This document shows, in pieces, positions 1 to 64,000 of a DNA stretch of 64,000 nucleotides. Source of the DNA: Candidatus Omnitrophota bacterium (lineage in GTDB: Bacteria > Omnitrophota > Gorgyraeia > Gygaellales > Gygaellaceae); the NCBI GenBank assembly GCA_018400015.1, contig JAGYNB010000001.1, forward strand, positions 6,815 through 70,814, read 5' to 3'. How positions within the stretch are numbered: position 1 is the stretch's first letter; every line of letters begins with the position of its first letter. Under the pieces are notes generated by a model that searched no databases, was not told the origin of the DNA, and saw only the letters and a program-made list of their open reading frames with translations. Both the position numbers and the translations under genes were made by a program.

Positions 1-1
1 T

Positions 2-1702
2 GAGCAGCAAAAACAGAGCAAGGAAGCAATCGTTGTCACAGAAATTCCTTACCAGGTAAACAAGACCAACATAATTGAAAACATTGCCCACTTAATAACC
101 AGTAAAAAAATTGATGGCATAAGCGACTTAAGAGATGAATCCGACAAAGACGGAATTAGAATAGTTATCGAGTTAAAAAGGGATGCCGATTCACAGATTG
201 TGCTCAACGGACTTTTTAAAAATACCCAATTGGAAGTTACTTATGGCATTATCAATTTGGCTCTTGTGGGCGGTCGACCAAAAGTGCTAAGCCTCAAAGA
301 GCTTATTGAACAGTATGTTTTGCACAGAAAACAAGTTATCAAAAGAAGAACTAAATTTGAATTAGATAAAGCCGAGCGCAGAGCGCACATACTAGAAGGT
401 TTAAAAATTGCCTTAAATAATATTGATGCGATAATCAAAACGATTAAAAGCAGCAAAAGTACGCCCGATGCGAAAAACAGTCTGATTAAGAAATTTGATT
501 TAAGCGAAATCCAGGCGCAGGCAATATTAGAGATGCAGCTTCAGCGTCTTACTGCTTTAGAGCGCAGTAAAATTGATACCGAATACGCAGAGTTATTGAA
601 AAGAATCGAAATGTTAAAATCCATTCTTGCTTCGGAAAAGAAAGTAGAGCAGATCATAAAAGATGAGCTAGGCGAGTTGAAGAAAAAATTTGCTGACGAG
701 CGCAGGACTGAAATTGTTGGGGAGGTGCAGGACATCGACATTGAGGATTTGATCGCAGAAGAAGACATGGTTATTACAATATCCCATACCGGTTATATAA
801 AAAGACTCGCTATAAGTTCTTATCGAAAGCAAAGAAGAGGCGGTAGGGGTGTTACAGGAATGGGGACAAAAGAAGATGATTTTGTAGAGCGGTTATTTAT
901 TGCTTCGACTAAGGATTATCTGCTTGTGTTTACTACCGCAGGCAAAATATTTTGGCTTAAAGTTTATGAGATTCCCGAAGTATCGCGAGCAGCAAAAGGT
1001 AAGGCAATAGTAAATTTATTGCAACTTTCTTCGGGCGAGGGAATTAGCTCCGTAGTGGCAGTGAAGGAGTTTAGCGACGATAAGTTTTTAGTGATGTGTA
1101 CAAAAAACGGGCTCATAAAAAAAACAATACTTTCCAGCTTCAGCAATCCCAGAAAAGCCGGAATTACCGCAATCGGTTTAGAGAAAGATGATTATTTGGT
1201 CGCCGCTGATTTAACCGACGGTAAAAACGATATTCTTGTGGCAACAAGAGAGGGCAAATCCTTGCGGTTTCCTGAGAAGTTAGTGCGCGATATGGGTAGG
1301 CAGGCAAAAGGGGTGAAGGCAATAAATCTGGCAAAAAAAGATTATGTTGTGGGCATGGAAAAGGTCTGGCCGGGTATGGAAAAAACCAATCTTTCACTTT
1401 TGACAGTTACGGCTTTAGGCTTTGCCAAAAGAACAGACTTTACAGAATACAGAACTCAGGCGCGCGCGGGGAAGGGAATTATAAATATTAAGGTTACTGC
1501 CAAAAACGGAGAAGTGTCCAGCATAAAATCTGTTGCTGAAGAAGATGAAATCATGGCTGTTACCTATAAAGGTATGACCGTAAGATGCGCTGTAAAAGAT
1601 ATTCGTAAAACCGGTCGCTCAACACAAGGCGTAAAGCTGGTAAATTTAGAAAAAAGCGATAAGGTTGCCGGTGTTGCAAAGATAGCCGGGAAAGATGAAT
1701 AA
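2..1702 (+). CDS. gyrA: DNA gyrase subunit A, C-terminal part (5'-truncated by the window edge)
   Basis: The frame is open from nt 2 (EQQKQSKEAIVVTEIPYQVNKT...). It continues into the GyrA coiled-coil/tower region and the C-terminal beta-pinwheel repeats (GRGVTGM, GKGIINI motifs). Confidence 0.9.
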   Translation, partial: EQQKQSKEAIVVTEIPYQVNKTNIIENIAHLITSKKIDGISDLRDESDKDGIRIVIELKRDADSQIVLNGLFKNTQLEVTYGIINLALVGGRPKVLSLKELIEQYVLHRKQVIKRRTKFELDKAERRAHILEGLKIALNNIDAIIKTIKSSKSTPDAKNSLIKKFDLSEIQAQAILEMQLQRLTALERSKIDTEYAELLKRIEMLKSILASEKKVEQIIKDELGELKKKFADERRTEIVGEVQDIDIEDLIAEEDMVITISHTGYIKRLAISSYRKQRRGGRGVTGMGTKEDDFVERLFIASTKDYLLVFTTAGKIFWLKVYEIPEVSRAAKGKAIVNLLQLSSGEGISSVVAVKEFSDDKFLVMCTKNGLIKKTILSSFSNPRKAGITAIGLEKDDYLVAADLTDGKNDILVATREGKSLRFPEKLVRDMGRQAKGVKAINLAKKDYVVGMEKVWPGMEKTNLSLLTVTALGFAKRTDFTEYRTQARAGKGIINIKVTAKNGEVSSIKSVAEEDEIMAVTYKGMTVRCAVKDIRKTGRSTQGVKLVNLEKSDKVAGVAKIAGKDE

Positions 1703-1762
1703 AAAGAATTTGATATTTTTCTGTTTTATGGTATATTTACAAAACTAAAACTTTTAAGTTTT

Positions 1763-1837
1763 GACCCCATCGTCTAGCCTGGTCTAGGACAAGAGCTTTT
1801 CAAGCTCTCGACGCGGGTTCAAATCCCGCTGGGGTCA
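1763..1837 (+). tRNA. tRNA-Glu (anticodon UUC)
   Basis: 75-nt cloverleaf. Acceptor stem GACCCCA/TGGGGTC. Anticodon stem AGAGC/GCTCT with loop TTTTCAA. T-arm GGGTTCAAATCCC. Confidence 0.85.
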
Positions 1838-1944
1838 CTTTTATTAAGGTGATTTTTGTTTTTCGCGTTTCCTCCCGATAATCTTTATTTGTTGATTTAT
1901 TCTCCCAAGTATGATAATTTAGCAAAAAAGAAAGCAGATTTTCA

Positions 1945-2979
1945 ATGTTCTCGCCAAAACCAGAATTAAAAATCATATTTTTAGAAACTACCACAGCATG
2001 TAATCTTAATTGTGTTCATTGTAGGCGTAAAGTTTCTCATTTTGAACGCCAAAACGGCGAGCTTATTTTTAAGCAAATCACGGATTTAATAGATGAGGTT
2101 GTTGATTTTGCTAAGCCGTTTATTGTTTTAAGCGGCGGAGAACCGCTTTTAAGAAATGACATTTTTGAGATAGCACGCTATATTAAAAGTAAAAATTTAA
2201 AAGTCGGTCTTGCTACCAATGCGGTTTTGATAGACGAGCTGAAGGCGGAAAAAATAAAACAGGCAAAAATTGACATTGTAAGCGTAAGTATCGACAGCAT
2301 TGACGAAAGCGCTCATGATGCATTCCGTAATAGCCGGGGCGCTTTTAAAGCTACCTTAGAAGGCATAAGGTTATTAAAAAAACATAAAATCGCTTTTCAA
2401 ATCAATACAACCGTTACCAAACATAATTACTTGCAGATCGCGCAGATGACCACATTTAGTAAAAACTTGGGTGCATCGGCGCTTCATCTTTTTATCCTTG
2501 TGCCTGTTGGTTGCGGAAAAAAAATTCCTGTTAATGATATGCTCTCAAGCAGAGAATGCGAAGGCTTGTTAAGGCAGGTATTTTTAATGAATAAAAATAA
2601 CGATTTTAATATTCGTCCGACATGCGCCCCGTTTTTTGCAAGAATATCCGACGATAACAGCAAAACAAAGGCGGGCGGTTGTCTTGCCGGTAAAAGTATT
2701 ATTTTTGTTTCTTCAACCGGGGAAGTTTTTCCCTGTGGATATTTTGATCGCCCTGTGGCGAATATTAAAAATATCGGATTAAAAAAGATATGGCAGGAAA
2801 ATAGTTTTCTAAAAAAGCTAAGAGATCCTTTAGAATTAAAAGGGAAATGTTCTATTTGCGAATATAAAATTAGTTGCGGTGGGTGCCGGGCAAGAGCGTT
2901 TGCTCAGACTGGGGATTATTTTGCCCAAGACCCGGTTTGTAATTATGCGCCTGCTAAGTTGAGTGAAATAAAAAAATGA
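1945..2979 (+). CDS. Radical SAM enzyme with C-terminal SPASM domain (AhbD/NirJ/PqqE/anSME-like)
   Basis: CNLNCVHC (CxxxCxxC) near the N-terminus. C-terminal seven-Cys tail: ...CSICEYKISCGGCRARAFAQTGDYFAQDPVC. Its stop overlaps the next start (ATGA). Confidence 0.85.
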   Translation: MFSPKPELKIIFLETTTACNLNCVHCRRKVSHFERQNGELIFKQITDLIDEVVDFAKPFIVLSGGEPLLRNDIFEIARYIKSKNLKVGLATNAVLIDELKAEKIKQAKIDIVSVSIDSIDESAHDAFRNSRGAFKATLEGIRLLKKHKIAFQINTTVTKHNYLQIAQMTTFSKNLGASALHLFILVPVGCGKKIPVNDMLSSRECEGLLRQVFLMNKNNDFNIRPTCAPFFARISDDNSKTKAGGCLAGKSIIFVSSTGEVFPCGYFDRPVANIKNIGLKKIWQENSFLKKLRDPLELKGKCSICEYKISCGGCRARAFAQTGDYFAQDPVCNYAPAKLSEIKK

Positions 2980-3767
2980 GAGAAATTGCAATTTACGGTA
3001 AAGGCGGAATCGGCAAAAGTTTTATTGCCAGCCACATATCTTATTGTCTTGCCGAAAAAGGTTTTAATGTTTTGCAAATTGGTTGTGACCCAAAACAGGA
3101 TAGCTGTGCGTTATTGCTCGATCGCAAAAGGATTCTTTCGGTTTTGGATTGGTTGAAAGAACGCGATTTTAATAAAGAAGATATAAATACGGAAGAGTTT
3201 ATTTTTGCTGTCAGCAAAAATAAAATCACCAACGGCAAAGTTTATTGTATAGAATCCGGAGGTCCTGAACCAGGCGTGGGTTGTGCAGGTAAAGGTATCG
3301 CCGAGGCTGTAGAGCTTATTAAGCAAAGCGGCCTGCAGCAGAGAAAAAAAATAGATTTTACTATCTACGATGTTTTAGGCGACGTAGTCTGCGGTGGTTT
3401 TTCGCTGCCGATAAGAGAGGGCTTTGCCAAGGAGATTTATATTGTTACTAGTTCCGAGCCAGAGTCCATTTATGCCGCTGTTAATATTTCTAAAGCGATA
3501 ATTAAATTTTCTCAAAGATCCGGAGCGAAGCTTGCAGGGATAATCGGCAACTCTAGAAACGGCCGTACAAATGAAGACCGGCTTAATAATTTCGTGCACA
3601 TATTAGGCTCTAATTTATTGGGCATAGTACCTTTTGAGGATATTTATGAAACCGGGATCAGCAAGGATACAGCTGTTTATAGCAATATAAGAACATTAAC
3701 GGAAAAAATAATTGCGCAACCTAATTGTACAATCCCTAAAAATATTGACTCAGAACAAATTTATTAA
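2976..3767 (+). CDS. Nitrogenase iron-protein-like ATPase/reductase (NifH/BchL/CfbC family)
   Basis: P-loop YGKGGIGKS. Both cluster-Cys motifs are present: CIESGGPEPGVGCAGKGI and DVLGDVVCGGFSLPIREG. 263 aa. Confidence 0.85.
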   Translation: MREIAIYGKGGIGKSFIASHISYCLAEKGFNVLQIGCDPKQDSCALLLDRKRILSVLDWLKERDFNKEDINTEEFIFAVSKNKITNGKVYCIESGGPEPGVGCAGKGIAEAVELIKQSGLQQRKKIDFTIYDVLGDVVCGGFSLPIREGFAKEIYIVTSSEPESIYAAVNISKAIIKFSQRSGAKLAGIIGNSRNGRTNEDRLNNFVHILGSNLLGIVPFEDIYETGISKDTAVYSNIRTLTEKIIAQPNCTIPKNIDSEQIY

Positions 3768-3770
3768 ATT

Positions 3771-5009
3771 TTGAATCAAAAAGCGACAATAAACTTAGAG
3801 CATACATGTTCTACTTTGCAGGCGCTGGCAACGCTTAATAGAATTGATGGCGTAGTTGCGGTATTGCACGCCAACAGAAGTTGTTCGTTTTGCATGCAGA
3901 TTGGTTCTTTTTCCTGTGCCAAAGCCGGTTTTCCCGTGCTTGTCTCGACAGAGATCGAGGCTAAGGATTTAATTTTTGGAGCCGAGAAAAAACTTAAAAA
4001 AACAATATTGGATGTGTTTGAACGGGTTTGCCCTCAAGCCATAGTTGTGTTAAATACCTGCACAGCGCAAATTAATAATGAGGACATAGAAGGATGTTTA
4101 AGCGCGCTAAGAAAGCAAATCCCTTGCGTTTTAAGTTTCTGCAATACAGGATGTAATATTTTGGGTTCACAGAGCGCGGGTAACGATTTTGCGTGGCAGG
4201 CGTTATTAAAACAAATTACACCTACGGATAAGAAAATTAAAGCTATTGGTCTTCTCGGCCGTTCGGGGATGGACACCGGTTCCCTTTCAGGCATAGAAGC
4301 CATTCTTGATAATTCAGGCATTGGTTATTTTTCTTTTCCGCAAAAAACCTTTCAAGAAACACACAAGATTACTTTGGTAAAAGACATTTTTGTTTTAAGC
4401 CCGGTTCCTTATTTTTCGTGCAAGACGTTAAAGGATAGGTTCGGCGTGAATTGTCATTATGGGGAGGTTCCAGCAGGCATAGAGGCGACAACCAAATTCC
4501 TTTTATTGTTGGCGGAGCACACCAAAAGCAAAAAACTTATTGATGTAGTAAAAAAAGAAAAAGCCAAGATTTTGCCAAAAGCAGGGTTATTAAAAAGTAA
4601 GCTTAGGGCAAAAAGACCGAATGTTTTATGCGCCTATGGTCCGGGCAATGAGTTTTCCATCGCCAAGATCCTCGCTGAATTCGGCGCGAACGTTTTTTTA
4701 TTAACCCAGCTGGACAATGAGTTTGCCAAGAAAGAAAAAATGATATTGAACGATAGGTACGGAGTAAACGTTTTAGATGATTCACCTGCGGATATACAGC
4801 AGATTATAGAAGAAAATAAAATCAACGCTGTCTTTACTGAGATTCAGTTTCCCCGAAAGCTGATTTCAAACAGGCCAATTTTTTATAATATGTTTTATTC
4901 TGGAGAATACGGTTATGGTTTTGCAATCAATTTTGTTGAAAACTTTCTTAGGTGTATAAATAATAAGGCCTACTATCAATGGGGGAAAATTAATGAACGC
5001 TATAGATAA
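3771..5009 (+). CDS. Nitrogenase component-1-like subunit (NifD/NifE/BchN-like)
   Basis: 412 aa. The N-terminus carries a cluster of Cys (HTCST, RSCSFCMQ, RVCPQ, NTCTAQ) as in the NifD/BchN fold. It is translationally coupled to the NifH-like gene, with a TTG start 4 nt after the upstream stop. Confidence 0.65.
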   Translation: MNQKATINLEHTCSTLQALATLNRIDGVVAVLHANRSCSFCMQIGSFSCAKAGFPVLVSTEIEAKDLIFGAEKKLKKTILDVFERVCPQAIVVLNTCTAQINNEDIEGCLSALRKQIPCVLSFCNTGCNILGSQSAGNDFAWQALLKQITPTDKKIKAIGLLGRSGMDTGSLSGIEAILDNSGIGYFSFPQKTFQETHKITLVKDIFVLSPVPYFSCKTLKDRFGVNCHYGEVPAGIEATTKFLLLLAEHTKSKKLIDVVKKEKAKILPKAGLLKSKLRAKRPNVLCAYGPGNEFSIAKILAEFGANVFLLTQLDNEFAKKEKMILNDRYGVNVLDDSPADIQQIIEENKINAVFTEIQFPRKLISNRPIFYNMFYSGEYGYGFAINFVENFLRCINNKAYYQWGKINERYR

Positions 5010-6518
5010 ATGAAAGATTTAAGAATAAAAAAAATATATAGGCCTACATTCGTAGAAGGGGTATTTTGGACGCTTGCCGGGATAAAAGATGCGGTTGTTG
5101 TGTTTCATTCTCCCGGAGGTTGTTATGTTTCTCAAATGCAGACTTTATTGAGCCTCGATGAACCTTACGCTGATTTTTACACAAGCAACCTTTCTATGCC
5201 CAGCTTAATTATTTCTGGAGAGGATAGATTAAAAAGCGTTCTTGAGAAAGCAAAAGTAAATTCGAGCGATTGTTTGTTCGTTATCGATTCAGTGCCCGCT
5301 AGCATGATCAAGGAGGATTTAGACGGGGTTGTCGAATGTTTTGGGTTTAAGAATGCCGTTGTATTGAATGTCGATTCGGATAAAACCTTGAATGAAGGCA
5401 GAGATTATGCTTTGCTTAGACTTCTGCCCATGATGCAAAAGGGTTTAGAAAAAAAAGACAAAACTGTTAATATTATCGGCCCCACATGCTGTATGTATAA
5501 TTGGCGTTCAGATGTAGCTGAAATAAAGCGCGTTCTTAATGATATCGGGGTCAGCGTAAATACAGTTTTGTGCGCAGGCTGTACGCTCGAACAGATAAAA
5601 AAAGCGCCCCAGGCCCGTCTTAATCTTTGTGTATACCCGCATGATTGCGGATTGAGTCTTGCAAAGAAGATGGAGAGCAGTTTTAATATTCCGTACTTTA
5701 AAGATGTTGTTCCTATTGGTTTTGAGCAAACCGCAAACTGGCTGGAGCAGGTGGCCCAATTTTTTTCTTTGGATCCCAATGATTATTTGAAAAAACAGAT
5801 GAAAGAAGCAATGAGGTTCATGGATTCTAATTTTATTTTTTCTGTTAGTCATGATTCAAAAGCAGCATTAAGCGTGCAAAATCATAATACTTACGCTTTA
5901 GGGATAAGCCGGTTTTTGCAAAATGAATTAGGCACGGAGGTTTCCGCAGTAATAACTACCGATAAGAATATTCATAGCAAGTTAAGAAATGATGTTGGGC
6001 GCGTATTATTTTCTCCCGATATCAATCAGATAAGAAGTTTATTTATAGAAGTCTGTCCTACAGTCGTATTAGGCAGTTTTTACGAATTTGCCATCACTAA
6101 AGAAGTTGGGATAAAGAATTTTCTTTATTGCGATATACCTATGCCGAAAAATATCATTACACAAAGTTCTCCCTATATGGGGTTTAGGGGAGCGGTAAAT
6201 TTAATCCAACAGATAGCCACTCAGACGATTTCCAGCCTGTTTATAGATGCCAAAAGCGATACGGATGTTGAGCTTGGCAAGTCTGTTGTGAAATGGGAAC
6301 CTTTTGCTATTTCTGCGTTGGGCGAGATTGCAGAAATGATCCCTTATTTTGTAAGGACCGTGGCAATTAAAAAAATAAAACTGGAAGCAGAACAGTTGGC
6401 AAAAAAGCTGGCAACTCCAGTAGATACAGATATTTTAAGGCGCTCTCTAGAAAAAAACAGCCATTTTAGAAACAATCAAAAAGTCGATATGATATTTAAA
6501 AAGCAGAACCAGGCATGA
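5010..6518 (+). CDS. Nitrogenase component-1-like subunit (NifK/NifN/BchB-like)
   Basis: 502 aa. HSPGGC motif and the overall NifK/BchB-like pattern. Its start abuts the upstream stop, and its stop overlaps the next gene. Confidence 0.65.
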   Translation: MKDLRIKKIYRPTFVEGVFWTLAGIKDAVVVFHSPGGCYVSQMQTLLSLDEPYADFYTSNLSMPSLIISGEDRLKSVLEKAKVNSSDCLFVIDSVPASMIKEDLDGVVECFGFKNAVVLNVDSDKTLNEGRDYALLRLLPMMQKGLEKKDKTVNIIGPTCCMYNWRSDVAEIKRVLNDIGVSVNTVLCAGCTLEQIKKAPQARLNLCVYPHDCGLSLAKKMESSFNIPYFKDVVPIGFEQTANWLEQVAQFFSLDPNDYLKKQMKEAMRFMDSNFIFSVSHDSKAALSVQNHNTYALGISRFLQNELGTEVSAVITTDKNIHSKLRNDVGRVLFSPDINQIRSLFIEVCPTVVLGSFYEFAITKEVGIKNFLYCDIPMPKNIITQSSPYMGFRGAVNLIQQIATQTISSLFIDAKSDTDVELGKSVVKWEPFAISALGEIAEMIPYFVRTVAIKKIKLEAEQLAKKLATPVDTDILRRSLEKNSHFRNNQKVDMIFKKQNQA

Positions 6519-7627
6519 AACAAAATTTTTTAAATAGGGTTCACTTTAAGGTTATTCTGTTTATGGTAAAAAGAGCCATAGGGATAAAAAAGGGCCCAGT
6601 TAAAGTTGGTTTACAGATAACAAAAAGGTGTAATCTTAATTGTGTCCAATGTTCTGTAAAAGATACGGATGATTCTTTTGATGAACTTGACATCCAAGAA
6701 ATCGAAAAAGTTTTATTGAGTCTTAATAAGCTTGGTTGCGGGTTTTTGGTTTTGACTGGAGGAGAGCCTTTGTTAAGAGGCGATATTTGTCAGATAGTCG
6801 AGCTAACTTCCAAGTTTGGTTATACGACCGCACTGGCTACCAACGGGACAATTTTAACAAAAGAAATTGCCGAAAAGCTTAAGTTTGCCGGATTAAGCCT
6901 TTTTCACCTTTCATTAGACGCAGCCACTGCTGATAAACACGATGCCTTTCGCGGCGAAGGATCATTTAAAAAAACGCTTCAAGGTATTAGAATTGCAGTT
7001 GCAACAGGGTTGCCCGTGTGTGTCACAACTACAATAACAAGACAGAACAAAAACGAATTAGAGGAAATAGTAAAGCTTTTAGAAAAAGAAAAGGTACAGC
7101 AATGGTCGCCGATTTTTCTTGTTCCCTGCGGCCAGGCTGAAAAGATATATCACTCGCAAGCGGTAAAAGAAACAAATGAAATCCTGGCCTTATTTGATAA
7201 GTTGTATATAATAGAAAATAAGTTTAATAAAAGAATCAAAATATATATACACGATCCGCACACATATTTTGCTTATCTTTTGTTTAATAAAAAAGCAAGC
7301 TTTATGAGAAGAGTATTTTTTCATATAAGAAAAGGCTGCGGTATCTTAAACAGGTTTACGCTTTATATAAATAGCGACGGCACAATTAAGCCTTGCGCGT
7401 ATTATCCCGAGAGTCTCAAAGAGGTTAATGTAAAAACACACGATTTAAAAGATGTGTTTATAACAAATGGCGAGTTGGCAATGTTAAGAAATAAGCGTGC
7501 CTTAAAAGGTCAATGCAGGGAGTGTAGGTTTCTTTTTTGTTGCGGTGGGTGCCGAGCGAAAGCGCTTATTATAGGCGGAGACCATTTCGTCGAGGAAAAA
7601 AGCTGCCCCTTTTTTTTAAAAAGATGA
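6515..7627 (+). CDS. Radical SAM enzyme with SPASM domain (paralog 2)
   Basis: CNLNCVQCSVK motif. C-terminal ...CRECRFLFCCGGCRAKALIIGGDHFVEEKSCPFF. Confidence 0.85.
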   Translation: MKQNFLNRVHFKVILFMVKRAIGIKKGPVKVGLQITKRCNLNCVQCSVKDTDDSFDELDIQEIEKVLLSLNKLGCGFLVLTGGEPLLRGDICQIVELTSKFGYTTALATNGTILTKEIAEKLKFAGLSLFHLSLDAATADKHDAFRGEGSFKKTLQGIRIAVATGLPVCVTTTITRQNKNELEEIVKLLEKEKVQQWSPIFLVPCGQAEKIYHSQAVKETNEILALFDKLYIIENKFNKRIKIYIHDPHTYFAYLLFNKKASFMRRVFFHIRKGCGILNRFTLYINSDGTIKPCAYYPESLKEVNVKTHDLKDVFITNGELAMLRNKRALKGQCRECRFLFCCGGCRAKALIIGGDHFVEEKSCPFFLKR

Positions 7628-7893
7628 AAGAACAGAAAAAACTATTTTTTCAAAAAATTGCCACCTTGATTTTAATTTTTACTAGTTATGCTTTTAATTA
7701 TTATTGGGTTTTTAACAATCTTTATTGGGTGGGCATTTTGTTTGTTTTGATAGGTTTGTATTTATTTTTTAAGCTTGTCAAAGCAAAAATCATGGCAGAG
7801 ATAGTTTTTTGGTCTTTTTGTCTTGCCACAGTTACGATATTTATCATAAAGGCGATTTATTTTTGGTTTGGAATACACATAAGAACATGTTAA
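7624..7893 (+). CDS. Small hydrophobic membrane protein (2-3 predicted TM helices)
   Basis: Internal ATG of the 7537 ORF, placed right at the rSAM stop. The product is almost entirely hydrophobic (ILIFTSYAFNYYWVF..., LFVLIGLYLFF...). Confidence 0.35.
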   Translation: MKEQKKLFFQKIATLILIFTSYAFNYYWVFNNLYWVGILFVLIGLYLFFKLVKAKIMAEIVFWSFCLATVTIFIIKAIYFWFGIHIRTC

Positions 7894-8132
7894 AAAAAAT
7901 TAAATCCGCATTGTTAAAGACAGGATTGGTTGTTGCTATTTTATTTTGGCATGACTTTTGTCATATTTGGGTTGGGAAAAGGCTTTATTTTATGATTCCC
8001 ATTGTTATAATCATTTCTTTTTATTCAATCATAAAAGCTTTTATGGAAAAGAATATTTACCGTTCGGGAGTTTGGCTGTGGGTATTTTTTTATGCTTCAG
8101 TTAATTTTATTGTTATGGCAATTTACCATTAG
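7887..8132 (+). CDS. Small hydrophobic membrane protein, paralog of the preceding one
   Basis: Similar hydrophobic pattern and similar C-terminus (..NFIVMAIYH versus ..IFIIKAIYFW). The start overlaps the previous ORF's end. Confidence 0.35.
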   Translation: MLKKIKSALLKTGLVVAILFWHDFCHIWVGKRLYFMIPIVIIISFYSIIKAFMEKNIYRSGVWLWVFFYASVNFIVMAIYH

Positions 8133-8135
8133 TTT

Positions 8136-8963
8136 ATGAAAATAGACGCGCTAGAGAAAACGCATTTTAATTATTTTCATTTCCATAAATGGAGCTTTGT
8201 TTTAAGGCAAAACAAGCATTTGTCTTTCTATAAACCATACTGGAAGAATATGGTTGTTAAAATGCACATAGCGCAGGAATTGTTTTTAAAGCACCTAGGT
8301 AGCTTAAAAAAAGAAATATCGATCGATAGTAAAGACACTGAAAAGTTAAATAACTTTTTTATATTCGACGCGGAGAAAATATTGGGTGATGCTAGATTAA
8401 CAGATACACAAAAGCAATGCCTTGATTACAGGATATCCGAACACAGAGAAATAGTCAAAACAGCGTATTTATTGCGCGAAATTTCCGGTCGTTTGGGGAT
8501 TAAGGCGTTGAAAGAAGCCGCCGGTTCTATAAAAAAAGATTTTGCATTGCGTCTTCAGAAAGTCACAGCAGAAAGCATTGATCGCAGAAAGAAAAAGAAA
8601 CTAAGTTTTCGTTATATGTTGGGGGATCACTTTATTACAATAGAAAAAACGCATTCTGCTTGCAGGCTTGTTTTTTTAAATTGCCCCATTTACGGAGTTT
8701 TCCATTATTTAGGATTTATGGCTGAAGGAGAGATTTTTTGTCAGCTGTGCGAAGCTCATGGAGAAATTATGACCAAAAGCAATATTCCAATAAGACATAA
8801 GTTTTCTTTATCGCACAGTCTATGTGCAGGAAGCAAAAGATGTGAATTCTCGATGAATGTTATTAACCCCGCCGTCAATTTATTATTAAAGTGCGTTCCT
8901 GATAAAACAATAAATTTTCTTTTGGGTTTGAGCGAGCCAAAACATATTAAGAATGAGTTTTAA
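8136..8963 (+). CDS. Hypothetical protein with a C-terminal Cys/His-rich region
   Basis: 275-aa ORF in operon context. The C-terminal region is CRLVFLNCPIYGV...CQLCEAHGE...CAGSKRCEF. I recognise no family with confidence. Confidence 0.45.
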   Translation: MKIDALEKTHFNYFHFHKWSFVLRQNKHLSFYKPYWKNMVVKMHIAQELFLKHLGSLKKEISIDSKDTEKLNNFFIFDAEKILGDARLTDTQKQCLDYRISEHREIVKTAYLLREISGRLGIKALKEAAGSIKKDFALRLQKVTAESIDRRKKKKLSFRYMLGDHFITIEKTHSACRLVFLNCPIYGVFHYLGFMAEGEIFCQLCEAHGEIMTKSNIPIRHKFSLSHSLCAGSKRCEFSMNVINPAVNLLLKCVPDKTINFLLGLSEPKHIKNEF

Positions 8964-10041
8964 ATTCCTTTTAGCGGTTATTGCCCACAGGTTTAGATTT
9001 AGCAAAAGTCCCATAGTTGCTTTCTTAGAGGTTACCCAAAAGTGCAATATGAATTGTATATATTGTTCAAGCGACATGGGTTTATCCTCCGGAGAAGAGC
9101 TGAGCTTGGAACAGATCAAGAAATTAATTCGGGATTTTAAGAAGCTGGGTGTTTTTGTTTTTAATATTATTGGCGGCGAGCCGTTGTTGCGCAAAGATTT
9201 AATTGATATTGTACGTTTTGGTGCAAAGCAGGGCCTGATGACCAATATTTTGACTAACGCAACATTGTTAGACCTTCAGACAGCCCAGAATATAAAAAAA
9301 AGCGGTTTGAGCTTGTTTTCCCTTTCTTTGGACGGTTCTAATGAGGCAATTAATTCGTTGACAAGAGGCAAAGGAAGTTTTGAGAGAATTTTAACCGGTA
9401 TCGCTAATGCTATTTCAACAGGTTTGCCGGTTATGGTTAAGATCACCCTGCAGAAACAAAACATCGATGATTTAGAAAATATTGTAAGGTTGTTAATTGA
9501 AAAAAGGGTGAGTTTGTGGACAGCTGATTTTGCCATTCCCTGCGGCAGGGCAAAGGAAATGAGCCCGCTTCAAGATTTTTCAGTACAAGAAAGAGGTAAA
9601 ATTATCGAAAAGATTTATGAGTTGGCGCAAAAGTTTAAAAAACAAATTAGTTTTTTTACAATGGATAAAATTTATTATAATGTTTATTCTTTGAAGCGAG
9701 AAAAGCCCAATGTTTTGCAGAAATTAATGCTTTATTCAAAAGGCGGCTGCGGGGTTTTGGACGGTAATAGCATATATATAAATTGTGATGGTTCTATCCG
9801 CCCGTGTCCATTCTTTCCTTTTGTGTTGCCAGAGGTAAATATAAAAACTCGTAGTGTAATAGATGTGTACCGGTATAATGAATATTTCGGAAAATTACGC
9901 GACAGAAAGAATTTAAAGGGCAAATGTTCAAGGTGTAAATTTAGCTTTATTTGCGGTGGGTGCCGGGCAAGAATATATGCTCAAACCGGAGACTTTTTTG
10001 CCGAAGACGCCTCTTGTGATTTGTTTGAAAGCGCTAGTTAG
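8953..10041 (+). CDS. Radical SAM enzyme with SPASM domain (paralog 3)
   Basis: CNMNCIYCSS motif. C-terminal ...CSRCKFSFICGGCRARIYAQTGDFFAEDASC. Confidence 0.85.
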   Translation: MSFKFLLAVIAHRFRFSKSPIVAFLEVTQKCNMNCIYCSSDMGLSSGEELSLEQIKKLIRDFKKLGVFVFNIIGGEPLLRKDLIDIVRFGAKQGLMTNILTNATLLDLQTAQNIKKSGLSLFSLSLDGSNEAINSLTRGKGSFERILTGIANAISTGLPVMVKITLQKQNIDDLENIVRLLIEKRVSLWTADFAIPCGRAKEMSPLQDFSVQERGKIIEKIYELAQKFKKQISFFTMDKIYYNVYSLKREKPNVLQKLMLYSKGGCGVLDGNSIYINCDGSIRPCPFFPFVLPEVNIKTRSVIDVYRYNEYFGKLRDRKNLKGKCSRCKFSFICGGCRARIYAQTGDFFAEDASCDLFESAS

Positions 10042-10088
10042 GAGGTTAGCTTGACAGCAGTTTATTTATATGCAAGAATACTATCATT

Positions 10089-11921
10089 ATGTGCGGAATA
10101 ATAGGTTATGTAGGTAAAAGGCAGGCTGCAGATGTTGTTCTAAGCGGGCTCAAGCTGCTTGAATACAGAGGTTATGATTCTTGCGGCATGGCCTCTATTG
10201 TGCCTAATAAGAATGCAATTTCAGTGCGGAAACTTCCTTTAAAGGTAGCGGAACTAGAGAAGCTTTTAAAGAAAAAACCGTTATTGGGGCAGATAGCCAT
10301 TGGCCATGTGCGTTGGGCTACGCATGGGGCGCCTAATCAAGTAAATGCCCATCCGCATTGCGATTTCAATGGTGAAATAAGCGTTGTACACAACGGTATT
10401 ATTGAAAACTATCAGCAGCTAAAGAAAGACTTGGTAAAACAAGGAGTTCGTTTCAAAAGTAGTACAGATACAGAAATTATCCCTTATTTGGTTGCAAAAT
10501 ATCATAAAGACAAAACCCTTTTGGATGCGGTTAAAGAAACGGTAGGTGTTTTAGAGGGGTCTTTTGCAATCTGCGTTATGTCGAATAAAGAGCCGGATAC
10601 AATAGTAGGAGCGAGAAAAAATTCACCTTTAGTTGTGGGCATTGGAAAAGAAGAGAATTTTCTTGCCTCCGACATACCAGCATTTTTAAAGTACACAAAA
10701 GATGTTTTGTATCTTAACGATGAAGAGTTGGTGGCGATAACAAAAGACAGTGTTTCGTTATATGATTTTTCCGGCAAAAAAATAGACAGAAAATCTTCTT
10801 TGGTAAAGTGGGATCACGAGCAGGCACAGAAAAAAGGTTTTAGCCACTTTATGCTAAAAGAAATAAATGAACAGCCAGACATATTAGAAAATATGTTGAT
10901 CCACCGTTTGAAGAATAATCAAGTAGGGTTTGAGGAAATGACCATAAAGGACGATTTCTTCCGCGAAGTGGAAAATATTACTATCGTTGCCTGCGGAACA
11001 GCTTTTCACGCCGGGTTAGTAGGTAAATACATAATCGAGTCCACCTGCGGCATAAATGTAAATGTAGCTTATTCCAGCGAGCTAAGATATTCGCGTTTTA
11101 TTCCAAAGAAAAATACCGTGCTTATTGCCATAAGCCAATCCGGAGAAACCGCGGATACGTTAGCAGCCGTAAAAGAAATCAGGAAAGAAGGGGTTAAGGT
11201 ATTGTCTATCTGCAATGTGTTGGGTAGTTCTTTAGCCAGAGATTCCGACGGTGTTATATACACACACGCAGGACCGGAAATAAGTGTTGCTTCTACTAAA
11301 GCATACACAGCCCAGATCGCCATACTTGTTTTATTTATGTTTTATTTATCGCAAATAAAGAACATAGGATTAAAGCCGAATAAAGAAACTTTGTTAAAAA
11401 AACTATTAGAGATTCCGCAATTACAAAGAGATATATTAAAGAATCAAAAGGGTATTCTTAGCTTGGCCAAAAGGCATTCGCATTTTGGTTCTTTTTTGTA
11501 TTTAGGGCGCAATGTTAATTATCCTTCTGCTTTAGAAGGGGCTTTGAAGCTGAAAGAAATTTCTTATATCCCGGCAGAGGGGTATGCCGCAGGAGAAATG
11601 AAGCATGGACCAATTGCTTTAATTGATGAATATAGGGCGGTTGTTTGTATCGCTACAAGATCTTTTGTGTATGACAAGATGATTTCTAACATTCAGGAAA
11701 TCAATGCCCGCAAAGCAAAGATTATAATGGTTGCCAACGAAACAAGCGAGACCCTAAAATCTTTTACCAAAGAAATCATTTGTGTTCCCGCAACAGAAGA
11801 AATATTTTCTCCGCTTCTTGTGGCGCTTCCTTTACAGATTTTAGCTTATGGAATCGCTGTTAAACGCGGATGCGATGTTGATCAGCCTAGGAATCTTGCC
11901 AAATCCGTTACCGTGGAATAA
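10089..11921 (+). CDS. glmS: Glutamine--fructose-6-phosphate aminotransferase (isomerising)
   Basis: MCGIIGY N-terminal nucleophile. Two SIS domains. Ends ...NLAKSVTVE. Confidence 0.95.
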   Translation: MCGIIGYVGKRQAADVVLSGLKLLEYRGYDSCGMASIVPNKNAISVRKLPLKVAELEKLLKKKPLLGQIAIGHVRWATHGAPNQVNAHPHCDFNGEISVVHNGIIENYQQLKKDLVKQGVRFKSSTDTEIIPYLVAKYHKDKTLLDAVKETVGVLEGSFAICVMSNKEPDTIVGARKNSPLVVGIGKEENFLASDIPAFLKYTKDVLYLNDEELVAITKDSVSLYDFSGKKIDRKSSLVKWDHEQAQKKGFSHFMLKEINEQPDILENMLIHRLKNNQVGFEEMTIKDDFFREVENITIVACGTAFHAGLVGKYIIESTCGINVNVAYSSELRYSRFIPKKNTVLIAISQSGETADTLAAVKEIRKEGVKVLSICNVLGSSLARDSDGVIYTHAGPEISVASTKAYTAQIAILVLFMFYLSQIKNIGLKPNKETLLKKLLEIPQLQRDILKNQKGILSLAKRHSHFGSFLYLGRNVNYPSALEGALKLKEISYIPAEGYAAGEMKHGPIALIDEYRAVVCIATRSFVYDKMISNIQEINARKAKIIMVANETSETLKSFTKEIICVPATEEIFSPLLVALPLQILAYGIAVKRGCDVDQPRNLAKSVTVE

Positions 11922-12589
11922 TGCTCTATATAATATCAAGCCCGATAGGTAACCTTAAGGATATAACTTATAGAGCCGTAGAATGTTTAAAATCGTGCGA
12001 TCTCATCGCGTGCGAGGATACACGTAAATCCAGAATTTTACTCAATGCTTATGGTATAGACAAACCAACAACAAGCTATTTTCAATATAACCGCTTTAAG
12101 AAAGAAGCAATGTTGTTGGAAATGCTTAAAAAGAACAAAAACGTAGCTTTACTCAGTGAAGCCGGAACTCCCGGTATAAGCGACCCGGGTTTACATTTAG
12201 TGAGTCTTGCCGTAAAAGAAGGCATGGCGGTTAGTGCTTTGCCCGGGCCATGCGCTTTTATTAATGCTGTTGTTTTGTCAGGTCTGCCAACCGATAAAAT
12301 ACTTTTTGCCGGTTTTTTGCCAAAAAAAGACGGTCCGCAACAAAAAAAACTTATAGAATTTGCTAATACTGGCCATACGGTCGTAATATACGAATCTTGT
12401 CATCGCGTTGTAAGGCTTTTGAATAATATTGAAAAGACACTAGGCAATATAGCTATTGTTTGCTGCAGGGAGATGACCAAGAAATTCGAAGAAGTTTTAA
12501 GAAAAGATGCCGCCGGTCTTGTTAAGCACTTTCAAAACACGAAACCTAAGGGTGAGTTTACCCTTGTGCTCAGATTATTCAACAAATAA
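11921..12589 (+). CDS. rsmI: 16S rRNA (cytidine1402-2'-O)-methyltransferase
   Basis: Tetrapyrrole-methylase-fold RsmI signature: LYIISSPIGNLKDITYRA...CEDTRKS. Confidence 0.9.
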   Translation: MLYIISSPIGNLKDITYRAVECLKSCDLIACEDTRKSRILLNAYGIDKPTTSYFQYNRFKKEAMLLEMLKKNKNVALLSEAGTPGISDPGLHLVSLAVKEGMAVSALPGPCAFINAVVLSGLPTDKILFAGFLPKKDGPQQKKLIEFANTGHTVVIYESCHRVVRLLNNIEKTLGNIAIVCCREMTKKFEEVLRKDAAGLVKHFQNTKPKGEFTLVLRLFNK

Positions 12590-12722
12590 TCCTTACGTAT
12601 GGTCCGAAAACAAAAGAAAACGCTTTCTCGATAGTGCTTTCTTTATATTGTATATAGCATTCCTATATACGATACTTTCCTTAGAGGGCTGATAAACTTT
12701 TATTTAAAAACACAGGTTAAGG

Positions 12723-15700
12723 ATGCGTAAATTTATCAAAAAGGCAATTGCTATTTTTGTATGCTTTGTGTTTGTCTTTGAGCAGGCCGGTTTTGCCCAA
12801 AGCTTAAGCCGGATTGATTTTACTACCCATATAAACACTTTAAACAATCAGTATAGTTATGAAAAGTTTCAACCTGCGCATTTAAGGATGCTTTCTTACG
12901 ATAGATATTCGCAGCAATTTAGTTTTTTGGTCGATAGAGGAGACTACAATAACATAGAAAAAGAATTTTTGAAGCAGGTAACAGATAAGTTGTTTAGGAT
13001 GTTTCTTATCGGTTTAACCCTGCCAGACGATTCATTCTGGGTCAATCTTAGGCCTGATTCTCCCGAAGATATAATTGATAGTAATCTTGCCAAGACAGAT
13101 ATGGGCAGAATTTTTCTTGAGGCAGACCTGCAGCTTAAAAAAGATACAGCACGCTTTACATCTCCAGCAACAAAAGAAGGCAACCTTTATTGGCAGAGGC
13201 TGCAAGAAAAAGCTAATGAGCTTTTTGGGGTTCCAAACGTAAATATTCCTACATTGGCTAGACCATGGATAGTGCCAGGAGAAATAATATTGCGCGAGAC
13301 CGCCAGCGACGTTTATATCTATAAGGCGACTATCAACGTGATGCTCGAAGAAGACTATATAAAAGATTATCCAAGGTTTAATTTTAAGGATAAGCGCATG
13401 AAGGAGTTAAATGAGCATGCCTCAAGGTTGATGCGCGAAATAATAATCCCTCGTCTGGTCAAGGAAGTTAACACAGCTAAAAGATACGCGAGGCTTCGGC
13501 AGGTGTTTTATTCTTTAGTTATGGCGAAATGGTTTAAAGAAAGATTTAAGAATTCATCAGGCCGTTATGTTAGGCTTATCAATCAAGGCAGGCTTGAAGG
13601 TTTATTGTCAAAAGAAAAATGGTCTGTTAAGCCGTATTTTGAAGCCTACCAGAAGTCATTTCAGGAGGGAGAATATGAAATAAAAGTTTTCGGCAAAGGC
13701 GGATCTAACAAGGTAAGAGTTTATTTTAGCGGCGGGGCTTTACCCATGCCTAATGTAATACCTGATCCAGGGGAAACTATTGTTGATTCCGCTACCGGAA
13801 CAACGATAACTTCTATTTCCGCGCAAGAACAAATAGTTTTAGAGCAGGCGCCCCGGATTATCAAACAGGATACAAACGTTTTGATTAGCGAAGGAGAAGA
13901 CGTTTCCATTAATCCCGATGCCGTAGATGAAGACAGAAGATATCATGCTGACGAGAGAGAAAAATATAACCGTATACTTAAGTGGACAGAGACGGCAGAT
14001 CTTTTAAAAAGTGTATGGATCAGAGCATTGTCAGCAATGAATCCGGAAAGAAAAGAAAATCTGTTTAATACCGAAATTGAGCTTTTGATTGATTATCTAC
14101 AGACGCAGAATCCTTTGGGGCAGATTTTAAATAAAGGGAACACCGGCGATAGAATCGTAGTTTTTCAGGTTCCTGGAATTGCCAGGGAAGGTTTTGGCAT
14201 AAAAGACTTAAATGATAAGTTAGGGTACGAGCTTAATACAAGGCTTATCGGTGTTAGAAGGCAGATGATTTCGGAGTTAATGAAAGAAAAAGGGCTTATT
14301 GAAAATGACGGGTTAATTTATAGTACGTACAAAGAAGATGTTTTTCTTGTATCAAGCGATATTCAAATATCGCCGCAGATGTTGCAGGAAATTCAGCATG
14401 AATTGATTGCAAGAATCGGGCAGATTTTAAGAGGCCAATTCGAGTTTAGCAATGCCTTGCGCGTTAATGGTGTTAAGATCCAGCAGTTCAATAATGAGCC
14501 TCTCTATGCTTTAGGTTTTGGCATAGCGCAAATTACCGGTTCTTTGCCGCATGAAAGGATTTTAGCTGACATAAATGCACACCAGGCAATCGTTATAGGA
14601 GAGAATAACGCTGGTTCCAATTACACATTTTCTGAAAAAGATTACAACAAGGTTATTTTCGAGATTGATAGACTTCGTGGTCAACTTAATGAAAATTCGT
14701 ATATTTTTGAAGCAAACGAAGCAGGAGAATTATTTTTGTCACAAGAAGTCGCTGTCGCCCTAAGGGATAATTTGGATTGGGATGGCTTATCAATGCAAGC
14801 GAGAGAACAATTTATAAACGAAGTTAATTTCAATAACGCCAGGCAGTATTTCAGGCTTATTAAAATACAGGATTATATTAAAAAATGGCAGATTGATTTT
14901 GAAAAAGCAAGGGGCCGCTCTCAGCAAATAACCGCTTTAACAGAAAAACTTAAACAGAAGATAGCTCAAAGAGAAGAAAAATATCTTGTACCTATAGATA
15001 ACGAATTGCTTGAATTGGTTGTCCAGGCAAGAGATTTTATTGAAACAGAAACAAAATTGCCGGAGTTTGATTCTGAATTCGCTTTTTACTCCCGCGGTCC
15101 CCCTATGGAGAAGCCGATTTTTGTAACTCTGGATATCAAGAAAATGGGCATTATGAATATAAACGCCAACGAAATAGAACTGCAAAGAGTTTCATCTGCT
15201 CTTCAGTCAGGAGAAGTAGCGTCTTTAGAGGATATTTGGCTTTCGGCCGCAGACAGTGTTACAGAAAATCTTATTGAAACAATGAGAATAGCCAAAGACG
15301 GCATTATCCGAGAATTGGGTATTTCGGAAGATGATTTAACTGTATTAATGGGAGGAGATGAATTTACGTTAGTTTTTGAAGATAATTTGTCTGACAGGTT
15401 AGAAGAAGTTTTATATAAGGTAAAGAACCAGATAAAAGATAAAACTGGGATTGAAGCGAGAATCTGCGCCTCTACTGCAGCTTTAGAATTCGAAAGCGAA
15501 TTTTTTAACCGCAAAGACAATAATTATGAACATTTGGCCTTTGCAAAAACCATTTTAAGTTTAGAGGATGGCATTGCACGGTTAAAAGCATTAGAAAAAC
15601 AAGGCATCCAAGATTTTATAATTATTCAAGATGAAAAAGGTAATTGGCCTGATGTAAAGTCAAGAGTTGAATCAGAAATCAAAAAAGATAAAACTATAAC

Positions 15701-18700
15701 TAGAAGAAGTTTTCTTAGAACACTCGGTTTAGGAACATTGGCTTTAGCAGGCGCAGCTTTTGTCCCTGAATCGGCGAAAGCCGGTATCAGGATGGTTTTA
15801 AGTGATGTGACAGAAGAAAAAGTTTCTGAGTATGAGATGTGGGCGAATCGTTTAGCCGAACTATCCGGGAATAAACAAGAATTTATAGCTGCCTGTAATC
15901 AGCTGCAGCGGCTCATCCATGAAGAAAAAAAACTACATCTTTATAAAGCATACGAAACTGTTATTCAAAGCTCTTTTAATAGATTCCCTCGCGATATTCA
16001 AAGAAGGATTGTTGCTGATACTATAGAATATGTTATTTTCCAGACGGTTAATTTAAAACTTAGCGAACAAGCCAATGCGATTGTTTTAAATTGGCTTTCC
16101 CGCGAAGAAAATCTTAAGTTTGACTCAAAAGACGATTATCAAGTTCAGGCAGATATTGCTTCGCATATAATTCTTTTTTCCTCTAAGTATACCGATACAT
16201 TAGGCAAGGTTTTTAATGGTTATGCAGATGGCGCAATAAAACTCATGAATAAATCAGTTTTCAGGTATTTTGATACGATTAGCAACCAAACTATACAAAA
16301 TAGGTTGATCGATTTTATATCAAATCTCCAGATCAGCGAAAGCAATTTGGATTTGATTAATGAGGTTTTCGCTTCTTTAGGGAGAAAAATCAATGTTATA
16401 CATGATGCAAATGAATATGGCGATTGGCAGGGAGAGATAGTAAAATTTTTAGCTTCTTTTGGAAACAAAGACAGAATATTGCATTTGCTTATTGCTTATG
16501 GAGGCTTTGAACTTTATACGGGAACATTCCAGACTGTCTACAAACTGGCAGAGAAAAGCATAGCGGCAACAGGAGGTATGATTAATTGGTTAAAAAGGGT
16601 CGATGCAGAAAATCTTACCCGTGAACAATTCTTATTAGCCATATCCAGCCGCAATAAGTTGATCGATTTGGTTAGGAATACCAATGCTGATCCGCAGGAA
16701 ATAACGGGCGTATTAATAAATGTATGCGATGTTGTTAAAGAGATAATTGTTAATAAGCACCAGGATAGAAGAAGCTTGGCCTACATATCCAATGCCATAG
16801 AGCAGATATTTCGGTTTGATAACGATCAGGTAAAAGAATATTTAAAAGATATTGTTCTCGCCTTGGCAAAAGAAAACAACCTAACCCTTGTAGTTTTTTC
16901 TTATGTGGTTATTGCTAAGTTTAATGATATTTTTGAAGAAGATATAAAAGAATTTGAAAATGTAGAAAAAAAATTTCTTAATTTAATTAACTATCTTAAT
17001 GCGCCACCAAAAACAGTTTTGATAAACAACCGTTTAGTTGTTTTGGTTGATTATGCAAGTTCAGCTGCAAGTTATTTGGAAGATTTGAAAACCCTTTTTT
17101 CCACTCGTTACAGGTCAAATTATGATATTACTTATCCCAATAAGACAGAGCGGGATGCCGGTATAAAATATAAAATTACCGGGCAGGTTGACGGTATTGA
17201 TATCGAGTTTCATCTTGCAGAAAATATCAAAGGAGAGGATTTTAGAAAAGCTCTCGAGTCCGGTAGGTATTCTATGTTTTGTACAAGACACCATTCTTTT
17301 GAAGGGGCAGAGTTCGCGGGGGTTGGTTCAGATAAGGTATTGCCACAGTTTATTGGTACAATCGGTACTGGCCAAGGAGGAGAAAATAATAGTATGGCAG
17401 TTGTTTTGGCTGAAGAGGTGGCTAAGGCTGTTTCCAGGGATAAACATAACAGTTGGCAAGATATCCGTATGGTGATCGAATCAGGATTAAATCCACAGAC
17501 AGGAAAATTCAATAACGCCGATAGAAGAATGGGTTTGGATAATTTTATTCTTCCAGATTTTCTTGCTAACGTTATGTCATATGTTTTAAATGCCTCTTGG
17601 GATGGATTGCCGGATGCCCAAGAAGTTCGGCCTGTTATTATATTTGACGGCGGATGCGGAGGCGTTAATAGGATTCCCGAATATATCCCCAAGTATAATA
17701 AGGCGTTAGGGAATACGGATTTCTCAAGATTGATTTCTTTGGGTGCGGCTGTTGGCGGGATACAAGGATTAATGAGCGGCAATTTACAGGTCAGCGAGGA
17801 TATTAAGATCGAAATTGATTCAACCGTGGGTTCTAATTACGGATATGGAGAAAGAGTTCCAGAAGAAGAAGTTTTTGAGATTATCAAAAGGGAACGCGAT
17901 GTACAAGAGTTTATGCTTAAAAACCATCCTGAAGTGATACAACAGACGATAGACAATCTTGGTTTTGGTTTTAGTCTAGGCGATTTGGCAAGAATTGTAA
18001 TTTCCTATGAGGCATCCGGAAGCAATAAGCATGTTTTAAAGATCAAAGTTTTTACGGTAACAGGCGAAGAGAAGGCGTTTTTGATAGCTAAAAAAATTCC
18101 AGTAAAAGAAGGGTTTTTATTTGAAGAAGGCGAGGAGTCTGCCCAGCGCAATTTACAAAAAACAGGTTTAGTGCCTAGATTAGGCAAAGTTTATTATTTG
18201 AAAGAAACAGATTCAGGGTTTGAGTATCATGAAAACCCACCAGAAGAAGGCAATTTTGAAACAAGGGTCGCGGAAGAATTTATAAACGGTTTTACTTTAG
18301 CTGAATTAGAGTTTTTTATAGAGCAGTTTTTAGGTACAAAAAAAGCAAGAGAGACAATAAACGGTTTGTTGCAATCTGATCGCGGCAGCAGAGAATATAA
18401 CCTATATCTTGAAAAGTTGAAATCGTTAATTCAAAGTAAGGGGTTTTCAAAGGTTCAGACAGCCAGGCTTATTGAGCTTGCTCAGACCTTGGTGGATTTT
18501 GACAACGAATATAAAATATTGTCCGATGCTGCTGGTCAGTTGTTGCCCGTTAGCTTTATTACTCAGGCTACAAATACTATATTTGATATATTCGCAGCTT
18601 TAAATGAGAACAGCTATTCATTAGAGGCAATATGGTCGCACGATGTTCATTGGAGCAATATAATGTTTGAAAAATCCACAGGCAGGTTAGTCGTAGTTGA

Positions 18701-19382
18701 TTTAGGTAAAACAACAACCGATTCTTTAAATAAATTCTTGCTAGAAACACTTTATTATTATGGTATCAGCGTAGAGCACGGCAAGGGAATTTTAGAAAAT
18801 CTTTTTGTTAATCTAAATGCCGAAAACAGATCGATAGTTTTGCAAACCCTAAGGCCGCTTATAGAGGAAAAAGCAGTTAAGAATTTTCTTTTACAGGCAT
18901 TAAGAGACAGGATCGACACAACGCGCTTAAATAAATTAGATGCTCCGGCAAAAAGGATATCAAAAGCAATTAAGGAATTTTTAGACAGTCAAAAAAGTAA
19001 TTTTGATTCCGGCGGCATAGATTTTACCAATATATCGCCATTGGCATTAGAAGGCAGATCTGTGGCGGAAGGTTTCAGGTTTGACAAACAGGACAGTTTT
19101 TTAAGGGATATGAACGCTTTAATCAATAAGCGTATTATTCCTTCACCAGAAGGCATAAAAGAATATGTTCAGCAAAATTCTGATAAAGAAAACCTGGAAG
19201 ACTTATTAGATGGTGTGTATAATTTGCTGGTTTCAGTATTAAGATTAGAGGAAGAAAAAGTTGTTTTAACAGATGACAAGACAAAAGAATTGCTCAAGGT
19301 TATAGGCTCGACGCACGACTTAACAGATCTACATAACCACTTGCAGGATATAGAGTTTAGCGCCAAAGGGCCAGAGATTTAA
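12723..19382 (+). CDS. Giant secreted or surface protein of unknown function (2219 aa)
   Basis: 6.66-kb uninterrupted ORF in an AT-rich genome. N-terminal signal peptide MRKFIKKAIAIFVCFVFVFEQAGFAQS. RBS AAGGA upstream. I recognise no catalytic domain. Confidence 0.8.
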   Translation: MRKFIKKAIAIFVCFVFVFEQAGFAQSLSRIDFTTHINTLNNQYSYEKFQPAHLRMLSYDRYSQQFSFLVDRGDYNNIEKEFLKQVTDKLFRMFLIGLTLPDDSFWVNLRPDSPEDIIDSNLAKTDMGRIFLEADLQLKKDTARFTSPATKEGNLYWQRLQEKANELFGVPNVNIPTLARPWIVPGEIILRETASDVYIYKATINVMLEEDYIKDYPRFNFKDKRMKELNEHASRLMREIIIPRLVKEVNTAKRYARLRQVFYSLVMAKWFKERFKNSSGRYVRLINQGRLEGLLSKEKWSVKPYFEAYQKSFQEGEYEIKVFGKGGSNKVRVYFSGGALPMPNVIPDPGETIVDSATGTTITSISAQEQIVLEQAPRIIKQDTNVLISEGEDVSINPDAVDEDRRYHADEREKYNRILKWTETADLLKSVWIRALSAMNPERKENLFNTEIELLIDYLQTQNPLGQILNKGNTGDRIVVFQVPGIAREGFGIKDLNDKLGYELNTRLIGVRRQMISELMKEKGLIENDGLIYSTYKEDVFLVSSDIQISPQMLQEIQHELIARIGQILRGQFEFSNALRVNGVKIQQFNNEPLYALGFGIAQITGSLPHERILADINAHQAIVIGENNAGSNYTFSEKDYNKVIFEIDRLRGQLNENSYIFEANEAGELFLSQEVAVALRDNLDWDGLSMQAREQFINEVNFNNARQYFRLIKIQDYIKKWQIDFEKARGRSQQITALTEKLKQKIAQREEKYLVPIDNELLELVVQARDFIETETKLPEFDSEFAFYSRGPPMEKPIFVTLDIKKMGIMNINANEIELQRVSSALQSGEVASLEDIWLSAADSVTENLIETMRIAKDGIIRELGISEDDLTVLMGGDEFTLVFEDNLSDRLEEVLYKVKNQIKDKTGIEARICASTAALEFESEFFNRKDNNYEHLAFAKTILSLEDGIARLKALEKQGIQDFIIIQDEKGNWPDVKSRVESEIKKDKTITRRSFLRTLGLGTLALAGAAFVPESAKAGIRMVLSDVTEEKVSEYEMWANRLAELSGNKQEFIAACNQLQRLIHEEKKLHLYKAYETVIQSSFNRFPRDIQRRIVADTIEYVIFQTVNLKLSEQANAIVLNWLSREENLKFDSKDDYQVQADIASHIILFSSKYTDTLGKVFNGYADGAIKLMNKSVFRYFDTISNQTIQNRLIDFISNLQISESNLDLINEVFASLGRKINVIHDANEYGDWQGEIVKFLASFGNKDRILHLLIAYGGFELYTGTFQTVYKLAEKSIAATGGMINWLKRVDAENLTREQFLLAISSRNKLIDLVRNTNADPQEITGVLINVCDVVKEIIVNKHQDRRSLAYISNAIEQIFRFDNDQVKEYLKDIVLALAKENNLTLVVFSYVVIAKFNDIFEEDIKEFENVEKKFLNLINYLNAPPKTVLINNRLVVLVDYASSAASYLEDLKTLFSTRYRSNYDITYPNKTERDAGIKYKITGQVDGIDIEFHLAENIKGEDFRKALESGRYSMFCTRHHSFEGAEFAGVGSDKVLPQFIGTIGTGQGGENNSMAVVLAEEVAKAVSRDKHNSWQDIRMVIESGLNPQTGKFNNADRRMGLDNFILPDFLANVMSYVLNASWDGLPDAQEVRPVIIFDGGCGGVNRIPEYIPKYNKALGNTDFSRLISLGAAVGGIQGLMSGNLQVSEDIKIEIDSTVGSNYGYGERVPEEEVFEIIKRERDVQEFMLKNHPEVIQQTIDNLGFGFSLGDLARIVISYEASGSNKHVLKIKVFTVTGEEKAFLIAKKIPVKEGFLFEEGEESAQRNLQKTGLVPRLGKVYYLKETDSGFEYHENPPEEGNFETRVAEEFINGFTLAELEFFIEQFLGTKKARETINGLLQSDRGSREYNLYLEKLKSLIQSKGFSKVQTARLIELAQTLVDFDNEYKILSDAAGQLLPVSFITQATNTIFDIFAALNENSYSLEAIWSHDVHWSNIMFEKSTGRLVVVDLGKTTTDSLNKFLLETLYYYGISVEHGKGILENLFVNLNAENRSIVLQTLRPLIEEKAVKNFLLQALRDRIDTTRLNKLDAPAKRISKAIKEFLDSQKSNFDSGGIDFTNISPLALEGRSVAEGFRFDKQDSFLRDMNALINKRIIPSPEGIKEYVQQNSDKENLEDLLDGVYNLLVSVLRLEEEKVVLTDDKTKELLKVIGSTHDLTDLHNHLQDIEFSAKGPEI

Positions 19383-19455
19383 GGGGTGTCTATGCCTTTC
19401 GGTTTATCAGCCAAAATGGGGCCCTCCATTAAAATTAGACACCCCTTGTTTTATT
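19383..19455 (+). terminator. Putative intrinsic terminator after the giant gene
   Basis: 10-bp inverted repeat GGGGTGTCTA...TAGACACCCC with a nested AATGG/CCATT hairpin, followed by TTGTTTTATT. Confidence 0.4.
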
Positions 19456-19463
19456 AAAAGCTC

Positions 19464-19492
19464 TTGACAATTTAAACAGCGTGTGTTATATT
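19464..19492 (+). promoter_or_regulatory. Sigma70-type promoter for the pyr operon
   Basis: TTGACA - 17 nt - TATATT, exact consensus spacing, about 130 nt upstream of pyrR. Confidence 0.5.
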
Positions 19493-19517
19493 TCTAAAAA
19501 TTACTGATACCTTTAAA

Positions 19518-19540
19518 CTTGGCCCAGAGAGGCTAAAAAG
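19518..19540 (+). promoter_or_regulatory. PyrR-binding loop in the pyr leader RNA
   Basis: GGCCCAGAGAGGCUAAAAAGG matches the conserved PyrR box (..UCCAGAGAGGCU..). It lies just upstream of the leader terminator. Confidence 0.55.
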
Positions 19541-19572
19541 GCAAAATGAATAAAATAATTAAAAAAATTATA

Positions 19573-19610
19573 AACCCAACTGCTAAAAAAGTGGTTGGGT
19601 TTTTCTTTTA
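19573..19610 (+). terminator. Attenuator (intrinsic) terminator of the pyr leader
   Basis: 8-bp stem AACCCAAC/GTTGGGTT with a 13-nt loop, then TTTTCTTTTA, immediately 5' of pyrR. Confidence 0.55.
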
Positions 19611-19619
19611 TTGGAGTCA

Positions 19620-20159
19620 ATGATGAGAGAAAAGGCAACAATATTAGATAAAATAATGATTCAAAGAGCAATAACAAGGATTGCGCATGAGGTTATTGAA
19701 AAGAATAAAGGAATTAATAATCTTTGCCTTGTGGGCATTAGAAATAGAGGCGTATTTATTGCAGAGCGGCTCAAGGAGAACATAAAGACAATAGAAAACA
19801 AAGAAGTTGATATCGGCATACTCGATATTACATTATACAGGGATGATTTGACTTTAATTTCGGAAAAGCCTGTTGTTCACAAGACCGAAATTAACTTTGA
19901 CATAAGCGATAAGAAAATAGTTTTAGTTGACGATGTTTTATATACGGGAAGGACGATTCGCGCTGCCTTAGACGCACTAAATGATTTTGGCCGGCCTAAA
20001 TCCATACAGCTTGCCGTGTTGATTGATAGAGGACACAGGGAACTTCCTATAAGGGCAGATTTTGTAGGTAAAAATATTCCTACGGCGACAAATGAAACGA
20101 TAGAAGTTCGCCTTATGGAAATAGACAAGAAAGAAGAAGTTGTTATCGTGGAGAAATAA
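19620..20159 (+). CDS. pyrR: Pyrimidine operon regulator / uracil phosphoribosyltransferase
   Basis: [31 protein letters not shown]... and the PRTase motif [12 protein letters not shown]. The true start is at 19620 or 19623, not the TTG at 19611. Confidence 0.9.
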
Positions 20160-20161
20160 AT

Positions 20162-21082
20162 ATGGTTTGGACAAAAAAAGACCTATTGGCTTTGGAAGAT
20201 TTAACCAAAGAAGAGATCGAGCATATTTTAGATACCGCAGGTTCGTTTAAAGAGGTTTCAACTCGCGATATAAAAAAGGTTCCCGCCTTAAGAGGCAAAA
20301 CGGTGGTAAATTTATTTTACGAACCTTCCACAAGGACTAGGATATCATTTGAAGTAGCAGCAAAAAGGCTTTCAGCAGACGTTATCAATGTTAATATTGA
20401 AACTTCCAGTGTGAAAAAAGGAGAAACTTTAATTGATACAGGCCGTAATATACAGGCATTAAAAGCAGATATTGTAGTGTTAAGGCATAAACATTCAGGT
20501 GCAGCAGCAATGTTGGCACGCCATTTAAATATAGGAGTTGTTAATGCTGGTGACGGCTGGCATGAACATCCTACGCAGGCCTTGCTCGATATGCTTACAA
20601 TAAAAGAAAAACTCGGGAAAATTAAGGGGTTAAAAGTGAGCATAATCGGAGATATTGCTCATTCACGAGTTGCACGTTCTAATATCTGGGGTTTGACTAA
20701 GTTAGGCGCTATCGTTACGGTATGCGCGCCAAAAATGCTTATCCCCGTAGGCATTGAACAAATGGGAGCTAAAGTTACCAACGATATAGAAGTTGCTTTA
20801 AAAGATGCGGATGCGATAAATATTTTACGCATGCAGTTTGAGCGTGATGATCGGGTTAATTTTCCAGTGCAGCTGGAATATTTTAAGACCTTTGGTATTA
20901 CTAAAGAGCGTTTGGAAAAGGTAAAGAAAAATATTCTGGTAATGCATCCCGGGCCGATCAATAGGGGTATTGAGATGTCCAGCGAAGTTGCCGATGGAGA
21001 ACATTCTGTCATATTAGAACAAGTTACAAACGGCATTGCTGCGAGAATGGCTGTTTTGTATTTAGTAGCACAGGGAAAATAA
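20162..21082 (+). CDS. pyrB: Aspartate carbamoyltransferase catalytic subunit
   Basis: STRTR motif (YEPSTRTRISFE). HPTQ and HPGP motifs. Confidence 0.95.
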   Translation: MVWTKKDLLALEDLTKEEIEHILDTAGSFKEVSTRDIKKVPALRGKTVVNLFYEPSTRTRISFEVAAKRLSADVINVNIETSSVKKGETLIDTGRNIQALKADIVVLRHKHSGAAAMLARHLNIGVVNAGDGWHEHPTQALLDMLTIKEKLGKIKGLKVSIIGDIAHSRVARSNIWGLTKLGAIVTVCAPKMLIPVGIEQMGAKVTNDIEVALKDADAINILRMQFERDDRVNFPVQLEYFKTFGITKERLEKVKKNILVMHPGPINRGIEMSSEVADGEHSVILEQVTNGIAARMAVLYLVAQGK

Positions 21083-21083
21083 T

Positions 21084-22364
21084 ATGGGATTATTAATTAA
21101 AAACGGTTTTGTTATAGACTCAGCAAATAAGATAAGCGAGCCAAGAGATATTTTAGTGTCTAATGGTAAGATTGAAAAAGTCGATAAAAAAATTAATAAT
21201 AAAACTAAAAATACCATAAACGCAAGAGGCAAAATTGTTATTCCTGGTATATTTGATATGCATGTTCATTTACGAGAGCCGGGCAGAGAAGATAAAGAAA
21301 CAGTTTATACGGGAACTCTCGCAGCATTGGCAGGCGGGGTAACTCAGGTGTTAGCAATGCCTAATACTGATCCTGCTATAGACAGCCCCGAGAATAGTGA
21401 AATCTTAAAGCAAATTATCACCAAAAGCGCAAATTGTAATGTGAGTATTTGCGCAGCTATTACTAAAAAAAGACAAGGAGAAGAGCTTGTTGATTTCGGT
21501 AAGCTAAAATCAAATGGTGTAGTTGCTTTTTCTGACGATGGCAATTCTGTGGACAACCAAGAGATTATGGATGAAGCATTTAGACATGCGGCGGAACACG
21601 ATTTATTAATAATATGTCATAGCGAAGATAAAACGCTTTCTAAAAAAGGTGTAGTTAATTACGGGTTTACCTCAACACGCATGGGCTTAAGAGGGGTTTC
21701 CAACGAATCAGAATACAAAAGAATCAGCCGCGATATCGAATTAGCCAAAAAGCATAATGCGCGAATTCATATTGCGCATGTTAGCTGCAAAGAGTCCGTT
21801 GGCATAATCAAAAAAGCAAAAGAGCAAGGGGTAAAAGTAACCTGTGAGACCGCTCCGCATTACTTTTCGCTTACAGAAGAAGACGTTTTAGGTTACGATA
21901 CGAATAAAAAGATGAACCCTCCTTTACGAAGCGAACAAGATAAACAGGCGATTATCGATGGTTTAAAAGAAGGCATTATTGACGTGATAGCATCTGATCA
22001 TGCTCCGCATACGGAAAATGAAAAAAATATAGAATTTGATAAGGCGGAATTTGGAGTTATTGGCTTGCAGAGCATTCTTTCAGTTTGTACGACAGAACTT
22101 TTGCATAAACATGTACTAGGTTGGACGGATATTGTGGAAAAATTGTGTTTGGCCCCAGCTCGCATATTAGACGTTGATTGCGGGACGCTTTCAGTTGGTA
22201 AAAACGCAGATATTGCTATAGTTTCACCGGAGCAAGATTGGACGTTAGATAAAAAACAGATATTGTCCAAATCGAAAAACTCAGCTTTTTTAAACAAAAA
22301 ACTAAAAGGCCAAGTGTGGTGTACTATCCATAACGGCCAGATAGTTTATATGGATAAGGAATAG
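21084..22364 (+). CDS. pyrC: Dihydroorotase
   Basis: Amidohydrolase fold with the metal-binding DMHVHLREPG. Confidence 0.9.
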   Translation: MGLLIKNGFVIDSANKISEPRDILVSNGKIEKVDKKINNKTKNTINARGKIVIPGIFDMHVHLREPGREDKETVYTGTLAALAGGVTQVLAMPNTDPAIDSPENSEILKQIITKSANCNVSICAAITKKRQGEELVDFGKLKSNGVVAFSDDGNSVDNQEIMDEAFRHAAEHDLLIICHSEDKTLSKKGVVNYGFTSTRMGLRGVSNESEYKRISRDIELAKKHNARIHIAHVSCKESVGIIKKAKEQGVKVTCETAPHYFSLTEEDVLGYDTNKKMNPPLRSEQDKQAIIDGLKEGIIDVIASDHAPHTENEKNIEFDKAEFGVIGLQSILSVCTTELLHKHVLGWTDIVEKLCLAPARILDVDCGTLSVGKNADIAIVSPEQDWTLDKKQILSKSKNSAFLNKKLKGQVWCTIHNGQIVYMDKE

Positions 22365-22366
22365 AT

Positions 22367-23608
22367 ATGCAATTTATCGCAGATTTTCATATTCACTCAA
22401 AATACAGCCGTGCAACATCACGCGATATGAATGTTGATAATATCGCTCATTGGGCAAAACTCAAAGGAATTCAGCTTATGGGTACAGGGGATTTTACGTT
22501 TCACTTGTGGGTTGAGGAATTAAAGTCAAAATTGGAAGATACTTCAAACGGATTATTCCAATATAACGGAATTAATTTTATTTTAACAAGTGAGATATCC
22601 TGCATATATTCAAAAAATAAACGCACCTACAGGGTACATATTATAATATTTGCTCCGGATTTTAAGACTGTTGAGAAAATTAATTCAACCTTGGCTACAT
22701 ATGGTAATCTTGCATCTGACGGCAGGCCGATTCTAGGAATGGATGTGCAGGATATTGCGCGCATTGTTTTTGATATAAATGAAAATTGTTTTATTGTGCC
22801 AGCGCATATTTGGACTCCTTGGTTTAGCATGTTCGGTTCCATGTCCGGGTTTGACAGGATCGAAGATTGTTTCGGAGAGTTTACTGATAGGATACATTGT
22901 GTGGAGACAGGTCTTTCTTCGGATCCGGCAATGAACTGGCGGCTTTCCAGGCTTGATAATATTAGTTTGATTTCCAATTCGGACAGTCATTCTCCGGCAA
23001 AGATCGGCAGAGAAGCTAATGTGTTTGATTGCGACATGAACTACCAGGAAATAACAAAGGTATTAAAAAATAAAGATAAGAGTAAATTTTTGTACACAAT
23101 TGAGTTTTTTCCCGAAGAAGGTAAGTATCATTACGACGGCCACAGAAATTGTAAAATAAATTTTTCACCAAAAGAATCCAGAGAGCATAAAAATATCTGT
23201 CCTGTATGCAATAAACCGCTGACGATCGGAGTGATGAATCGCGTTGAACAGCTTGCCGATAGAGAAGAAGGTTTTATTCCAAAAACCGCAATTCCTTATA
23301 AAAGTTTGATTCCGTTACAGGAGATTATTGCAGAAGCAAGATCCGTAAAATCCATAACAAAGCAGGTGATGCAGGATTATATGAATTTGGTTTCCAGATT
23401 CAAGAATGAATTTAATGTACTTTTAAATGTTTCTAAAACTGACTTAGTTAGCGCAACGTCATCACGCATTGCCGAAGGGATTATTTGCGTAAGGGAAAGA
23501 AAAGTATCGATAACTCCCGGTCATGACGGAGAATACGGAATTGTAAAGATTTTTCAGGGCAAAGAAGAGGATAAAAAAGACGAACAGCTAAACCTATTTA
23601 AATTATGA
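22367..23608 (+). CDS. PHP-domain nuclease with C-terminal zinc finger (endonuclease Q-like)
   Basis: N-terminal PHP motif FIADFHIHSKYSRATS. C-terminal CPVCNKPLTIGVMNRVEQLADRE Zn-finger, as in EndoQ. Confidence 0.5.
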   Translation: MQFIADFHIHSKYSRATSRDMNVDNIAHWAKLKGIQLMGTGDFTFHLWVEELKSKLEDTSNGLFQYNGINFILTSEISCIYSKNKRTYRVHIIIFAPDFKTVEKINSTLATYGNLASDGRPILGMDVQDIARIVFDINENCFIVPAHIWTPWFSMFGSMSGFDRIEDCFGEFTDRIHCVETGLSSDPAMNWRLSRLDNISLISNSDSHSPAKIGREANVFDCDMNYQEITKVLKNKDKSKFLYTIEFFPEEGKYHYDGHRNCKINFSPKESREHKNICPVCNKPLTIGVMNRVEQLADREEGFIPKTAIPYKSLIPLQEIIAEARSVKSITKQVMQDYMNLVSRFKNEFNVLLNVSKTDLVSATSSRIAEGIICVRERKVSITPGHDGEYGIVKIFQGKEEDKKDEQLNLFKL

Positions 23609-24090
23609 AAAGCGCAATCTGTTATTATTCCTTTACGGGTAACACAAAAATCGCAGCAGAAATTTTAAAAGATATTTTAGCTGAAAAAGGTATCGTGGAT
23701 TTAGTCGAGCTTAGGCCAAAAAAAGAAGATAAAAATTTTTTTATGCAAGGTTTTAAGTCTTTTTTGAAAAAAGAAACCGAACTTAACAACATAAAGTATG
23801 ATTTTACAGAGTATGATTTTATAGCCGTGGGTTCTCCTGTGTGGGCATTTGGTCCTGCACCAGCAGTGAGAACGTTTTTAAAACATGTTACCGGTGTAAA
23901 TGACAAGCAAGTAATTTTATTCGTGACTTCGCGCGGGGCAGGCGATCATAAGGCAATGAAGGAAATGGCAAGATACCTGAAAGAAAAAGGCGTTAAAGAT
24001 TTTAAATATGTAAGCATTAATCATAATAGGATAAAAGATACCAAATATCTAAAAACAAAGATCATTAAAGTAATAGATGAGCGCCTGTAG
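23605..24090 (+). CDS. Flavodoxin-like protein
   Basis: ICYYSFTGNTK FMN-binding loop. 161 aa. Confidence 0.6.
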   Translation: MKSAICYYSFTGNTKIAAEILKDILAEKGIVDLVELRPKKEDKNFFMQGFKSFLKKETELNNIKYDFTEYDFIAVGSPVWAFGPAPAVRTFLKHVTGVNDKQVILFVTSRGAGDHKAMKEMARYLKEKGVKDFKYVSINHNRIKDTKYLKTKIIKVIDERL

Positions 24091-24152
24091 CCTAATGGAT
24101 AGGGCACTAGCCTCCGGAGCTGGTTGTACAGGTTCGATTCCTGTCAGGCGCA
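24081..24152 (+). tRNA. tRNA-Arg (anticodon CCG)
   Basis: Acceptor stem GCGCCTG/CAGGCGC. Anticodon arm CTAGC-CTCCGGA-GCTGG. T-arm GGTTCGATTCC. The 5' end overlaps the flavodoxin stop codon. Confidence 0.8.
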
Positions 24153-24165
24153 AAAATAGAAATCT

Positions 24166-24627
24166 ATGAAGAGGAAAATAGTAGCTGTAATTGGTGGGCG
24201 TAGATGTAATAGCAAAGTGGAGCAAACTGCACTAGAAGTAGGGAGAATAGTTGCTAAAGTGGGGGCAATACTTGTTTGTGGTGGACTAAGTGGAGTAATG
24301 CAGGCAGCTTGCAAAGGAGCAAGTACTTGTAAAAACAGCCTTACAATAGGGATATTGCCAGGAGATGATAAAGAGGTTGGTAACCCTTTTGTAGATATAA
24401 CTATTCCAACAGGAATGGGCTTAGCAAGAAATATTCTTGTTGTGAAAACAGCAGATATTGTTATTGCTATAGATGGTGAATATGGAACGCTTTCTGAGAT
24501 TGCCATTGCCCTGCAAAGTAATAAACCTGTTTTGGGCATTGGAACTTGGGATATTAAAGGAGTAAGAAAGATAGGTAGTTTAAAGAATTTAGAAAGAATA
24601 TTGTTAAAATTTTTAAAGGAGAAATAA
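24166..24627 (+). CDS. TIGR00725/LOG-family Rossmann-fold protein
   Basis: KIVAVIGGRR...VCGGLSGVMQAA...PVLGIG, the typical LOG/SLOG pattern. G-richer codon usage than its neighbours. Confidence 0.55.
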   Translation: MKRKIVAVIGGRRCNSKVEQTALEVGRIVAKVGAILVCGGLSGVMQAACKGASTCKNSLTIGILPGDDKEVGNPFVDITIPTGMGLARNILVVKTADIVIAIDGEYGTLSEIAIALQSNKPVLGIGTWDIKGVRKIGSLKNLERILLKFLKEK

Positions 24628-24629
24628 CA

Positions 24630-27600
24630 ATGCCGCGTAGAAACGACCTTAAAAAGATTCTTATTATTGGTTCTGGACCGATTATTATCGGCCAGGCATG
24701 TGAATTTGATTATTCCGGAACTCAGGCTTGCAAGGCTTTAAAAGAAGAAGGTTATGAAGTAGTATTGGTTAATTCTAATCCGGCAACGATTATGACTGAC
24801 CCTCAAACTGCGGACAGGACTTACATCGAGCCTTTGACAGTTGAAAGTATTGAAAAAATTATAAAAAAAGAACGTCCTGATGGATTGCTTCCTAATCTGG
24901 GAGGGCAAACCGGACTTAATTTATCCGCTGCTTTAAGCAAACAAGGAGTTTTAGAAAAATATAATGTTGAGCTTATCGGTGTTACTGCAGATACGATTGA
25001 GCGTGGAGAAGATAGAATTGCTTTTAAAGAGACTATGGCTAAGATTAACATTCCTGTACCGAGAAGTTTTCCTTGTTATTCTGTAAAAGAGGCGGAAAGT
25101 GTTGCAAAAAAACTTGGCTATCCGGTGGCTGTTAGACCAGCATATACAATGGGCGGTACAGGCGGCGGATTGGTAAAAGACGAAGAAGAGCTTCGAGTGA
25201 TTGTTTCTCGCGGGCTATCCGCCAGTCTTATCGGTCAGGTTTTGATAGAGGAGTCTGTATTAGGTTGGGAAGAGCTTGAGTTAGAAGTTGTAAGAGACAA
25301 AAAAGGCCAGAAGATCACAGTTTGTTTTATTGAAAATATCGACCCTATGGGCGTGCATACCGGAGATAGTTTTTGTGTTGCCCCCATGCTTACAGTACCG
25401 GAAAAGCTGCAAAAAAGAATGCAGGAAGCATCATACAAAATAGTTGATGCAATCGGTGTAATTGGCGGTACTAATGTACAGTTTGCCCATAATCCGGTTG
25501 ATGATAGATTATTGGTTATTGAAATAAATCCAAGAACTTCGCGGTCTTCGGCTTTAGCTAGCAAAGCAACAGGATTTCCTATTGCCAGAATTTCCACTAA
25601 ACTTGCTGTTGGGATCACTCTTGATGAGATTCCTTATTGGCGAGACGGAACGCTTGAGAAATATACTCCTTCAGGTGATTATGTGGTAGTAAAGTTTGCC
25701 CGTTGGGCGTTTGAGAAATTTACCCAGGAAAAAGATGTTTTAGGTACTCAGATGAAAGCCGTGGGTGAAGTTATGAGTATTGGTAAGAATTTTAAAGAGG
25801 CATTTCAGAAAGCAATACGCTCACTTGAAATAAAAAGATACGGCCTTGGGTTTGCCAAAGATTTTAATTCAATGACGTTAGATGAGTTAAAGAAACGGTT
25901 GGAAAACCCGACAAGCGAACGAGTGTTTTTGATGTACGAGGCCCTAAGAAAAGGTTTGAGCGTGGAAGAGCTCCACGGGATGACAGACATACATAGATTC
26001 TTCTTGGAAGACATGAAAGAGTTAGTTGAAGAAGAAAAAGAAATTCTAAATTTTAAAGACAAGCAATTGCCGGATGCGATGTTGCTTAAGGCAAAAGAAA
26101 GCGGGTTTTCAGATAAATACCTTGCCCAGATATTAAATACAAAAGAAAGCGACCTCAGACAAAGACGTCTGGAGTTAGGCAAAAAACAAGTCTATGATGC
26201 TGTACCTGTAAGCGGGGTTGAAAACGCAGCTTATTATTACTCAACCTATATTAAAGATGATAAAGTGGATGTTTCAAAAGCCAAGAAAATACTTATTTTA
26301 GGGGGAGGTCCGAACAGAATCGGCCAGGGGATTGAGTTTGATTATACCTGTGTACACGCAGCTTTTGCCTTAAGAGAAAAACGCATTGAATCAGTAATGG
26401 TTAATTGTAATCCTGAGACGGTTTCAACCGACTATGATACTTCCAACAAGCTTTATTTTGAACCTCTGACTGTAGAAGATGTTTTAACCATTTATAATAA
26501 GGAAAAACCCGATGGGGTAATTGTGCAGTTTGGCGGGCAGACGCCTTTGAATATTGCCAAAGAACTGGAAGATGCGGGAGTGAATATTTTAGGGACAAGT
26601 CCAGATAGTATTCATTTGGCAGAGGATAGAAAGCGTTTTAAGAAAATAATGGACGATCTTAATATTCCTCAGCCGGAAAGCGGCACAGCAAGTTCGATTG
26701 AAGAAGCTTTAAAGGTTGCAAACAAAATCGGTTATCCTTTAATGGTCAGGCCTTCATTTGTTCTAGGCGGAAGAGGCATGGAGATAGTTTACAATGAAAA
26801 GATGCTTTTAGAATACGTAAAGGCAGCAACAGAGGTAACACCCGAGTATCCGATGCTTATTGACAGGTTCTTGGAAGAAGCCATCGAAGTAGAGGTTGAT
26901 GCTATTTCAGACGGAGAAGAGATAATTATACCGGCAGTTATGGAACATATCGAGCTTGCCGGGGTTCATTCCGGAGATAGTGCTTGCATGGTGCCGTCGC
27001 TTAACATTTCAAAAGAGAATATCAATACGATAAAAGATTATTCTAAAAAAATTGCTAAGGAGTTAAAAGTGGTGGGATTGATGAATATTCAGTATGCTAT
27101 CGCAAACAACAAAGTTTATATACTGGAAGCAAACCCACGAGCATCCCGGACGGTCCCATTGGTAAGTAAAGTTATGGGCATTTCCATGGCAAAGATCGCT
27201 ACGAAAATCATGATGGGTGAAAAAATCAAGGATATGGATATTAAGATTTCTGAAAAGATCGACCATGTAGGAGTAAAAGAAGCGGTGTTTCCTTTTAATA
27301 TGTTTCCTTCGGTCGATCCTGTATTAGGCCCGGAGATGAAAGCTACAGGTGAAGTTATGGGTATGGCAATTTCTTTTGGTGTAGCTTTTTATAAGGCCCA
27401 AGAAGCAGCTGGGACAAAACTTCCTCTAAAAGGTAAAGTGTTTATTTCGGTTGCGGATAAGGATAAGAATAAGATCATCGATGTGGCAAAACGTTTGGCA
27501 AGATTAGGTTTTGATATATTAGCCACCAAAGGAACAAAAGAGCTGTTAGAAAAAAATAATATTAAATCTGATTTAGCTGTTAAGGTGCATGAAGGTTCCC

Positions 27601-27824
27601 CTAACGTCAGCGAGGATATCGAAAACAAGAAAATCGATATTATTATAAATACTCCTATCGGCAGAGAAAGTAAATACGACGATAGCTATATCAGGAAATT
27701 AGCGATAAGGCACAAAATCCCATATATAACCACAACTGCCGCTGCTATTGCTGCAGTTAAAGGGATAGAGGATATCGCTAACGATAAAGCAGATATTAAG
27801 TGTCTACAGGATTATCATAGTTGA
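24630..27824 (+). CDS. carB: Carbamoyl-phosphate synthase large subunit
   Basis: 1064 aa. Duplicated ATP-grasp halves: [24 protein letters not shown] and [19 protein letters not shown]. C-terminal MGS-like domain. Confidence 0.95.
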   Translation: [1064 protein letters not shown]

Positions 27825-28225
27825 TGAACACAAAAAAAATTCAAATCAAAACAAAAACACAAACAGAATTTGTGGATATAACTAGAAACATTAAGGAATT
27901 TATATCCGCAAGCGGGGTCAAAGAGGGTATTTGTATTATCTATGTAGTGCATACCACAGCAGCGCTTACAATAAATGAAAATGCAGATCCTTTAGTTAAG
28001 AGAGATATTTTAAGAAAGCTGAATATGATTGTTCCTTGGGAGGATGGTTATGAGCATGCAGAAGGCAATTCTGCTGCGCACATCAAGTCTAGCATATTGG
28101 GCTTTTCGCAAAGCTTAATTATCGATAATCACGAGCTTATTTTGGGGACTTGGCAGGGGGTTTATTTTGCTGAGTTTGACGGACCAAGGACCAGAGAGGT
28201 ATTTGTTAAAATTATCGTAGGTTAA
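27821..28225 (+). CDS. yjbQ: YjbQ/UPF0047 family protein (secondary thiamine-phosphate synthase-like)
   Basis: TEFVDIT...VHTTAALTINENADP...HIKSSILG. 134 aa. Confidence 0.8.
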   Translation: MMNTKKIQIKTKTQTEFVDITRNIKEFISASGVKEGICIIYVVHTTAALTINENADPLVKRDILRKLNMIVPWEDGYEHAEGNSAAHIKSSILGFSQSLIIDNHELILGTWQGVYFAEFDGPRTREVFVKIIVG

Positions 28226-28228
28226 ATT

Positions 28229-29029
28229 ATGCCAGAGCTTCCGGAAGTCGAGACTATAAAAAGAGAATTAATGCAGCAGCTGGTAGATAAAAAAATCACT
28301 GCTGTTGTAGTAAACAATGCCAAGGTAATCAAGCAGCCCAGCAGAAGCGTTTTTATAAAAACCGTTAAAGGAAGTACTATTAAAAGAATCATAAGAAAAG
28401 GAAAGCTTCTGATATTTGGACTCAGTAACGGTAAGTTCTTGACAGTGCATTTAAGGATGACCGGTCAGTTTGTTTATCCTGGAGACGGTATAAAGTCAAG
28501 AGTTAGCTTTCGGCTTTCGAATAACAGATTATTGGATTATAAGGATCAACGATTGCTTGGAGAATTGCGCGTTGTGAAAAATTTCAACAATATTCCTTTT
28601 GTAAAAGAATTGGGCCCTGAGCCTTTTGATTTGACTGCCAGTAAATTTGAGAGTATGCTAACTAATAGAAAAACTAAGATAAAACCTCTTTTGATGGATC
28701 AAAAGTTTATTGCCGGAATTGGCAATCTTTATGCTGCAGAAGTTCTTTTTCGTGCACGTATTAGCCCGTTAAGATCGGCATTGAGTCTAAGTAAGAAAGA
28801 AAAGAGAAACCTTTTTAATGAGATTATAAAAACTTTAAAAGAGGCGATTCGCTGCAGAGGATCATCGATGGATCAATATATACAGCTTTCTGGTAAACCC
28901 GGAAGTTATGTTAAACACCATAAGGTTTATGATAAAAAAGGTAAACCCTGTATTGTATGTAATACTGCCATAAAAAGGATTTCTTTAGCCGGAAGAGGAA
29001 CTTATTTTTGCCCAAAATGCCAGAAATGA
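28229..29029 (+). CDS. mutM: Formamidopyrimidine-DNA glycosylase
   Basis: N-terminal MPELPEVE. C-terminal zinc finger CIVCNTAIKRISLAGRGTYFCPKCQ. Confidence 0.9.
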   Translation: MPELPEVETIKRELMQQLVDKKITAVVVNNAKVIKQPSRSVFIKTVKGSTIKRIIRKGKLLIFGLSNGKFLTVHLRMTGQFVYPGDGIKSRVSFRLSNNRLLDYKDQRLLGELRVVKNFNNIPFVKELGPEPFDLTASKFESMLTNRKTKIKPLLMDQKFIAGIGNLYAAEVLFRARISPLRSALSLSKKEKRNLFNEIIKTLKEAIRCRGSSMDQYIQLSGKPGSYVKHHKVYDKKGKPCIVCNTAIKRISLAGRGTYFCPKCQK

Positions 29030-29805
29030 AGATAATAAATAAAAAATACCGGGTTTTAGAGAATAAGAAAATTGCCAGCAATCGTTTCATGATGAAATTG
29101 GCGGTTTGTAAAAGTTTCTTAAAAATATGTAAGCCGGGTCAGTTTATTCATATAAAGGTATCGGATTCGTTGGATCCTTTCTTGAGAAGGCCGATAAGTA
29201 TACATAAAGTTAATGCCAGCAGTATTGATATAATCTACGATGTTAAAGGAAAAGGCACAACGATTTTATCAAGTAAAAAAAAGAATTCTTTTTTAGATAT
29301 AGTAGGTCCTTTAGGCAATGGTTTTAATTTAAATAATAATAAAAATAAAATTCCTAAGATTTTAATTGCCGGCGGTATGGGAGCTGCGCCGTTAGTATTT
29401 TTAGCCCAGAGATTTAAAAAACCAAAAGGTTTAGTATTGATCGGCGCAAGGACAAAAAAAGAAGTTGTTTGTAAACACGAGTTTAAGAAAATAGGTTGTA
29501 GTGTTAAAATCGCTACAGATGACGGCACAGAAGGAATCAAAGGTAGCGTTGTAGAACTTTTTAAGCGGGTAATAACTTCGGTTGAAAATAAGGCTAAGGT
29601 TGAAATATTTGCCTGTGGCCCAGAAGTTATGCTTAAATCGCTAAAGAATATTCTTAAGGCAAACAGACTCGATGCCCAAGTGTCGTTAGAGAATTTTATG
29701 GGTTGCGGTATAGGTGTATGTTTGGGGTGTGCGGTTAAGACAGAATCAGGTTACAAAAGAGTATGTAAAGACGGACCGGTTTTTAAATTAAGCGAGGTTT
29801 TTTAA
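29026..29805 (+). CDS. pyrK: Dihydroorotate dehydrogenase electron-transfer subunit
   Basis: FNR-like fold. C-terminal 2Fe-2S Cys cluster CGIGVCLGCAV. The start was trimmed to an ATG inside the longer TTG-initiated ORF. Confidence 0.85.
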   Translation: MKIINKKYRVLENKKIASNRFMMKLAVCKSFLKICKPGQFIHIKVSDSLDPFLRRPISIHKVNASSIDIIYDVKGKGTTILSSKKKNSFLDIVGPLGNGFNLNNNKNKIPKILIAGGMGAAPLVFLAQRFKKPKGLVLIGARTKKEVVCKHEFKKIGCSVKIATDDGTEGIKGSVVELFKRVITSVENKAKVEIFACGPEVMLKSLKNILKANRLDAQVSLENFMGCGIGVCLGCAVKTESGYKRVCKDGPVFKLSEVF

Positions 29806-29818
29806 AATAGGAGCAAAT

Positions 29819-30175
29819 ATGTATTTACTTTATATAGCTTTGGGTTTGGCAGCAGGAATTTTAAGCGGGATTTTAGGAATAGGCGGAGGCAGTATTCTTA
29901 TACCCGCGTTTGTTTTTTTACTTGGCATGACGCAACATCAGGCTCAAGGGACAACTCTTGCCTTGATGGTGCCTCCTATAGGGCTACTGGCAGCCATGCG
30001 TTATTATCAAAGCGGGAATGTAAAAATAAATGTGGCAATTTTTGTCTGTGTGGGTTTTTTTATCGGAGGGCTCATAGGGGCTATGTTTGTAGATAAAATT
30101 CCCGATGTAATGTTAAAAAGAGGGTTTGGAGCGTTTTTGTTATTTGTCGGTTTAAGGATGGTATTTGCGAAATAG
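29819..30175 (+). CDS. Half-size TSUP (TauE/SafE, DUF81) membrane protein
   Basis: 118-aa single 4-TM repeat with GILGIGGGSILIPA and a Gly-rich second helix. Confidence 0.55.
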   Translation: MYLLYIALGLAAGILSGILGIGGGSILIPAFVFLLGMTQHQAQGTTLALMVPPIGLLAAMRYYQSGNVKINVAIFVCVGFFIGGLIGAMFVDKIPDVMLKRGFGAFLLFVGLRMVFAK

Positions 30176-30176
30176 C

Positions 30177-31085
30177 ATGAACTCAAAAATCAAAATAGCA
30201 AAACTAGAATTAAGAAATCCTGTAGTGACTGCTTCAGGAACTTTTGGTTACGGCAAAGAATTTAGCGAAATAATAGATTTAAAAGATATCGGCGCAGTTA
30301 TTACTAAAACGATTACAGTTTATCCAAGAGAAGGTAATCCTGCTCCGAGAATCGTTGAAACTCCATCAGGGATGATTAATTCTATTGGTTTAGAAAATAA
30401 AGGGTTGGATGATTTTTTAAAAAATAAACTTTGTAGTTTAAAAAAATTTAAAACAAAAGTTATCGTAAGCATTGCCGGTTTTTGCAATGAAGATTTTATT
30501 GCTTTGTCTAAGGGCTTAAATGTCGCAGGCGTTGATGCTCTTGAGCTTAATCTGTCCTGCCCGAATCTAAATAAAAAAATAATCGCTCAGAATAAAAAGC
30601 TTACTTCTCAAGCGGTATATTTGGTGAGAAAATATTCCAAAAAAACCTTGATTGTAAAACTTTCTCCCAATGTCTCGGATATTGCTGAATTTGCTTCTGT
30701 CGCCGAAGACTGCGGGGCAGATGCGGTGTCTTTGGTGAATACTTTTTACGCCATGGCAATTGACATTGGAAGAAAAAAGCCTGCTCTTGGAAATATTATC
30801 GGTGGGCTAAGCGGCCCGGCAATTAAACCGATTGCCTTAAAGATGGTTTTTGACGTGTTTAAAAAAGTAAAGATTCCAATAATCGCTTCAGGCGGAATAG
30901 CGGATGTAAAAGATGCCTTGGAATTTATCATGGCCGGGGCAAGTGTGGTTTCAGCGGGAAGCATTAACTTTGTAAACACGACTTCTTGCGTTGAAATTGC
31001 AAAAGGAATAAACAGGTATCTAGACAAGAATAAAATAAAAACATTAAAACAAATAATCGGTTGCGCGCATGAAAAGAAAAACTAA
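30177..31085 (+). CDS. pyrD: Dihydroorotate dehydrogenase catalytic subunit (class 1B)
   Basis: LRNPVVTASGTFGYG...LSCPN...ASGGI. The start was trimmed to ATG 30177. Confidence 0.9.
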   Translation: MNSKIKIAKLELRNPVVTASGTFGYGKEFSEIIDLKDIGAVITKTITVYPREGNPAPRIVETPSGMINSIGLENKGLDDFLKNKLCSLKKFKTKVIVSIAGFCNEDFIALSKGLNVAGVDALELNLSCPNLNKKIIAQNKKLTSQAVYLVRKYSKKTLIVKLSPNVSDIAEFASVAEDCGADAVSLVNTFYAMAIDIGRKKPALGNIIGGLSGPAIKPIALKMVFDVFKKVKIPIIASGGIADVKDALEFIMAGASVVSAGSINFVNTTSCVEIAKGINRYLDKNKIKTLKQIIGCAHEKKN

Positions 31086-31767
31086 TCTCATTGTAGCCAT
31101 AGACGTAGACAGTTTTACAAAAGCCAAATATTTAGTTAGAAAACTTTATCCGTCAGTAAAAATATTTAAGGTAGGCTCGCATTTATTTACTAACTGCGGG
31201 CCAAAGATAATTAATTATATAAATTCATTGGGGGCGAAGGTATTTCTTGATTTAAAGTATTATGATATCCCTAGTGTTGTGGCTAGTGCCGTAAAGGAGG
31301 CCGCTAAATTAAAAGTTTTTATGGTTGACGTGCATGCTTCAGGCGGGAGCAGCATGATAAAAGAAGTTTTAAAAGCGACAAAGGGCATTAAAAATAGACC
31401 TATTATTTTAGGGGTTACTGTTTTAACCAGTTTTAATCAAAAAGAGTTAAACGAATTAGGCATATCGCGAAGTTTAAATAATCAGGTTTTGACTTTGGCT
31501 AAAAATGCGCTAAAATTAGGTATAGATGGCATTGTTTGCTCGCCTCATGAGATAAGTTTATTACGTAAAAAGCTCGGCAGAAAGTTTATTATTGTTAGTC
31601 CTGGAATAAGACCATGTAGTATGGGTGATGACCAAAAAAGATTTATGAGCCCTCAAGAGGCTGCCGTATTAGGAGCTGATTACATAGTTGTAGGAAGACC
31701 AATCATAAAAGCAATTGATCCTCAGGAAGAAGCAAAAATAATTATTCGCAGCATCAAAAATAAATGA
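31069..31767 (+). CDS. pyrF: Orotidine-5'-phosphate decarboxylase
   Basis: LIVAIDV...FKVG...FLDLKYYDIP motifs. Confidence 0.9.
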   Translation: MKRKTNLIVAIDVDSFTKAKYLVRKLYPSVKIFKVGSHLFTNCGPKIINYINSLGAKVFLDLKYYDIPSVVASAVKEAAKLKVFMVDVHASGGSSMIKEVLKATKGIKNRPIILGVTVLTSFNQKELNELGISRSLNNQVLTLAKNALKLGIDGIVCSPHEISLLRKKLGRKFIIVSPGIRPCSMGDDQKRFMSPQEAAVLGADYIVVGRPIIKAIDPQEEAKIIIRSIKNK

Positions 31768-32339
31768 AACATAACGAAATTATAAGTGTTTTTAAGAAAA
31801 CACAAGCATTGTTAAGCGGACATTTTTTACTTACAAGTGGTTTGCACAGCGCTAATTACGTTCAGTGTGCCAAGGTTTTGCAGTATCCTAAATACACACA
31901 AGTTTTATGTAATGAATTAGCGAAGAAGTTTAAACATAAGAAAATTGATGTTGTTGTTGGGCCTGCCTTAGGCGGAATAATTGTTGCTTATGAAGTTGCC
32001 CGCAGTTTAAATGTAAAAGGCATTTTTACCGAGAGAGACAAGACGGGAAGTATGTGTTTAAGGCGCGATTTTTCTATTGCCCCAAAAAGTAATGTTTTGG
32101 TGGTTGAAGACGTTGTTACAACTGCCGGCTCGGTTAAGGAAGTTGTTAAGTTGCTTAAAAAATTAAAGGTAAATGTGGTTGGCTTGGGGTGTCTAGTTGA
32201 CAGGACCAAGTCTAAACCAAAATTTGTTAAGTGTTTTAAATCTTTAGTAAGGTTAAAATTTCAGACATATAAATCTTCTAATTGCCCTCTCTGTAAAGAT
32301 TCTATTGCGCTTATTAAACCAGGTTCGAGGAAAATTTAA
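31764..32339 (+). CDS. pyrE: Orotate phosphoribosyltransferase
   Basis: PRPP-binding VLVVEDVVTTAGS. 191 aa. Confidence 0.9.
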   Translation: MKHNEIISVFKKTQALLSGHFLLTSGLHSANYVQCAKVLQYPKYTQVLCNELAKKFKHKKIDVVVGPALGGIIVAYEVARSLNVKGIFTERDKTGSMCLRRDFSIAPKSNVLVVEDVVTTAGSVKEVVKLLKKLKVNVVGLGCLVDRTKSKPKFVKCFKSLVRLKFQTYKSSNCPLCKDSIALIKPGSRKI

Positions 32340-32350
32340 GGAAACTTGCC

Positions 32351-32661
32351 ATGGACAGCAAAAAAGCATTAGACAATATTATTAAGGAAGAGAATGATTT
32401 TACACAAAAAATAGAATTTGCAAAACAAAAGGCAAAAGCGATTGTTAATAAAGCTCGTCAGGAAAAAGAGAATATCATCAAGGAAGCGTACTCGTTAGTA
32501 AAAAATGAATCAGAAAAATTACGTAAAAAGATTTCCGACGAGACGAAAATAGAAGCCGAGTTAATAAAAAAGAAAATAAACGATCGGATAAAGGACGTTG
32601 AGGAATCAGCCAAGAAGAACCTTAACAACGCAGTAAGTTTTATAAAAAATAAACTTCGCTA

Positions 32662-32662
<1 letters not shown>
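32351..32662 (+). CDS. V/A-type ATPase small coiled-coil stator subunit (G/H-like; NtpF position)
   Basis: 103-aa Lys/Glu-rich coiled coil at the head of the ntp-type operon. Confidence 0.5.
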
Positions 32663-35125
<2,463 letters not shown>

Positions 35126-35130
35126 TAATT

Positions 35131-35541
35131 ATGTCACTGGAAAACATAATCGCACATATTCAATCCGAATCAGATAAGGAAAAACAAGCTATTTTAGATC
35201 AGGCCAAGAAAGATGAGCAGTCTATCATTGAAGAGGCTTGGGCGCAGCGAGATGAGCTTTATAAAGATCTTTTTAAGAAAGAAGAAGAAAGTATTCTTGC
35301 TGAAAAGAAACGTGTAATCGTGAATGAAAGCATAGAAGGTAAAAAAAGGATATTGAAACGTAAGCAGGAATTGATTGATGCACTTTTTCAGCAAGTGGAA
35401 AATTCTTTGAAAAAAAGCGATTTGAAGAAAAAACAAGTGTTTAATGATAAAGAAATAGATGCGCAAGAAGATGTTACAGATTTCTTGAAAAGAATTAGGT
35501 TTGAGCTGGAGCCAGAGATCGTAAAAATTTTATTTTCTTAA
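35131..35541 (+). CDS. ntpE: V/A-type ATPase subunit E (short form)
   Basis: N-terminal E-subunit-like coiled coil. Only 136 aa. Confidence 0.55.
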   Translation: MSLENIIAHIQSESDKEKQAILDQAKKDEQSIIEEAWAQRDELYKDLFKKEEESILAEKKRVIVNESIEGKKRILKRKQELIDALFQQVENSLKKSDLKKKQVFNDKEIDAQEDVTDFLKRIRFELEPEIVKILFS

Positions 35542-35556
35542 AAATAAGGGGAGTAA

Positions 35557-35718
35557 ATGTTTGATTTTTCTAAGTTGTCAGATATGACAAAATTGGCGAA
35601 CGAAGCCAAAAATTTACAGAAACAACAAGAGGGAATGCAAAAAGAGCAAATTTCGCTTTTAAAAGATATCTCTCACAAGCTCGATAAGGTTATTAGTCTT
35701 TTGGAAAAAGATGAATAA
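35557..35718 (+). CDS. Small coiled-coil ORF (54 aa) between the E and C subunits
   Basis: Strong RBS AAGGGGAG 7 nt upstream of the ATG. Absent from the >=60-aa ORF track. Overlaps the start of the C-subunit gene. Confidence 0.3.
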   Translation: MFDFSKLSDMTKLANEAKNLQKQQEGMQKEQISLLKDISHKLDKVISLLEKDE

Positions 35719-36514
35719 ATCAGCTTCGATATACGAATATGCCTATGGTGTTGGCAAGGTAAGGGCTATGGAAAGGCACCTTATTAAAGATGAGGTTTTT
35801 ATGGAGTCTGTAAGTTTAGACCTAAAGGATGCTCTGCGTCTTTTCGCTGAAACCGGTATTTTTCAGGAAGGGCTAGGTAAAATCAATACCAGCGATGAAT
35901 TAGAAAAAGTTCTAAAAAATGAAAAAGAAAATTTAGATAATTTAGCCAGTAAGCTTTTGGTTGATAAAGAGCTCATATTTCTTCTTGACGCAACAGATTT
36001 AATCAGGGCAAAGAGAGTATCGCTTAGCTACAATTTCAAGCTGTTACAGGATTTTATTATGCATATGATCGATATGAACAATATTAAGACTTTCTTAAGA
36101 AATTTTGTTTTTAAAGACAGCTTGGATAAATTACGCAGCGTGATAACAGAGTCAGGTTTTATAAATAAAAATGATTTTTTTTCTGTTTATGACAAAGAGC
36201 TGTCTTTTTTCTTGGCCAAGCTCGAATTTGTACACAGGCGATATTCTATTGTCGACTACACTTTATTCTTGAAAGACGCCATAAAACTTATAGAGGAAAA
36301 AAAGTCTTTTATCGCATTGGAAAAAGCAATTGCCGGATTTTTGATTGAAGTGTTAAGGCCGGCTAAATATCTGTGTTTTGGTCCAGAAGCAATCCTGGCT
36401 TATTATTATGCCAGGATAAATGAAATAAATTTAGTTAGATTGATAGTTTTGGCTAAACTTAACGATTTAGACAATAGCATTATAAAACAAAGACTGAACA
36501 GAACATATGCCTGA
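35711..36514 (+). CDS. ntpC: V/A-type ATPase subunit C (d-type)
   Basis: Position in the operon and a helical ~267-aa protein. Confidence 0.65.
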   Translation: MNKSASIYEYAYGVGKVRAMERHLIKDEVFMESVSLDLKDALRLFAETGIFQEGLGKINTSDELEKVLKNEKENLDNLASKLLVDKELIFLLDATDLIRAKRVSLSYNFKLLQDFIMHMIDMNNIKTFLRNFVFKDSLDKLRSVITESGFINKNDFFSVYDKELSFFLAKLEFVHRRYSIVDYTLFLKDAIKLIEEKKSFIALEKAIAGFLIEVLRPAKYLCFGPEAILAYYYARINEINLVRLIVLAKLNDLDNSIIKQRLNRTYA

Positions 36515-36827
36515 TAAAATTATAGAAAATCATAATTTTGCTATTATTGGGAGAGAAGAGGCAGTTATTTCCTTTAAGGCAATAGGATTTGACACGTATC
36601 CAATTATAAACGATAAAAGCGTGAGAGATGCAATAAAAGAAATCGTTTCAAAAGCTATTAAGATTTGTTTGGTAGAAGAAAGTTTCTTTGTAGATAACAA
36701 AGATCTTTTTATTGATTTCAAAGAAAAGACATTTCCGATCTTTGTTCCTTTTTCTGTCAAAGAATCAAAAGGGTCAATGGAAGAGCTTGTTAAGGAAATA
36801 AGGCTTAAGGCAACAGGGAAAATCTAG
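36507..36827 (+). CDS. ntpG: V/A-type ATPase subunit F
   Basis: FAIIGREEAVISFKAIGFD motif. 106 aa. Confidence 0.75.
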   Translation: MPDKIIENHNFAIIGREEAVISFKAIGFDTYPIINDKSVRDAIKEIVSKAIKICLVEESFFVDNKDLFIDFKEKTFPIFVPFSVKESKGSMEELVKEIRLKATGKI

Positions 36828-36859
36828 TTAATGTTTACAGGTAAAATTAATAGGAGTAT

Positions 36860-38617
36860 TTGATGAGTAAGAAATCAAAGATTGTAAAAGTGGCCGGTCC
36901 TTTGGTTATTGCCTCAGGTTGTAGAGGCGCAAGGATGTTTGATTTGGTAAGGGTGTCTGATAAAAATTTGGTTGGTGAGATAATCGAACTTAAGTCAGAC
37001 AAGGCTTATATTCAGGTATATGAAGAAACAAGCGGTATCGGGCCGGGAGAAAATGTAGAGCTTATTAATAGCCCGTTAACTGTAGAATTGGGTCCGGGTC
37101 TTTTAGGTTCGATTTATGATGGAGTGCAAAGGCCTTTGGATAAAATAAGTTTAAAGTATGGAGATTTTATTCCTAGAGGCGTAGAGTTCAGTGCTTTGGA
37201 TTATGAGAAAAAATGGCATTTTAGACCGATTGCTAAAAAAGGCGATCACATTGGGCCAGGAGATATATTAGGAGAAGTAGATGAAACAGTTTTGATTAAG
37301 CATAAAATTATGGTTCCTGCTTCTGTGGAAGGTAAGATCGTTGAGATAGCAGAGGGAGATTTTAACATAAAAGAAAAAATTGCTTTGGTTAATAATAAAG
37401 ATAAAGATATTTCTATAAGTATGTCTTCTAAATGGCCTGTGAGAAATCCAAAGCCATTTAAGAAAAAGTTTTCGCCCAGCGTTCCTTTGACTACCGGTCA
37501 ACGGGTAATCGATACTTTCTTTCCGATGACAAAAGGAGGGACTGCCTGTATTCCCGGGCCATTTGGAGCAGGCAAAACCGTTACTATGCATGAGGTGGCT
37601 AAGTGGTCAGATGCAGATATTATTGTTTATATTGCCTGCGGAGAAAGAGGAAACGAATGCGCAGATCTTTTATTGAGTTTTCCAGAGTTAAAAGATCCGC
37701 GTACCGGAAGGCCTTTACTAGAGCGCACTGTGGTTATTGCTAACACATCGAACATGCCAGTTGCCGCAAGGGAAGCTTCAGTTTATACAGGGATAACCAT
37801 AGCCGAATATTACAGAGATATGGGTTATAATGTGGCAATAATGGCTGATTCTACATCGCGTTGGGCAGAGGCGTTACGTGAAATATCCGGTCGTCTTGAA
37901 GAAATGCCCGGAGAAGAAGGATACCCGGCGTATTTATCCAGTCGTTTAGCACAATTCTATGAAAGAGCGGGTTCTGTAGAGTGTTTGGGGTCGGATAGAA
38001 GAAAAGGCACTTTAAGCATTATGGGTGCGGTATCTCCTCCAGGTGGTGATTTGTCTGATCCGGTTGTCCAAGCAACCTTAAGAGTGGTTAAGGTTTTCTG
38101 GGGGTTGGATGAAAAGTTGGCCCATGCAAGACATTTTCCGGCGATAAACTGGCTGGAGAGCTATTCATTGTACCACGATAATTTAAGAGAATTTATTAAA
38201 AATAATATTTCTCAAGATCAGATTGATTTGAAAATAGAGGCTATGCGGTTATTGGGAGAGGAGAGTTCTCTTCTAGAAATTGCGCGTTTGGTAGGAATCG
38301 ATTCTTTGTCATTCGAAGATAGACTTATTCTGGAGGTAGCAAAGTCAATAAGAGAAGATTTTTTGCATCAAAACGCATTTCACGAAATCGATACATACAC
38401 CTCTTTAATTAAGCAGCACAGGATACTAAAAGTAATTATGCTATTTTTTTCCTTGGCGAAAACAAAATTAAAAGAGGGCATGTCTTTTGAAGAAATTTTA
38501 AAACTCGAAGCAAAGGAAAAGATAAGCAGACTTAAATATATTGAAGAAAGCAAATTAGAAGAATTTGATAATATCGAGAAAGAGCTTAAAGAAGCTTTTG
38601 GAAAGAGCAAGGAGTAG
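36860..38617 (+). CDS. ntpA: V/A-type ATPase catalytic subunit A
   Basis: Walker [10 protein letters not shown]. Non-homologous insert region. Confidence 0.95.
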
Positions 38618-38623
38618 TTTTTT

Positions 38624-39994
38624 ATGCAAAAAGAATACTTAACGGTTAATTCAATATCAGGTCCTTTGGTTATTGTTGAAAAAACTAGGGATGTCAAATA
38701 TGCCGAACTTGTAGAGGTGGAGTTTTCAAATAATGAAATAAGACGAGGTAAAGTATTGGAGGTTCAGGAAGATAAAGCCTTAATACAGATGTTCGAGGGT
38801 ACTATTGGATTGGATGTGGAAAATTCTAAGGTTAGATTTTTAGGGCGCGTGCAGGAATTGGGGGTATCGAAGGATTTACTGGGAAGGATTTTTGACGGCG
38901 CAGGCAGGGCAAAAGATGAGGGCCCGGAGATTATTCCTGAAAAACGCCTAGATATAAACGGTAATTCGATTAATCCGTATACGAGAGATTACCCGTCAGA
39001 ATTTATTCAAACCGGGATCTCCACCATAGACTGTATGAATCCTTTAGTAAGAGGACAAAAGCTCCCTGTGTTTTCCGGAGCCGGGCTTCCTCATGCCAAA
39101 GTTAGTGCGCAAATTGCAAGGCAGGCCACAGTATTGGGCAAAAAAGATTCATTTGCGGTAGTTTTTGCTGCCATGGGTATTACTTTTGAAGAAGCAGATT
39201 TTTTTATGAAGGATTTTTATAAGACCGGGGCGATCGAGCGCAGCACTCTTTTTATCAATTTAGCCAATGACCCGGCGATTGAACGAATTTCAACCCCTCG
39301 CCTTGCATTGACCTGTGCTGAGTATCTGGCCTTTGATTTAGATATGCATGTTTTGGTAATTCTTATAGATATGTCTTTTTACTGCGAATCATTAAGAGAG
39401 GTTTCTGCTGCCAGAAAAGAGATTCCCGGTAGGCGCGGATATCCGGGGTATCTTTATACGGATCTAGCATCGCTTTATGAAAGAGCAGGGCGTATTAAAG
39501 GCAAGAAAGGTTCGATTACGCTTTTGCCTGTTTTGACCATGCCTGAAGACGACAAGACTCATCCCATACCGGATTTAACAGGGTATATTACCGAAGGGCA
39601 AATTATTATTTCACGAGAGCTTCATAGAAAAGGTATTTATCCGCCGGTAGATGTATTGCCCAGTTTGTCTCGTCTTAAAGATAAAGGAATCGGCAAGGGA
39701 AAAACCAGAGAAGATCATTCAGATGTATTAAATCAATTGTTTGCCTGTTATGCAAAAGGCAAAGAAGCAAGAGAGCTTTCCGTGATTTTAGGAGAAGCAG
39801 CGCTTTCCGATGTGGATAAAATCTATTTGCAGTTTGCCAATGAATTTGAGGAAAGTTTTGTCAAACAATCAGAGTACGAAAACCGTTCTATAGAAGAATC
39901 TCTTTCTATAGGTTGGAAATTATTGAATAAGCTTCCCTTGCAAGAACTCAAGAGGATCAGGGAAGAATATTTGGATAAATATTACAAGAAATGA
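38624..39994 (+). CDS. ntpB: V/A-type ATPase subunit B
   Basis: Typical B-subunit sequence ([21 protein letters not shown]). Confidence 0.95.
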
Positions 39995-40611
39995 TTTTAA
40001 GGGTTAATCCTAACAGAATGGAGTTGTTGCGGCTTAGGAAACGTTTGGGCCTTGCTAAAAGAGGCCACAAGCTTTTGCAGGATAAGCTTGAAGAAATGAT
40101 GCGTAGATTTTTAATCTTTATAAAAGATTTCGATGAGATCAAAGACGAGTTTACAAAAAAAACTAAAATAATTTATAATGATTTTCTTTACTCAAGAATA
40201 AATTCCTCCAAAGACGCGTTTCTAGAAAGCCTTTCTAAAATAGACACAAAGATAGACGTAGATATTTCTTCACAGCGGATAATGAATGTTGAGGTGCCTG
40301 TTTTCAATCTTCAAAAAATCGATATTTCAAAAGAATACGATTATTTTACAACCAGTGCTCAATTAGATGTTGCGCTTGACTATTCAAAAGAGTATTTGAT
40401 TACTCTTTGTAGATTAGCATCAAGCATGAAGGCTTTGGAAATTCTTGCAATTGAAATAGAGCGCACCCGCAGGCGCGTAAATGCGTTAGAATATACGCTT
40501 ATCCCTTCAATCGAGGCTACCATTAGAAATATTACTCAAAAACTTAGCGAAATCGAACGAGGCAATCTTGTTAGGTTAATGAGAGTAAAAGACATCGTAA
40601 GAAGTCATTAA
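39991..40611 (+). CDS. ntpD: V/A-type ATPase subunit D
   Basis: [15 protein letters not shown]-terminus. 206 aa. Confidence 0.85.
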
Positions 40612-40677
40612 AAGATAAATAATTATTTTACTCTTTATGGGTTTTTGTTATAGTAGATAATGGAAAGGTAAAACGAC

Positions 40678-41046
40678 ATGAGCAAGATATTGATAATAGA
40701 GGATGAATCAGATGCAGCGCGTGTAGTGTCTAAACGTCTTAAAAGTCATGGTTTTGAAGTGATGATTGCCGAAGATGCCTATCAGGGCGTGAAAATGGCC
40801 CATGAAAATAACCCTGATTTGATAGTCTTAGATCTTATGCTTCCTGCAGGAGGGGGTTTAAGCGTATTAAAAAACATAAGACTTTCTTCGCAACTACAAA
40901 ATACCCCAGTTTTAGTGCTTACCGCTTCCAAAGACGAGCCTTATAAGAAGAAAATCATTGATGAAGGTGTAGATGCTTTCATGGAAAAGCCATATGACGC
41001 AGACCAATTTATCGCAAAGGTCGTTAATCTTCTAGATAATAAATAA
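40678..41046 (+). CDS. Standalone response-regulator receiver (CheY-like)
   Basis: ILIIEDE...DLIVLDLMLP...K phospho-acceptor architecture. Confidence 0.85.
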   Translation: MSKILIIEDESDAARVVSKRLKSHGFEVMIAEDAYQGVKMAHENNPDLIVLDLMLPAGGGLSVLKNIRLSSQLQNTPVLVLTASKDEPYKKKIIDEGVDAFMEKPYDADQFIAKVVNLLDNK

Positions 41047-41050
41047 AAAA

Positions 41051-43159
41051 ATGTCTTTACTTACAGATACATTAATTAAACAAGGTTTGATTACCGCGGA
41101 ACAGCTTGAAGACGCCAAAGCCAAACAAAGGGGAGCGAAAAAGCCGATTCAAGATCTTTTGGTGGATATGGGATTTGTTACAGAAGATGACATGTTGAAA
41201 GTTTCTTCTTCGGTATTTAACCAGCCGGCAGTAGATCTAACAAATGAAAAATTAGACTCAGAAGTACTAAAACTCATTCCCTATGAATTGGCGAAGCGTT
41301 ATAGCGTATTTGCTTTAAGAAAAGAGTCCGGCCATGTAATTGTTGCCACAAGCGACGTGCAAAATGTAATAGCTTTAGATGATTTAAGGGCAATTACAAA
41401 ACAGAATATAAAAGCATTTCTTTGTAAAAAATCACAAGTAAGCGAATTTATCGAAAAAAGTTATAATTTTGACGATTCTCTTTATGACATAATGAAGAAT
41501 TTTAAGGATGATGTAAAAATTGAACTTGTTAAGACCGATAATGACGAACTGGTTTCGAATAAAAGGTATGAGAAAACATTTGAAATCTCCCCTACAGTGA
41601 GATTGACGAGCCTGATAATAAATGATGCTGTCAAAAAAAGAGCAAGCGATATACATATTGAAGCGCAAGAAAAAATCAGTAAGGTGCGTTATAGGATAGA
41701 CGGGGATCTGAGAAACATTATGGATATCCCCATAAGTATTCACGCCGGTTTAGTCAGCAGAATCAAGGTTCTATCCGGTCTTGATATAGCCGAGACCAGA
41801 AAGCCTCAAGACGGAAGAGTTAAAATATCCCTTAACGGTAAAAGAATAGATCTTAGGATATCAACCATTCCTACCTTTCATGGAGAGAAGCTTGAAATAA
41901 GAGTGCTTGATCCGGAAGAGGCAAAAATTGAACTGTCAAAAATCGGTTTTGAAGATAGTGAAAGTAAGCTTTATAAAGAAGCAATTGTTAAGCCCCAAGG
42001 GATTATTTTGATAACTGGTCCCACAGGTTCAGGTAAAACAAGTACGCTTTACGCAACACTTAATTTTATAAAATCAGAAAATAAAAATATTGTAACTATA
42101 GAAGACCCGATAGAGTATTTGATTGAAGGCGTTAATCAGATGCAGGTTAATCCCGCTAAGGACGTTACTTTTGCCAATGGTTTAAGAAGTCTTTTGCGTC
42201 AAGACCCCAATATTATATTAGTAGGAGAAATAAGAGATAAAGATACCGCTGAGATCGCTTTTAGGTCGTCTTTAACAGGACACTTGGTTTTTTCCACACT
42301 ACATACTAATAATGCAGTAAGCTCAATAACCAGGCTTTTTGATATAGGTTTGGAGCCATATTTGGTGGCTTCTTCTTTGATGATTGTTGTAGCACAACGA
42401 TTGGTAAAGCTTCTTTGTCCTGACTGTAAAGAGGAATACATTCCGGAAGAAAAAATAAAAGAAGATTTTAAAAAATACATAGACCAGCTTAAAATTGATA
42501 AGTTTTACAAGGCAAAGGGATGCCAGAAATGCGGTTATTCCGGGTATTTTGGCAGAACCGCTGTTTTCGAGGTCTTAACGATTAACGATAAGTTGAAAGA
42601 TTTAATAGTTGCAAAAAGTTCTGAAAACATGATTTTGAACGAAGCGCAAAACGCAGGATTAAATTCACTTACCTTATCAGCGATGAAAAAAGTAAAAGCG
42701 GGGATTGTTTGTATTGAGGATGTAGCAAAAATAATCGGCGTAGCAGAGAAAGACAAAATCGTTCAAAAGTCCGTGGAAACCGGAGAAAAGCTAAGAATTC
42801 TTGTTGCCGATGACGAGGAAGATTTATTGGCTTTGGTTAAAAAACGTTTAGAGGCAGCCGGGTATGAAATTATCATCTCCAGAGACGGCGAAGAGTTGGT
42901 CGAGTTGGCACATAATAAAAAACCAGATTTGATTATTACCGATGTAACTATGCCAAAACTTAACGGATACGAAGCAGTCAATGCTTTAAAGACAAGTTTA
43001 GAAACCGCCTCTATTCCAATTATTATGCTTACTGCCCGTCAAGATAAGGATAGTGAAATTAAAGGGATAGATGTTGGTGCCGATGATTATATTACCAAAC
43101 CGTTCGATAAAGATAAGTTGTTAGCAAGGATAAAAATGCTTTTGAGAAGGAAAAAGTAA
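41051..43159 (+). CDS. GspE/PilB-family secretion ATPase with C-terminal receiver domain
   Basis: N-terminal T2SSE_N domain. Walker A GPTGSGKTST. Tetracysteine CPDC...CQKCGYSGY. C-terminal REC (ILVADDEEDLL...DLIITDVTMP...K). Confidence 0.85.
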   Translation: MSLLTDTLIKQGLITAEQLEDAKAKQRGAKKPIQDLLVDMGFVTEDDMLKVSSSVFNQPAVDLTNEKLDSEVLKLIPYELAKRYSVFALRKESGHVIVATSDVQNVIALDDLRAITKQNIKAFLCKKSQVSEFIEKSYNFDDSLYDIMKNFKDDVKIELVKTDNDELVSNKRYEKTFEISPTVRLTSLIINDAVKKRASDIHIEAQEKISKVRYRIDGDLRNIMDIPISIHAGLVSRIKVLSGLDIAETRKPQDGRVKISLNGKRIDLRISTIPTFHGEKLEIRVLDPEEAKIELSKIGFEDSESKLYKEAIVKPQGIILITGPTGSGKTSTLYATLNFIKSENKNIVTIEDPIEYLIEGVNQMQVNPAKDVTFANGLRSLLRQDPNIILVGEIRDKDTAEIAFRSSLTGHLVFSTLHTNNAVSSITRLFDIGLEPYLVASSLMIVVAQRLVKLLCPDCKEEYIPEEKIKEDFKKYIDQLKIDKFYKAKGCQKCGYSGYFGRTAVFEVLTINDKLKDLIVAKSSENMILNEAQNAGLNSLTLSAMKKVKAGIVCIEDVAKIIGVAEKDKIVQKSVETGEKLRILVADDEEDLLALVKKRLEAAGYEIIISRDGEELVELAHNKKPDLIITDVTMPKLNGYEAVNALKTSLETASIPIIMLTARQDKDSEIKGIDVGADDYITKPFDKDKLLARIKMLLRRKK

Positions 43160-44758
43160 ATGGACGATAATAAGTTTTTTCAAAGCTTGATAGACGCCAT
43201 AACCTTACCTATTTTTTATAAAGATAAAAACGGTACTTACCTTGGTTGTAATAAGGCATTTGAGATGTTTTTGGACTTACCAAAAGAAAAAATCATAAAT
43301 AATACGGTTTATGATATCTCTCCAAAAGATCTTGCCAAAATTTATGAACTAAAAGATAAAGAGCTTATTGATTCAAAAGGCGTCCAGGAATATGAGTCAA
43401 GCGTTGAGCATGCCGATGGGACAAGATCAAATGTGTTATTTAAGAAGAGTATTTTCAAAGACGAAAAAGGCGATGTTTCAGGGCTTATCGGGATAATTAT
43501 TGATATCACTGATAAAAAGCAGTTTGAAAACCTGTTGGTTAATGCCGTTAATGATTGGAAGTATACTTTCGATGCTATCACCGATTCGGTATCTATAATG
43601 GATAACGATTTTAACATTGTAAAGGTAAATAAAGCATTTTTAGATTTATTTAAGCTTAAAGAAGACCAAGTTATAGGTAAAAAATGTTATGAGATAGTCC
43701 ACCGAACCAACCAACCAATAGATAATTGCCCCCATACGAAAACAATTGCAAGTAAAAAAGCAGAAGAATCAGAACTTGCTTTTTCTCTAGAGGGTCCATT
43801 TGTCAGCGTTACTACATCACCGATATTCGATAAGGATAATAATTTTAACGGTGTGGTACACATAATACACGATATTACCAAAAGAAAAAAGACCGAGAAT
43901 GAATTAAGAGAGTCCGAACAGAAATTAAAAGCAATACTTGATAATATTGAAATAGGAGTGGCTTTGATCAGCCCAGATATGGAGATAATATCGTTAAATA
44001 AAAAGATGAAAAGTTGGTTTCCGGGTATAGATGTTAGCAAAAAACCTATTTGCTATAAGGCATTTAATAATCCGCCTAGAGACGAAAAGTGCGGTTATTG
44101 CCCTACGATTTTGAGTTTAAAAGACGGGCAGGTTCATGAGGCGATTACGGAAACACCAACAGGGGAAAAGATTGTAAATTTTAGAATTGTTTCATCAGTT
44201 GTAAAAGACGAAAAGGGCAATATTATTGCAGCAATAGAGATGGTTGAAGACGTTACAAAAAGAATAAAAGCTGAAATAGCCCAGAACAGGCTTGCTTCTA
44301 TTATTGACAATTCTGAAGATGCCATAATCGGTAAAGATTTAAATGGTAATATTTTATCTTGGAACAAAGGAGCAGAGAAAATCTACGGATATACCACAGA
44401 AGAGATAATGGGTAAACATATAACCAAGATTGTGCCACCTGAGAAGGCACAGGAAATAGAAATAATTTTGGATAAAGTAAAGAAAGGCGAAAGTATTATT
44501 CGAATGGAAACAATTCGCCTGACGAAAAAGAATATGAAAATAGATGTTTCTTTGACTATCTCTCCTATAGTGGATGCAGAAAAAAAGATTATTGGAGCTT
44601 CTGTTATTACACGAGACATTACTGAACAAAAAAAGCTTGAAAAAGAGCTTAAGAAAAGAATAGATTCTTTAGAGAGATTTCAAAAAATTACTATCGGGAG
44701 AGAACTGCGCATGAAAGAACTTAAAGAGGAAATAAAAAGTCTTAAATCAAAGCCATAG
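43160..44758 (+). CDS. Multi-PAS-domain sensor protein without a recognisable output domain
   Basis: Three or four PAS repeats (e.g. IIDNSEDAIIGKDLNGNILSWNKGAEKIYGYTTEEIMGKH). Ends in a coiled coil. Confidence 0.7.
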   Translation: MDDNKFFQSLIDAITLPIFYKDKNGTYLGCNKAFEMFLDLPKEKIINNTVYDISPKDLAKIYELKDKELIDSKGVQEYESSVEHADGTRSNVLFKKSIFKDEKGDVSGLIGIIIDITDKKQFENLLVNAVNDWKYTFDAITDSVSIMDNDFNIVKVNKAFLDLFKLKEDQVIGKKCYEIVHRTNQPIDNCPHTKTIASKKAEESELAFSLEGPFVSVTTSPIFDKDNNFNGVVHIIHDITKRKKTENELRESEQKLKAILDNIEIGVALISPDMEIISLNKKMKSWFPGIDVSKKPICYKAFNNPPRDEKCGYCPTILSLKDGQVHEAITETPTGEKIVNFRIVSSVVKDEKGNIIAAIEMVEDVTKRIKAEIAQNRLASIIDNSEDAIIGKDLNGNILSWNKGAEKIYGYTTEEIMGKHITKIVPPEKAQEIEIILDKVKKGESIIRMETIRLTKKNMKIDVSLTISPIVDAEKKIIGASVITRDITEQKKLEKELKKRIDSLERFQKITIGRELRMKELKEEIKSLKSKP

Positions 44759-44771
44759 GTTAAGTTAGAAA

Positions 44772-45110
44772 ATGAGTTGTCCATATTTTAAAGATTATAC
44801 AAGAGAGTGCTGGGAAAAGATTGGCGAGCTTCCTGTGGATACGTTTTATTTTTGTGATAGTGAGAAATATATCGATTGTCCATTTTATATCAAAATTGAA
44901 AAGACTAAAAATATTTGCAAGAATGTAGATAACTGCGAGGCCTTTAAATTTTTTAAAAGCATAAATTTTGATGAATTTTTGAAAATTACTACGATTTTTT
45001 GTCTTAGCGATAATAGCATTAATTGTAAACGCTATATTTTAAAAGATTCAGGAAAAGAAGTTCCTTTAGACCTGCATCCTGACGGATCAAAAATAGAAGA
45101 GAATATATAA
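44772..45110 (+). CDS. Small Cys-rich protein (8 Cys in 112 aa)
   Basis: MSCPYF...CWEK...FCDSEKYIDCPFY...CKNVDNCEAF. Lies between the PAS protein and the kinase. Confidence 0.4.
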   Translation: MSCPYFKDYTRECWEKIGELPVDTFYFCDSEKYIDCPFYIKIEKTKNICKNVDNCEAFKFFKSINFDEFLKITTIFCLSDNSINCKRYILKDSGKEVPLDLHPDGSKIEENI

Positions 45111-47171
45111 ATGGCACAGCGCAAAACAGGCGTTAAAAGAAAAATTATTTTATTTGTATTGTTTACAGGAATAATTATATCTGTAGTTTCGCTTATTTTA
45201 AGTTTTGTAATTGCCAGCCGCACGATTAAGCAAGAAGCAGGAAGAAATTTTTCTAAGACCGCTTTTATAGTATCAAGGTATGCAAATGATATATTGATGC
45301 AGAAGGTTGAGGAAATCCGCATGCATTTAACCAGCCCTATGTGGCAGAACGCAATAAATGATCAAAATTCTGATTATGCAGGAAAGACGAACGAGGGAAT
45401 TATAAAGTTTTTAAAAGTCAATGACATCGAGTGGCTTAAAGCTAAAAAAGACAGCGGTTTTATAAAAAAATATCTTGATAACCCAATGGGTATAAGGTTA
45501 AGGAATTTAGCTAATGCAGATAATAATTTATTAGAGATCTTCTTAACCGACAGATACGGAGGTTTAGTTGCCGCAAGCAGCAAAACAAGCGATTTTTATC
45601 AAGCAGATGAATCGTGGTGGCAAAAAGCATATAATCAGGGAAAAGGGGCAGTTGTCATTGAAGATATTTCTTTTGATGAATCCGCAAGACAAATGACTTT
45701 AGATATTGCTGTTCCCTACATAGAGAATGGGGAGGTTTTAGGAGTGTGTAAGGTAGTATTGAATATACAGCAAATATTCAGCACATTAGAAACTTTGCCT
45801 TTTTTGGACACAAGCCATGTTTCAATATTGAAAAAAAGCGGACTTGTAGTTTTTCATAAAGATGTTAAACCTTTAAGCACGCATATTATTTCAGGGGACA
45901 TAATTCCACAGTGGTTGGCATCTAATAAGCTTGCAGGAGTTTTAAAAGAACACCTTGATAATCATAAGATATTTGCTTCCATAATCAGACTTGATAATCC
46001 CTTGTTGATACAAAACGGTGTTGAATGGTACGTGCTTTATGGGAAAAACCTTAAAGACGTATTTTTCCCTCAAAAGGATCTAATCTTTGGATTGATTTTA
46101 GCTTTTTTATTGACTGTTAGTTTTACTGTGCCTTTGGGGTATTATTTGGGAGGTATTTTTACAAAACCTTTATACGAGCTTCATGTTGCTACAGAAAAAA
46201 TAATTGATGGTGACTGGAATTTTAACCTAGATATAAATACTAATGATGAAATTGAACAGTTTGCTGACGACTTTAAAAATATGGTTGAGCGTTTAAAGAA
46301 TCAGCAGCTTGAAACCAGCAATGCTAGGTTTGAACTGGAAGAGTTAAATAAGAATCTTGAAAAAAAAGTAGAAGAGCGTACGAAAGAATTAAACGATGCA
46401 CAAGATGCCAGTTTAAACATATTAGAGGATTTAACTTTAGCAAAAGACAGTTTAGATAAATACTCTAAAGAATTAGAAAAGGCAATTAGGATAAAGTCCG
46501 AGTTTACTTCTATGGTTTCTCATGAGCTGAGGACTCCCTTGGCTGCTATAAAAGAAGGGATTTCTATAGTTTATGATGAAGAGACAGGTAAAATTAGCCC
46601 TGAGCAAAAAGAATTTTTGGAAATAGCCAAGCGTAATGTTGATAGATTGGCGCGTTTGATTAATGATGTGTTGGATTTTTCAAAGCTTGAGGCAGGCAAG
46701 TTAGATTTTAATATAAAAGGGAATAATATTAATGAAATTATTCAAGAAGTTCAAGATATAATGATGCCTATTGTTTCTGAAAAGGGTTTGGCTATTGAGG
46801 TAGATTTGCAAAAAGATATTCTTTTGGTTAATTTTGACAGGGATAAGATTATCCAGGTTTTGACCAATCTTGTTAATAACGCGGTTAAATTTACAGATAA
46901 AGGTAAAATTACGATTTCTAGTGTTCTAAAAGGTGATGTCTTGTTGGTTTCTGTAAAAGATACCGGTAGAGGAATTAAAAAAGAAGATTTACCTAGATTG
47001 TTCCATCAGTTTGAACAGCTTGAGAAGGGCAGCGGAAGAAAAACAGGCGGTACAGGTTTAGGTTTGGCGATAAGCAAGCAAATAATAAAAGCACATAATG
47101 GTAGTATCTGGGTAGAATCGAAATTCGGAGAAGGATCGATTTTTAATTTCACTTTACCGGTAGGAGAATAA
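45111..47171 (+). CDS. Membrane sensor histidine kinase
   Basis: N-terminal TM, a ~280-aa periplasmic sensor, second TM, HAMP, HisKA (SHELRTPL), HATPase_c (G-boxes GTGLGLAI). Confidence 0.9.
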   Translation: MAQRKTGVKRKIILFVLFTGIIISVVSLILSFVIASRTIKQEAGRNFSKTAFIVSRYANDILMQKVEEIRMHLTSPMWQNAINDQNSDYAGKTNEGIIKFLKVNDIEWLKAKKDSGFIKKYLDNPMGIRLRNLANADNNLLEIFLTDRYGGLVAASSKTSDFYQADESWWQKAYNQGKGAVVIEDISFDESARQMTLDIAVPYIENGEVLGVCKVVLNIQQIFSTLETLPFLDTSHVSILKKSGLVVFHKDVKPLSTHIISGDIIPQWLASNKLAGVLKEHLDNHKIFASIIRLDNPLLIQNGVEWYVLYGKNLKDVFFPQKDLIFGLILAFLLTVSFTVPLGYYLGGIFTKPLYELHVATEKIIDGDWNFNLDINTNDEIEQFADDFKNMVERLKNQQLETSNARFELEELNKNLEKKVEERTKELNDAQDASLNILEDLTLAKDSLDKYSKELEKAIRIKSEFTSMVSHELRTPLAAIKEGISIVYDEETGKISPEQKEFLEIAKRNVDRLARLINDVLDFSKLEAGKLDFNIKGNNINEIIQEVQDIMMPIVSEKGLAIEVDLQKDILLVNFDRDKIIQVLTNLVNNAVKFTDKGKITISSVLKGDVLLVSVKDTGRGIKKEDLPRLFHQFEQLEKGSGRKTGGTGLGLAISKQIIKAHNGSIWVESKFGEGSIFNFTLPVGE

Positions 47172-47173
47172 AA

Positions 47174-47548
47174 GTGGCAAGAAAGATATTAATTGTTGAT
47201 GATGAAGAAGATGTTTTAAAAGTTGCCAGTTACAGGATAAGGAAAATGGGGTTTGATGTAATACAGGCTATGGATGGTCAGCAATGCCTAGATATGTTAA
47301 AAAAAGATAAGCCAGATCTTATACTATTAGATTTGAGATTGCCTGTTATCGACGGAGGAGAGGTTTGTAAGAATATCAAGGCTGATGAAGACTTAAAGAA
47401 AATACCGGTAATCATCTTTACAGCCAGCACGGATAAACTTGAAGATAAAACAATTAAAATGGGAGCAGATGCTTATTTAACAAAGCCATTTGATCCGGAG
47501 AAAATGCGCTTAAAAATCAATGAGCTTTTGGGGATAGAAAATGGATAA
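47174..47548 (+). CDS. Standalone response-regulator receiver
   Basis: ILIVDDEEDVL...DLILLDLRLP. Confidence 0.85.
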   Translation: MARKILIVDDEEDVLKVASYRIRKMGFDVIQAMDGQQCLDMLKKDKPDLILLDLRLPVIDGGEVCKNIKADEDLKKIPVIIFTASTDKLEDKTIKMGADAYLTKPFDPEKMRLKINELLGIENG

Positions 47549-47933
47549 AATAAAGATTTTATTGATAGATGACGAGAAAGATTTTCTTAAGATAATCGGC
47601 TCTCGGTTAGAGAAATGGGGTTATGAATTGTTAATTGCTGAAGATGCAACTAGCGGTCTAAAACAATTTCAGGAAAATAATCCCGATATAATAATTTTGG
47701 ATTATTTAATGCCGCATGAAGACGGGCTAGAGTTGTTGAAGAAAATCAGAAGAATAAACGCAGACGTACCTGTTGTGATGTTTACTGCCTTTGCGAATAC
47801 AGAACTTATGAAGGAGACTCAGAAGTTCAATATTAGTGCATTTATTCCCAAAATGAGTGTTTATTCCGATGCCCAGGTGTCTTTAAAATCTAGCCTGGAG
47901 TTGATTGCTAACAATTTAAAAAATGAACGATAA
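47541..47933 (+). CDS. Standalone response-regulator receiver
   Basis: ILLIDDEKDFL...DIIILDYLMP. Confidence 0.85.
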   Translation: MDKIKILLIDDEKDFLKIIGSRLEKWGYELLIAEDATSGLKQFQENNPDIIILDYLMPHEDGLELLKKIRRINADVPVVMFTAFANTELMKETQKFNISAFIPKMSVYSDAQVSLKSSLELIANNLKNER

Positions 47934-48300
47934 GAGAAAAATTCTGATTGTAGACGATGAAAAGGATTTAGTCAAAACCCTTAAATTTAGGCTAGAAAAA
48001 AATAATTACGAAGTAATATATGCATATGATGGATTTGAAGGCTTGGAAAGGGCGAAAAAAGAAAACCCAGATCTTATAATTCTGGACTTAATGCTGCCGA
48101 AAAAAGATGGTTATAAGGTTTGCCGGATGCTTAAGTTCGATATAAATTACAGAGATATACCGATAATAATTCTTAGCGCGCGCAAGAAACAGGAAGATAT
48201 AGATTTGGCAATGTCATCGGGAGCAAATAAATATGTTACTAAGCCGTTTGATTTTGAAGATATTTTGAGTAAAATTAAGTTTCATTTGAAAGATAAATGA
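47923..48300 (+). CDS. Standalone response-regulator receiver
   Basis: ILIVDDEKDLV...DLIILDLMLPKKDG. Confidence 0.85.
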   Translation: MNDKRKILIVDDEKDLVKTLKFRLEKNNYEVIYAYDGFEGLERAKKENPDLIILDLMLPKKDGYKVCRMLKFDINYRDIPIIILSARKKQEDIDLAMSSGANKYVTKPFDFEDILSKIKFHLKDK

Positions 48301-48343
48301 ATTTGACTTAAAGGCCACATTATTTTATAATACATACTTCTTT

Positions 48344-48420
48344 GGGCGGTTAGTTCAGCTGGTTAGAACGCATGACTTACATTCATGAGGTCAGGGGTTC
48401 AAGTCCTCTACCGCCCACCA
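48344..48420 (+). tRNA. tRNA-Val (anticodon UAC)
   Basis: GGGCGGT acceptor. Anticodon arm CATGA-CTTACAT-TCATG. T-arm GGTTCAAGTCC. Encoded CCA. Confidence 0.85.
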
Positions 48421-48474
48421 ATTAAAAAAAACTTGCCAAGCGAGGGTTTTTAGGATAAAATTACTTTGCTTTTG

Positions 48475-48553
48475 GGGCCCGTGGTGCAGTCTGGTTCAGC
48501 ACGTCAGATTGTCGATCTGAAGACCGCGAGTTCAAATCTCGTCGGGCCCGCCA
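48475..48553 (+). tRNA. tRNA-Asp (anticodon GUC)
   Basis: Acceptor GGGCCCG/CGGGCCC. Anticodon arm TCAGA-TTGTCGA-TCTGA. T-arm GCGAGTTCAAATCTCGT. Encoded CCA. Confidence 0.8.
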
Positions 48554-48662
48554 AATTATTTTTTATTGCCTTAGAAATTTTAAAATATCAAAGGTTAATC
48601 CAATAGTTAATTTTATAAAGAAATTCCATCCAAGAAAGCTATTAAAATTTCTTATTTTTATT

Positions 48663-49637
48663 TTGTTTCTGACAGTAAGTTCTTTAGTTTTATTAGAATT
48701 GACTGTAAGAATATTTCTTCCAAAAGGTTCCTCCGCTTTTTATGACAAATTAGAAGATTGGCCCTTTCCGAAATTGTCTGACAAATACCACATTGTGGCT
48801 TCAGATACGTTAGGATTCGAATTAGTTTCAAATGCAAACACGCCAGAATATTCTTTTAATACAAATTCATTAGGCATGTTAGATAAGGAGTATTCTTTAG
48901 AAAAAAAAGACAGTGTTTATAGAATAATCTGCGTTGGTGATTCAACGACTTCGTTTCCCGGCAAGATGACATTTCCACATTTTCTCGAACAGTTATTGTT
49001 TAGAGAAACCAAAGATAAGAATTTTGAAGTCTGGAAGGCAGGGGTTCCCGGATATAATCTTATTCAAAACTGTAAAGCGATAAGAAAAAAATGGATCAAT
49101 TATGATCCTGATTTAGTAATATTGGGTTTTTGTTTAAACGATTTTGATACCACGCCCATAATTACTTTTGAAGAAAATATGGTCGTTGCATATTTTTCAG
49201 ATAGGGAGATTGCTAGTTTGGCTAATTCATTTCTTCTACGGTTTTCTGCCTTGTATCGGGCAGTATTTGAAATATTTATGAAATTTAAAAGTGATTCGCT
49301 CTATGGTCTCGAAGCGCATACCAAAGAGCTTATTAAAATTAAAAGTGTGTTGGAAGAAAACAATATTCCTTTTGTTTTAGCAATTATACCTTTTGCTGCA
49401 GAATACAATGATTATCCAAAGAGATTTAAATATCATTATAATATAATTAAGTATGTTTGTGAACATTCTGGAATTAAATATTTAGATTTTGTTAAAGCCT
49501 TCGAGGGGAGTTCACCAGAAAAGTTAGCGTTTAGCAGCGCAGACCACGTACATTTAAATAAAAAAGGGAATACGGCTATAGCTAATAAACTGTTTAATTA
49601 TTTAAAAGATAACTATTTAACAACAAATTCCTATTGA
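48663..49637 (+). CDS. SGNH/GDSL-family hydrolase with N-terminal membrane anchor
   Basis: Block I ICVGDSTT. Later GxND-like (CLNDFD) and D-x-x-H (DHVHLNKKGN) motifs. Confidence 0.65.
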   Translation: MFLTVSSLVLLELTVRIFLPKGSSAFYDKLEDWPFPKLSDKYHIVASDTLGFELVSNANTPEYSFNTNSLGMLDKEYSLEKKDSVYRIICVGDSTTSFPGKMTFPHFLEQLLFRETKDKNFEVWKAGVPGYNLIQNCKAIRKKWINYDPDLVILGFCLNDFDTTPIITFEENMVVAYFSDREIASLANSFLLRFSALYRAVFEIFMKFKSDSLYGLEAHTKELIKIKSVLEENNIPFVLAIIPFAAEYNDYPKRFKYHYNIIKYVCEHSGIKYLDFVKAFEGSSPEKLAFSSADHVHLNKKGNTAIANKLFNYLKDNYLTTNSY

Positions 49638-49661
49638 CAAAAGCTCCATGCATGATATTAT
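49634..49661 (+). promoter_or_regulatory. Sigma70-type promoter for cspA
   Basis: TTGACA - 16 nt - TATTAT, followed by a ~105-nt 5'UTR. Confidence 0.45.
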
Positions 49662-49764
49662 TAAAATATAATAAGGAGCAAGAATCACAAGCCGTAAGGT
49701 TGGATCTCTGAGCTTTGCGGTTTTTGTTTAGTTAACAGGGATACGTTGTCGAAAGGAGAAAGCA

Positions 49765-49968
49765 GTGGCAACAAAAGGCAAGGTAAAGTGGTTTAATAAC
49801 AAAAAAGGTTACGGATTTATTACTCTTGAATCCGGGAATGATGTTTTCGTTCATTATAAGTCGATAGGTGGCGATGGTTATAAGACTTTGAACGAAGGAG
49901 ACGCTGTTGAGTTTGATGTTGAACAAGGCCCAAAAGGCGAGCATGCAGTCAACGTAGTTAAGTTATAA
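49765..49968 (+). CDS. cspA: Cold-shock protein (CspA family)
   Basis: [16 protein letters not shown]...VFVHY RNP motifs. GTG start with RBS AAAGGAGAAAG. Confidence 0.9.
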
Positions 49969-49985
49969 AACCGAACAAACAGATA

Positions 49986-50019
49986 GGCCCGAGCATTTTT
50001 TGCTTCGGGCCTGTTTTTT
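49986..50019 (+). terminator. Intrinsic terminator after cspA
   Basis: GGCCCGAGCA/TGCTTCGGGCC hairpin followed by TGTTTTTT. Confidence 0.6.
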
Positions 50020-50071
50020 AATAAAACCTTTGATTTCATAGTGCATATATGCTAATTTATAACTTAATATT

Positions 50072-51850
50072 ATGGATAAATTACATAGACTTAAAACTTG
50101 GATAGATAAATGTGCCGGTCTTTGTCAACCTGATAATATCGTTTGGGTTGATGGGACAGAAAAGCAGAAAAAAGACCTGCAGCAGAAAGCTTGCGCTACA
50201 GGAGAGATCACCGCATTAAATAAGAAAAAACTTCCCGGATGTTTTCTTCATCGGACTGCCGTTAACGACGTTGCCAGAACAGAGCACTTAACTTTCATAT
50301 GTACAAAAAATAAGCGCGATGCCGGCCCGACCAATAATTGGATGTTGCCTAAAGATGCCTACAATAGAGCTTCTGAGATTTTCAAAGGTGCAATGAAAGG
50401 CCGCACTATGTATGTTATACCATTTTCTATGGGGCCTGTGGGGTCGGAATTTAGTAAAATCGGAGTAGAGTTAACCGACTCAATATATGTTGTTTTGAAT
50501 ATGTTGATTATGACCAGGGTTGGTAACGATGTTTTAGAATATCTAAAGAAAATCCAGATTTTTACCAAATGCCTTCATTCGAAAGCCGAGCTTGACATAT
50601 CAAGACGTCTTATTCTGCATTTTCCTGAAGACAATGCAATTTGGAGCGTTGGTTCCGGCTACGGCGGCAATGTTCTTTTAGGAAAGAAATGTTTAGCACT
50701 TCGTATTGCGAGTGCCCAAGCGCGTCATGAAGGTTGGCTTGCAGAACATATGTTGATAATGGGCATAGAAGAGCCTAATGGGCATATAGAATATATTGCT
50801 GCAGCATTCCCCAGCGCATGCGGTAAAACAAATCTTGCTATGCTTATTCCTCCGGAAGGGTTAAAAAGTAAAGGCTATAGAATTTGGACCGTGGGTGATG
50901 ATATCGCTTGGATGCGCATTGATAGCGACGGATCATTGTGGGCAATAAATCCTGAGGCTGGGTTTTTTGGCGTTGGCCCGGGGACCAACTATAAAACCAA
51001 TCCCGTAATGATGGAGACGATAAAAAAAGATACGATTTTTACCAATGTTTTGCTTACTCCTGATAAAAACGTATGGTGGGAAGGTAAAGATGAAGCGCCG
51101 CCAGCAAAAGGTATTGATTGGCAAGGGCGTCCTTGGAAGCCGGGCACGAAGGATGTTTCCGGAAAAGAAATTCTTGGAGCGCATCCTAATAGCAGGTTTA
51201 CGGCTCCAATTGCGAATTGTCCTTCAGCCTCATTTAGATTGGACCAACATCACGGTGTGCCGATTTCCGCAATTATATTTGGAGGAAGACGTGAACACCT
51301 TGCTCCCTTGGTATATGAAGCGTTCAATTGGCAGCATGGTGTTTTTATAGGTTCAACAATGGCATCGGAGCGTACTGCCGCGCAAGTCGGTAAAGTCGGA
51401 GAAGTTAGGCGTGATCCTATGGCAATGTTACCATTCTGCGGATATAATATGGCGGATTATTTTAGGCATTGGTTGAATTTTGGCAAGCGTTTAAGAAAAC
51501 CGCCTAAAGTTTTTCATGTAAATTGGTTTAGAACGAACAATAAAGGTAAGTTTTTATGGCCAGGGTTTGGTGAGAATTTACGTATTCTAGAATGGATTTT
51601 AGACCGTTGCAACAATAAGACTGTTGCACGTAAAACTGCTATCGGTAATATTCCTTTTGTAAAAGATATAGATTTAACGGGATTAAGAATATCAAAAAAA
51701 GAAATGGAGCAGCTTTTTAAGATAAATAAGAAAGATTGGTTACAGGAAACCAACGATATCGCTAAATTCTTCTTAAAGTTCAATACTGATTTACCGCAGG
51801 AGTTGTCTGCAGAGCTTAAAAATCTTATTAAGAGGTTAAAATCTAAATGA
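50072..51850 (+). CDS. pckG: Phosphoenolpyruvate carboxykinase (GTP)
   Basis: GTP-PEPCK kinase-1a loop [11 protein letters not shown]. 592 aa. Confidence 0.95.
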
Positions 51851-52737
51851 AAGAAGAAGTTTTATTACAAACTGAATTTAAGGATTTAAAGCTTTTTCGT
51901 CGTGGTAAAGTGCGCGATGTGTATGATTTAGAAGATAAATTATTGATTGTTTCCACAGACAGGATTTCTTGTTTTGACGTTATTTTGCCAAGCGGGATTC
52001 CGCATAAAGGACAGGTACTTACTGCCATATCCGTATTTTGGTTTGATTTTTTAAAAGAAATCGTACCCAATCATTTTGAAACAAGCGAGATAGGTGATTA
52101 TCCGGGATGTTTAAAAAAGTACGCTGATATGCTAAAGGGCCGTTCGATGATTGTTAAAAAAAGCTCTCCTTTACCGGTTGAGTGTATAGTAAGAGGTTAT
52201 CTGTCCGGCTCTGGCTGGAAGGATTATTTAAAAACGGGAAGCGTTTGCGGTATCAAGCTTACCGAAGGGTTAAGGCAGTCTGAAAAGTTGCCGGAGATTA
52301 TTTTTACTCCTTCTACAAAGGCTGAATCCGGGCATGATATAAATATAACTGAATCTGCAGTCGAACAAAAGTTAGGTAAAGAGATAACCGATAAAATAAG
52401 AAAAGCGAGCATAGAGATTTATCAAAAGGCCAGCGAATACGCAGATAAACACGGCATAATCATCGCCGATACTAAGTTTGAGTTTGGTTTACAGGATAAC
52501 AAAATAATTCTTATTGATGAAGTTTTAACTCCAGATTCATCCCGTTTTTGGCCGAAAGATAGTTATGGTCCTGGTTCTGCGCAGCCAAGTTTTGACAAGC
52601 AGTTTGTCAGAGATTATTTAGAGACCCTTGATTGGGACAAGACCCCTCCGGGTCCAGAACTTCCAGAAGACATAATCAAGAAAACTACCCAAAAATACAA
52701 AGAAGCGTTTAACAAGCTTACCGGCAAAGCAATTTAA
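51847..52737 (+). CDS. purC: Phosphoribosylaminoimidazole-succinocarboxamide synthase
   Basis: [10 protein letters not shown]...[20 protein letters not shown] synthetase motifs. Confidence 0.9.
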
Positions 52738-52744
52738 AACTTCC

Positions 52745-53065
52745 ATGGCCACAATAGAGGATTTTAAAAAACTTGAATTTAAAACAGCTAAAATTATCGA
52801 AGTTGCGCCGCATCCTAATGCAGACAGGCTTATTGTTTTAAAAATAGATTTAGGCGATTCTACCCGTCAGATAGTAGCTGGCATAAGGAAATCTTATCAA
52901 GAACAAGATCTGATTAATAAGAATATTGTTATCATAGCTAATCTTGAACCGGCTGAGATTAGAGGTATTAAAAGCGAAGGCATGCTTTTGGCTGCATCAG
53001 ACGAAACAGTTATATCCATTTTAACTTTGGATAAGCCCGTAAAACCAGGAAGCGTAGTAAAATAA
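52745..53065 (+). CDS. tRNA-binding domain protein (CsaA/Trbp111/EMAPII-like OB fold)
   Basis: FKKLEFKTAKIIEVAPHPNADRLIVLKIDLG, the hallmark of the MetRS C-terminal-like tRNA-binding domain. Confidence 0.75.
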   Translation: MATIEDFKKLEFKTAKIIEVAPHPNADRLIVLKIDLGDSTRQIVAGIRKSYQEQDLINKNIVIIANLEPAEIRGIKSEGMLLAASDETVISILTLDKPVKPGSVVK

Positions 53066-53066
53066 T

Positions 53067-53486
53067 ATGGCGGTTATAACCAAAAGATTTAGCCTTTCCA
53101 CAAGCGGTGATTGTGATATAATCGATATTACCGATAGGGTACAATCTGTTTTAAGCCCCTCAAACATTAAAGCCGGAATTATAAATATTTCTATTGCTGG
53201 GTCTACGGCAGCAATTACCACTTGTGAGTATGAGCCTGGCTTGGTTAAAGACTTAAAAACTTTTTTTAATAAGTATATTCCTAAGAATCATAATTATGAA
53301 CATAATAATGCCTGGGGAGATGGAAATGGCCATGCACATATATCTTCTTCGCTAGTAGGCCCTTCTAAAAGCTTTCCTTTTTTTGATAAAAAAATAAATC
53401 TCGGCACTTGGCAGCAGATTATTTTGATTGATTTTGATAGCAGATCCCGCAAAAGAGAAGTTATTGTTCAGATTGTCGGAGAATAA
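53067..53486 (+). CDS. YjbQ/UPF0047 family protein, second paralog
   Basis: DIIDITD...ISIAGSTAAITTCEYEPGL...HAHISSSLVG. Confidence 0.8.
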   Translation: MAVITKRFSLSTSGDCDIIDITDRVQSVLSPSNIKAGIINISIAGSTAAITTCEYEPGLVKDLKTFFNKYIPKNHNYEHNNAWGDGNGHAHISSSLVGPSKSFPFFDKKINLGTWQQIILIDFDSRSRKREVIVQIVGE

Positions 53487-53487
53487 A

Positions 53488-53916
53488 ATGTTTGATCTGG
53501 ATAATTTTATGGATTCGCAAACATGTCTGGACTGCGATGGCTGCTGCAGATTTCATGATAAGGGTTCAATATGGGTTCCTTATGGAATCAATACAATAGC
53601 CTACCAAGATTATTTTATCTGTGAACGGTTTGATCCGCAGCTTAATAAGTGTAAAGAATATAATAACAGGCCTTTTGACTGCAGAATATACCCGTTTTTA
53701 TTACATAAAGATAAAGATAAGTTTTTTCTTGCTCTTCATATGCAGTGTATTTTTCTGCAGGAAATGTCTTCTGAAAAGTTAGACAAGTTGTGTGAAAATA
53801 TGGCTACTTTTTTTAAGAAGAAAGAAACCAAAGAATTTCTTAAAAAAAACAAGAATATGTTTGTTTCATATCCTGGAGAAATCAGAATTACGCACTCTTT
53901 GACTCTCGATGATTAA
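53488..53916 (+). CDS. YkgJ-type putative Fe-S/Zn-binding protein
   Basis: CLDCDGCCRF (CxxCxxCC) plus downstream Cys. The start was trimmed to ATG 53488. Confidence 0.55.
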   Translation: MFDLDNFMDSQTCLDCDGCCRFHDKGSIWVPYGINTIAYQDYFICERFDPQLNKCKEYNNRPFDCRIYPFLLHKDKDKFFLALHMQCIFLQEMSSEKLDKLCENMATFFKKKETKEFLKKNKNMFVSYPGEIRITHSLTLDD

Positions 53917-54799
53917 ACTAAGAAAGTTTTCTTTAAAAGAGAAACCACTTTTTGAAGATTATCTAAGGCGTTTTAATCACGGATTAAGCGCTTATTCTTT
54001 TATCTATGCTTATATCTGGAAGGATTTCTTTCGGTTTCAATATTGTATTATAGAAGGTAATTTTTGCCTTTTTGCCGAAGATTCATTCGGTATGTTTTTG
54101 TATATTGAACCTTTGGGTAAGATAAGTAAGAATGTTATAGAGAATTGCTTTGGTGTTATGGATAAGCGCAATAAAAACAAACAGGTTTCACGCATTGAAA
54201 ATGTGGAGAAAGAAAAACTAGCCATTTATAAAAAATTTGGATTTGAGAACTTTTTAAAATCCACAGATTATGTTTATGACAATATCAGTATATCTTCGTT
54301 TAAAGGCAATGCCTTAAAGCATAAACGTTCTTGCAGTAATTATTTTTTAAAGCATAATTCTTATGATTTTATTGATTATGATGAGAGTTGTTTTAAGAGC
54401 TGCAACCGGTTATATAAAAATTGGGCAAAGCAGAGAAGTCTTAAGTACAGCGATAATATTTATCAGCATATGTTAAAGCAAAGCTACAGCGCATTTCAAG
54501 TAGCATTAAAGGATTTCCGAAAACTCGATTTAGTGGTAAAATTAATAGTAATTGGTTCGCAAGTTAAGGCTTGTGCTGTCGGTTTTAAACTGAACAAGGA
54601 AACATTTTGTGTTTTATTCGAAATAACCGATTTAAGTATAAAGGGGTTAGCGCAGTTTATATTTAAACGCATGGCTCAGGAGACGGGGTTTTATAAATAT
54701 ATAAACGTCATGGATGACTCAGGGTTAAAAAATATAAAAAGAGTAAAGCTTTCTTATAGACCAATAGAGCTGATAGAAAGTTACAATGTCACAAGATAA
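53909..54799 (+). CDS. DUF2156 (MprF C-terminal-like) putative aminoacyl-tRNA-dependent transferase
   Basis: N-terminal LSAYSFIYAYIW and DYVYD...KHKRS..NYFLK patterns, typical of the PG-lysyltransferase C-domain family. Confidence 0.45.
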   Translation: MIKLRKFSLKEKPLFEDYLRRFNHGLSAYSFIYAYIWKDFFRFQYCIIEGNFCLFAEDSFGMFLYIEPLGKISKNVIENCFGVMDKRNKNKQVSRIENVEKEKLAIYKKFGFENFLKSTDYVYDNISISSFKGNALKHKRSCSNYFLKHNSYDFIDYDESCFKSCNRLYKNWAKQRSLKYSDNIYQHMLKQSYSAFQVALKDFRKLDLVVKLIVIGSQVKACAVGFKLNKETFCVLFEITDLSIKGLAQFIFKRMAQETGFYKYINVMDDSGLKNIKRVKLSYRPIELIESYNVTR

Positions 54800-55652
54800 A
54801 CAATCGATAAAGGATACGGTATTTACGGTTTTTGATGTTGAAACCACAGGTCTTTTTCCGCAGATGGGAGATAGGATATGCGAGATAGCCGCTTTAAAGA
54901 TTAAACAGGGGCAGGTAATAGACCAATTTTATTCTTTGGTTAATCCGTTGAAGAATATGCCTGTTGAGGCATATAACATCCACCATATATCCCAAGAGAT
55001 GGTAAAGGACGCTCCCAGCAGCGCTAAGGTTTTGCCAAAGTTTCTAAGCTTTGTAGAAGGAACATGCTTGTGTGGTTATAATGTTGGATTTGATATTGGT
55101 TTTCTTGAGAGCGAGCTAGGATTGATTAATCTAACGCTTGATGATAAATTACCGGTAGTAGATGTTTTAAAAATTGCCCGTAGGCTTTTTCCCGATTTAA
55201 CCAGCCATTCGCTGCTTAATTTTTCAAGAGCTATGGGTATTGCGGCTAATCAAAAGCACAGGGCTATGGATGATGTTGAGTTGACTATTAAGGTATTTAG
55301 TATGCTCATAAAGAACCTGGAAAATAATAACCTAACGAATTTTGAAGATATGCATAATTTGTTCGGTAATAACCTTAAGCTTATCAATAGTGTAAACCAG
55401 CTGAAGATTGACCGGATATCCAGGGCGATAGATAAACAAGTTAATCTTGATATAAAATATTTTACTATTTCTAACGGCAAAATTACAAACCGTTTGATAA
55501 AACCAATAGAGATAGTTGAGTTAGGCAATAATAAGTATGTGAATGCTTATTGTTATTTAAGAAAAGATAATAGAAATTTTAAAATTGAGGGTATATTGGA
55601 AATTTCTTCTGCAGTAGATTCTAAGGTTTCGCAGAAAGCAAAAAATTTATGA
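54786..55652 (+). CDS. DnaQ-like 3'-5' exonuclease fused to a C-terminal WYL-like domain
   Basis: Exo I FTVFDVETTGL. Exo II and III present (HRAMDD). C-terminal ...NNKYVNAYCYLRKDNRNFKIEGILEI resembles the WYL core (..WYL.AYC..R...R.FRLDRI). Confidence 0.65.
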   Translation: MSQDKQSIKDTVFTVFDVETTGLFPQMGDRICEIAALKIKQGQVIDQFYSLVNPLKNMPVEAYNIHHISQEMVKDAPSSAKVLPKFLSFVEGTCLCGYNVGFDIGFLESELGLINLTLDDKLPVVDVLKIARRLFPDLTSHSLLNFSRAMGIAANQKHRAMDDVELTIKVFSMLIKNLENNNLTNFEDMHNLFGNNLKLINSVNQLKIDRISRAIDKQVNLDIKYFTISNGKITNRLIKPIEIVELGNNKYVNAYCYLRKDNRNFKIEGILEISSAVDSKVSQKAKNL

Positions 55653-57991
55653 AGAGAGTTTTTATTACCATATTGGTTTTAATATCGGTTTGTGGCTGTG
55701 ATATGGATATTGCCCAAAGTTACTTTAAAATAAGCAACTTTTTCTATGCCCGGGCTGTAGACAGTTACCAGACTAGGCTCAAGAAAAATCCAGAAGATGA
55801 TACACTTAAGTACCGTTTAGGCAAATTATATTATGAACACGGTGATTTTAAGCAAGCGGAACAATATTTGGCACAGGCAGACACCAGAGATGCCAGTGTT
55901 TTATTAGCACATAATTATTATAATTTGGCTGACTATACAAGCGCATTGGCGGTTTTTGACTCATTGGGAGAAATTGATAATGGACGTTATTTGTATTTTT
56001 ACGGCCTTACATGCGAGAAGCTTAATCTTTTTGACCAGGCGATGAATATCTACGCTAAGATTAAAGACAATCTTTATGTTTCACAGGCAAAGGAAAGAAT
56101 CGCTATTATAAATTCTAATATTCAGCGGTCAATTATTAGAGAAAAAGATAATGAGATTTATGATTTGCTTATTAAAGCTGACGAAGAAAGATATCCACAG
56201 GCAGGGGCAGTAGTTTTTGTCGATGAAAAGATGCAGGTTTTTGATGACAACACCGCAGTTATAAAAATACATGTTATAGCGAAGATATTAAATGACCGCG
56301 GTAAAGAGGGTATGTCTGAAATCGAAATCGGTTATGATTCTACCTATGAGCAAGTTGAGCTTGAATTTGCGCGTACAATAAAGCCGGATTCAACGGTGAT
56401 AAGCGTAGGCACAAAGAACATAAGAGACGTTTCGAGGTATTTAAATTTTCCTTTATATAGCAATGCCCGAGTAAGGATTATTTCTATGCCTGAAGTGATG
56501 GAGGGTTCTATAATTGAATATAAAGCTACTATTAAACGCCACAAGTTGGTAGATGAAAATAAATTCGTTGTTAATTATTCGTTGCAGGAGTCGGATCCGA
56601 TAATAAAAGCATTATTTTCTCTGGTTATTCCAAAAAGCAAAGATATAAACATTAAAACAATAAACAGCGAGTACAACACTTTCAATGCCCAGATGAAGCC
56701 TTCTGTCGAGGTGGTTGGTAATAACAAAGTTTATAAATGGAGTTTTTCCAATATTCCCCAGATATTGCCAGAATCAAACATGGTTCCCACAAGTTGGGTT
56801 AATCCGATTTTCCTTGTTTCTAATTTTGATTCTTGGAAGCAGATTTATGATTGGTGGTGGGATTTGGCGTACGATAAAATAGTAGCCGATAGCAATATAA
56901 AGGGGAAAGTCAAAGAATTAATTCAGGATAAGGACAATGATTTTGAAAAAGCTCAAGCGATTGCTAATTTTTGCATTGAGAAAATTCGTTATGTAGCAGT
57001 GGAATACGGTCAGGCAGGATATCAACCGCATCAGGCAAAGGAGATATTTCAGAATAAATACGGAGACTGCAAGGATCAGGCGATATTATTGATTACGATG
57101 CTTAAAGAGGCCGGTTTCAAGGCTTATCCGGTCTTGATTGGGACGAAGGAGCTGCCTTCGTTAGAAGAAGATTTTCCAACCCTTCTTTTTAATCATGCGA
57201 TAGCAGCTGTAGAATTGTCTAGTGGCGAGTATACCTTTATTGATCCTACCGCACAGACTTGTTCTTTTGGAGATTTGCCTGAAGGTGATCAGAATAGATT
57301 GGTGCTTTTGTTTAGAGAGGATAATTTCGTATTGTTAAAAACCCCTGAGTTTAAAAGTGAAAAAAACTATATTTATAAAGAGCTGGATATGAAGATAAAT
57401 ACTGATGAAAGTATAACTGCTTCAAGGCGAGTTGTTTCTTCAGGTGTTTTTGATCAGGGACAACGCTATTGGCTTAAATTTACTCCTCCTCAGCTTATTG
57501 GAGAGTTTTTAGAAGAAAGTATCCAAGATATAAGTATTTCAGCAAAATTAGAAGATTATGAGATTGTCAATCTCGATAGGCTTGGTAGCCCAGTAGAGCT
57601 CAAGTATGTTTTTAGCGGAGCCCATTATTTGATTAAATCTGGGCCAGCAAGAATTTTGCCTGCATTTAGCCAAATAAATACCGCTATTGTTGCTAAAGAC
57701 AACAGGCGCTATCCGATAGATTTAGGGCTTCCCTATAAAAAAGAATTAATATTTAAGATTGAATTACCCCAGGATTATAAGATAAAATATATTCCAGACA
57801 GTATCACTTATGAAAATGAATGGATGTATTTTGATAATGGTTATGAAGTAAAGAGCCAGGAGTTGTATTTTCATGAAACCCAAATCAATAAAAAATCCGT
57901 TGTTGAAACTGTAAAATATAATGAATTTAAGAATGGTTTGGAAGAATTGGCTAAGAAAATAGATCAAAGGGTCATATTGGAAAAAAGGTAA
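55649..57991 (+). CDS. Secreted or lipoprotein transglutaminase-like protein with N-terminal TPR and DUF3857/3858-like regions
   Basis: Signal peptide ending VCGC. Catalytic-Cys motif YGDCKDQAILLITMLKEAGFKAYPV. 780 aa. Confidence 0.65.
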   Translation: MKRVFITILVLISVCGCDMDIAQSYFKISNFFYARAVDSYQTRLKKNPEDDTLKYRLGKLYYEHGDFKQAEQYLAQADTRDASVLLAHNYYNLADYTSALAVFDSLGEIDNGRYLYFYGLTCEKLNLFDQAMNIYAKIKDNLYVSQAKERIAIINSNIQRSIIREKDNEIYDLLIKADEERYPQAGAVVFVDEKMQVFDDNTAVIKIHVIAKILNDRGKEGMSEIEIGYDSTYEQVELEFARTIKPDSTVISVGTKNIRDVSRYLNFPLYSNARVRIISMPEVMEGSIIEYKATIKRHKLVDENKFVVNYSLQESDPIIKALFSLVIPKSKDINIKTINSEYNTFNAQMKPSVEVVGNNKVYKWSFSNIPQILPESNMVPTSWVNPIFLVSNFDSWKQIYDWWWDLAYDKIVADSNIKGKVKELIQDKDNDFEKAQAIANFCIEKIRYVAVEYGQAGYQPHQAKEIFQNKYGDCKDQAILLITMLKEAGFKAYPVLIGTKELPSLEEDFPTLLFNHAIAAVELSSGEYTFIDPTAQTCSFGDLPEGDQNRLVLLFREDNFVLLKTPEFKSEKNYIYKELDMKINTDESITASRRVVSSGVFDQGQRYWLKFTPPQLIGEFLEESIQDISISAKLEDYEIVNLDRLGSPVELKYVFSGAHYLIKSGPARILPAFSQINTAIVAKDNRRYPIDLGLPYKKELIFKIELPQDYKIKYIPDSITYENEWMYFDNGYEVKSQELYFHETQINKKSVVETVKYNEFKNGLEELAKKIDQRVILEKR

Positions 57992-57995
57992 ATGT

Positions 57996-58367
57996 ATGAA
58001 AAAAGAAAGCAACAGGGATTTAAATTACCAGATTAACTTTTTTGAAAAGTTGCTTCAGCGTAATCCTAATTATGTTGACGCAATGATTGCTTTAGCCGAA
58101 GCATATACAAAAAAAGGAATGTATCAAAAAGGTTTTGAAATAGATATGCGCTTATCACAAATTAAAAAACACGATCCGATAGTGCACTATAATCTTGCAT
58201 GCAGCCTGTCTCTTTTAGGTAAGATCGAAGAAGCGCTATCCGCGTTATCCAGAGCAATTTATTTAGGATATGATGATTTTGATTATATAAAGCAAGACCC
58301 AGACTTGAATAATTTACGCGAAGATAGAAGGTTCGATAAATTACTAAAGGCGGTAGCAAAAAAATGA
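57996..58367 (+). CDS. TPR-repeat protein
   Basis: Helical repeats such as AMIALAEAYTKKGMYQKG and HYNLACSLSLLGKIEEAL. Confidence 0.55.
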   Translation: MKKESNRDLNYQINFFEKLLQRNPNYVDAMIALAEAYTKKGMYQKGFEIDMRLSQIKKHDPIVHYNLACSLSLLGKIEEALSALSRAIYLGYDDFDYIKQDPDLNNLREDRRFDKLLKAVAKK

Positions 58368-60337
58368 AAAATGATTTTAAAGAAAGAAGAAGATACATTC
58401 GTTTAAGTACTGTTTTTCCAGTTGAGTTCAAATTGAATTCCGGCGAAGGAGTTTCTTTGTCTGACTGGTTAGAAGGTTTTACCTCTAATATCAGCAAAGG
58501 AGGTATTTGTCTTGTTGCAAATAATCTAAAAGTCGACACATTAAAAATAGTAGAATCAAAAAAAGCAAAAGTGTCTTTAAAGATAAATCTGCCTTTTAAG
58601 AAAAGTCCGATAGATGCGTTAACGAAAGTTGCCTGGTTGAGAAAAATAAAAACTGAGCCTTTCAATCAGTATATTATTGGTCTTGAATACGAAGTAATTA
58701 ACCAGGCAGACAATAAACAGATAGTTAAATTTGCAAAATTCAAGAGAAGATTTTCTTTTTTCGTCACTTTGCTGGTTGTTTTTCTTGCCGCATCGGTAAT
58801 CGCAAGTGGTGTCTATAATTATAAGTTGTACAGCCATAATAGGAAATTAGTTAAGCGGCTATTGACTAACGTTGACCAGTCTTCATTGCTGGAAGGAAGA
58901 ATCGATAGAATAAATAAAGAAAAAAGTCAAATCGAGGTTCGGATTTTTGAAGAAAAAAATAAAAATGCTGTTTTATTGGAAGAAATTAAGTCTTTAAAAT
59001 CTGCCATAGAGCGAACTAAGGGGATTGAGAAAAAAGAATACGAAGAAAAGTTGGCTGCCTTAGAAAAAGAAATTAATAGAGCGTTATTAGAGAAAAATAA
59101 GTTGGCTGAAAGATTAAAAACTCTCGAAGAAACTCAGACTAAAGCGCAGGAGAAACTTCTCGTGCTCAATAAAGAATATACTCCCATAAAGGAAGATGTA
59201 ATTGATAATATGTATGGTTGGTTGTTGTCACATCAGCATTCACGTACGGGACTTGTAGCAAGTTTTGAAGGGACAGATCAATTAAATGATTGCGCTTTTA
59301 TTTACGATCAGGCACTGGTAGCGATTGCCTACATAATTAGAGAAGATTACGATAAGGCAGAGGCAATATTTGATTTCTTCTCAAACGCAAAGCTTGTTAA
59401 AGGAGCATTTGCCAACGGCTATTATATTTCTACAAGAGATGTGTTTGAGTATATTGTTCATGCCGGCCCAAATCTTTGGCTTGGCATTGCAATATTACAG
59501 TATATACACAAATCAAACGATAACCAGTTTCTGCCTTTGGCTGAGAAAATAGCTTCTTGGATTATTGCTCTTCAGTCAGAGGATAAAGATGGCGGTATAA
59601 GGGGAGGACCCGATGTTTCATGGTATTCTACAGAACACAATTTAGACGCCTATGCTTTTTTTGATATGTTTTATACGCTTACCAAGAAAGAAAAATATAA
59701 GAATGCAAGGAATAAGGTTTTAAAATGGCTTGAAAAATATGCTTATGATAATCCTCAGATTCCGGTTAAAAGAGGCAAAGGGGATTCTACTATTGCCACC
59801 GATACTTATACTTGGTCTATTGCTAGCATTGGTCCGGAAAAACTAATTGCAATCGGGATGGATCCAGATAGAATAATTAGCTTTGCCGAGGATAATTGCA
59901 GTGTGGAAGTTGATTATAAATCTTCTTCCGGAGCAATGAAGAAAGTAAAAGGTTTTGATTTTGCTAAGGCGGCGAATATCGCACGCGGCGGAGTTATCTC
60001 TTGTGAATGGACCGCACAGATGGTACTTTCTTACAAAATAATGAGCGTGTATTATGCAGGAATAAAAGATAAAAATAATGCATTGTATTATAAAGACAAA
60101 GCAAATAAGCTTTTATCAGAGCTGGATAAGATGATTATGTGCAGTCCTTCGCGAACTGGCCAGGGATGTGGATGTCTGCCTTATGCTAGCAGTTCTTTTG
60201 TTGATACTGGTCATGGGTGGCGTACGCCAAAACAAGAGCAGACAGGTTCTTTGGCTGCAACTAGCTATGCCTTTTTTGCTTACTACGGTTTCAATCCTTT
60301 AGCTTTAGATGAAACAAGTCTTAACCAGGGTATATAG
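58364..60337 (+). CDS. PilZ-domain membrane protein with C-terminal alpha-helical-toroid (glycoside-hydrolase-like) domain
   Basis: PilZ motifs RRRYIRLS...FTSNISKGGI. One TM. Long coiled coil. C-terminal ~350 aa has (alpha/alpha)-repeat character. Confidence 0.6.
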   Translation: MKNDFKERRRYIRLSTVFPVEFKLNSGEGVSLSDWLEGFTSNISKGGICLVANNLKVDTLKIVESKKAKVSLKINLPFKKSPIDALTKVAWLRKIKTEPFNQYIIGLEYEVINQADNKQIVKFAKFKRRFSFFVTLLVVFLAASVIASGVYNYKLYSHNRKLVKRLLTNVDQSSLLEGRIDRINKEKSQIEVRIFEEKNKNAVLLEEIKSLKSAIERTKGIEKKEYEEKLAALEKEINRALLEKNKLAERLKTLEETQTKAQEKLLVLNKEYTPIKEDVIDNMYGWLLSHQHSRTGLVASFEGTDQLNDCAFIYDQALVAIAYIIREDYDKAEAIFDFFSNAKLVKGAFANGYYISTRDVFEYIVHAGPNLWLGIAILQYIHKSNDNQFLPLAEKIASWIIALQSEDKDGGIRGGPDVSWYSTEHNLDAYAFFDMFYTLTKKEKYKNARNKVLKWLEKYAYDNPQIPVKRGKGDSTIATDTYTWSIASIGPEKLIAIGMDPDRIISFAEDNCSVEVDYKSSSGAMKKVKGFDFAKAANIARGGVISCEWTAQMVLSYKIMSVYYAGIKDKNNALYYKDKANKLLSELDKMIMCSPSRTGQGCGCLPYASSSFVDTGHGWRTPKQEQTGSLAATSYAFFAYYGFNPLALDETSLNQGI

Positions 60338-60944
60338 TACTCTCTATAGGCATTTTGGTCCTCAATATTGGTGGCCTGCAGATAGTGTTTTTGAGATTAT
60401 AATCGGAGCGATATTAACTCAAAATACCAATTGGCAGAATGTCGAGATGGCGATTAGTAATTTAAGAAAAGCAAAACTGCTTCATGCGAAAAAACTTTAT
60501 TTGCTTAAGACCAAAAAACTCGCCCAGCTTATAAGGCCTTCCGGGTATTACAATATTAAAGCTAAAAGGTTGAAATGTTTCTTGAAGTTCCTGTTTAACA
60601 ATTACAACGGAAGTTTGAGCAAAATGTTAAATAAAGATTTGTTGAGCTTGCGCGAAGAGTTGTTATCGATTAAAGGTATAGGCGAGGAAACAGCAGATTC
60701 AATAATTCTTTATGCAGCTAAATTGCCAATATTTGTGGTGGATGCCTATACAAAAAGATTCTGCCAAAGACATCGGTTAACAGATATAAATGCAAGTTAT
60801 GCTGAAACGCAAAAGGTATTTATGGATAACCTTAAGGAAGACGCTAGATTGTTTAATGAATTTCACGCACTCTTAGTAAGATTAGGAAAAGAATTTTGTT
60901 TAAAAACTAAACCAAAATGCAAAGAATGCCCTTTAAAAAATTAG
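60309..60944 (+). CDS. HhH-GPD family DNA glycosylase (endonuclease III-like)
   Basis: HFGPQYWWPADS N-terminus. HhH-GPD block LLSIKGIGEETADSIILYA...VVDAYTKR. C-terminal partial Cys cluster. Confidence 0.6.
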   Translation: MKQVLTRVYSTLYRHFGPQYWWPADSVFEIIIGAILTQNTNWQNVEMAISNLRKAKLLHAKKLYLLKTKKLAQLIRPSGYYNIKAKRLKCFLKFLFNNYNGSLSKMLNKDLLSLREELLSIKGIGEETADSIILYAAKLPIFVVDAYTKRFCQRHRLTDINASYAETQKVFMDNLKEDARLFNEFHALLVRLGKEFCLKTKPKCKECPLKN

Positions 60945-63751
60945 TTTATTTATTTAGCGTGCTTTTATTTGTTGCGTTGTGGTCTATACCGGTTAAAGAT
61001 TGTTATGCAAAAGCATTAAGCTACGATATTAAAGCAGAGCTTGATTATGAAAATCATGTAATTGTTGCTACTGAGAAAGTAGATTTTATAAATAATTCAC
61101 AGTTTGATTTACGGGAGGTTTATTTTCATATTTATCCTAATAGGAAATATACAAAGAAAGAAATAGATTTTATTTATATGTATTCGGGATATTTTAAGAT
61201 GAATCCTTACCCGGAAGGTTTTGATCGGGGAGAGTTTAATATAAAGAACATATTTGTTAACGGACAAAATGCCAATTTCGTAATCGAAGGAGAAGATGAA
61301 ACGATTTTAAAAGTTAACCTACCAGGTAAGCTCCTTCCGGGAAAGAGCTTGAATATAAATATAGATTTTTCTTTGCGCATACCGCATGCCTATGGCCGTT
61401 TAGGATGGCATAAAAATATTATTTCTTTAAACAGGTGGTATCCAATTGTAAGCTACCTTGATGCTGATTCTTGGCGTAATCATCCATTTTATGTTTACCA
61501 TCAGCCTTTTGTTCAGGATGCAAGCAGTTATCAGGTAGAGCTTACCTTAAGGGACGATCTAAAAGTAATCAATTCTGCTGACCAACAAGAAATAAGCCTG
61601 GAAAACGGAAAAAAGACTTTGCTGTTGCAGTCTACTTATCCTGTTAGGGATTTCTCATTTGCAATCAGCCCGGATTATCAGATGATTGAAAAGAAATTCA
61701 ATAACATTTCCATAAAATCTTACTATTTATCCGGGGATGAAGATAAGGCCCGGCAGGCGCTGGAAAACGTTATTTCTTTATTTGCCTACTATACTGAAGA
61801 AATAGGCGACTATCCTTTTAAGAGTTTCAGCATAGCACCTGTATTCTTAGGCTACGGCGGTCATGAGACAAGCAATATGATTTTTATCGATACGCGCGCT
61901 TATAAAATGCCGGGTTTTCTAAAAAGACACTTTGATTTTTTAGTTTCGCATGAAACAGGACATCAGTGGTTTTATAATCTTATTGGTTCAGATGAATTTA
62001 AGGAAACATTTCTTGACGAGGGTCTAAATTCGTTTTTTTTACTGAAATATTTAGAGCATAAATACGGGAAAGATGCTCAAGTCTTAGATTTGCCAAACAG
62101 TTTAAAGTGGTTAGTGCCGAATTTTAGTTTTCAGGACGCAGGAAGGTTTCGGTATCTGTTTGCTGCTAAAAATGCATGGGATAGGCCTGTATTAGGAGAG
62201 CTATCTAGTTTTCAGGAGCCTTCAAGTATTTTTACGATTGCATATGGTAAAGGTACTCAGATTTTGACAGCCATTGAGTCTATTATTGGCACGGAAGAGT
62301 TTAATAAAGCGATAAAAGAGTATTTTCAGAACTTTAAGTTTAAACTTGCCAATACAAAAGATTTTATCGATATAGTTGACAAAGCAACGGAAATCGATTT
62401 AAAGCCGCTTATGGATAGGTTGCTTAATGAAGTCTATATATGTGATTATTCATTGGAGAAAATCGGCAATAAGTTATATTTGAAGAATAAAGGAACCCTT
62501 AAACAGCCCGTTGTTGTAAATATAGTTTATAAGGATAAAAGCAAAAAGCGATTATTTTTAGAAGGTAAAGATGAAATGACGGTTCTCCCGATAGAAAAAC
62601 TGGAAGATGTGGAAATTGTCTATTTGTCAGAGTCTGTTTTGTCTTTGGATGTAGATAAAACGAATAATTCTTTACCACGAAGGTTCAAATTAAGGATAGT
62701 TCCTCTATACTATTTTGTTTATGATTTACCTATCTTTGTTGATCCCACGGCAGTTAATTTTACAACCGGACCAACCATTGGTATAAACAGTCTGGGTATT
62801 AAGTCTTCATTACAGAAGATGCTTGATTATCACATTACGGCAGGCTCAGGCTATGATTTTAGCGAAAAACTTTTAATAAACGAAATGGGTGTAAATTTAT
62901 TTCATTTAAAAGACAAACAGATAAATCTTGGAATAAATTTATCAAAACAGAAGGACTATAAAGATAATAATTTTGTTAAAGACGATCTTGAAAGCATAAA
63001 AGTTTTTTTAAGAAAAGAGCTACGACCGGTTGGCTACGGGCTTTTTGAGCCCAACGATCATATAAGCGTTTATCTTTTACACGAAGACCGGCCAAAAGGT
63101 TTTTTAGTTAATAAAGGTATAGACCATTCGGGAAATAAAAATTATTATTTAAAAGATGAGTCTATGATCGGGATTGATTTTTGCATAAACCAGGCATCGA
63201 CATACCCTAACTATACTAAAGGGTACCAGGCATTTTTTAATATAGAACAGGCTGGACATTTCTTGTCGGGTGAAAGCGATTTTACAAGAGGCACGATTAA
63301 AATAAACAAGTTTTTGCCTGTTTCTGAAAAAGATTCATTGGGGCTGTTTTTTAAGCTGGGATTAGGCACTCCTAGGGATAAATACCTTTTTTTTGCCGGA
63401 GGTGCTAGTGGTTTAAGAGGGTATGACCGCAAAGACATCAAAGGCAGCAACATGTTTGTTTCGCGCATTGAGTACAAGAGCTCTATAGTTGAAGACTTAG
63501 GTTTGTATTTGGCAGATAATCTTATTCATTTTAATGAAGTTTATTTAATCCCATTTTTTGATATTGGTAAGTCATGGTTTGACAGCTTCAAAAGAGAAAG
63601 TTTTAAGAAAGATGCAGGTATTGGGGTTAGTTTTGATCTAGAATTAGCAGGGTTTCTAGAAGCAGTTTCTTTGCGTTTTGATTTTGCTCAGGCGATTGAT
63701 GAGCCGAAACAGGGTTCCCGAATCTGGTTTAGTTTAAATCAGTCATTTTAA
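60917..63751 (+). CDS. M1-family zinc aminopeptidase-like domain fused to a C-terminal Omp85 (surface antigen D15) beta-barrel
   Basis: Signal peptide. Gluzincin motif [30 protein letters not shown]-terminal [10 protein letters not shown] and terminal ...WFSLNQSF beta-signal. Confidence 0.7.
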
Positions 63752-63752
63752 T

Positions 63753-64000
63753 ATGAAAAAGATAAAAAAACATTTTGGTTTTGTTTCTATTGTTGGAAGA
63801 GCAAATGTTGGTAAGTCAAGCCTGCTGAATAAAATCTTTGAAAGAAAGATTTCCATAGTTTCTCATGTTCCTCAGACAACAAGATACCAGATAAAAGCAA
63901 TTCTTACTGATAAAGAAAAAGGCCAGATTGTTTTTTTGGATACCCCCGGGCTTTATGTAGCAAAAGATAGGCTCGGTAAATACATGAGGCTTTCTTTAAA
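63753..64000 (+). CDS. era: GTPase Era (3'-truncated by the window edge)
   Basis: [17 protein letters not shown]1 motif. TTRYQI. DTPG. Confidence 0.85.

Follow-up and report, generated by a model that had tools for sequence, protein, structure and literature searches.

The locus raises the question of what a nitrogenase-like reductase does when it is encoded alongside three radical-SAM/SPASM enzymes. The answer reached here is that the genes probably form a pathway for the reduction and tailoring of a tetrapyrrole. Inspection of the open reading frames bears out the description in an earlier note of nine co-directional genes forming an operon: positions 1945–10041 of the window (the entire 64-kb stretch of DNA analysed) hold nine tightly packed + strand genes, with 4-nt overlaps and abutment between neighbours. 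The first encodes rSAM1 (1945..2979, 344 aa), which overlaps by 4 nt the gene for H, an ATPase Fe protein of the NifH/BchL/CfbC family (2976..3767, 263 aa). The D-like subunit, occupying the NifD/NifE/BchN/BchY position (3771..5009, 412 aa, TTG start codon), abuts the BchB/BchZ-like K subunit (5010..6518, 502 aa), and the latter overlaps the gene for rSAM2 (6515..7627, 370 aa) by 4 nt. Two small hydrophobic proteins follow, TM1 (7624..7893, 89 aa) and its paralogue TM2 (7887..8132, 81 aa); internal ATGs are the best starts for both, match the orthologues of Ca. Gygaella obscura and give overlaps of 4 and 7 nt. The operon ends with the Cys/His-rich 275-aa protein X275 (8136..8963), which in another source is 237 aa long with a start at Met39, and with rSAM3 (8953..10041, 362 aa). 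A tRNA-Glu(UUC) gene is found at 1763–1838, between gyrA and the operon.

Across the remainder of the 64-kb window, the + strand open reading frames of at least 120 aa include no nifB, nifEN, bch, cfb, hem or cob gene, in agreement with the earlier observation for nifB, nifEN and bch. Since NifB and NifEN genes are missing from the window, simple clusters should suffice for the reductase, and this is counted in favour of the reading preferred here. Genes for tetrapyrrole biosynthesis or uptake and for a chelatase are likewise missing from the 64-kb window, which counts against a tetrapyrrole substrate.

The gene identities proposed earlier are supported by Pfam E values far beyond chance. H matches Fer4_NifH (E 2.3e-75, 254 bits) and scores under every NCBIfam equivalog cut-off (nifH 254 against 394, CfbC 241 against 402, BchL 177 against 345, BchX 175 against 331). 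As previously noted, the P-loop (GKGGIGKS, residues 8–15) and both cluster cysteines are present, with Cys103 within GCAGKG and Cys139 within DVLGDVVCGGF. The lysine that replaces NifH Arg100 at the CAGRG motif is real and represents a signature of the whole family, in which GC[AG]GKG occurs in 9 of the 10 H sequences compared. Rough neighbour-joining (NJ) trees place H and the H proteins of families A and B in a single clade (59/60 bootstraps), outside the NifH/CfbC and the BchL/BchX clusters; the identity of H to BchX is 33.5%.

Both large subunits align with the Oxidored_nitro family, as had been supposed (D: E 2.8e-45, 155 bits; K: E 1.2e-57, 196 bits). The best NCBIfam match for D is nifE (72 bits, cut-off 505), and by NCBIfam, PDB search and NJ tree D is closer to NifE/NifD/NflD than to BchN/BchY, a point that counts against a tetrapyrrole substrate. 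In an exhaustive search of 1.84 billion representatives, only four matches to D fell below 1e-30, the next best scoring 74 bits with 27% identity. K scores best against BchB (146 bits) and BchZ (115.5 bits), with Nif models at 65 bits or less, and its best PDB sequence matches are BchB/ChlB of DPOR. Of the BchB entries from Rhodobacter capsulatus, 3aet_B (76 bits), a variant with Cys in the ligand column of the alignment, slightly outscores 3aek_B (72 bits). K groups with BchZ/BchB in the NJ tree, and its AF2 model (pLDDT 70.8) finds BchB 3aer_B as the top Foldseek match (E 4e-19, TM 0.64/0.75). In sequence and predicted fold, K is BchB/BchZ-like. It also seems to keep the PCP_red region of BchB/BchZ at its C-terminus, on a weak match (E 0.0033); precomputed annotation assigns PCP_red to 579-aa relatives.

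Mapping of the cluster ligands, as the earlier note had suggested, gave the pattern of COR and DPOR, with three Cys in D and one in K. Cys13, Cys38 and Cys97 of D align with the three-Cys columns of BchN/BchY/NifD/NifE, and Cys38 of K occupies the column of the BchZ Cys, BchB Asp36 and NifK Cys95. The two remaining NifK cysteines are missing from K, which reduces the set of six P-cluster Cys to four, and in D the columns of the FeMo-co Cys and His ligands are not conserved. Two features count against a tetrapyrrole substrate: the equivalent of the BchB proton donor Asp274 is not conserved across the family, and four further family-invariant cysteines (D-C49, D-C124, K-C207 and K-C213) are unexplained by it. 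Subunit sizes resemble those of DPOR, as pointed out earlier (263/412/502 aa versus 299/438/514 aa for reference BchL/N/B).

All three radical-SAM enzymes match Radical_SAM (E 6e-26 to 4e-30) and SPASM (E 4e-7 to 1.4e-4). The most AhbD-like is rSAM1 (Radical_SAM E 6.4e-26, SPASM E 3.8e-7), for which the best NCBIfam models are AhbD heme b synthase (337 bits, cut-off 500), NirJ2 (300) and TIGR04053 (282), against at most 147 bits for peptide maturases. Its CxxxCxxC motif corresponds to C19/C23/C26, seven C-terminal Cys lie at 246–332, and it is 63% and 43% identical to the orthologues in Ca. Gygaella obscura and the metagenome contig L004, respectively. For rSAM2 (Radical_SAM E 3.7e-30, SPASM E 1.4e-5) the best models are AhbD (198 bits), TIGR04053 (185) and NirJ2 (172), and for rSAM3 (5.4e-30 and 1.4e-4) they are TIGR04053 (209), AhbD (202) and NirJ1 (171), all under cut-off. 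These two are paralogues (38.5% identity, versus 29% between rSAM2 and rSAM1), and rSAM3 shares 47% identity with the only gene of rSAM2/3 type in L004. The top models for all three enzymes form the AhbD/NirJ/NirJ1/NirJ2/AhbC/TIGR04053/TIGR04347 group (for rSAM1 and rSAM3, the eight best). The peptide-maturase model WgkB ranks sixth to seventh for rSAM2 and rSAM3, and other peptide maturases rank lower. AhbC, AhbD and NirJ act on tetrapyrrole side chains. All HMM matches of the operon fall under the curated cut-offs, which counts against the tetrapyrrole reading and means that orthology to any characterised enzyme is not established.

TM1 and TM2 have no Pfam or NCBIfam match. Their hydropathy profiles indicate about three TM segments each, and their paralogy is evident from alignment to each other and to the Gygaella orthologues; both are absent from L004. 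X275 is conserved in Gygaella (52% identity) and L004 (30%), with no relatives beyond these in a protein word search and metagenome scan. Its invariant features are HFxYFxxHKW, NCPxxGVF, FCxLCEAHG and Cys236, and the sole Pfam hint is ATC_hydrolase (E 0.0018, under cut-off, in one of three homologues).

The cassette recurs in two further independent genomic sources, Ca. Gygaella obscura (Omnitrophota) and L004. In the former, all nine genes are intact and syntenic, which adds to the case for the preferred reading; the cluster proteins share 51–73% identity, compared with 78–90% for flanking housekeeping genes, indicating that the cluster diverges much faster. L004, the only other divergent cassette member (H 47% identical), has a CobN/Mg-chelatase-family gene two genes downstream of the cassette (PF02514, E 6e-88). 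A sister family, B, is found in Desulfobacterota-like MAGs. Genes for a B12-rSAM, a PCP_red protein and a chelatase of the CbiX/ferrochelatase type recur beside its D-K pair; the CbiX-type chelatase gene lies nearby in three of its loci. K-family motifs were located at 17 GTDB loci. The lineage is rare and distant from every characterised group. Published accounts portray the Omnitrophota class of the host as fermenters that make their cofactors only in part, and not all members of the phylum have heme and cobalamin pathways; this counts against a tetrapyrrole. Members of the class are reported to be host-dependent, and a cultured relative lyses methanogens.

A tetrapyrrole, as the earlier note proposed, is the best-supported substrate, on account of the COR/DPOR ligand pattern with FeMo-co ligands absent, the BchB/BchZ-like character of K in NCBIfam, PDB search, NJ tree and predicted fold, the AhbD/NirJ-type models that top the lists for the radical-SAM enzymes, and the chelatase genes adjoining the relatives in L004 and family B. 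Weighing against it, the NFL enzymes MAR and ISR act on non-tetrapyrrole substrates. We give about an even chance to the full proposal that a COR/DPOR-type ATP-driven reductase and three AhbD/NirJ-type radical-SAM enzymes reduce a tetrapyrrole and tailor its side chains to yield a modified tetrapyrrole. An H homodimer, with its P-loop and switch I/II, would hold a bridging [4Fe-4S] cluster on Cys103 and Cys139 and, upon MgATP hydrolysis, pass single electrons to one [4Fe-4S] cluster per D/K interface, predicted to be ligated by D-Cys13, D-Cys38, D-Cys97 and K-Cys38. From there a C=C bond would be reduced in a macrocycle held in a D/K pocket, which may be capped by the BchB-like helical domain at the C-terminus of K. 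In the manner of AhbC, AhbD and NirJ, the radical-SAM enzymes would act through 5'-deoxyadenosyl radicals, and acetate/propionate side chains would be decarboxylated or removed. X275, with four invariant Cys, could be an accessory metal- or Fe-S-binding protein, and the TM1/TM2 pair may tether the pathway or a hydrophobic product to the membrane. The analysis directly shows the domain identities, the ligand pattern, the family relationships, the conserved synteny and the chelatase neighbours of the relatives; from these we infer the substrate class, the chemistry of each radical-SAM enzyme, the roles of X275 and TM1/TM2, and the biosynthetic direction.

The same enzymology and substrate class could instead serve tetrapyrrole salvage or breakdown, which we regard as unlikely. 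Heme, F430, a corrinoid or a (bacterio)chlorophyll derivative would be taken from host, prey or environment, its ring reduced or dearomatised by the reductase and its side chains stripped by the radical-SAM enzymes to leave a usable cofactor or freed metal. The absence of precursor pathway and chelatase from the window would fit, as would the host-dependence and partial cofactor biosynthesis of the class, its methanogen-lysing relative, the patchy heme and cobalamin synthesis of the phylum, and the fast divergence of the cluster, as might suit an accessory niche-linked trait. However, the operon lacks a tetrapyrrole transporter or binding protein, the chelatase genes of L004 and family B point to metal insertion and hence biosynthesis rather than degradation, and we know of no NFL enzyme with a catabolic action on a tetrapyrrole. 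It is quite improbable that the reductase acts on a non-tetrapyrrole small molecule by analogy with MarBHDK or IsrBHDK, the radical-SAM enzymes then serving cluster or cofactor maturation or further substrate processing. C-S-cleaving NFL enzymes with radical-SAM partners do exist (PMC11423573), D is best matched by NifE/NifD-type models and PDB chains, MarD included, and H scores higher with nifH and CfbC than with BchL and BchX. Set against this are the incomplete P-cluster set and missing FeMo-co/L-cluster ligands, the tetrapyrrole-reductase C-terminal domain of the BchB/BchZ-like K, radical-SAM enzymes related to AhbD/NirJ rather than NifB/MarB/IsrB, the lack of adjacent sulfur-metabolism genes, and the chelatase genes in relatives' loci.

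SPASM domains are typical of peptide maturases, the operon contains two small ORFs, and the WgkB, PqqE, mycofactocin and sactipeptide maturase models score significantly, though lower. A RiPP-like system, in which the SPASM enzymes modify or cross-link a peptide, which one of the small ORFs might encode, with low-potential electrons from the NFL reductase, is nevertheless very improbable: the products of the small ORFs are two hydrophobic paralogues of about three TM segments without leader/core organisation, they are missing in L004 where the remaining cassette is kept, tetrapyrrole-type models score highest for all three radical-SAM enzymes, and genes for a protease or an exporter are absent. 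To our knowledge, no NFL enzyme takes part in peptide maturation. Identity with a divergent nitrogenase, DPOR, COR or CfbCD is practically refuted by the curated HMM cut-offs, the ligand pattern and the rough trees. The superfamily and H-D-K order are held in common and the sizes are close to BchL/N/B, but all equivalog models are missed by a wide margin, H lies outside the reference clusters, Cys replaces BchB Asp36, the two large subunits are distinct (versus CfbD), nifB/EN, bch and cfb genes are absent from the window, and the fermentative host lineage is neither phototrophic nor methanogenic.

The earlier suggestion of a likely novel pathway holds in part. Neither the lineage with its particular set of genes nor its presence in Omnitrophota appears to have been described, and literature searches returned nothing on it. 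The general kind, a nitrogenase-like reductase with radical-SAM enzymes, was however predicted in 2020 as Group VI NFL and has never been characterised. These nitrogenase paralogs of Elusimicrobia, Gracilibacteria and Myxococcales lack NifB, have incomplete P-cluster Cys and many adjacent radical-SAM genes, and were predicted to reduce tetrapyrroles (Meheust et al. 2020); a 2026 review still lists them as uncharacterised (PMC13474568). The operon shares with them an H protein with both cluster Cys and ATP motifs, like NflH, a divergent D/K pair that retains no more than four of the six P-cluster Cys and lacks FeMo-co ligands, the absence of NifB, adjacent radical-SAM genes and a predicted tetrapyrrole substrate. 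It differs in phylum, in a D subunit with no relative above 74 bits/27% outside its own small family (1.84 billion representatives), and in radical-SAM type, SPASM AhbD/NirJ as opposed to the B12-binding and HemN_C fusions highlighted for Group VI (Meheust et al. 2020). The comparison draws on published descriptions and the assembly list; the 17 GTDB loci with K-family motifs include no Group VI assembly from outside Elusimicrobia that is listed in Meheust Table S2.

MarBHDK and IsrBHDK (Group IV-C/F) are likewise non-diazotrophic NFL HDK enzymes encoded with a radical-SAM gene, but theirs is a NifB homologue, and MAR uses a P-cluster and an L-cluster-like cofactor; in the operon, D/K have an incomplete P-cluster ligand set and lack L-cluster ligands, and the radical-SAM enzymes are of the SPASM type. 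CfbCD is a non-phototrophic NFL tetrapyrrole reductase with simple [4Fe-4S] clusters, and CfbC is the second-best model for H (241 bits); yet CfbD is a single homomeric subunit, both models miss their cut-offs (241<402 and 41.5<268), cfbA/B/E are absent and H lies outside the CfbC cluster. The alternative heme and heme d1 enzymes AhbC/AhbD/NirJ share the CxxxCxxC motif and Cys-rich SPASM C-terminus of the three radical-SAM enzymes and provide their top models, although scores of 337, 198 and 202 bits compare with an AhbD cut-off of 500, siroheme decarboxylase (AhbA/B, NirDLGH) and nir genes are absent nearby, and neither pathway includes an NFL reductase. DPOR (BchLNB/ChlLNB, Group V) contributes K's best sequence and structure matches, similar subunit sizes and three Cys in the N/D-type subunit; it differs in Asp36 in place of the fourth ligand Cys, in Asp274, in the missed cut-offs and in its chlorophyll pathway context. 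COR (BchXYZ, Group V) differs in its bch surroundings, whereas the operon has AhbD/NirJ-type partners and a fermentative Omnitrophota host; scores fall far under the BchX/Y/Z cut-offs (175<331, 23<425, 115.5<529), H (33.5% identical to BchX) lies outside the BchL/BchX cluster and D is nearer NifE/NifD/NflD. The operon nevertheless shares with COR the H-D-K order, the grouping of K with BchZ/BchB, its PCP_red-type C-terminal region and, under the COR/DPOR ligand rule (PMC13474568), a predicted single inter-subunit [4Fe-4S] cluster held by three Cys of the D-type and one of the K-type subunit, in the same alignment columns as in BchY/BchZ.

The operon consists of nine forward-strand genes whose junctions overlap or abut, in the placement given by the earlier note. 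It opens with a radical-SAM/SPASM enzyme (rSAM1; 1945–2979), followed by a NifH-family Fe protein of 263 residues (H; 2976–3767), a NifD-like subunit of 412 residues (D; 3771–5009) and a 502-residue subunit resembling NifK, BchB and BchZ (K; 5010–6518). A second SPASM enzyme (rSAM2; 6515–7627) precedes two small paralogous proteins with about three transmembrane segments each, TM1 (7624–7893) and TM2 (7887–8132), for both of which the start was moved to an internal ATG, as in the orthologues. A Cys-rich protein of 275 residues (X275; 8136–8963) and a third SPASM enzyme (rSAM3; 8953–10041) complete the series. Pfam identified Fer4_NifH in H (E 2.3e-75), Oxidored_nitro in D and K (E 2.8e-45 and 1.2e-57) and Radical_SAM with SPASM in all three rSAMs; TM1 and TM2 returned no Pfam match, and X275 gave a sub-threshold hint only.

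Upstream of the operon lie gyrA (200–1702) and a forward-strand tRNA-Glu(UUC) gene (1763–1838), the latter 107 nt away and identified with Rfam, which returned tRNA only in the search for an upstream riboswitch or other RNA. The C5 tetrapyrrole pathway starts from Glu-tRNA, and the same gene stands 107 nt upstream of the operon in Candidatus Gygaella obscura (contig L001, 8790–8863); the adjacency is probably a coincidence, because the whole region is syntenic. Scans for promoter and terminator consensus sequences gave counts close to the shuffled expectation, and the strongest upstream site (1710–1737) precedes the tRNA gene rather than the operon. On the 3' side follow glmS, rsmI and an open reading frame of 2219 codons (12723–19382), which has no Pfam match and a similar giant counterpart in Gygaella; giant proteins have been reported as typical of the order Gygaellales. 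The other genes of the window are of a housekeeping kind: the pyr operon, carB, a V/A-type ATPase operon (32662–40611), two-component proteins, PEPCK and purC. Two UPF0047 paralogues occur at 27821–28225 and 53067–53486, and three single-domain response regulators form a run (47174–48300) adjoining a Cache histidine kinase. Among its forward-strand ORFs of 120 residues or more, the 64-kb window has none of the hem, cob, bch, cfb, nifB or nifEN genes; the absence of nifB, nifEN and bch genes had already been remarked.

Only one close relative of H was found, 73% identical and encoded in Ca. Gygaella obscura, a member of the Omnitrophota described as a fermenter; all other relatives are at most 47% identical. 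All nine genes recur in unchanged order on the Gygaella contigs, and the neighbourhood is shared as well (dnaA-dnaN-gyrB-gyrA-tRNA-Glu-operon-glmS-rsmI-giant ORF). The flanking proteins are 90% (gyrA), 84% (glmS) and 78% (rsmI) identical between the two genomes, compared with 51–73% for the operon proteins, which indicates that the operon evolves markedly faster than its neighbours and yet has been kept intact. The identity of the flanks shows that the window derives from a close relative of Gygaella. Since dnaA, dnaN, gyrB and gyrA lie directly upstream in Gygaella, the operon falls within about 10 kb of dnaA, and presumably it belongs to the leading strand, close to the replication origin. 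Across the window (1–64000) nearly all sizeable genes are on the forward strand and the GC skew is positive throughout. Acquisition as a horizontally transferred island was rejected: in GC content the operon (0.371) matches the DNA around it (0.365), and the flanks are identical in Gygaella.

A second and much more distant copy, the only other divergent one, is found on a metagenome contig (L004/L005), where H is 47% identical. It retains rSAM1, H, D, K, one rSAM of the rSAM2/rSAM3 type and the X275 homologue, without the TM pair and without a third rSAM. Two genes 3' of this cassette is a CobN/Mg-chelatase-family gene (L004, 10176–11408; PF02514, E 6e-88), cut by the contig end; on the 5' side are an HD-domain protein and a 541-residue protein with no Pfam match. 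The operons of the window, of Gygaella and of this contig are referred to here as family A, and a sister family described below as family B.

H matches Fer4_NifH with 254 bits and contains the P-loop GKGGIGKS at residues 8–15, the motifs DPKQDS and DVLGDVVCGGF, and Cys103 and Cys139, which align with the cluster cysteines of NifH, CfbC and BchL references. The motifs quoted in the earlier note are present, as is the Lys that it had noticed in place of NifH Arg100; GC[AG]GKG marks the H family as a whole. Against curated models, H falls short of every cut-off (nifH 254 bits against 394, CfbC 241 against 402, BchL 177 against 345, BchX 175 against 331). The neighbouring D and K match PF00148 with 155 and 196 bits. 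For D the best model is nifE, at 72 bits, ahead of BchN (43 against a cut-off of 420), the CfbD model methan_mark_13 (41.5 against 268) and BchY (23 against 425); for K the order is BchB (146 against 490), BchZ (115.5 against 529) and the Nif-type models (at most 65). Sequence matches in the PDB follow the same division, D with NifE, MarD and NifD and K with BchB.

In rough neighbour-joining trees built with small reference sets (annotated BchLNB, BchXYZ and NifHDKE from plasmid records), the H sequences from families A and B come together as a single clade in 59 of 60 bootstraps, which falls neither in the NifH/CfbC/NflH cluster nor with BchL/BchX. D is placed among NifD-, NifE- and NflD-like sequences and K with BchZ and BchB. 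An AlphaFold model of K, of moderate confidence (pLDDT 70.8), has its best match in BchB of the dark-operative protochlorophyllide reductase (DPOR; 3aer_B, E 4e-19, TM 0.64/0.75), ahead of MarK and NifK. The assignment of D and K to the NifD/K fold is supported by the PF00148 scores, the PDB matches and the K model.

The alignments also define the cluster ligands. Cys13, Cys38 and Cys97 of D share columns with the three cysteines of BchN, BchY, NifD and NifE. K supplies Cys38 alone, in the column occupied by the BchZ Cys, BchB Asp36 and NifK Cys95, and this residue is present in nine of ten family members; the remaining two NifK Cys columns hold T/S and V/L/P. The D/K set, four of the six P-cluster-type cysteines, occupies the same columns as in BchY and BchZ of S. 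guttiformis. In agreement with this, among R. capsulatus BchB entries the variant 3aet_B, with Cys at the aligned ligand position, scores slightly higher with K as the query than 3aek_B does (76 and 72 bits). At the FeMo-co positions of the D family, the His column contains F, V or I and the Cys column a gap or SPV. Asp272 of the window K aligns with the proton donor Asp274 of BchB, a position at which the relatives have N, K or R. Cys49 and Cys124 of D and Cys207 and Cys213 of K, the latter two in the motif LNxCxYPxDCG, are invariant or nearly so across both families and are not accounted for by a single [4Fe-4S] ligand set. The conclusion is that this reductase has two components, depends on ATP and carries one predicted, simple four-Cys [4Fe-4S] cluster per D/K interface.

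Each of the three rSAMs has the CxxxCxxC motif and, at its C-terminus, a SPASM region rich in Cys. The paralogues rSAM2 and rSAM3 share 38.5% identity, and rSAM1 is of a separate lineage, 29–30% identical to both. The top NCBIfam models of all three are AhbD, NirJ2, TIGR04053, NirJ, NirJ1, AhbC and TIGR04347, which are tetrapyrrole side-chain enzymes or closely related to them; none of the models reaches its cut-off. The radical-SAM motif and the auxiliary-cluster cysteines of the SPASM domain are shared with AhbD, NirJ and AhbC, but the scores are below those of equivalogs: AhbD gives 337, 198 and 202 bits for rSAM1, rSAM2 and rSAM3 against a cut-off of 500, NirJ2 300 against 500, and AhbC at most 158 against 650. 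A PDB sequence search with rSAM1 returned no AhbD or NirJ structure; its best matches, cytosylglucuronate decarboxylase, PqqE and anSME, are uninformative as to substrate. X275 has four invariant cysteines (Cys183, Cys202, Cys205 and Cys236) within NCPxxGVF...FCxLCEAHG. A word-indexed protein search recovered only X275 itself, a three-sequence alignment searched against metagenomes found only two contigs, both already known, and an AlphaFold model from the sequence alone was too poor to use (pLDDT 33.6). A reading of X275 as an ATC_hydrolase was set aside, being below the cut-off and obtained with one of three homologues.

A scan of 185,579 genomes, one per species, for two K-family motifs yielded only 17 loci, one from Gygaella and the rest from family B. 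The family B hosts are metagenome-assembled genomes labelled Thermodesulfobacteriota, delta- or gammaproteobacteria, together with one single-cell genome of Spirochaetota. In most of these loci for which the upstream region is present, the order is MarR-H-H-D-K, with two tandem NifH paralogues. Their K is long (about 579 residues), is 37–41% identical to that of the window and carries the PCP_red domain of BchB and BchZ, with two PCP_red-like repeats. No SPASM rSAM adjoins the family B loci; a CbiX/ferrochelatase-type chelatase recurs at three of them, and other recurrent neighbours are an FAD oxidoreductase, a B12-binding rSAM, a methyltransferase, a PCP_red-containing protein and DUF1302/DUF1329 outer-membrane proteins. 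Family B appears to be an uncharacterised nitrogenase-like (NFL) system of its own. An exhaustive HMMER search with D through 1.84 billion representative proteins gave four matches below 1e-30 (the Gygaella type, the family B type and two fragments), and the next best, at 74 bits and 27% identity, is at a level where named proteins are generic "nitrogenase component 1" or NifE-like sequences from archaea and metagenomes. These few matches, and the restriction of X275 to known contigs, indicate that the lineage is rare and isolated.

The motifs in H are those of an Fe protein that hydrolyses ATP and holds a cluster between its subunits, and D and K offer ligands for one [4Fe-4S] cluster shared between the two but lack those of a complex cofactor. 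By homology with DPOR and with chlorophyllide oxidoreductase (COR), H would deliver electrons to the D/K cluster, from which they would reach a C=C bond of a macrocycle at the D/K interface, where the C-terminal helical domain of K may close the pocket. The relationship of the rSAMs to AhbC, AhbD and NirJ suggests that they could decarboxylate or remove acid side chains. More speculatively, X275 might bind a metal or Fe-S centre, and the TM1/TM2 pair might provide a membrane connection for the pathway or for what it makes.

Four independent lines point to a tetrapyrrole substrate: the Bch-like K, the AhbD/NirJ-type rSAMs, the CobN-family chelatase gene beside the metagenome cassette and the CbiX-type chelatase beside the D-K genes of family B. 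Against it stand the lack of any precursor or chelatase gene in the window, with the tetrapyrrole supply of the organism unseen in these 64 kb, the Nif-like affinities of D and the existence of NFL enzymes that act on other substrates, namely the methylthio-alkane and isethionate-type systems MAR and ISR (PMC13474568). Biosynthesis of a tetrapyrrole is a reading to which we would give about even chances. Salvage or conversion of a scavenged tetrapyrrole has the appeal of fitting the literature description of this class of Omnitrophota as host-dependent, with partial cofactor synthesis; it is considered rather unlikely. A substrate other than a tetrapyrrole seems very improbable. The same low standing is given to a peptide substrate, as would suit SPASM enzymes of the maturase type: the peptide maturase models rank below the tetrapyrrole-type models, except for WgkB, which comes sixth to seventh for rSAM2 and rSAM3.

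Characterised NFL enzymes carry out reductions in the synthesis of chlorophyll, bacteriochlorophyll and F430 and in anaerobic sulfur salvage, and several NFL clades have no assigned function. Families A and B could together represent an unnamed, deep NFL lineage combining a Nif/Nfl-like D with a Bch-like K and a COR-type four-Cys cluster, joined in the Omnitrophota by three AhbD/NirJ-type rSAMs, a new Cys-rich protein and a membrane pair, and yielding a tetrapyrrole new to biology, a ring-reduced and side-chain-trimmed cofactor made de novo or converted from a host or prey tetrapyrrole. We put this full picture forward tentatively, as possible rather than probable. The operon is unusually compact and self-contained, as it has nine genes and a predicted, simple four-Cys cluster and does without cofactor machinery of the NifB type; reconstituting it in a heterologous host is therefore a practical prospect. 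If its product were defined, an orphan NFL lineage would gain a chemistry, a new modified tetrapyrrole might come to light, and the result would bear on the cofactor economy of host-dependent Omnitrophota. The operon is not categorically new; it offers a compact and tractable route to an orphan nitrogenase-like function.

In the broad sense the reductase belongs to the nitrogenase superfamily, having both an Fe protein, in which the P-loop, switch I/II and the pair of cluster cysteines are present, and an adjoining Oxidored_nitro pair. A true nitrogenase (Nif/Vnf/Anf, Groups I–III) was rejected: K is without two of the three P-cluster cysteines (D has all three), the equivalents of the FeMo-co ligands NifD Cys275 and His442 are not conserved, the nifH score is too low, and neither nifB nor nifEN occurs within the 64-kb window. 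DPOR (BchLNB/ChlLNB) was rejected on the low scores of all three subunit models and on Cys38, rather than Asp, in the BchB Asp36 column. With COR (BchXYZ) the ligand pattern is shared: three D cysteines and one K cysteine fall in the COR columns, in keeping with the rule of three BchY cysteines plus a BchZ Cys at the ChlB/BchB Asp position (PMC13474568). COR was nevertheless rejected on the BchX, BchY and BchZ scores, the position of H outside BchL/BchX and the absence of bch genes from the window. We conclude that the reductase is COR/DPOR-like in architecture and a member of neither family. The F430 reductive cyclase CfbCD, with its single homomeric CfbD, differs from the two distinct large subunits found here, and it was rejected also on the CfbC and methan_mark_13 scores and the lack of cfb genes in the window. 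The Group IV enzymes of the MAR/ISR type have an rSAM partner homologous to NifB and a P-cluster-type Cys set; here four of the six cysteines are present, and no NifB model is among the 25 best matches listed for any of the three rSAMs.

A described system of this general kind is Group VI, a nitrogenase paralogue without NifB, with incomplete P-cluster cysteines and rSAM neighbours, which was described from Elusimicrobia, has relatives among Gracilibacteria and Myxococcales and is predicted to reduce a tetrapyrrole and perhaps to make a new cofactor (Meheust et al. 2020). In a review of July 2026 it is still counted as uncharacterised; according to the same review, genetic context has been of little help with NFL function, apart from a "tantalizing" tetrapyrrole link for Group VI (PMC13474568). 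Its features recur here: at most four of six P-cluster cysteines, no FeMo-co ligands, no NifB and adjoining rSAM genes. The claim of the earlier note that the operon matches no described pathway is therefore too strong, since the general idea has been published as Group VI; what seems to be new is the lineage, together with its constant association with X275, the TM pair and three SPASM rSAMs of the AhbD/NirJ type. The Nif-like D/Bch-like K mosaic and its presence in Omnitrophota also appear undescribed, and literature searches brought up nothing specific on this cluster in Omnitrophota or on NFL enzymes with SPASM partners. The K-motif scan of 185,579 species genomes returned no record named Elusimicrobia or Myxococcales and no assembly of Table S2 of Meheust et al. 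(2020). Cluster look-ups returned no relative named Elusimicrobia, the H look-up being nearly without names. The two best NCBI-sourced unnamed relatives of H belong to family B. The result of the K-motif scan, the family B identity of these H relatives and the lack of intermediate D relatives outside families A and B are indirect pointers to a lineage that may be separate from Group VI. Should the operon prove to be a divergent member of that group, it would still be the smallest gene set so far with which to attack the function of Group VI.

Follow-up and report, generated by a model that had tools for sequence, protein, structure and literature searches.

A nine-gene Omnitrophota operon combines a nitrogenase-like reductase with three radical-SAM/SPASM paralogs and may encode anaerobic tetrapyrrole tailoring

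Nine genes at positions 1945-10041 of the window, the 64,000-nt stretch of Candidatus Omnitrophota bacterium DNA analysed here, form a single operon in which a nitrogenase-like (NFL) reductase is combined with three radical-SAM/SPASM paralogs, a Cys/His protein and two small membrane proteins. With moderate confidence, the operon is read as an anaerobic tailoring pathway for a tetrapyrrole (a macrocycle of the porphyrin, siroheme or chlorin type). The pathway is most likely oxygen-free and not described so far, and would act on a ring molecule of the heme or chlorophyll kind. The source bacterium is probably host-dependent and poorly known. Its lineage is described as a fermenting one that lacks a respiratory chain and has incomplete cofactor synthesis, which leaves no obvious need for a heme-like product.

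Layout, setting and conservation of the operon

All nine genes are on the (+) strand and tightly coupled, each overlapping or abutting its neighbour, with intergenic distances of -4, +3, 0, -4, -4, -7, +3 and -11 nt in gene order. The features are as follows.

1889..1918 (+): promoter-like element TTGTTGATTT...TATGATAAT, within the 106 nt separating tRNA-Glu from rSAM1, common to Gygaella
1945..2979 (+): rSAM1, AhbD/NirJ2-type radical-SAM/SPASM enzyme, 344 aa (Pfam Radical_SAM and SPASM; NCBIfam), in the 'B' position immediately 5' of nflH
2976..3767 (+): NflH, NifH-like ATP-dependent [4Fe-4S] reductase subunit, 263 aa (Fer4_NifH, E 2e-75)
3771..5009 (+): NflD, NifD/NifE-like subunit, 412 aa, TTG start (Oxidored_nitro, E 3e-45)
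5010..6518 (+): NflK, BchB-like NifK-type subunit, 502 aa (Oxidored_nitro, E 1e-57)
6515..7627 (+): rSAM2, radical-SAM/SPASM paralog, 370 aa, r2 orthologous group (Pfam, NCBIfam)
7624..7893 (+): M1, small membrane protein, 89 aa, about three predicted TM segments (hydropathy), its ATG overlapping the rSAM2 stop codon (ATGA)
7887..8132 (+): M2, small membrane protein and M1 paralog, 81 aa, about three predicted TM segments (hydropathy), overlapping M1 by 7 nt
8136..8963 (+): p275, Cys/His protein, 275 aa, long helices at the N-terminus and, at the C-terminus, a V4R/H-NOX/Bet3-like domain
8953..10041 (+): rSAM3, radical-SAM/SPASM paralog, 362 aa, r3 orthologous group (Pfam, NCBIfam), its start overlapping p275 by 11 nt

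The initial annotation had reported three radical-SAM ORFs in one operon, and the same coordinates and lengths were found here. A common operon is indeed present, but the three genes are not adjacent: they are separated by six further genes that went unmentioned, three of which encode the nitrogenase-like H, D and K subunits. The main feature of the operon, a NifH/NifD/NifK-like reductase, was thereby missed, as were p275 and the two small membrane proteins.

Ca. Gygaella obscura, also an Omnitrophota bacterium, has the entire gene set in synteny at the equivalent chromosomal place, with 47-73% protein identity. In an unrelated metagenome contig (L028), the order rSAM1-like, NflH, NflD, NflK, rSAM3-type and p275-like is kept, and this cluster is followed by a CobN/Mg-chelatase gene (PF02514, E 2e-87). 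Radical-SAM/p275 modules also occur without NFL genes (L030 and L029, the latter an archaeal fusion), and the association of the two parts is therefore not obligatory. The site itself, located after gyrA and tRNA-Glu, differs in content among related Omnitrophota (the window and Gygaella, L030 and L027). Within the 64-kb window, searches for tetrapyrrole precursor genes (hemA/L/B/C/D, cysG and ahbA/B), a chelatase gene and sulfur-metabolism genes returned none.

The 1839-1944 gap contains nothing other than the promoter-like element and one 37-aa TTG ORF, and the small-ORF search suggested earlier for 1838-1944 gave only this ORF, which is implausible as a coding sequence. The element is a candidate promoter by its sequence; it is absent among the sites listed by a consensus promoter scan. 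Over the 62 nt 5' of the rSAM1 ATG, identity to the matching region of Gygaella (L001) is roughly 75% (by eye), against 47-73% for the proteins.

The nitrogenase-like reductase

NflH carries the complete Fe-protein motif set, with nucleotide-binding and cluster-ligand motifs present (GKGGIGKS, CDPKQDS, GVGCAG and DVLGDVVCGGF). Its best NCBIfam scores, both below the cut-offs, are for nifH (254 bits) and CfbC (241), followed by BchL (177) and BchX (175); among solved structures, NifH and the MAR Fe protein are nearest (about 190-195 bits), with BchL behind at 135. NflD is likewise nearer to NifE (105 bits, profile against the PDB) and to the MAR-complex alpha-type chain 9d9u_A/9fmg_A, labelled 'MarD' here (85), than to BchN/ChlN (45). 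For NflK, sequence and predicted fold both point to DPOR BchB as the nearest relative: BchB provides the best PDB sequence matches and the best NCBIfam score (146 bits against a cut-off of 490; BchZ 115, also below its cut-off), and the top 14 Foldseek matches of the AF2 model (pLDDT 66, pTM 0.61) are DPOR BchB/ChlB, with a TMt of about 0.70 (2ynm_D: 0.59).

The invariant cluster cysteines of NflD are C13, C38 and C97, assigned to cluster positions through the NifEN alignment, and C49 is also invariant (alignment A2). In NflK, Cys38 aligns with BchB Asp36 and NifK Cys95. Four of the six P-cluster cysteines are retained in this way (three in NflD, one in NflK), and the alignments reveal no FeMo-co ligand equivalents in NflD/NflK, NflD having no counterparts of Cys275 and His442; a complex cluster is therefore unlikely. 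The four cysteines would suffice for one [4Fe-4S] cluster, and their three-plus-one pattern is that of the simple-cluster members NifEN and DPOR. Family-specific invariant residues of NflK (C207, D212 and C213; alignment A1) fall in an LNLxxYPxDCG stretch, which we take to align with the NifD Cys275 region. The counterpart of the BchB proton donor Asp274 is variable across the NflK family, and PCP_red, the C-terminal domain of BchB, is found on NflK relatives but is missing from the NflK of the window.

DPOR and COR serve (bacterio)chlorophyll synthesis and, like CfbCD, reduce ring C=C bonds. DPOR (BchL/BchN/BchB) and COR (BchX/BchY/BchZ) share with the window a three-component ATP-dependent reductase having one [4Fe-4S] cluster at the D/K-type interface (predicted here), as well as the BchB affinity of NflK and the PCP_red domain of its relatives. 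The window differs by NCBIfam scores far below all cut-offs, the Cys in place of BchB Asp36, the non-conserved Asp274 equivalent, the missing PCP_red, an NflD nearer NifE than BchN, and the absence of other bch genes. The CfbCD system of coenzyme F430 is an NFL acting on a tetrapyrrole, Ni-sirohydrochlorin a,c-diamide; the CfbC score of NflH recalls it, and the more distant NflK relatives are CfbD-like proteins adjoining CobN, CbiZ and CbiC. However, CfbCD consists of H- and D-type subunits alone, with no K (PMC13474568, PMC11423573), whereas D and K are separate in the window, which has no cfbA/B/E genes and belongs to a bacterium, not a methanogen. Sister NflDK loci were found in Thermodesulfobacteriota, other 'delta proteobacterium' and Proteobacteria MAGs. 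Their neighbours include genes for a chelatase of the CbiX/ferrochelatase type, for an FAD enzyme resembling geranylgeranyl reductase and for B12-binding radical-SAM proteins.

Compared through their published descriptions, the loci that the operon resembles are those of Group VI NFLs, known from Elusimicrobia, Gracilibacteria and Myxococcales (Meheust et al. 2020, bioRxiv 10.1101/765248; Chem Rev 2026, PMC13474568 section 7), none of which has a characterised member and for which a tetrapyrrole substrate is predicted from context (bioRxiv 10.1101/765248; PMC13474568). Both have a NifH-like protein that contains a P-loop and two cluster cysteines, and both have adjoining radical-SAM genes. Their NifD/K-like subunits are highly divergent, retain no more than four of six P-cluster cysteines and lack FeMo-co ligands. 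The gene set is different: the number of radical-SAM genes in Group VI loci varies (0-13), and several of them carry fused B12-binding or HemN_C domains, whereas the window has exactly three AhbD/NirJ-type SPASM enzymes, accompanied by the V4R-like p275 and by M1 and M2. Group VI NifH stands beside Group V in the published tree, while NflH of the window scores higher with nifH and CfbC than with BchL and BchX, and Omnitrophota are not among the reported hosts (bioRxiv 10.1101/765248; PMC13474568).

Radical-SAM paralogs, p275 and the membrane proteins

The shared architecture described in the initial annotation was recovered: all three proteins match Pfam Radical_SAM (E 6e-26 to 4e-30), exceed the SPASM gathering score, carry CN(L/M)NC(V/I)xC motifs (ACNLNCVHC, RCNLNCVQC and KCNMNCIYC) and end in CxxCx5CGGCRA(R/K)...C. 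Seven SPASM cysteines align across them, with one extra Cys each in rSAM2 and rSAM3. 'Near-identical' tails nevertheless proved an overstatement, since the Cys framework and CGGCRA are common but overall identity is only 29-38%. The suggested all-against-all BLASTP comparison gave 29% for r1/r2 (E 3e-45), 30% for r1/r3 (E 1e-40) and 38.5% for r2/r3 (E 3e-86), a similarity far beyond chance that points to paralogy. Triplication as a recent event does not hold, because r1, r2 and r3 form separate orthologous groups in an NJ tree, each with members from other lineages. Orthologues of rSAM1 occur in Gygaella (63%), L028 (43%), L027 (41%) and the fused domain of P0156 (37%), those of rSAM2 in Gygaella (63%), L026 (48%) and L030 (47%), and those of rSAM3 in Gygaella (66%) and L028 (47%).

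In the family HMM search, also suggested earlier, the best families were AhbD, NirJ2 and TIGR04053, ahead of peptide maturases. For rSAM1 the scores are 337 bits for AhbD (full-length), 300 for NirJ2 and 282 for TIGR04053; for rSAM2, AhbD 198, TIGR04053 185 and NirJ2 172; for rSAM3, TIGR04053 209, AhbD 202 and NirJ1 171. The tetrapyrrole side-chain families AhbD, NirJ2, NirJ1, NirJ and AhbC (chemistry reviewed in PMC7242693) are thus best-scoring, and the analogy to AhbC/AhbD/NirJ drawn at first stands to this extent. It does not extend to orthology, because no protein reaches an equivalog cut-off in NCBIfam (140-337 bits against 500-650 for these families; 500 for AhbD and NirJ2). AhbC, AhbD and NirJ belong to the siroheme-dependent pathways of heme b and heme d1, which also have the radical-SAM/SPASM architecture and several paralogs per pathway (PMC7242693); the decarboxylase genes of these pathways, ahbA/B or nirDLGH, are not found nearby. 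The combination with a nitrogenase-like reductase is described for no pathway of the 2020 tetrapyrrole review (PMC7242693).

The p275 family is rare (a search of 1.84 billion proteins gave only 12 representatives at E<=1e-3), with D164, H165, C183, P184, C202, C205 and H208 invariant. In P0156, P0158 and P0154, p275 is fused N-terminally to a NirJ2/AhbD-like radical-SAM enzyme (378 and 375 bits for fused domains), and such fusions occur in archaea (e.g. L029). Foldseek matches of the AF2 model (pLDDT 85, pTM 0.86) to Bet3, MopR/PoxR and H-NOX are weak (E about 0.01, TM 0.3-0.5), as is an ATC_hydrolase match below the cut-off, and Pfam V4R has no significant match to the sequence. Heme is the ligand of H-NOX domains. 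V4R/BchJ, MopR-type sensors and H-NOX, whose fold is predicted for the C-terminal domain, bind hydrophobic or heme-type ligands, and by this fold p275 is proposed as a ligand-binding partner of the radical-SAM enzymes. V4R is named for bacteriochlorophyll 4-vinyl reductase and is a hydrophobic-ligand binder (PMC2253512), and MopR has a Cys-based Zn site close to its ligand pocket (PMC9556785), comparable to the Cys-rich metal site predicted in p275. Unlike these proteins, p275 is extended N-terminally by a long helical region that contains an HKW motif, and it belongs to a tiny family specifically linked or fused to AhbD/NirJ-like enzymes.

M1 and M2 (27% identical to each other) have no family match in Pfam, NCBIfam or PADLOC. 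M1 is 47% identical to a Gygaella counterpart of equal length and M2 55% to its orthologue, and both are missing from L028 and L030.

Proposed tetrapyrrole tailoring weighed against other readings

In the scheme that we infer, for its substrate and order of steps as for every catalytic role, NflH would hand low-potential electrons in an ATP-dependent manner from its [4Fe-4S] cluster to the NflD/NflK complex, which would have one [4Fe-4S] cluster at the subunit interface (ligands: three NflD Cys and one NflK Cys) and reduce one or more ring C=C bonds in the style of DPOR, COR or CfbCD. The three AhbD/AhbC/NirJ-like enzymes would act through a 5'-deoxyadenosyl radical on acetate or propionate side chains, which would be removed or converted by oxidative decarboxylation or by excision. 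The V4R/H-NOX-like p275, with its putative Cys3His metal site, may hold the hydrophobic macrocycle and present it to the radical-SAM enzymes, and M1/M2 may anchor the machinery or move substrate or product; the substrate could be cell-made or scavenged from a host. That three successive steps act on a single substrate, as had been proposed, we still only infer, and related loci (L028, L030 and L027) have one or two of the three paralogs.

Tetrapyrrole reduction has already been predicted for uncharacterised NFL plus radical-SAM loci (bioRxiv 10.1101/765248; PMC13474568). In the window, this reading is supported by the operon structure, the Gygaella synteny and the L028 cluster beside CobN, by the AhbD/NirJ-type scores, the nearness of NflK to BchB and the chelatase, CobN, CbiZ and CbiC neighbours of related loci, and by the NflH motifs, the NflD/NflK cluster cysteines and the fusion and predicted ligand-binding fold of p275. 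Counting against it are the lack of a precursor or chelatase gene in the 64-kb window, the fermentative character described for the lineage, the equivalog cut-offs not reached, the greater similarity of NflD and NflH to Nif and MAR proteins (NifE, the MAR D subunit, NifH) than to the DPOR subunits BchN and BchL, the non-conserved BchB Asp274 equivalent and Asp36 replaced by Cys, the weak fold matches of p275, and the radical-SAM/p275 modules without NFL.

The order rSAM-H-D-K is that of the characterised Group IV systems IsrBHDK, MarBHDK and NfaBHDK, in which a radical-SAM gene lies immediately 5' of nflH-D-K (PMC11423573). It is possible, but unlikely, that rSAM1 and perhaps its paralogs build or activate the metal centre of the nitrogenase-like enzyme (as NifB does, and MarB and IsrB may) and that this enzyme reduces a small non-tetrapyrrole molecule, for instance by C-S bond cleavage of an organosulfur compound. 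The closeness of NflD and NflH to NifE, MAR subunits and NifH among solved structures, and the invariant C207, D212 and C213 of NflK aligned to the NifD Cys275 region, would agree with this. Group IV enzymes, however, mostly keep the P-cluster Cys, are thought to have a complex carbide-type cluster and act on N2 or organosulfur compounds (PMC13474568), and the cysteine pattern of NflDK speaks against such a cluster. Their 'B' proteins were recruited from unrelated lineages, with unclear role, and IsrB, MarB, NfaB and NifB have little in common beyond the radical-SAM motif (PMC11423573); for the window proteins, NifB is outside the best 25 families of each, in contrast to AhbD/NirJ families at 150-337 bits. 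Modules without nearby NFL (L030, L029), the chelatase, CobN and B12 neighbours of related loci, and the absence of sulfur-metabolism genes from the 64-kb window also weigh against it. A hydrophobic substrate other than a tetrapyrrole (isoprenoid, quinone or membrane lipid), with p275 as lipid carrier and M1/M2 as membrane site, is likewise unlikely: the best radical-SAM family matches are tetrapyrrole-specific, NflK is nearest BchB in sequence and fold, tetrapyrrole chelatases adjoin related loci, and no characterised NFL of the 2026 review has lipid or isoprenoid activity (PMC13474568). Evidence in its favour comes from the two membrane proteins, the geranylgeranyl-reductase-like enzyme of sister loci, and the varied hydrophobic ligands, including fatty acids and phenols, of V4R/Bet3-fold proteins. 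Tetraether synthase Tes, a SPASM radical-SAM enzyme acting on lipids, is also matched, weakly, by the fused homologue P0158.

Peptide maturation is a frequent function of SPASM enzymes, and modification or cross-linking of a peptide (possibly a small ORF product) or of a protein such as NflDK could be envisaged. Maturase families (WgkB, MftC, PqqE and ScmE/F) score 115-146 bits. WgkB, MftC and PqqE reach at most 139 with rSAM1; for rSAM2 and rSAM3 the gap between maturases (about 145 bits) and the top families is narrower. This reading is disfavoured and improbable, and the earlier argument against a RiPP system is borne out. Top families are AhbD, NirJ and TIGR04053; CxxxCxxC begins at residue 19, 39 or 31 (rSAM1, rSAM2, rSAM3), so that the 18-38 preceding residues leave no space for an RRE/PqqD-like domain, and the operon has no PqqD-like gene. 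The small-ORF search of 7628-8135 did uncover two conserved overlapping ORFs between rSAM2 and p275, but these are M1 and M2, hydrophobic, without leader/core appearance and missing in L028 and L030; no further conserved small ORF and no credible precursor were found at the operon. Also disfavoured, and highly improbable, is a defence or accessory island inserted beside tRNA-Glu without a role in cofactor metabolism, which the variable content of the site and matches of PADLOC viperin models to the radical-SAM cores might suggest. These matches span only the generic core (66-79 bits, against 198-337 for AhbD), NflD, NflK, M1, M2 and p275 have no defence-model match, and that of NflH is marginal (PDC-M28B, 19.7 bits). 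No integrase or repeats were seen, and the GC content of the operon (0.35-0.39) matches that of the flanks.

Operon organization and chromosomal surroundings

Nine genes, all on the forward strand, form a short, tightly packed and conserved operon, in which a nitrogenase-like (NFL) reductase is paired with radical-SAM enzymes, the nearest relatives of which have an established chemistry on tetrapyrroles, and with a protein that is a candidate for substrate binding. The successive junctions measure -4, +3, 0, -4, -4, -7, +3 and -11 nt. Three SPASM radical-SAM genes had been placed here by the initial annotation, and their coordinates and lengths agree exactly with the ORFs found.

Features of the operon and its immediate flanks (window coordinates)
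1763-1838: tRNA-Glu(UUC), following the 3' end of gyrA, upstream of the operon
1889-1918: promoter-like stretch upstream of rSAM1, kept in the nearest relative (Gygaella)
1945-2979, +: rSAM1, radical-SAM/SPASM protein, 344 aa
2976-3767, +: NflH, NifH-like subunit
3771-5009, +: NflD, NifD/NifE-like subunit
5010-6518, +: NflK, NifK/BchB-like subunit
6515-7627, +: rSAM2, radical-SAM/SPASM protein, 370 aa
7624-7893, +: M1, small membrane protein, 89 aa, gene overlapping that of M2
7887-8132, +: M2, small membrane protein, 81 aa
8136-8963, +: p275, Cys/His protein, 275 aa
8953-10041, +: rSAM3, radical-SAM/SPASM protein, 362 aa
10051-10079: promoter-like site belonging to glmS, the gene downstream of the operon

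An Rfam search returned no riboswitch upstream of the operon. The nearest genome is that of Candidatus Gygaella obscura (GCA_030765485.1), an Omnitrophota MAG from Ace Lake, in which the same nine genes are found with 47-73% protein identity and occupy the same position in the order dnaA-dnaN-dciA-gyrB-gyrA-tRNA-Glu-[cluster]-glmS-rsmI-giant ORF. Given this synteny, with dnaA-dnaN-dciA-gyrB-gyrA just upstream, the origin of replication is probably a few kb away from the start of the window. GC skew is positive over the entire window (1-64000), and all ORFs of at least 150 aa are on the forward strand except one of 167 aa (58162-58665), which overlaps a longer forward-strand ORF and is probably spurious. 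The giant ORF directly after rsmI (12723-19382) encodes 2219 aa; its syntenic counterpart in Gygaella encodes 2083 aa and has no Pfam family on record, giant proteins being a trait reported for this class of Omnitrophota. Further along the same strand, a near-complete set for de novo pyrimidine synthesis (19611-32339; pyrR-like, pyrB, pyrC, carB, pyrK-like, pyrD, pyrF and pyrE-like) is broken up by a 413-aa ORF without Pfam match (22367-23608), a flavodoxin gene, a tRNA-Arg gene, a SLOG/LOG-like gene and fpg. It is followed by a V/A-type ATPase operon (32662-40611; subunits I, c, C/AC39, A, B and D), in agreement with the V-type ATPases and incomplete F1F0 apparatus reported for the phylum.

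The nitrogenase-like reductase and its radical-SAM partners

NflH retains every Fe-protein motif, namely the P-loop, switch I, the equivalents of Cys97 and Cys132, and switch II (GKGGIGKS, CDPKQDS, GVGCAG, DVLGDVVCGGF). Residues C13, C38 and C97 of NflD are invariant and correspond to C62, C88 and C154 of NifD and to C37, C62 and C124 of NifE (NifEN alignment and NflD family alignment). In NflK, C38 corresponds to C95 of NifK, to C44 of NifN and to the position of D36 in BchB (NifEN alignment and NflK family alignment), while Thr and Ser stand at the positions of NifK C70 and C153. Of the six P-cluster cysteines, four are present, which would suffice to bind a single [4Fe-4S] cluster between the D and K subunits. 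The regions of NflD that correspond to the FeMo-co ligands Cys275 and His442 contain neither an invariant Cys nor an invariant His. The cysteine arrangement of NflDK is like that of the simple-cluster NFL members NifEN and DPOR and unlike that of nitrogenase. Other invariant residues are specific to the family, namely C49 of NflD (window 3915-3917) and C207, D212 and C213 of NflK, within the stretch LNLCVYPxDCG (residues 204-214, window 5619-5651), which we take to align with the Cys275 region of NifD. DPOR BchB offers no equivalent of these four residues, which might serve as additional metal ligands or donate protons in catalysis.

The affinities of the three subunits form a mosaic. By sequence, NflK is closest to DPOR BchB, and the best 14 Foldseek matches of its AF2 model (pLDDT 66, pTM 0.61) are all BchB/ChlB, with TMt of about 0.70. 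The profile of NflD scores highest with NifE (105 bits), then with the alpha-type subunit of the MAR complex, the Group IV NFL system MarBHDK (85 bits), and reaches only 45 bits with BchN, while NflH resembles NifH and the MAR Fe protein more closely than it does BchL. The NCBIfam equivalog cut-offs are missed by far (BchB 146 versus 490, BchN 43 versus 420 and BchL 177 versus 345 bits). Besides these scores, the complex differs from DPOR in the Cys that replaces the Asp36 ligand of BchB, in the lack of conservation at the equivalent of the proton donor Asp274 in the NflK family alignment, and in the absence of the C-terminal PCP_red domain from the NflK of the window. It differs from NifHDK in lacking the set of six P-cluster Cys and the FeMo-co ligands, and no nifB, nifE or nifN is found in the window.

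NFL enzymes acting outside nitrogen fixation are a small and chemically unusual family. Likened by its features rather than by tree placement, the operon comes closest to Group VI, whose loci combine NflHDK with adjacent radical-SAM genes and are predicted to serve tetrapyrrole reduction (PMC13474568; bioRxiv 10.1101/765248). The shared features are the motifs of NflH, no more than four P-cluster Cys, the absence of FeMo-co ligands and the radical-SAM genes beside nflHDK. No member of Group VI has been characterised, the main barrier being that tractable systems and informative gene contexts are lacking (2026 review, PMC13474568). In the literature searched, the gene set finds no description: it combines, in Omnitrophota, three AhbD/NirJ-type SPASM paralogs in defined orthologous groups, a putatively V4R-like partner and two small membrane proteins.

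The three radical-SAM proteins share the motif CN(L/M)NC(V/I)xC and the C-terminal SPASM tail CxxCx5CGGCRA(R/K)...C, much as the initial annotation had described. Their seven SPASM Cys are aligned, and all three pass the Pfam gathering thresholds of PF04055 and PF13186. The paralogy that it proposed is borne out by all-vs-all comparison (E-values 1e-40 to 3e-86), whereas its description of the tails as near-identical was too strong, the pairwise identities being 29% (rSAM1/rSAM2), 30% (rSAM1/rSAM3) and 38.5% (rSAM2/rSAM3). The best NCBIfam families are AhbD (337 bits), NirJ2 (300) and TIGR04053 (282) for rSAM1, AhbD (198), TIGR04053 (185) and NirJ2 (172) for rSAM2, and TIGR04053 (209), AhbD (202) and NirJ1 (171) for rSAM3. 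None of the proteins reaches the equivalog cut-off of AhbD (TIGR04545; 500 bits) or those of NirJ, NirJ1, NirJ2 and AhbC (TIGR04051, TIGR04054, TIGR04055 and TIGR04546; 500-650 bits), for which the highest score is that of rSAM1 with NirJ2 and the others range from 134 to 193 bits. By these profile scores, rSAM1-3 lie within the AhbC/AhbD/NirJ neighbourhood, yet are not orthologues of those enzymes, which act on macrocycles derived from siroheme and either decarboxylate or excise their acetate and propionate side chains (PMC7242693). Peptide-maturase families score lower than AhbD and NirJ in the same search (115-146 bits), so that the analogy with AhbC, AhbD and NirJ drawn at first reading is retained. 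NifB is absent from the best 25 NCBIfam families of each paralog, and no account of TIGR04053 was found in the literature searched.

Distribution of the gene set and the p275 family

The nine-gene cluster finds no mention in the Omnitrophota genome literature searched. A metagenome scan with a six-member p275 alignment (a 12-member alignment being too divergent as a query) led to L028, an 11.4-kb contig on which counterparts of six of the nine genes keep the order of the window and a CobN/Mg-chelatase gene comes next. Its identities to the window are 43% for the rSAM1-like protein, 47% for NflH, 41% for NflD, 39% for NflK, 47% for the rSAM3-like protein and 31% for the p275-like protein. In neighbour-joining trees, its NflD and NflK cluster with those of the window and Gygaella, and the radical-SAM proteins form three ancient groups of orthologues (r1, r2 and r3). 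Two further Omnitrophota-like contigs carry a different content after gyrA and tRNA-Glu. On L030, two radical-SAM genes of r2/r3 type come with p275 and a putative TonB-receptor gene, and NFL genes are absent; on L027, a gene of r1 type and a pair of p275-like genes precede the contig end. Across these gene sets, the radical-SAM enzymes and p275 are thus the constant module, to which NflHDK is attached only in some lineages, and the gyrA/tRNA-Glu site looks like a variable locus, since the island found there includes NflHDK in some related genomes and not in others.

A word-indexed homologue search with NflD returned only NflD itself and one Gygaella-type relative. With NflH as the query, the matches ran to thousands of NifH and CfbC proteins of a generic kind (41-47% identity). 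Elusimicrobia-labelled proteins are absent from the 120 nearest relatives of NflH and from the relatives of NflD and NflK. The next relatives of NflD and NflK (33-39% identity) come from MAGs labelled Thermodesulfobacteriota, 'delta proteobacterium', Proteobacteria and Gammaproteobacteria and belong to a second layout (loci L008, L009, L010, L011, L012, L013, L015, L018, L019 and L020). In it, nifH-like genes come in twos, a second D-K pair is frequent, and the K subunit, of ~580 aa, ends in the PCP_red domain of BchB. Genes for a MarR regulator, for a chelatase of CbiX/ferrochelatase type and for an FAD enzyme resembling geranylgeranyl reductase recur alongside, as do radical-SAM genes with B12-binding domains. 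The layout recalls DPOR plus COR. The possibility that the deltaproteobacterial relatives carry the radical-SAM genes of the operon was rejected, as no full-length AhbD/NirJ-type gene lies nearby; the sole trace is a 214-aa fragment in L008 with weak similarity to rSAM2. Distant NflK-like proteins (24-28% identity) are encoded by CfbD-like genes adjoining CobN, CbiZ and CbiC. Another type of NFL locus, found through relatives of NflH (L033, GCA_964424395.1, 2417-9986), has NflH-D-K flanked by two radical-SAM genes, one B12-binding and one plain, as well as by a fusion of radical-SAM and methyltransferase domains and a gene for a U32 peptidase. In view of all these neighbours, tetrapyrrole chemistry is the theme that recurs around this family.

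Relatives of p275 are scarce, with 12 found by exhaustive HMMER search among 1.84 billion representatives, and share the motifs HKW, DH, NCP and FCxxCxxH. In three proteins (P0154, P0156 and P0158), a p275-like domain is fused N-terminally to a radical-SAM/SPASM enzyme that is closest to rSAM1 (NirJ2 378, AhbD 375 bits). One such fusion, of 700 aa and with a NirJ2/AhbD-like enzyme part, is encoded as a stand-alone gene on an archaeal contig (L029, 10001-12103), near genes for Cdc6/Orc1 and for a subunit of an archaeal DNA polymerase and without NFL genes nearby. The fusions link p275 functionally with AhbD/NirJ-like enzymes and provide a separate lead on how substrates are delivered to radical-SAM tetrapyrrole enzymes. 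The AF2 model of p275 is confident (pLDDT 85, pTM 0.86) and gives weak yet consistent Foldseek matches to Bet3/TRAPP, to the phenol-sensor domain of MopR/PoxR and to H-NOX heme domains (E 7e-3 to 3e-2, match probability about 1.0, TMt 0.4-0.5). Pfam V4R does not match p275, and ATC_hydrolase reaches 19.5 bits with the p275 of the window (cut-off 28.1) and E 3e-5 with the best family member. Bet3 is homologous to the prokaryotic V4R domain, which is thought to bind hydrophobic ligands and owes its name to the 4-vinyl reductase of bacteriochlorophyll synthesis (PMC2253512), and in MopR a Cys-based zinc site lies at a distance of about 10 Å from the ligand pocket (PMC9556785). From these fold matches, p275 would be a carrier or adaptor that binds a ligand and has a putative Cys3His metal site. 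M1 and M2 are paralogs (27% identity), each predicted to span the membrane about three times; both are kept in Gygaella and absent from L028 and L030.

Function of the operon and competing explanations

Anaerobic tetrapyrrole tailoring is the best-supported reading of the operon and is slightly favoured overall: the NFL enzyme would reduce the ring, the radical-SAM enzymes would perform the side-chain chemistry, p275 would carry the substrate, and M1 and M2 would supply the membrane link. This reading is weakened by the absence of tetrapyrrole precursor and chelatase genes from the 64-kb window, by the radical-SAM scores below cut-off, by the occurrence of the radical-SAM/p275 module without NFL, and by the fermentative lifestyle and reduced cofactor repertoire of the lineage. 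Genes for siroheme decarboxylase (ahbA/B, nirDLGH) and siroheme synthesis were found neither in the window nor in the Gygaella locus. A more specific proposal, tentative and rather doubtful as a whole, is that an undescribed tetrapyrrole-type cofactor is made, or remodelled from scavenged host material, by an NFL ring reductase and three AhbD/NirJ-like side-chain enzymes in a fermentative, probably host-dependent Omnitrophota, with p275 as a new class of dedicated radical-SAM tetrapyrrole carrier. If so, the operon would be the most compact, expression-ready way into Group VI-like NFL function, and, should it yield a cofactor not seen before or serve to convert tetrapyrroles scavenged from a host, this would also bear on how reduced-genome Omnitrophota acquire cofactors. 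The pairing of reductase, radical-SAM enzymes and carrier candidate already defines a concrete set of substrates testable by heterologous expression.

The strongest rival, although improbable, is a 'BHDK' logic, according to which rSAM1, directly upstream of nflH, would be the counterpart of the B gene that holds this position in Isr, Mar and Nfa, which are characterised systems whose radical-SAM gene is still of unclear role (PMC11423573). It is countered by the lack of ligands for a complex cluster in NflDK and by the radical-SAM/p275 modules that occur independently of any NFL. A hydrophobic substrate other than a tetrapyrrole is a little less probable still. A RiPP or protein-maturation system is quite improbable, and the case that the initial annotation had made against RiPPs is upheld. 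In rSAM1-3 the radical-SAM motif begins after no more than 18-38 residues, which leaves the N-termini too short for an RRE domain; there is no PqqD-like gene; maturases are outscored; and the search for small ORFs yielded conserved membrane proteins and no credible precursor peptide. What that annotation had overlooked is the reductase that defines the system, while its enzyme-family analogy stands. A defence island is the least credible explanation, as the PADLOC matches are generic radical-SAM core matches to viperin models (66-79 bits) and a marginal match of NflH to PDC-M28B (19.7 bits), and PADLOC found no match for NflD, NflK, M1, M2 or p275.

In island variants without NFL genes, a TonB-dependent receptor gene comes right after p275 (L026 1471-1923, with a Plug domain; L030 10816-11229, a putative receptor ORF), which hints that the radical-SAM/p275 module may act on an imported compound. 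The tRNA-Glu(UUC) gene always lies between gyrA and the radical-SAM/p275 island (1763-1838 in the window, 6761-6834 in the Gygaella locus L001, 7442-7516 in L030 and 1336-1410 in L027). Glu-tRNA is the precursor of tetrapyrroles in the C5 pathway, and the presence of its gene beside a putative tetrapyrrole operon is probably a coincidence.

Follow-up and report, generated by a model that had tools for sequence, protein, structure and literature searches.

The gene and its conserved ends

The 64-kb window (the whole stretch of DNA analyzed) contains, at nucleotides 12723..19382 of the + strand, an open reading frame (ORF) that starts with ATG, encodes 2219 aa, and has a single stop codon, at its end; all the features described below lie on the same strand. 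At the local composition, the chance of 2219 stop-free codons was calculated to be ~5e-78, which upheld the claim of an earlier sequence-only reading that so long an ORF is improbable by chance; it is a single real gene. No Pfam family was retrieved above threshold anywhere in the protein and no PDB sequence matched it at E ≤ 1, in keeping with the earlier failure to recognize any domain. Its division into two halves of ~1000 aa proved to be too simple, as at least seven modules follow one another along the chain. The giant modular protein encoded by this single genuine gene belongs to the N-module/C-module family of Omnitrophota and has a positional orthologue (P0002) with identical flanking gene order.

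The family comprises at least 582 large proteins of 1.2–3.8 kaa, which come from Omnitrophota wherever the sources name the organism. Its layout consists of a Sec-type N-terminal signal, an N-module of ~310 aa, and a C-module of ~125 aa, all conserved across hundreds of proteins, and a string of cargo between the modules that varies. The N-terminal signal (aa 1–26, nt 12723..12800; MRKFIKKAIAIFVCFVFVFEQAGFAQ) is the hydropathy maximum of the protein and was supported by the consensus of 114 family sequences. As judged by hydropathy and charge alone, it has the basic n-region, the 12-residue strongly hydrophobic core, and the GFA↓Q-type site of the Sec-type signal proposed earlier, and it ends with FEQAGFAQ, where the near-invariant motif of the family reads FEQSGFAQ. 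The N-module (aa 27–340, nt 12801..13742) is conserved across the family, being covered by all of the at least 119 other matches listed, mostly with ~50% identity, and 77 columns were invariant in a 17-sequence alignment. Its core was modelled by AF2 with a pLDDT of ~85–95, and nothing significant was found when the PDB was compared with this module by sequence and by fold.

The C-module (aa 2097–2219, nt 19011..19379) begins with GGIDF and was aligned in most collected proteins: aa 2090–2219 were aligned over at least half of their length by 106 of the 133 other collected proteins, and aa 2070–2219 by 104 proteins, most of these alignments stopping 0–9 residues from the C-terminus. The motif GG[IV]D[FLM] occurred 128 times against an expectation of 1.5. 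Because SGGIDF both ends the N-module and opens the C-module, the two may be halves of one unit, which would favor the same compartment for both and counts against a functional internal leader.

Cargo regions and the lineage-specific cassette

Cargo region 1 (aa 400–760, nt 13920..15002) is common to a few family members (P0002, 70%; P0003, 32%; four others, ~24%) and had no Pfam match. Cargo region 2 (aa 760–977, nt 15000..15653) contains the literal sequence GGDEF (aa 877–881, nt 15351–15365), for which no PF00990 match was obtained and the profile comparison with the PDB was not significant. A kinase-like region (aa 1690–2090, nt 17790..18992), common to P0002, P0004, and P0005, carries HDVHWSN (aa 1973–1979) and VVVDLGK (aa 1990–1996), which were paired with the catalytic loop and DxG of Ser/Thr kinases in a profile alignment, with an E of only 0.57.

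The segment between these regions (aa 978–1687, nt 15654..17783) is a lineage-specific cassette missing from P0002, which is a single ORF on 11 contigs, the two locations given being from JGI and Logan. Similarity to the orthologue fades past GNWP (aa 973–977), and the remaining alignment, if any, stops at the leader within the cassette; the alignment was limited to aa 1–1026 (by BLAST extension) and 1688–2219. P0002 has neither leader nor cassette, and the central segment in their place is unrelated to that of the 2219-aa protein (z = −0.4). An orthologue lacking the RR motif with conserved flanks had been named as evidence against a Tat signal: in P0002 the RR is absent and the upstream flank is kept, but the downstream flank is replaced as well.

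The cassette (~700 aa) consists, in order, of the leader, a helical spacer, an ARM/HEAT-like repeat, and an alpha/beta domain. An exhaustive HMMER search retrieved 14 relatives. The cassette lies mostly inside large proteins (for example P0123, itself an N-module/C-module protein), and it also exists as a free-standing clade of ~830–870 aa (L004, L010–L013), in which the leader lies 34–40 residues from the start. The spacer (aa 1021–1183, nt 15783..16271; pLDDT 50–60) is poorly conserved and alignable only to P0121, at 27%. The repeat (aa 1184–1424, nt 16272..16994; AF2 pLDDT ~85–96) had armadillo repeats, importins, and PP2A subunits as its best Foldseek matches in the PDB (E of 2e-3 to 1e-1, probability up to 1.0).

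The alpha/beta domain (aa 1434–1664, nt 17022..17714) has conserved loops after three strands, namely the invariant TRHHS (aa 1521–1525, nt 17283–17297), the conserved GTGQGGENN (aa 1548–1556, nt 17364–17390), and GGCGGVNR (aa 1643–1650, nt 17649–17672). The last is among the best conserved motifs of the domain (its G, G, C, and R are kept by at least 90% of 15 sequences and by every member of a 14-sequence domain alignment), and it lies inside the Cys/Gly-rich stretch IIFDGGCGGVNRIPEY, which had been suspected to mark an enzymatic or toxin-like module and does mark a conserved, probably catalytic one. Neither a Pfam match in any of its 14 members nor a meaningful PDB match by sequence was obtained for the domain, which is of unclassified fold and a candidate His/Cys enzyme. 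Its comparison with caspase-3 by hhalign gave a probability of 0.13%.

An assembly artefact behind the 2219-aa protein is unlikely. This exact protein occurs on one contig only, as would be expected if a frameshift or misassembly near nt 15690 had joined two genes; this origin, or an internal start giving an N-terminal Tat substrate, is extremely improbable. Both cassette junctions are in frame and their flanks match the syntenic single-ORF orthologue, the GC content is even along the whole gene, and the cassette also lies inside other N-module/C-module proteins. The nearest canonical in-frame start before the leader is the TTG of codon 938 (nt 15534), which lies 56 codons upstream of the first RR arginine, and most leader-bearing homologues have no Met near the leader. 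The former statement that no in-frame ATG, GTG, or TTG precedes the RR therefore fails for this TTG and holds for the interval after it. A Shine-Dalgarno sequence is absent before most genes of the window, so its absence at the leader is uninformative.

The Tat-type leader and its conservation

The leader (aa 992–1020, nt 15696..15782) is composed of ITRRSFLR, the h-region TLGLGTLALAGAAFV, and the c-region PESAKA, and it includes the proposed mid-protein Tat signal TRRSFLRTLGLGTLALAGAAFVPESAKA (aa 993–1020, nt 15699–15782). The description of the latter as a textbook signal was substantiated by the NCBIfam profile TIGR01409 (TAT_signal_seq), which matched aa 992–1020 over all 29 positions with 18.1 bits (curated cutoff, 16.7); the internal motifs of homologues also scored above this cutoff. 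Like canonical N-terminal Tat signals (TIGR01409/PF10518), the leader has an S/T-R-R-x-F-L-K-like motif, an A/G-rich h-region, and an AxA c-region; unlike them, it lies deep inside a 2219-aa chain and recurs internally in many proteins. Its AF2 pLDDT is below 50, indicating that it is not packed into a domain.

Among the 12 cassette relatives with enough upstream sequence, 10 carry [GI][IL][ST]RRxFLK and an h-region 110–335 aa before the domain, with 22–39% identity, and an automated shuffle test found the leader in nine of the 12 against 0.28 expected. It is internal in most cassette relatives and N-terminal in the free-standing clade. In the wider family, the strict pattern [STG]RRxF[LIM] followed by an h-region was found in 12 of 120 proteins (0.115 expected), the motif stands before at least seven different downstream contexts, and RRxFL is retained between homologues that are 38–60% identical downstream. 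The leaders are positively charged on the N-side (mean +2.2) and neutral on the C-side, and in several of them a helix-breaking Pro is present, as is an AxA-type site 22–29 residues past the RR. Their h-regions are rich in A, G, T, and V, with a hydropathy of 1.89 compared with a mean of 3.09 for the family N-terminal signals, whose cores are rich in L, F, I, and C (p = 1.5e-12); the same kind of contrast in composition and hydropathy is known between Tat and Sec h-regions (PMC7317946). Judged from this conservation, the leader is a selected, integral element of the cassette, neither an accident nor a decayed fossil.

The sequence-only reading had envisaged a gene fusion with a fossil Tat signal. 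The fusion stands in outline, given the free-standing clade and the replacement of an unrelated P0002 segment by the cassette, whereas the fossil does not, as internal copies keep the RR, h-region, and AxA-type c-region. A cassette derived from a free-standing Tat-exported ancestor could still have carried along a leader that fell idle after fusion, the giant protein being exported by Sec or staying put. We consider this somewhat unlikely. It would suit the near-terminal leader of the free-standing clade, the leaderless syntenic orthologue, the single Sec-type signal upstream with nothing else TM-like, and the 87 of 120 family members with no internal hydrophobic segment at all, in which the whole chain probably shares one compartment. 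However, an idle 28-residue element should decay, and this one persists next to an unalignable spacer; the internal leaders look more canonical than the free-standing ones, and the motif is ~100-fold enriched in the family across unrelated downstream contexts.

Export topology and the role of the leader

Tentatively, the internal leader is most likely a functional Tat-type element, by analogy with FecR and actinobacterial Rieske proteins. Its RR motif would be recognized by TatC, its h-region would enter the membrane as a hairpin, and what is folded behind it (the ARM repeat, the alpha/beta domain, and the rest) would be carried across the cytoplasmic membrane or anchored there; a signal peptidase cut behind AKA, between A1020 and G1021, may then split the protein. 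The available part of an Omnitrophota KO table lists TatA, TatC, and LepB orthologues for both genomes that it includes, and no Tat genes were found within the window. Several findings count against a functional leader: the h-region of the free-standing clade is weak and contains Lys, P0002 manages without a leader, and cytoplasmic-looking domains lie behind leaders (a kinase-like region in the 2219-aa protein, GGDEF in P0027 and P0072).

Upstream of the leader there is a single hydrophobic segment, the N-terminal signal; this holds here and for 12 of 20 leader-bearing proteins. If this signal drives Sec export, the RR would end up across the membrane from where TatC could bind it. The N-domain of FecR is small (~85 aa), cytoplasmic, and without a signal peptide, whereas the part ahead of the leader here is ~970 aa long and has a Sec-type signal. 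The resemblance to E. coli FecR lies in a soluble domain upstream of an internal Tat signal, an N-terminal extension being compatible with Tat recognition there, as cited in PMC11533796.

Internal Tat signals have been established experimentally for Rieske/Sco2149, and the dual Sec/Tat proteins (Sco2149, Sco3746, and polyferredoxins; Keller 2012, PMC3471235; Tooke 2017, PMC5449189) likewise have an internal RR behind a Sec-dependent N-terminal hydrophobic segment, a Tat-dependent stretch of low hydrophobicity, and basic residues near its C-end (here K1018 and R1023). In those proteins, an even number of Sec-inserted TM helices precedes the RR, which is therefore cytoplasmic, whereas here there is one, ~970 soluble residues away; a single upstream Sec signal breaks their topology rule. 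Their passenger domains bind cofactors, and none such was recognizable in the 2219-aa protein; the segment that depends on Tat stays in them as a TM helix, whereas the Omnitrophota leaders have cleavage-type c-regions. The internal Tat-type leader represents an arrangement that known export rules leave unexplained.

A single upstream signal would suit a topology in which Sec exported the first ~970 aa until the leader core halted translocation and spanned the membrane N-out/C-in, so that the last ~1200 aa, with the kinase-like region and others, stayed in the cytoplasm. The core is the sole other notable hydrophobic stretch of the protein, the nucleotide-using domains behind leaders would remain cytoplasmic, and an extra TM in P0029 (aa ~1055) would put its peptidoglycan-type M23 domain in the periplasm. 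Nevertheless, the internal TM or stop-transfer segment suggested earlier fits poorly and is improbable: the uncharged core is short, with 16 residues in this protein and 11–16 in approximately half of the leaders, its moderate hydrophobicity (1.48 over 19 residues here; mean of 1.89 over 12) is weak for a stable stop-transfer helix, the positive-inside rule would call for the reverse charge bias in this orientation, and a membrane anchor needs neither the conserved RRxFLK nor the Pro and AxA.

One chain with two signals of contrasting type could also be a polyprotein or effector, which is quite improbable. It might be cleaved in the producer, perhaps with its own His/Cys alpha/beta domain doing the cutting, so that the N-terminal part becomes a Sec substrate and the C-terminal part a Tat substrate, or a secreted multi-effector might use the leader to direct the cassette to a target cell's Tat pathway or membrane. 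Ser/Ala/Pro/Glu-rich linkers precede the leaders in many family members, the invariant His/Cys-bearing domain travels with the leader, and cytoplasm-type enzyme cargo lies behind a secretion signal, between conserved ends as in MARTX toxins. Against this, no protease fold was found in the domain, which lacked Pfam and PDB matches and scored only 0.13% against caspase-3, no conserved cleavage motif emerged ahead of the RR, and delivery into other cells would be, like this whole proposal, purely inferential. MARTX and polymorphic toxins have conserved ends around variable enzyme modules, which are swapped between close relatives. The likeness is one of layout, an analogy and not membership, as no homology was detected; unlike MARTX toxins, the 2219-aa protein has no glycine-rich repeats, recognizable CPD, or T1SS signal.

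In favor of the polyprotein or effector reading, Omnitrophota are proposed predators or parasites, and cleavage of their giant proteins has been suggested. Their giant ORFs (Seymour 2023, PMC10066038; West-Roberts 2023, bioRxiv 10.1101/2023.11.21.568195; and a 2026 study, bioRxiv 10.64898/2026.06.07.730766) are also long and poorly annotated, usually with an N-terminal signal or TM helix and mixed regulatory and metabolic Pfam modules. These studies deal with ORFs of more than ~20 kb or proteins of at least 10,000 aa, above the size range of the N-module/C-module family, and the passages searched contain no mention of this family or of internal Tat signals. The cleavage proposed for the giant proteins is post-translational, and the 2026 pipeline explicitly drops internal signal-peptide calls as chunking artefacts.

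The giant ORF and its protein family

The gene for the query, the 2219-aa protein, is a single ATG-started ORF of 2219 codons (12723-19382, forward strand). At the composition of the window, a frame without a stop over such a length has a chance of ~5e-78, in agreement with the sequence-only reading that a 6.66-kb ORF was improbable by chance, and the GC content was even along the ORF. All substantial ORFs of the window are on the forward strand, and the GC skew was positive over the whole 64 kb. Housekeeping genes adjoin the query gene on both sides; its upstream neighbors are a nitrogenase-like and radical-SAM cluster, then GlmS, and then a tetrapyrrole methylase, and its downstream neighbors are a PyrR-like phosphoribosyltransferase, PyrB, and PyrC. 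The best homologue of the query was P0002, annotated as Candidatus Gygaella obscura (Omnitrophota), which is encoded in exactly the same gene order by one 2083-aa ORF on 11 contigs (two places shown, with JGI and Logan as sources). Thus, a giant ORF at this position is no assembly accident. The particular sequence of the query was found on one contig only.

The tetrapyrrole-type gene cluster directly upstream (1945-12589, forward strand) comprises genes for an AhbD/NirJ-like radical SAM protein (1945-2979), a NifH/CfbC-like ATPase (2976-3767), a NifE/NifD-like protein (3771-5009), a BchB-like protein (5010-6518), two further radical SAM/SPASM proteins (6515-7627 and 8953-10041), a 275-aa protein with no family match (8136-8963), GlmS, and the tetrapyrrole methylase (11921-12589), all on the forward strand. 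As all the nitrogenase-like and AhbD-like matches were far under the equivalog cutoffs, the cluster may be an uncharacterized nitrogenase-like reductase system; it is syntenic in Ca. Gygaella obscura. The first listed ORF of the window (200-1702, forward strand) matched DNA gyrase subunit A over no more than its C-terminal part (profile ~308-798), and thus, the gyrase gene probably starts upstream of the listed GTG, possibly past the left edge of the window.

At the N-terminus of the query (aa 1-26), a basic n-region and a small-residue site accompany the stretch of highest hydrophobicity in the protein, as expected for the Sec-type signal that had been assigned to it. The protein had also been described as lacking a recognizable domain, and neither a Pfam scan of the whole query (E≤1) nor a PDB sequence search returned a match; Pfam gives no domain in its closest relatives either. 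At its ends, the query carries the three marks of a protein family: a signal ending in FEQSGFAQ (FEQAGFAQ in the query), an N-module of ~310 aa, and a C-module of ~125 aa opening with GGIDF. The family has at least 582 members, and the organism names given by the sources among the 120 members listed were all Omnitrophota or Omnitrophica. The 119 other listed matches have only aa 1-~340 (mostly ~50% identity) and ~2095-2219 (~30% identity) in common with the query. The cargo between the modules is swappable, and its Pfam domains include UbiB/ABC1 kinase, peptidase M48, GNAT, methyltransferases, HATPase, metallophosphoesterase, Fic, DnaJ, HEAT repeats, and glycolytic enzymes. In the passages searched of the literature on Omnitrophota giant ORFs, there was no mention of the mid-size family thus delimited or of internal Tat signals.

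The N-module contains 77 invariant columns in a 17-sequence alignment, and its core was modeled by AlphaFold2 with a pLDDT of about 85-95. Comparison with the PDB, by sequence and by fold, gave no significant relative of the N-module; the best Foldseek match, the pore-forming toxin NheA, was not significant (E = 0.057, TM about 0.1). The C-module opens with GGIDFRxLPI and in most of the 104 members aligned, it stops 0-9 residues short of the C-terminus. YFSGG forms the end of the N-module, and SGGIDF closes it in ten members. The end of the N-module and the opening of the C-module are at 13713-13736 and 19011-19025 in the window, and the motif was listed for P0041, P0048, P0053, P0054, P0076, P0079, P0093, P0096, and P0102. 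GG[IV]D[FLM] occurred 128 times in the 134 collected proteins, compared with 1.5 expected, and because the two modules share it, they may, judging from the sequences, be halves of one ancestral unit between which the cargo was inserted. Alternatively, the motif suggests a mark of a junction or processing site.

The N-terminal signal of the family is almost invariant (consensus MKRKLPKIISLLLCFLLIFEQSGFAQ). This signal (12723-12800 in the window; P0002-P0120) is conserved beyond the usual, with a cysteine in the hydrophobic core (LLCF) and FEQSGFAQ as the c-region. The core cysteine and the unusual conservation of FEQSGFAQ point to a putative dedicated sorting or processing system that would read the signal beyond a generic signal peptidase.

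A twin-arginine leader inside the query

A Tat-type signal, referred to as the leader, was found exactly where a Tat-like sequence had been noticed, at aa 993-1020 of the query (TRRSFLRTLGLGTLALAGAAFVPESAKA; nt 15699-15782). The NCBIfam profile TIGR01409 (TAT_signal_seq) matched aa 992-1020 over all 29 of its positions (1-29), and its score of 18.1 bits exceeded the curated cutoff of 16.7, which makes it more than a superficial resemblance. The sequence T-R-R-S-F-L-R (aa 993-999) corresponds to the twin-arginine consensus S/T-R-R-x-F-L-K. It is followed by an h-region of 16 uncharged residues (TLGLGTLALAGAAFVP) and then by ESAKA↓G, as in Tat signals, where ~12 or more moderately hydrophobic residues precede a polar c-region with an AxA site. 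The departure from a standard Tat signal is its placement, at residues 992-1020 of 2219 instead of the N-terminus.

The leader had a pLDDT below 50 in the AlphaFold2 model of aa 985-1700 and thus lies outside any folded core. Its hydropathy was in the Tat-like range and far under that of the Sec-type signals of the family, and the transmembrane segment suggested earlier fits it poorly. Basic residues stand near its C-side (K1018 and R1023), but only about four of ten cassette leaders have a basic c-region by eye. We regard a stop-transfer anchor as decidedly unlikely.

Among in-frame ATG, GTG, and TTG codons upstream of the RR, the closest is a TTG, codon 938, which precedes it by 56 codons. 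The claim that no in-frame start precedes the motif therefore held within this distance and failed at the TTG. An internal translation start before the leader was rejected, as none of the three codons is closer than 56 codons to the RR. A Shine-Dalgarno check was uninformative because 33 of the 51 gene starts in the window had no such sequence; the regions before the starts are A-rich. With the syntenic giant ORF of P0002 also considered, it is very improbable that the leader is an artefact or arises from an internal start.

The cassette and its relatives

P0002 was 67% identical to the query over the BLAST alignment of aa 1-1026 and 64% identical again from aa 1688, although clear similarity fades just past GNWP (aa 973-977) and the alignment is weak beyond. 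At the position aligned with the leader, P0002 has neither the RR motif nor the hydrophobic core. Its central segment was unrelated to that of the query (z = -0.4) and had no match among all the other collected proteins; divergence of the center was rejected on the z value in favor of replacement. With flanks so similar around an unrelated center, aa ~978-1687 of the query represent a lineage-specific replacement, referred to as the cassette. Of the proposed gene fusion with a fossil Tat signal, the fusion stands in outline, whereas the leader is retained in relatives and is no fossil.

Downstream of the leader, AlphaFold2 gave a confident helical repeat of the ARM/HEAT type (aa 1184-1424; model residues 200-440), the nearest PDB folds of which were armadillo repeats, importins, and PP2A subunits (E of 2e-3 to 1e-1), and an alpha/beta domain (aa 1434-1664; model residues 450-680). 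In the latter, the conserved loops TRHHS, GxGxxNN, and GGCGGxNR follow three strands, a pattern that suggests an active site. The domain has no relative in Pfam or by PDB sequence, and its identity as a clan CD (caspase-like) cysteine peptidase, a group with a caspase-hemoglobinase fold in which a His and then a Cys follow consecutive strands, was rejected for now. No cofactor-binding family was detected downstream of the leader in the query or in the relatives of the alpha/beta domain. Outside the cassette, the letters GGDEF occur at aa 877-881, within the upstream region of aa 760-977; a diguanylate cyclase (PF00990) was rejected, as there was no Pfam match at E≤1 and no PDB profile match. 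The downstream region (aa 1690-2090) contains a D-x4-N motif (HDVHWSN) and a DLG motif; both could be aligned with the catalytic loop of a Ser/Thr kinase, at E = 0.57 only and with no Pfam match, and the likeness to protein kinases stays at motif level.

Relatives of the cassette were collected by an exhaustive HMMER search with aa 985-1700 and by pattern scans of contigs. The search retrieved 14 representative proteins of 392-5169 aa, all homologous to the query only within aa ~1185-1665. Among the 12 with enough upstream sequence, 10 carry the leader ([GI][IL][ST]RRxFLK together with a hydrophobic stretch) at a distance of 110-335 residues ahead of the domain, and these 10 are only 22-39% identical to the query across the cassette alignment. 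An automated criterion found the leader in 9 of the 12, compared with 0.28 expected from shuffles. The hosts are diverse: P0123 is a member of the N-module/C-module family; P0121, P0124, and P0130 have a distant N-module; further hosts, of ~1,100 aa, each have a hydrophobic signal of their own at the N-terminus. The leader moves from protein to protein as part of the cassette.

Scans of genome and metagenome contigs also revealed a clade of free-standing cassettes (L004 and L010-L013), complete ORFs of ~830-870 aa on contigs low in GC (31-33%). An n-region of 30-40 residues, rich in Lys and Glu, precedes their leader (motif G(M/I)TRREFLK), which is located 34-40 residues after the start; its h-region includes a Lys and is weaker than that of the internal copies. 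The binning of one contig of this clade as Saccharibacteria is doubtful, given its length of 2.7 kb. Locus L007 (CAYIMR010000002.1), labelled Planctomycetales, encodes a protein of more than 2,400 aa with the cassette and an internal leader, so the cassette may extend beyond Omnitrophota. The RR of L007 is at about aa 1758 of a partial ORF, which looks TPR-like at its start by eye and continues past the 5' end of the retrieved sequence. In another cassette locus, L005, a weak TatC match beside the cassette gene was rejected, as its sequence is that of a probable ABC-transporter permease.

Internal leaders across the family and their possible function

Independently of the query's cassette, canonical internal leaders were present at positions 388-2754 in 11 of the 120 listed family members; a strict pattern counted 12 of 120, compared with 0.115 expected. 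RRxFL is kept with a drifting h-region in P0027, P0072, and P0080 (48-60% identical downstream) and in P0011 and P0015 (38%). The leaders occur in at least seven unrelated downstream contexts, in many members behind a Ser/Ala/Pro/Glu-rich linker, and their motifs match TIGR01409 and PF10518. The leader cores are rich in Ala, Gly, Thr, and Val (mean hydropathy 1.89), whereas the N-terminal signals of the same family are rich in Leu, Phe, Ile, and Cys (3.09; p = 1.5e-12, Mann-Whitney). A mild A/G/T/V-rich core as opposed to a strongly hydrophobic L/F/I-rich one is the classical distinction of Tat from Sec/SRP signals (PMC7317946). The leaders are positive on the N-side (mean charge +2.2) and neutral on the C-side, and the uncharged core measures 11-16 residues in about half of 20 leaders (16 in the query). 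Several have a helix-breaking Pro and then a small-x-small site 22-29 residues past the RR (e.g., FVPESAKA↓G, FKPIEALA↓R, IKPFEALA↓R, IPLPSRA↓N, and PSLTNA↓Q). The whole Tat-type signal, with a c-region of the cleavage type, is conserved hundreds to thousands of residues into large proteins. The element, a Tat signal peptide, is of a known kind, and its setting is new: the element is conserved, cassette-borne, and deep in giant proteins that also bear a Sec-type signal.

To our knowledge, only Tat targeting followed by signal-peptidase cleavage needs RRxFLK, a short moderate core, and Pro...AxA together. Their retention in internal copies therefore favors targeting and cleavage. We tentatively read the leader as a functional Tat-type element that would work from an internal position by some way round the topology problem, and we give this reading somewhat less than an even chance. 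If the N-terminal Sec signal works as it looks, the RR would be outside the cell membrane and beyond the reach of TatC. An inherited signal now without function is less probable, though worth weighing.

By definition, Tat signals are N-terminal, and they are predicted as such; the few internal ones known either obey a strict rule of topology or come after a small cytoplasmic domain. For actinobacterial Rieske proteins and related families, insertion of an even number of helices is by Sec, and that of the last helix is by Tat (PMC3471235, PMC5449189). The Tat segment of the Rieske Sco2149 type is low in hydrophobicity; so is the leader of the query, whereas a basic c-region is not general among the cassette leaders. 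The Rieske type also has a globular passenger domain that binds a cofactor; the alpha/beta domain downstream of the leader is unclassified. The query departs from the rule of an even number of Sec helices before the RR, as one hydrophobic segment (aa 8-26) precedes it; among 20 leader-bearing proteins, this number was one in 12, zero in six, and two in two. The FecR type has a soluble cytoplasmic N-domain without an export signal, whereas the query has a Sec-type signal at aa 1-26. TatA and TatC were found neither in the 64-kb window nor in the other loci examined; KOs for TatA, TatC, and LepB are present in two Omnitrophota genomes in the available part of a supplementary table (Seymour 2023, PMC10066038).

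Two further possibilities, together a long shot, are a two-signal polyprotein, in which the leader would be used after a cut, and an injected effector, in which it would steer the cassette to the Tat machinery of the prey. In the polyprotein case, one gene would yield two products, an N-terminal one exported by Sec and a C-terminal one exported by Tat once folded, the cut possibly being made by the His/Cys domain that always travels with the leader. Either would functionally resemble the internal signal sequences of flavivirus polyproteins and, if true, would be a targeting mode not described in bacteria.

If the leader is functional, either the Tat pathway accepts more than is known or giant proteins are processed into separately targeted products, which bears on whether Omnitrophota giant proteins act whole or in pieces. 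Pipelines suppressing internal signal-peptide calls would miss such leaders; one giant-protein pipeline removes them by design (bioRxiv 10.64898/2026.06.07.730766). Periplasm-type and cytoplasm-type domains showed a mixed distribution around the leaders, which does not settle the topology. In P0029 (2551 aa), an internal leader is located at aa 441, followed by an LMW phosphotyrosine phosphatase domain (894-1005), a strong TM-like segment (about aa 1055), a peptidase M23 domain (1926-2016), and a phosphoribosyltransferase domain (2255-2344), and thus, periplasm-type and cytoplasm-type modules stand on one chain.
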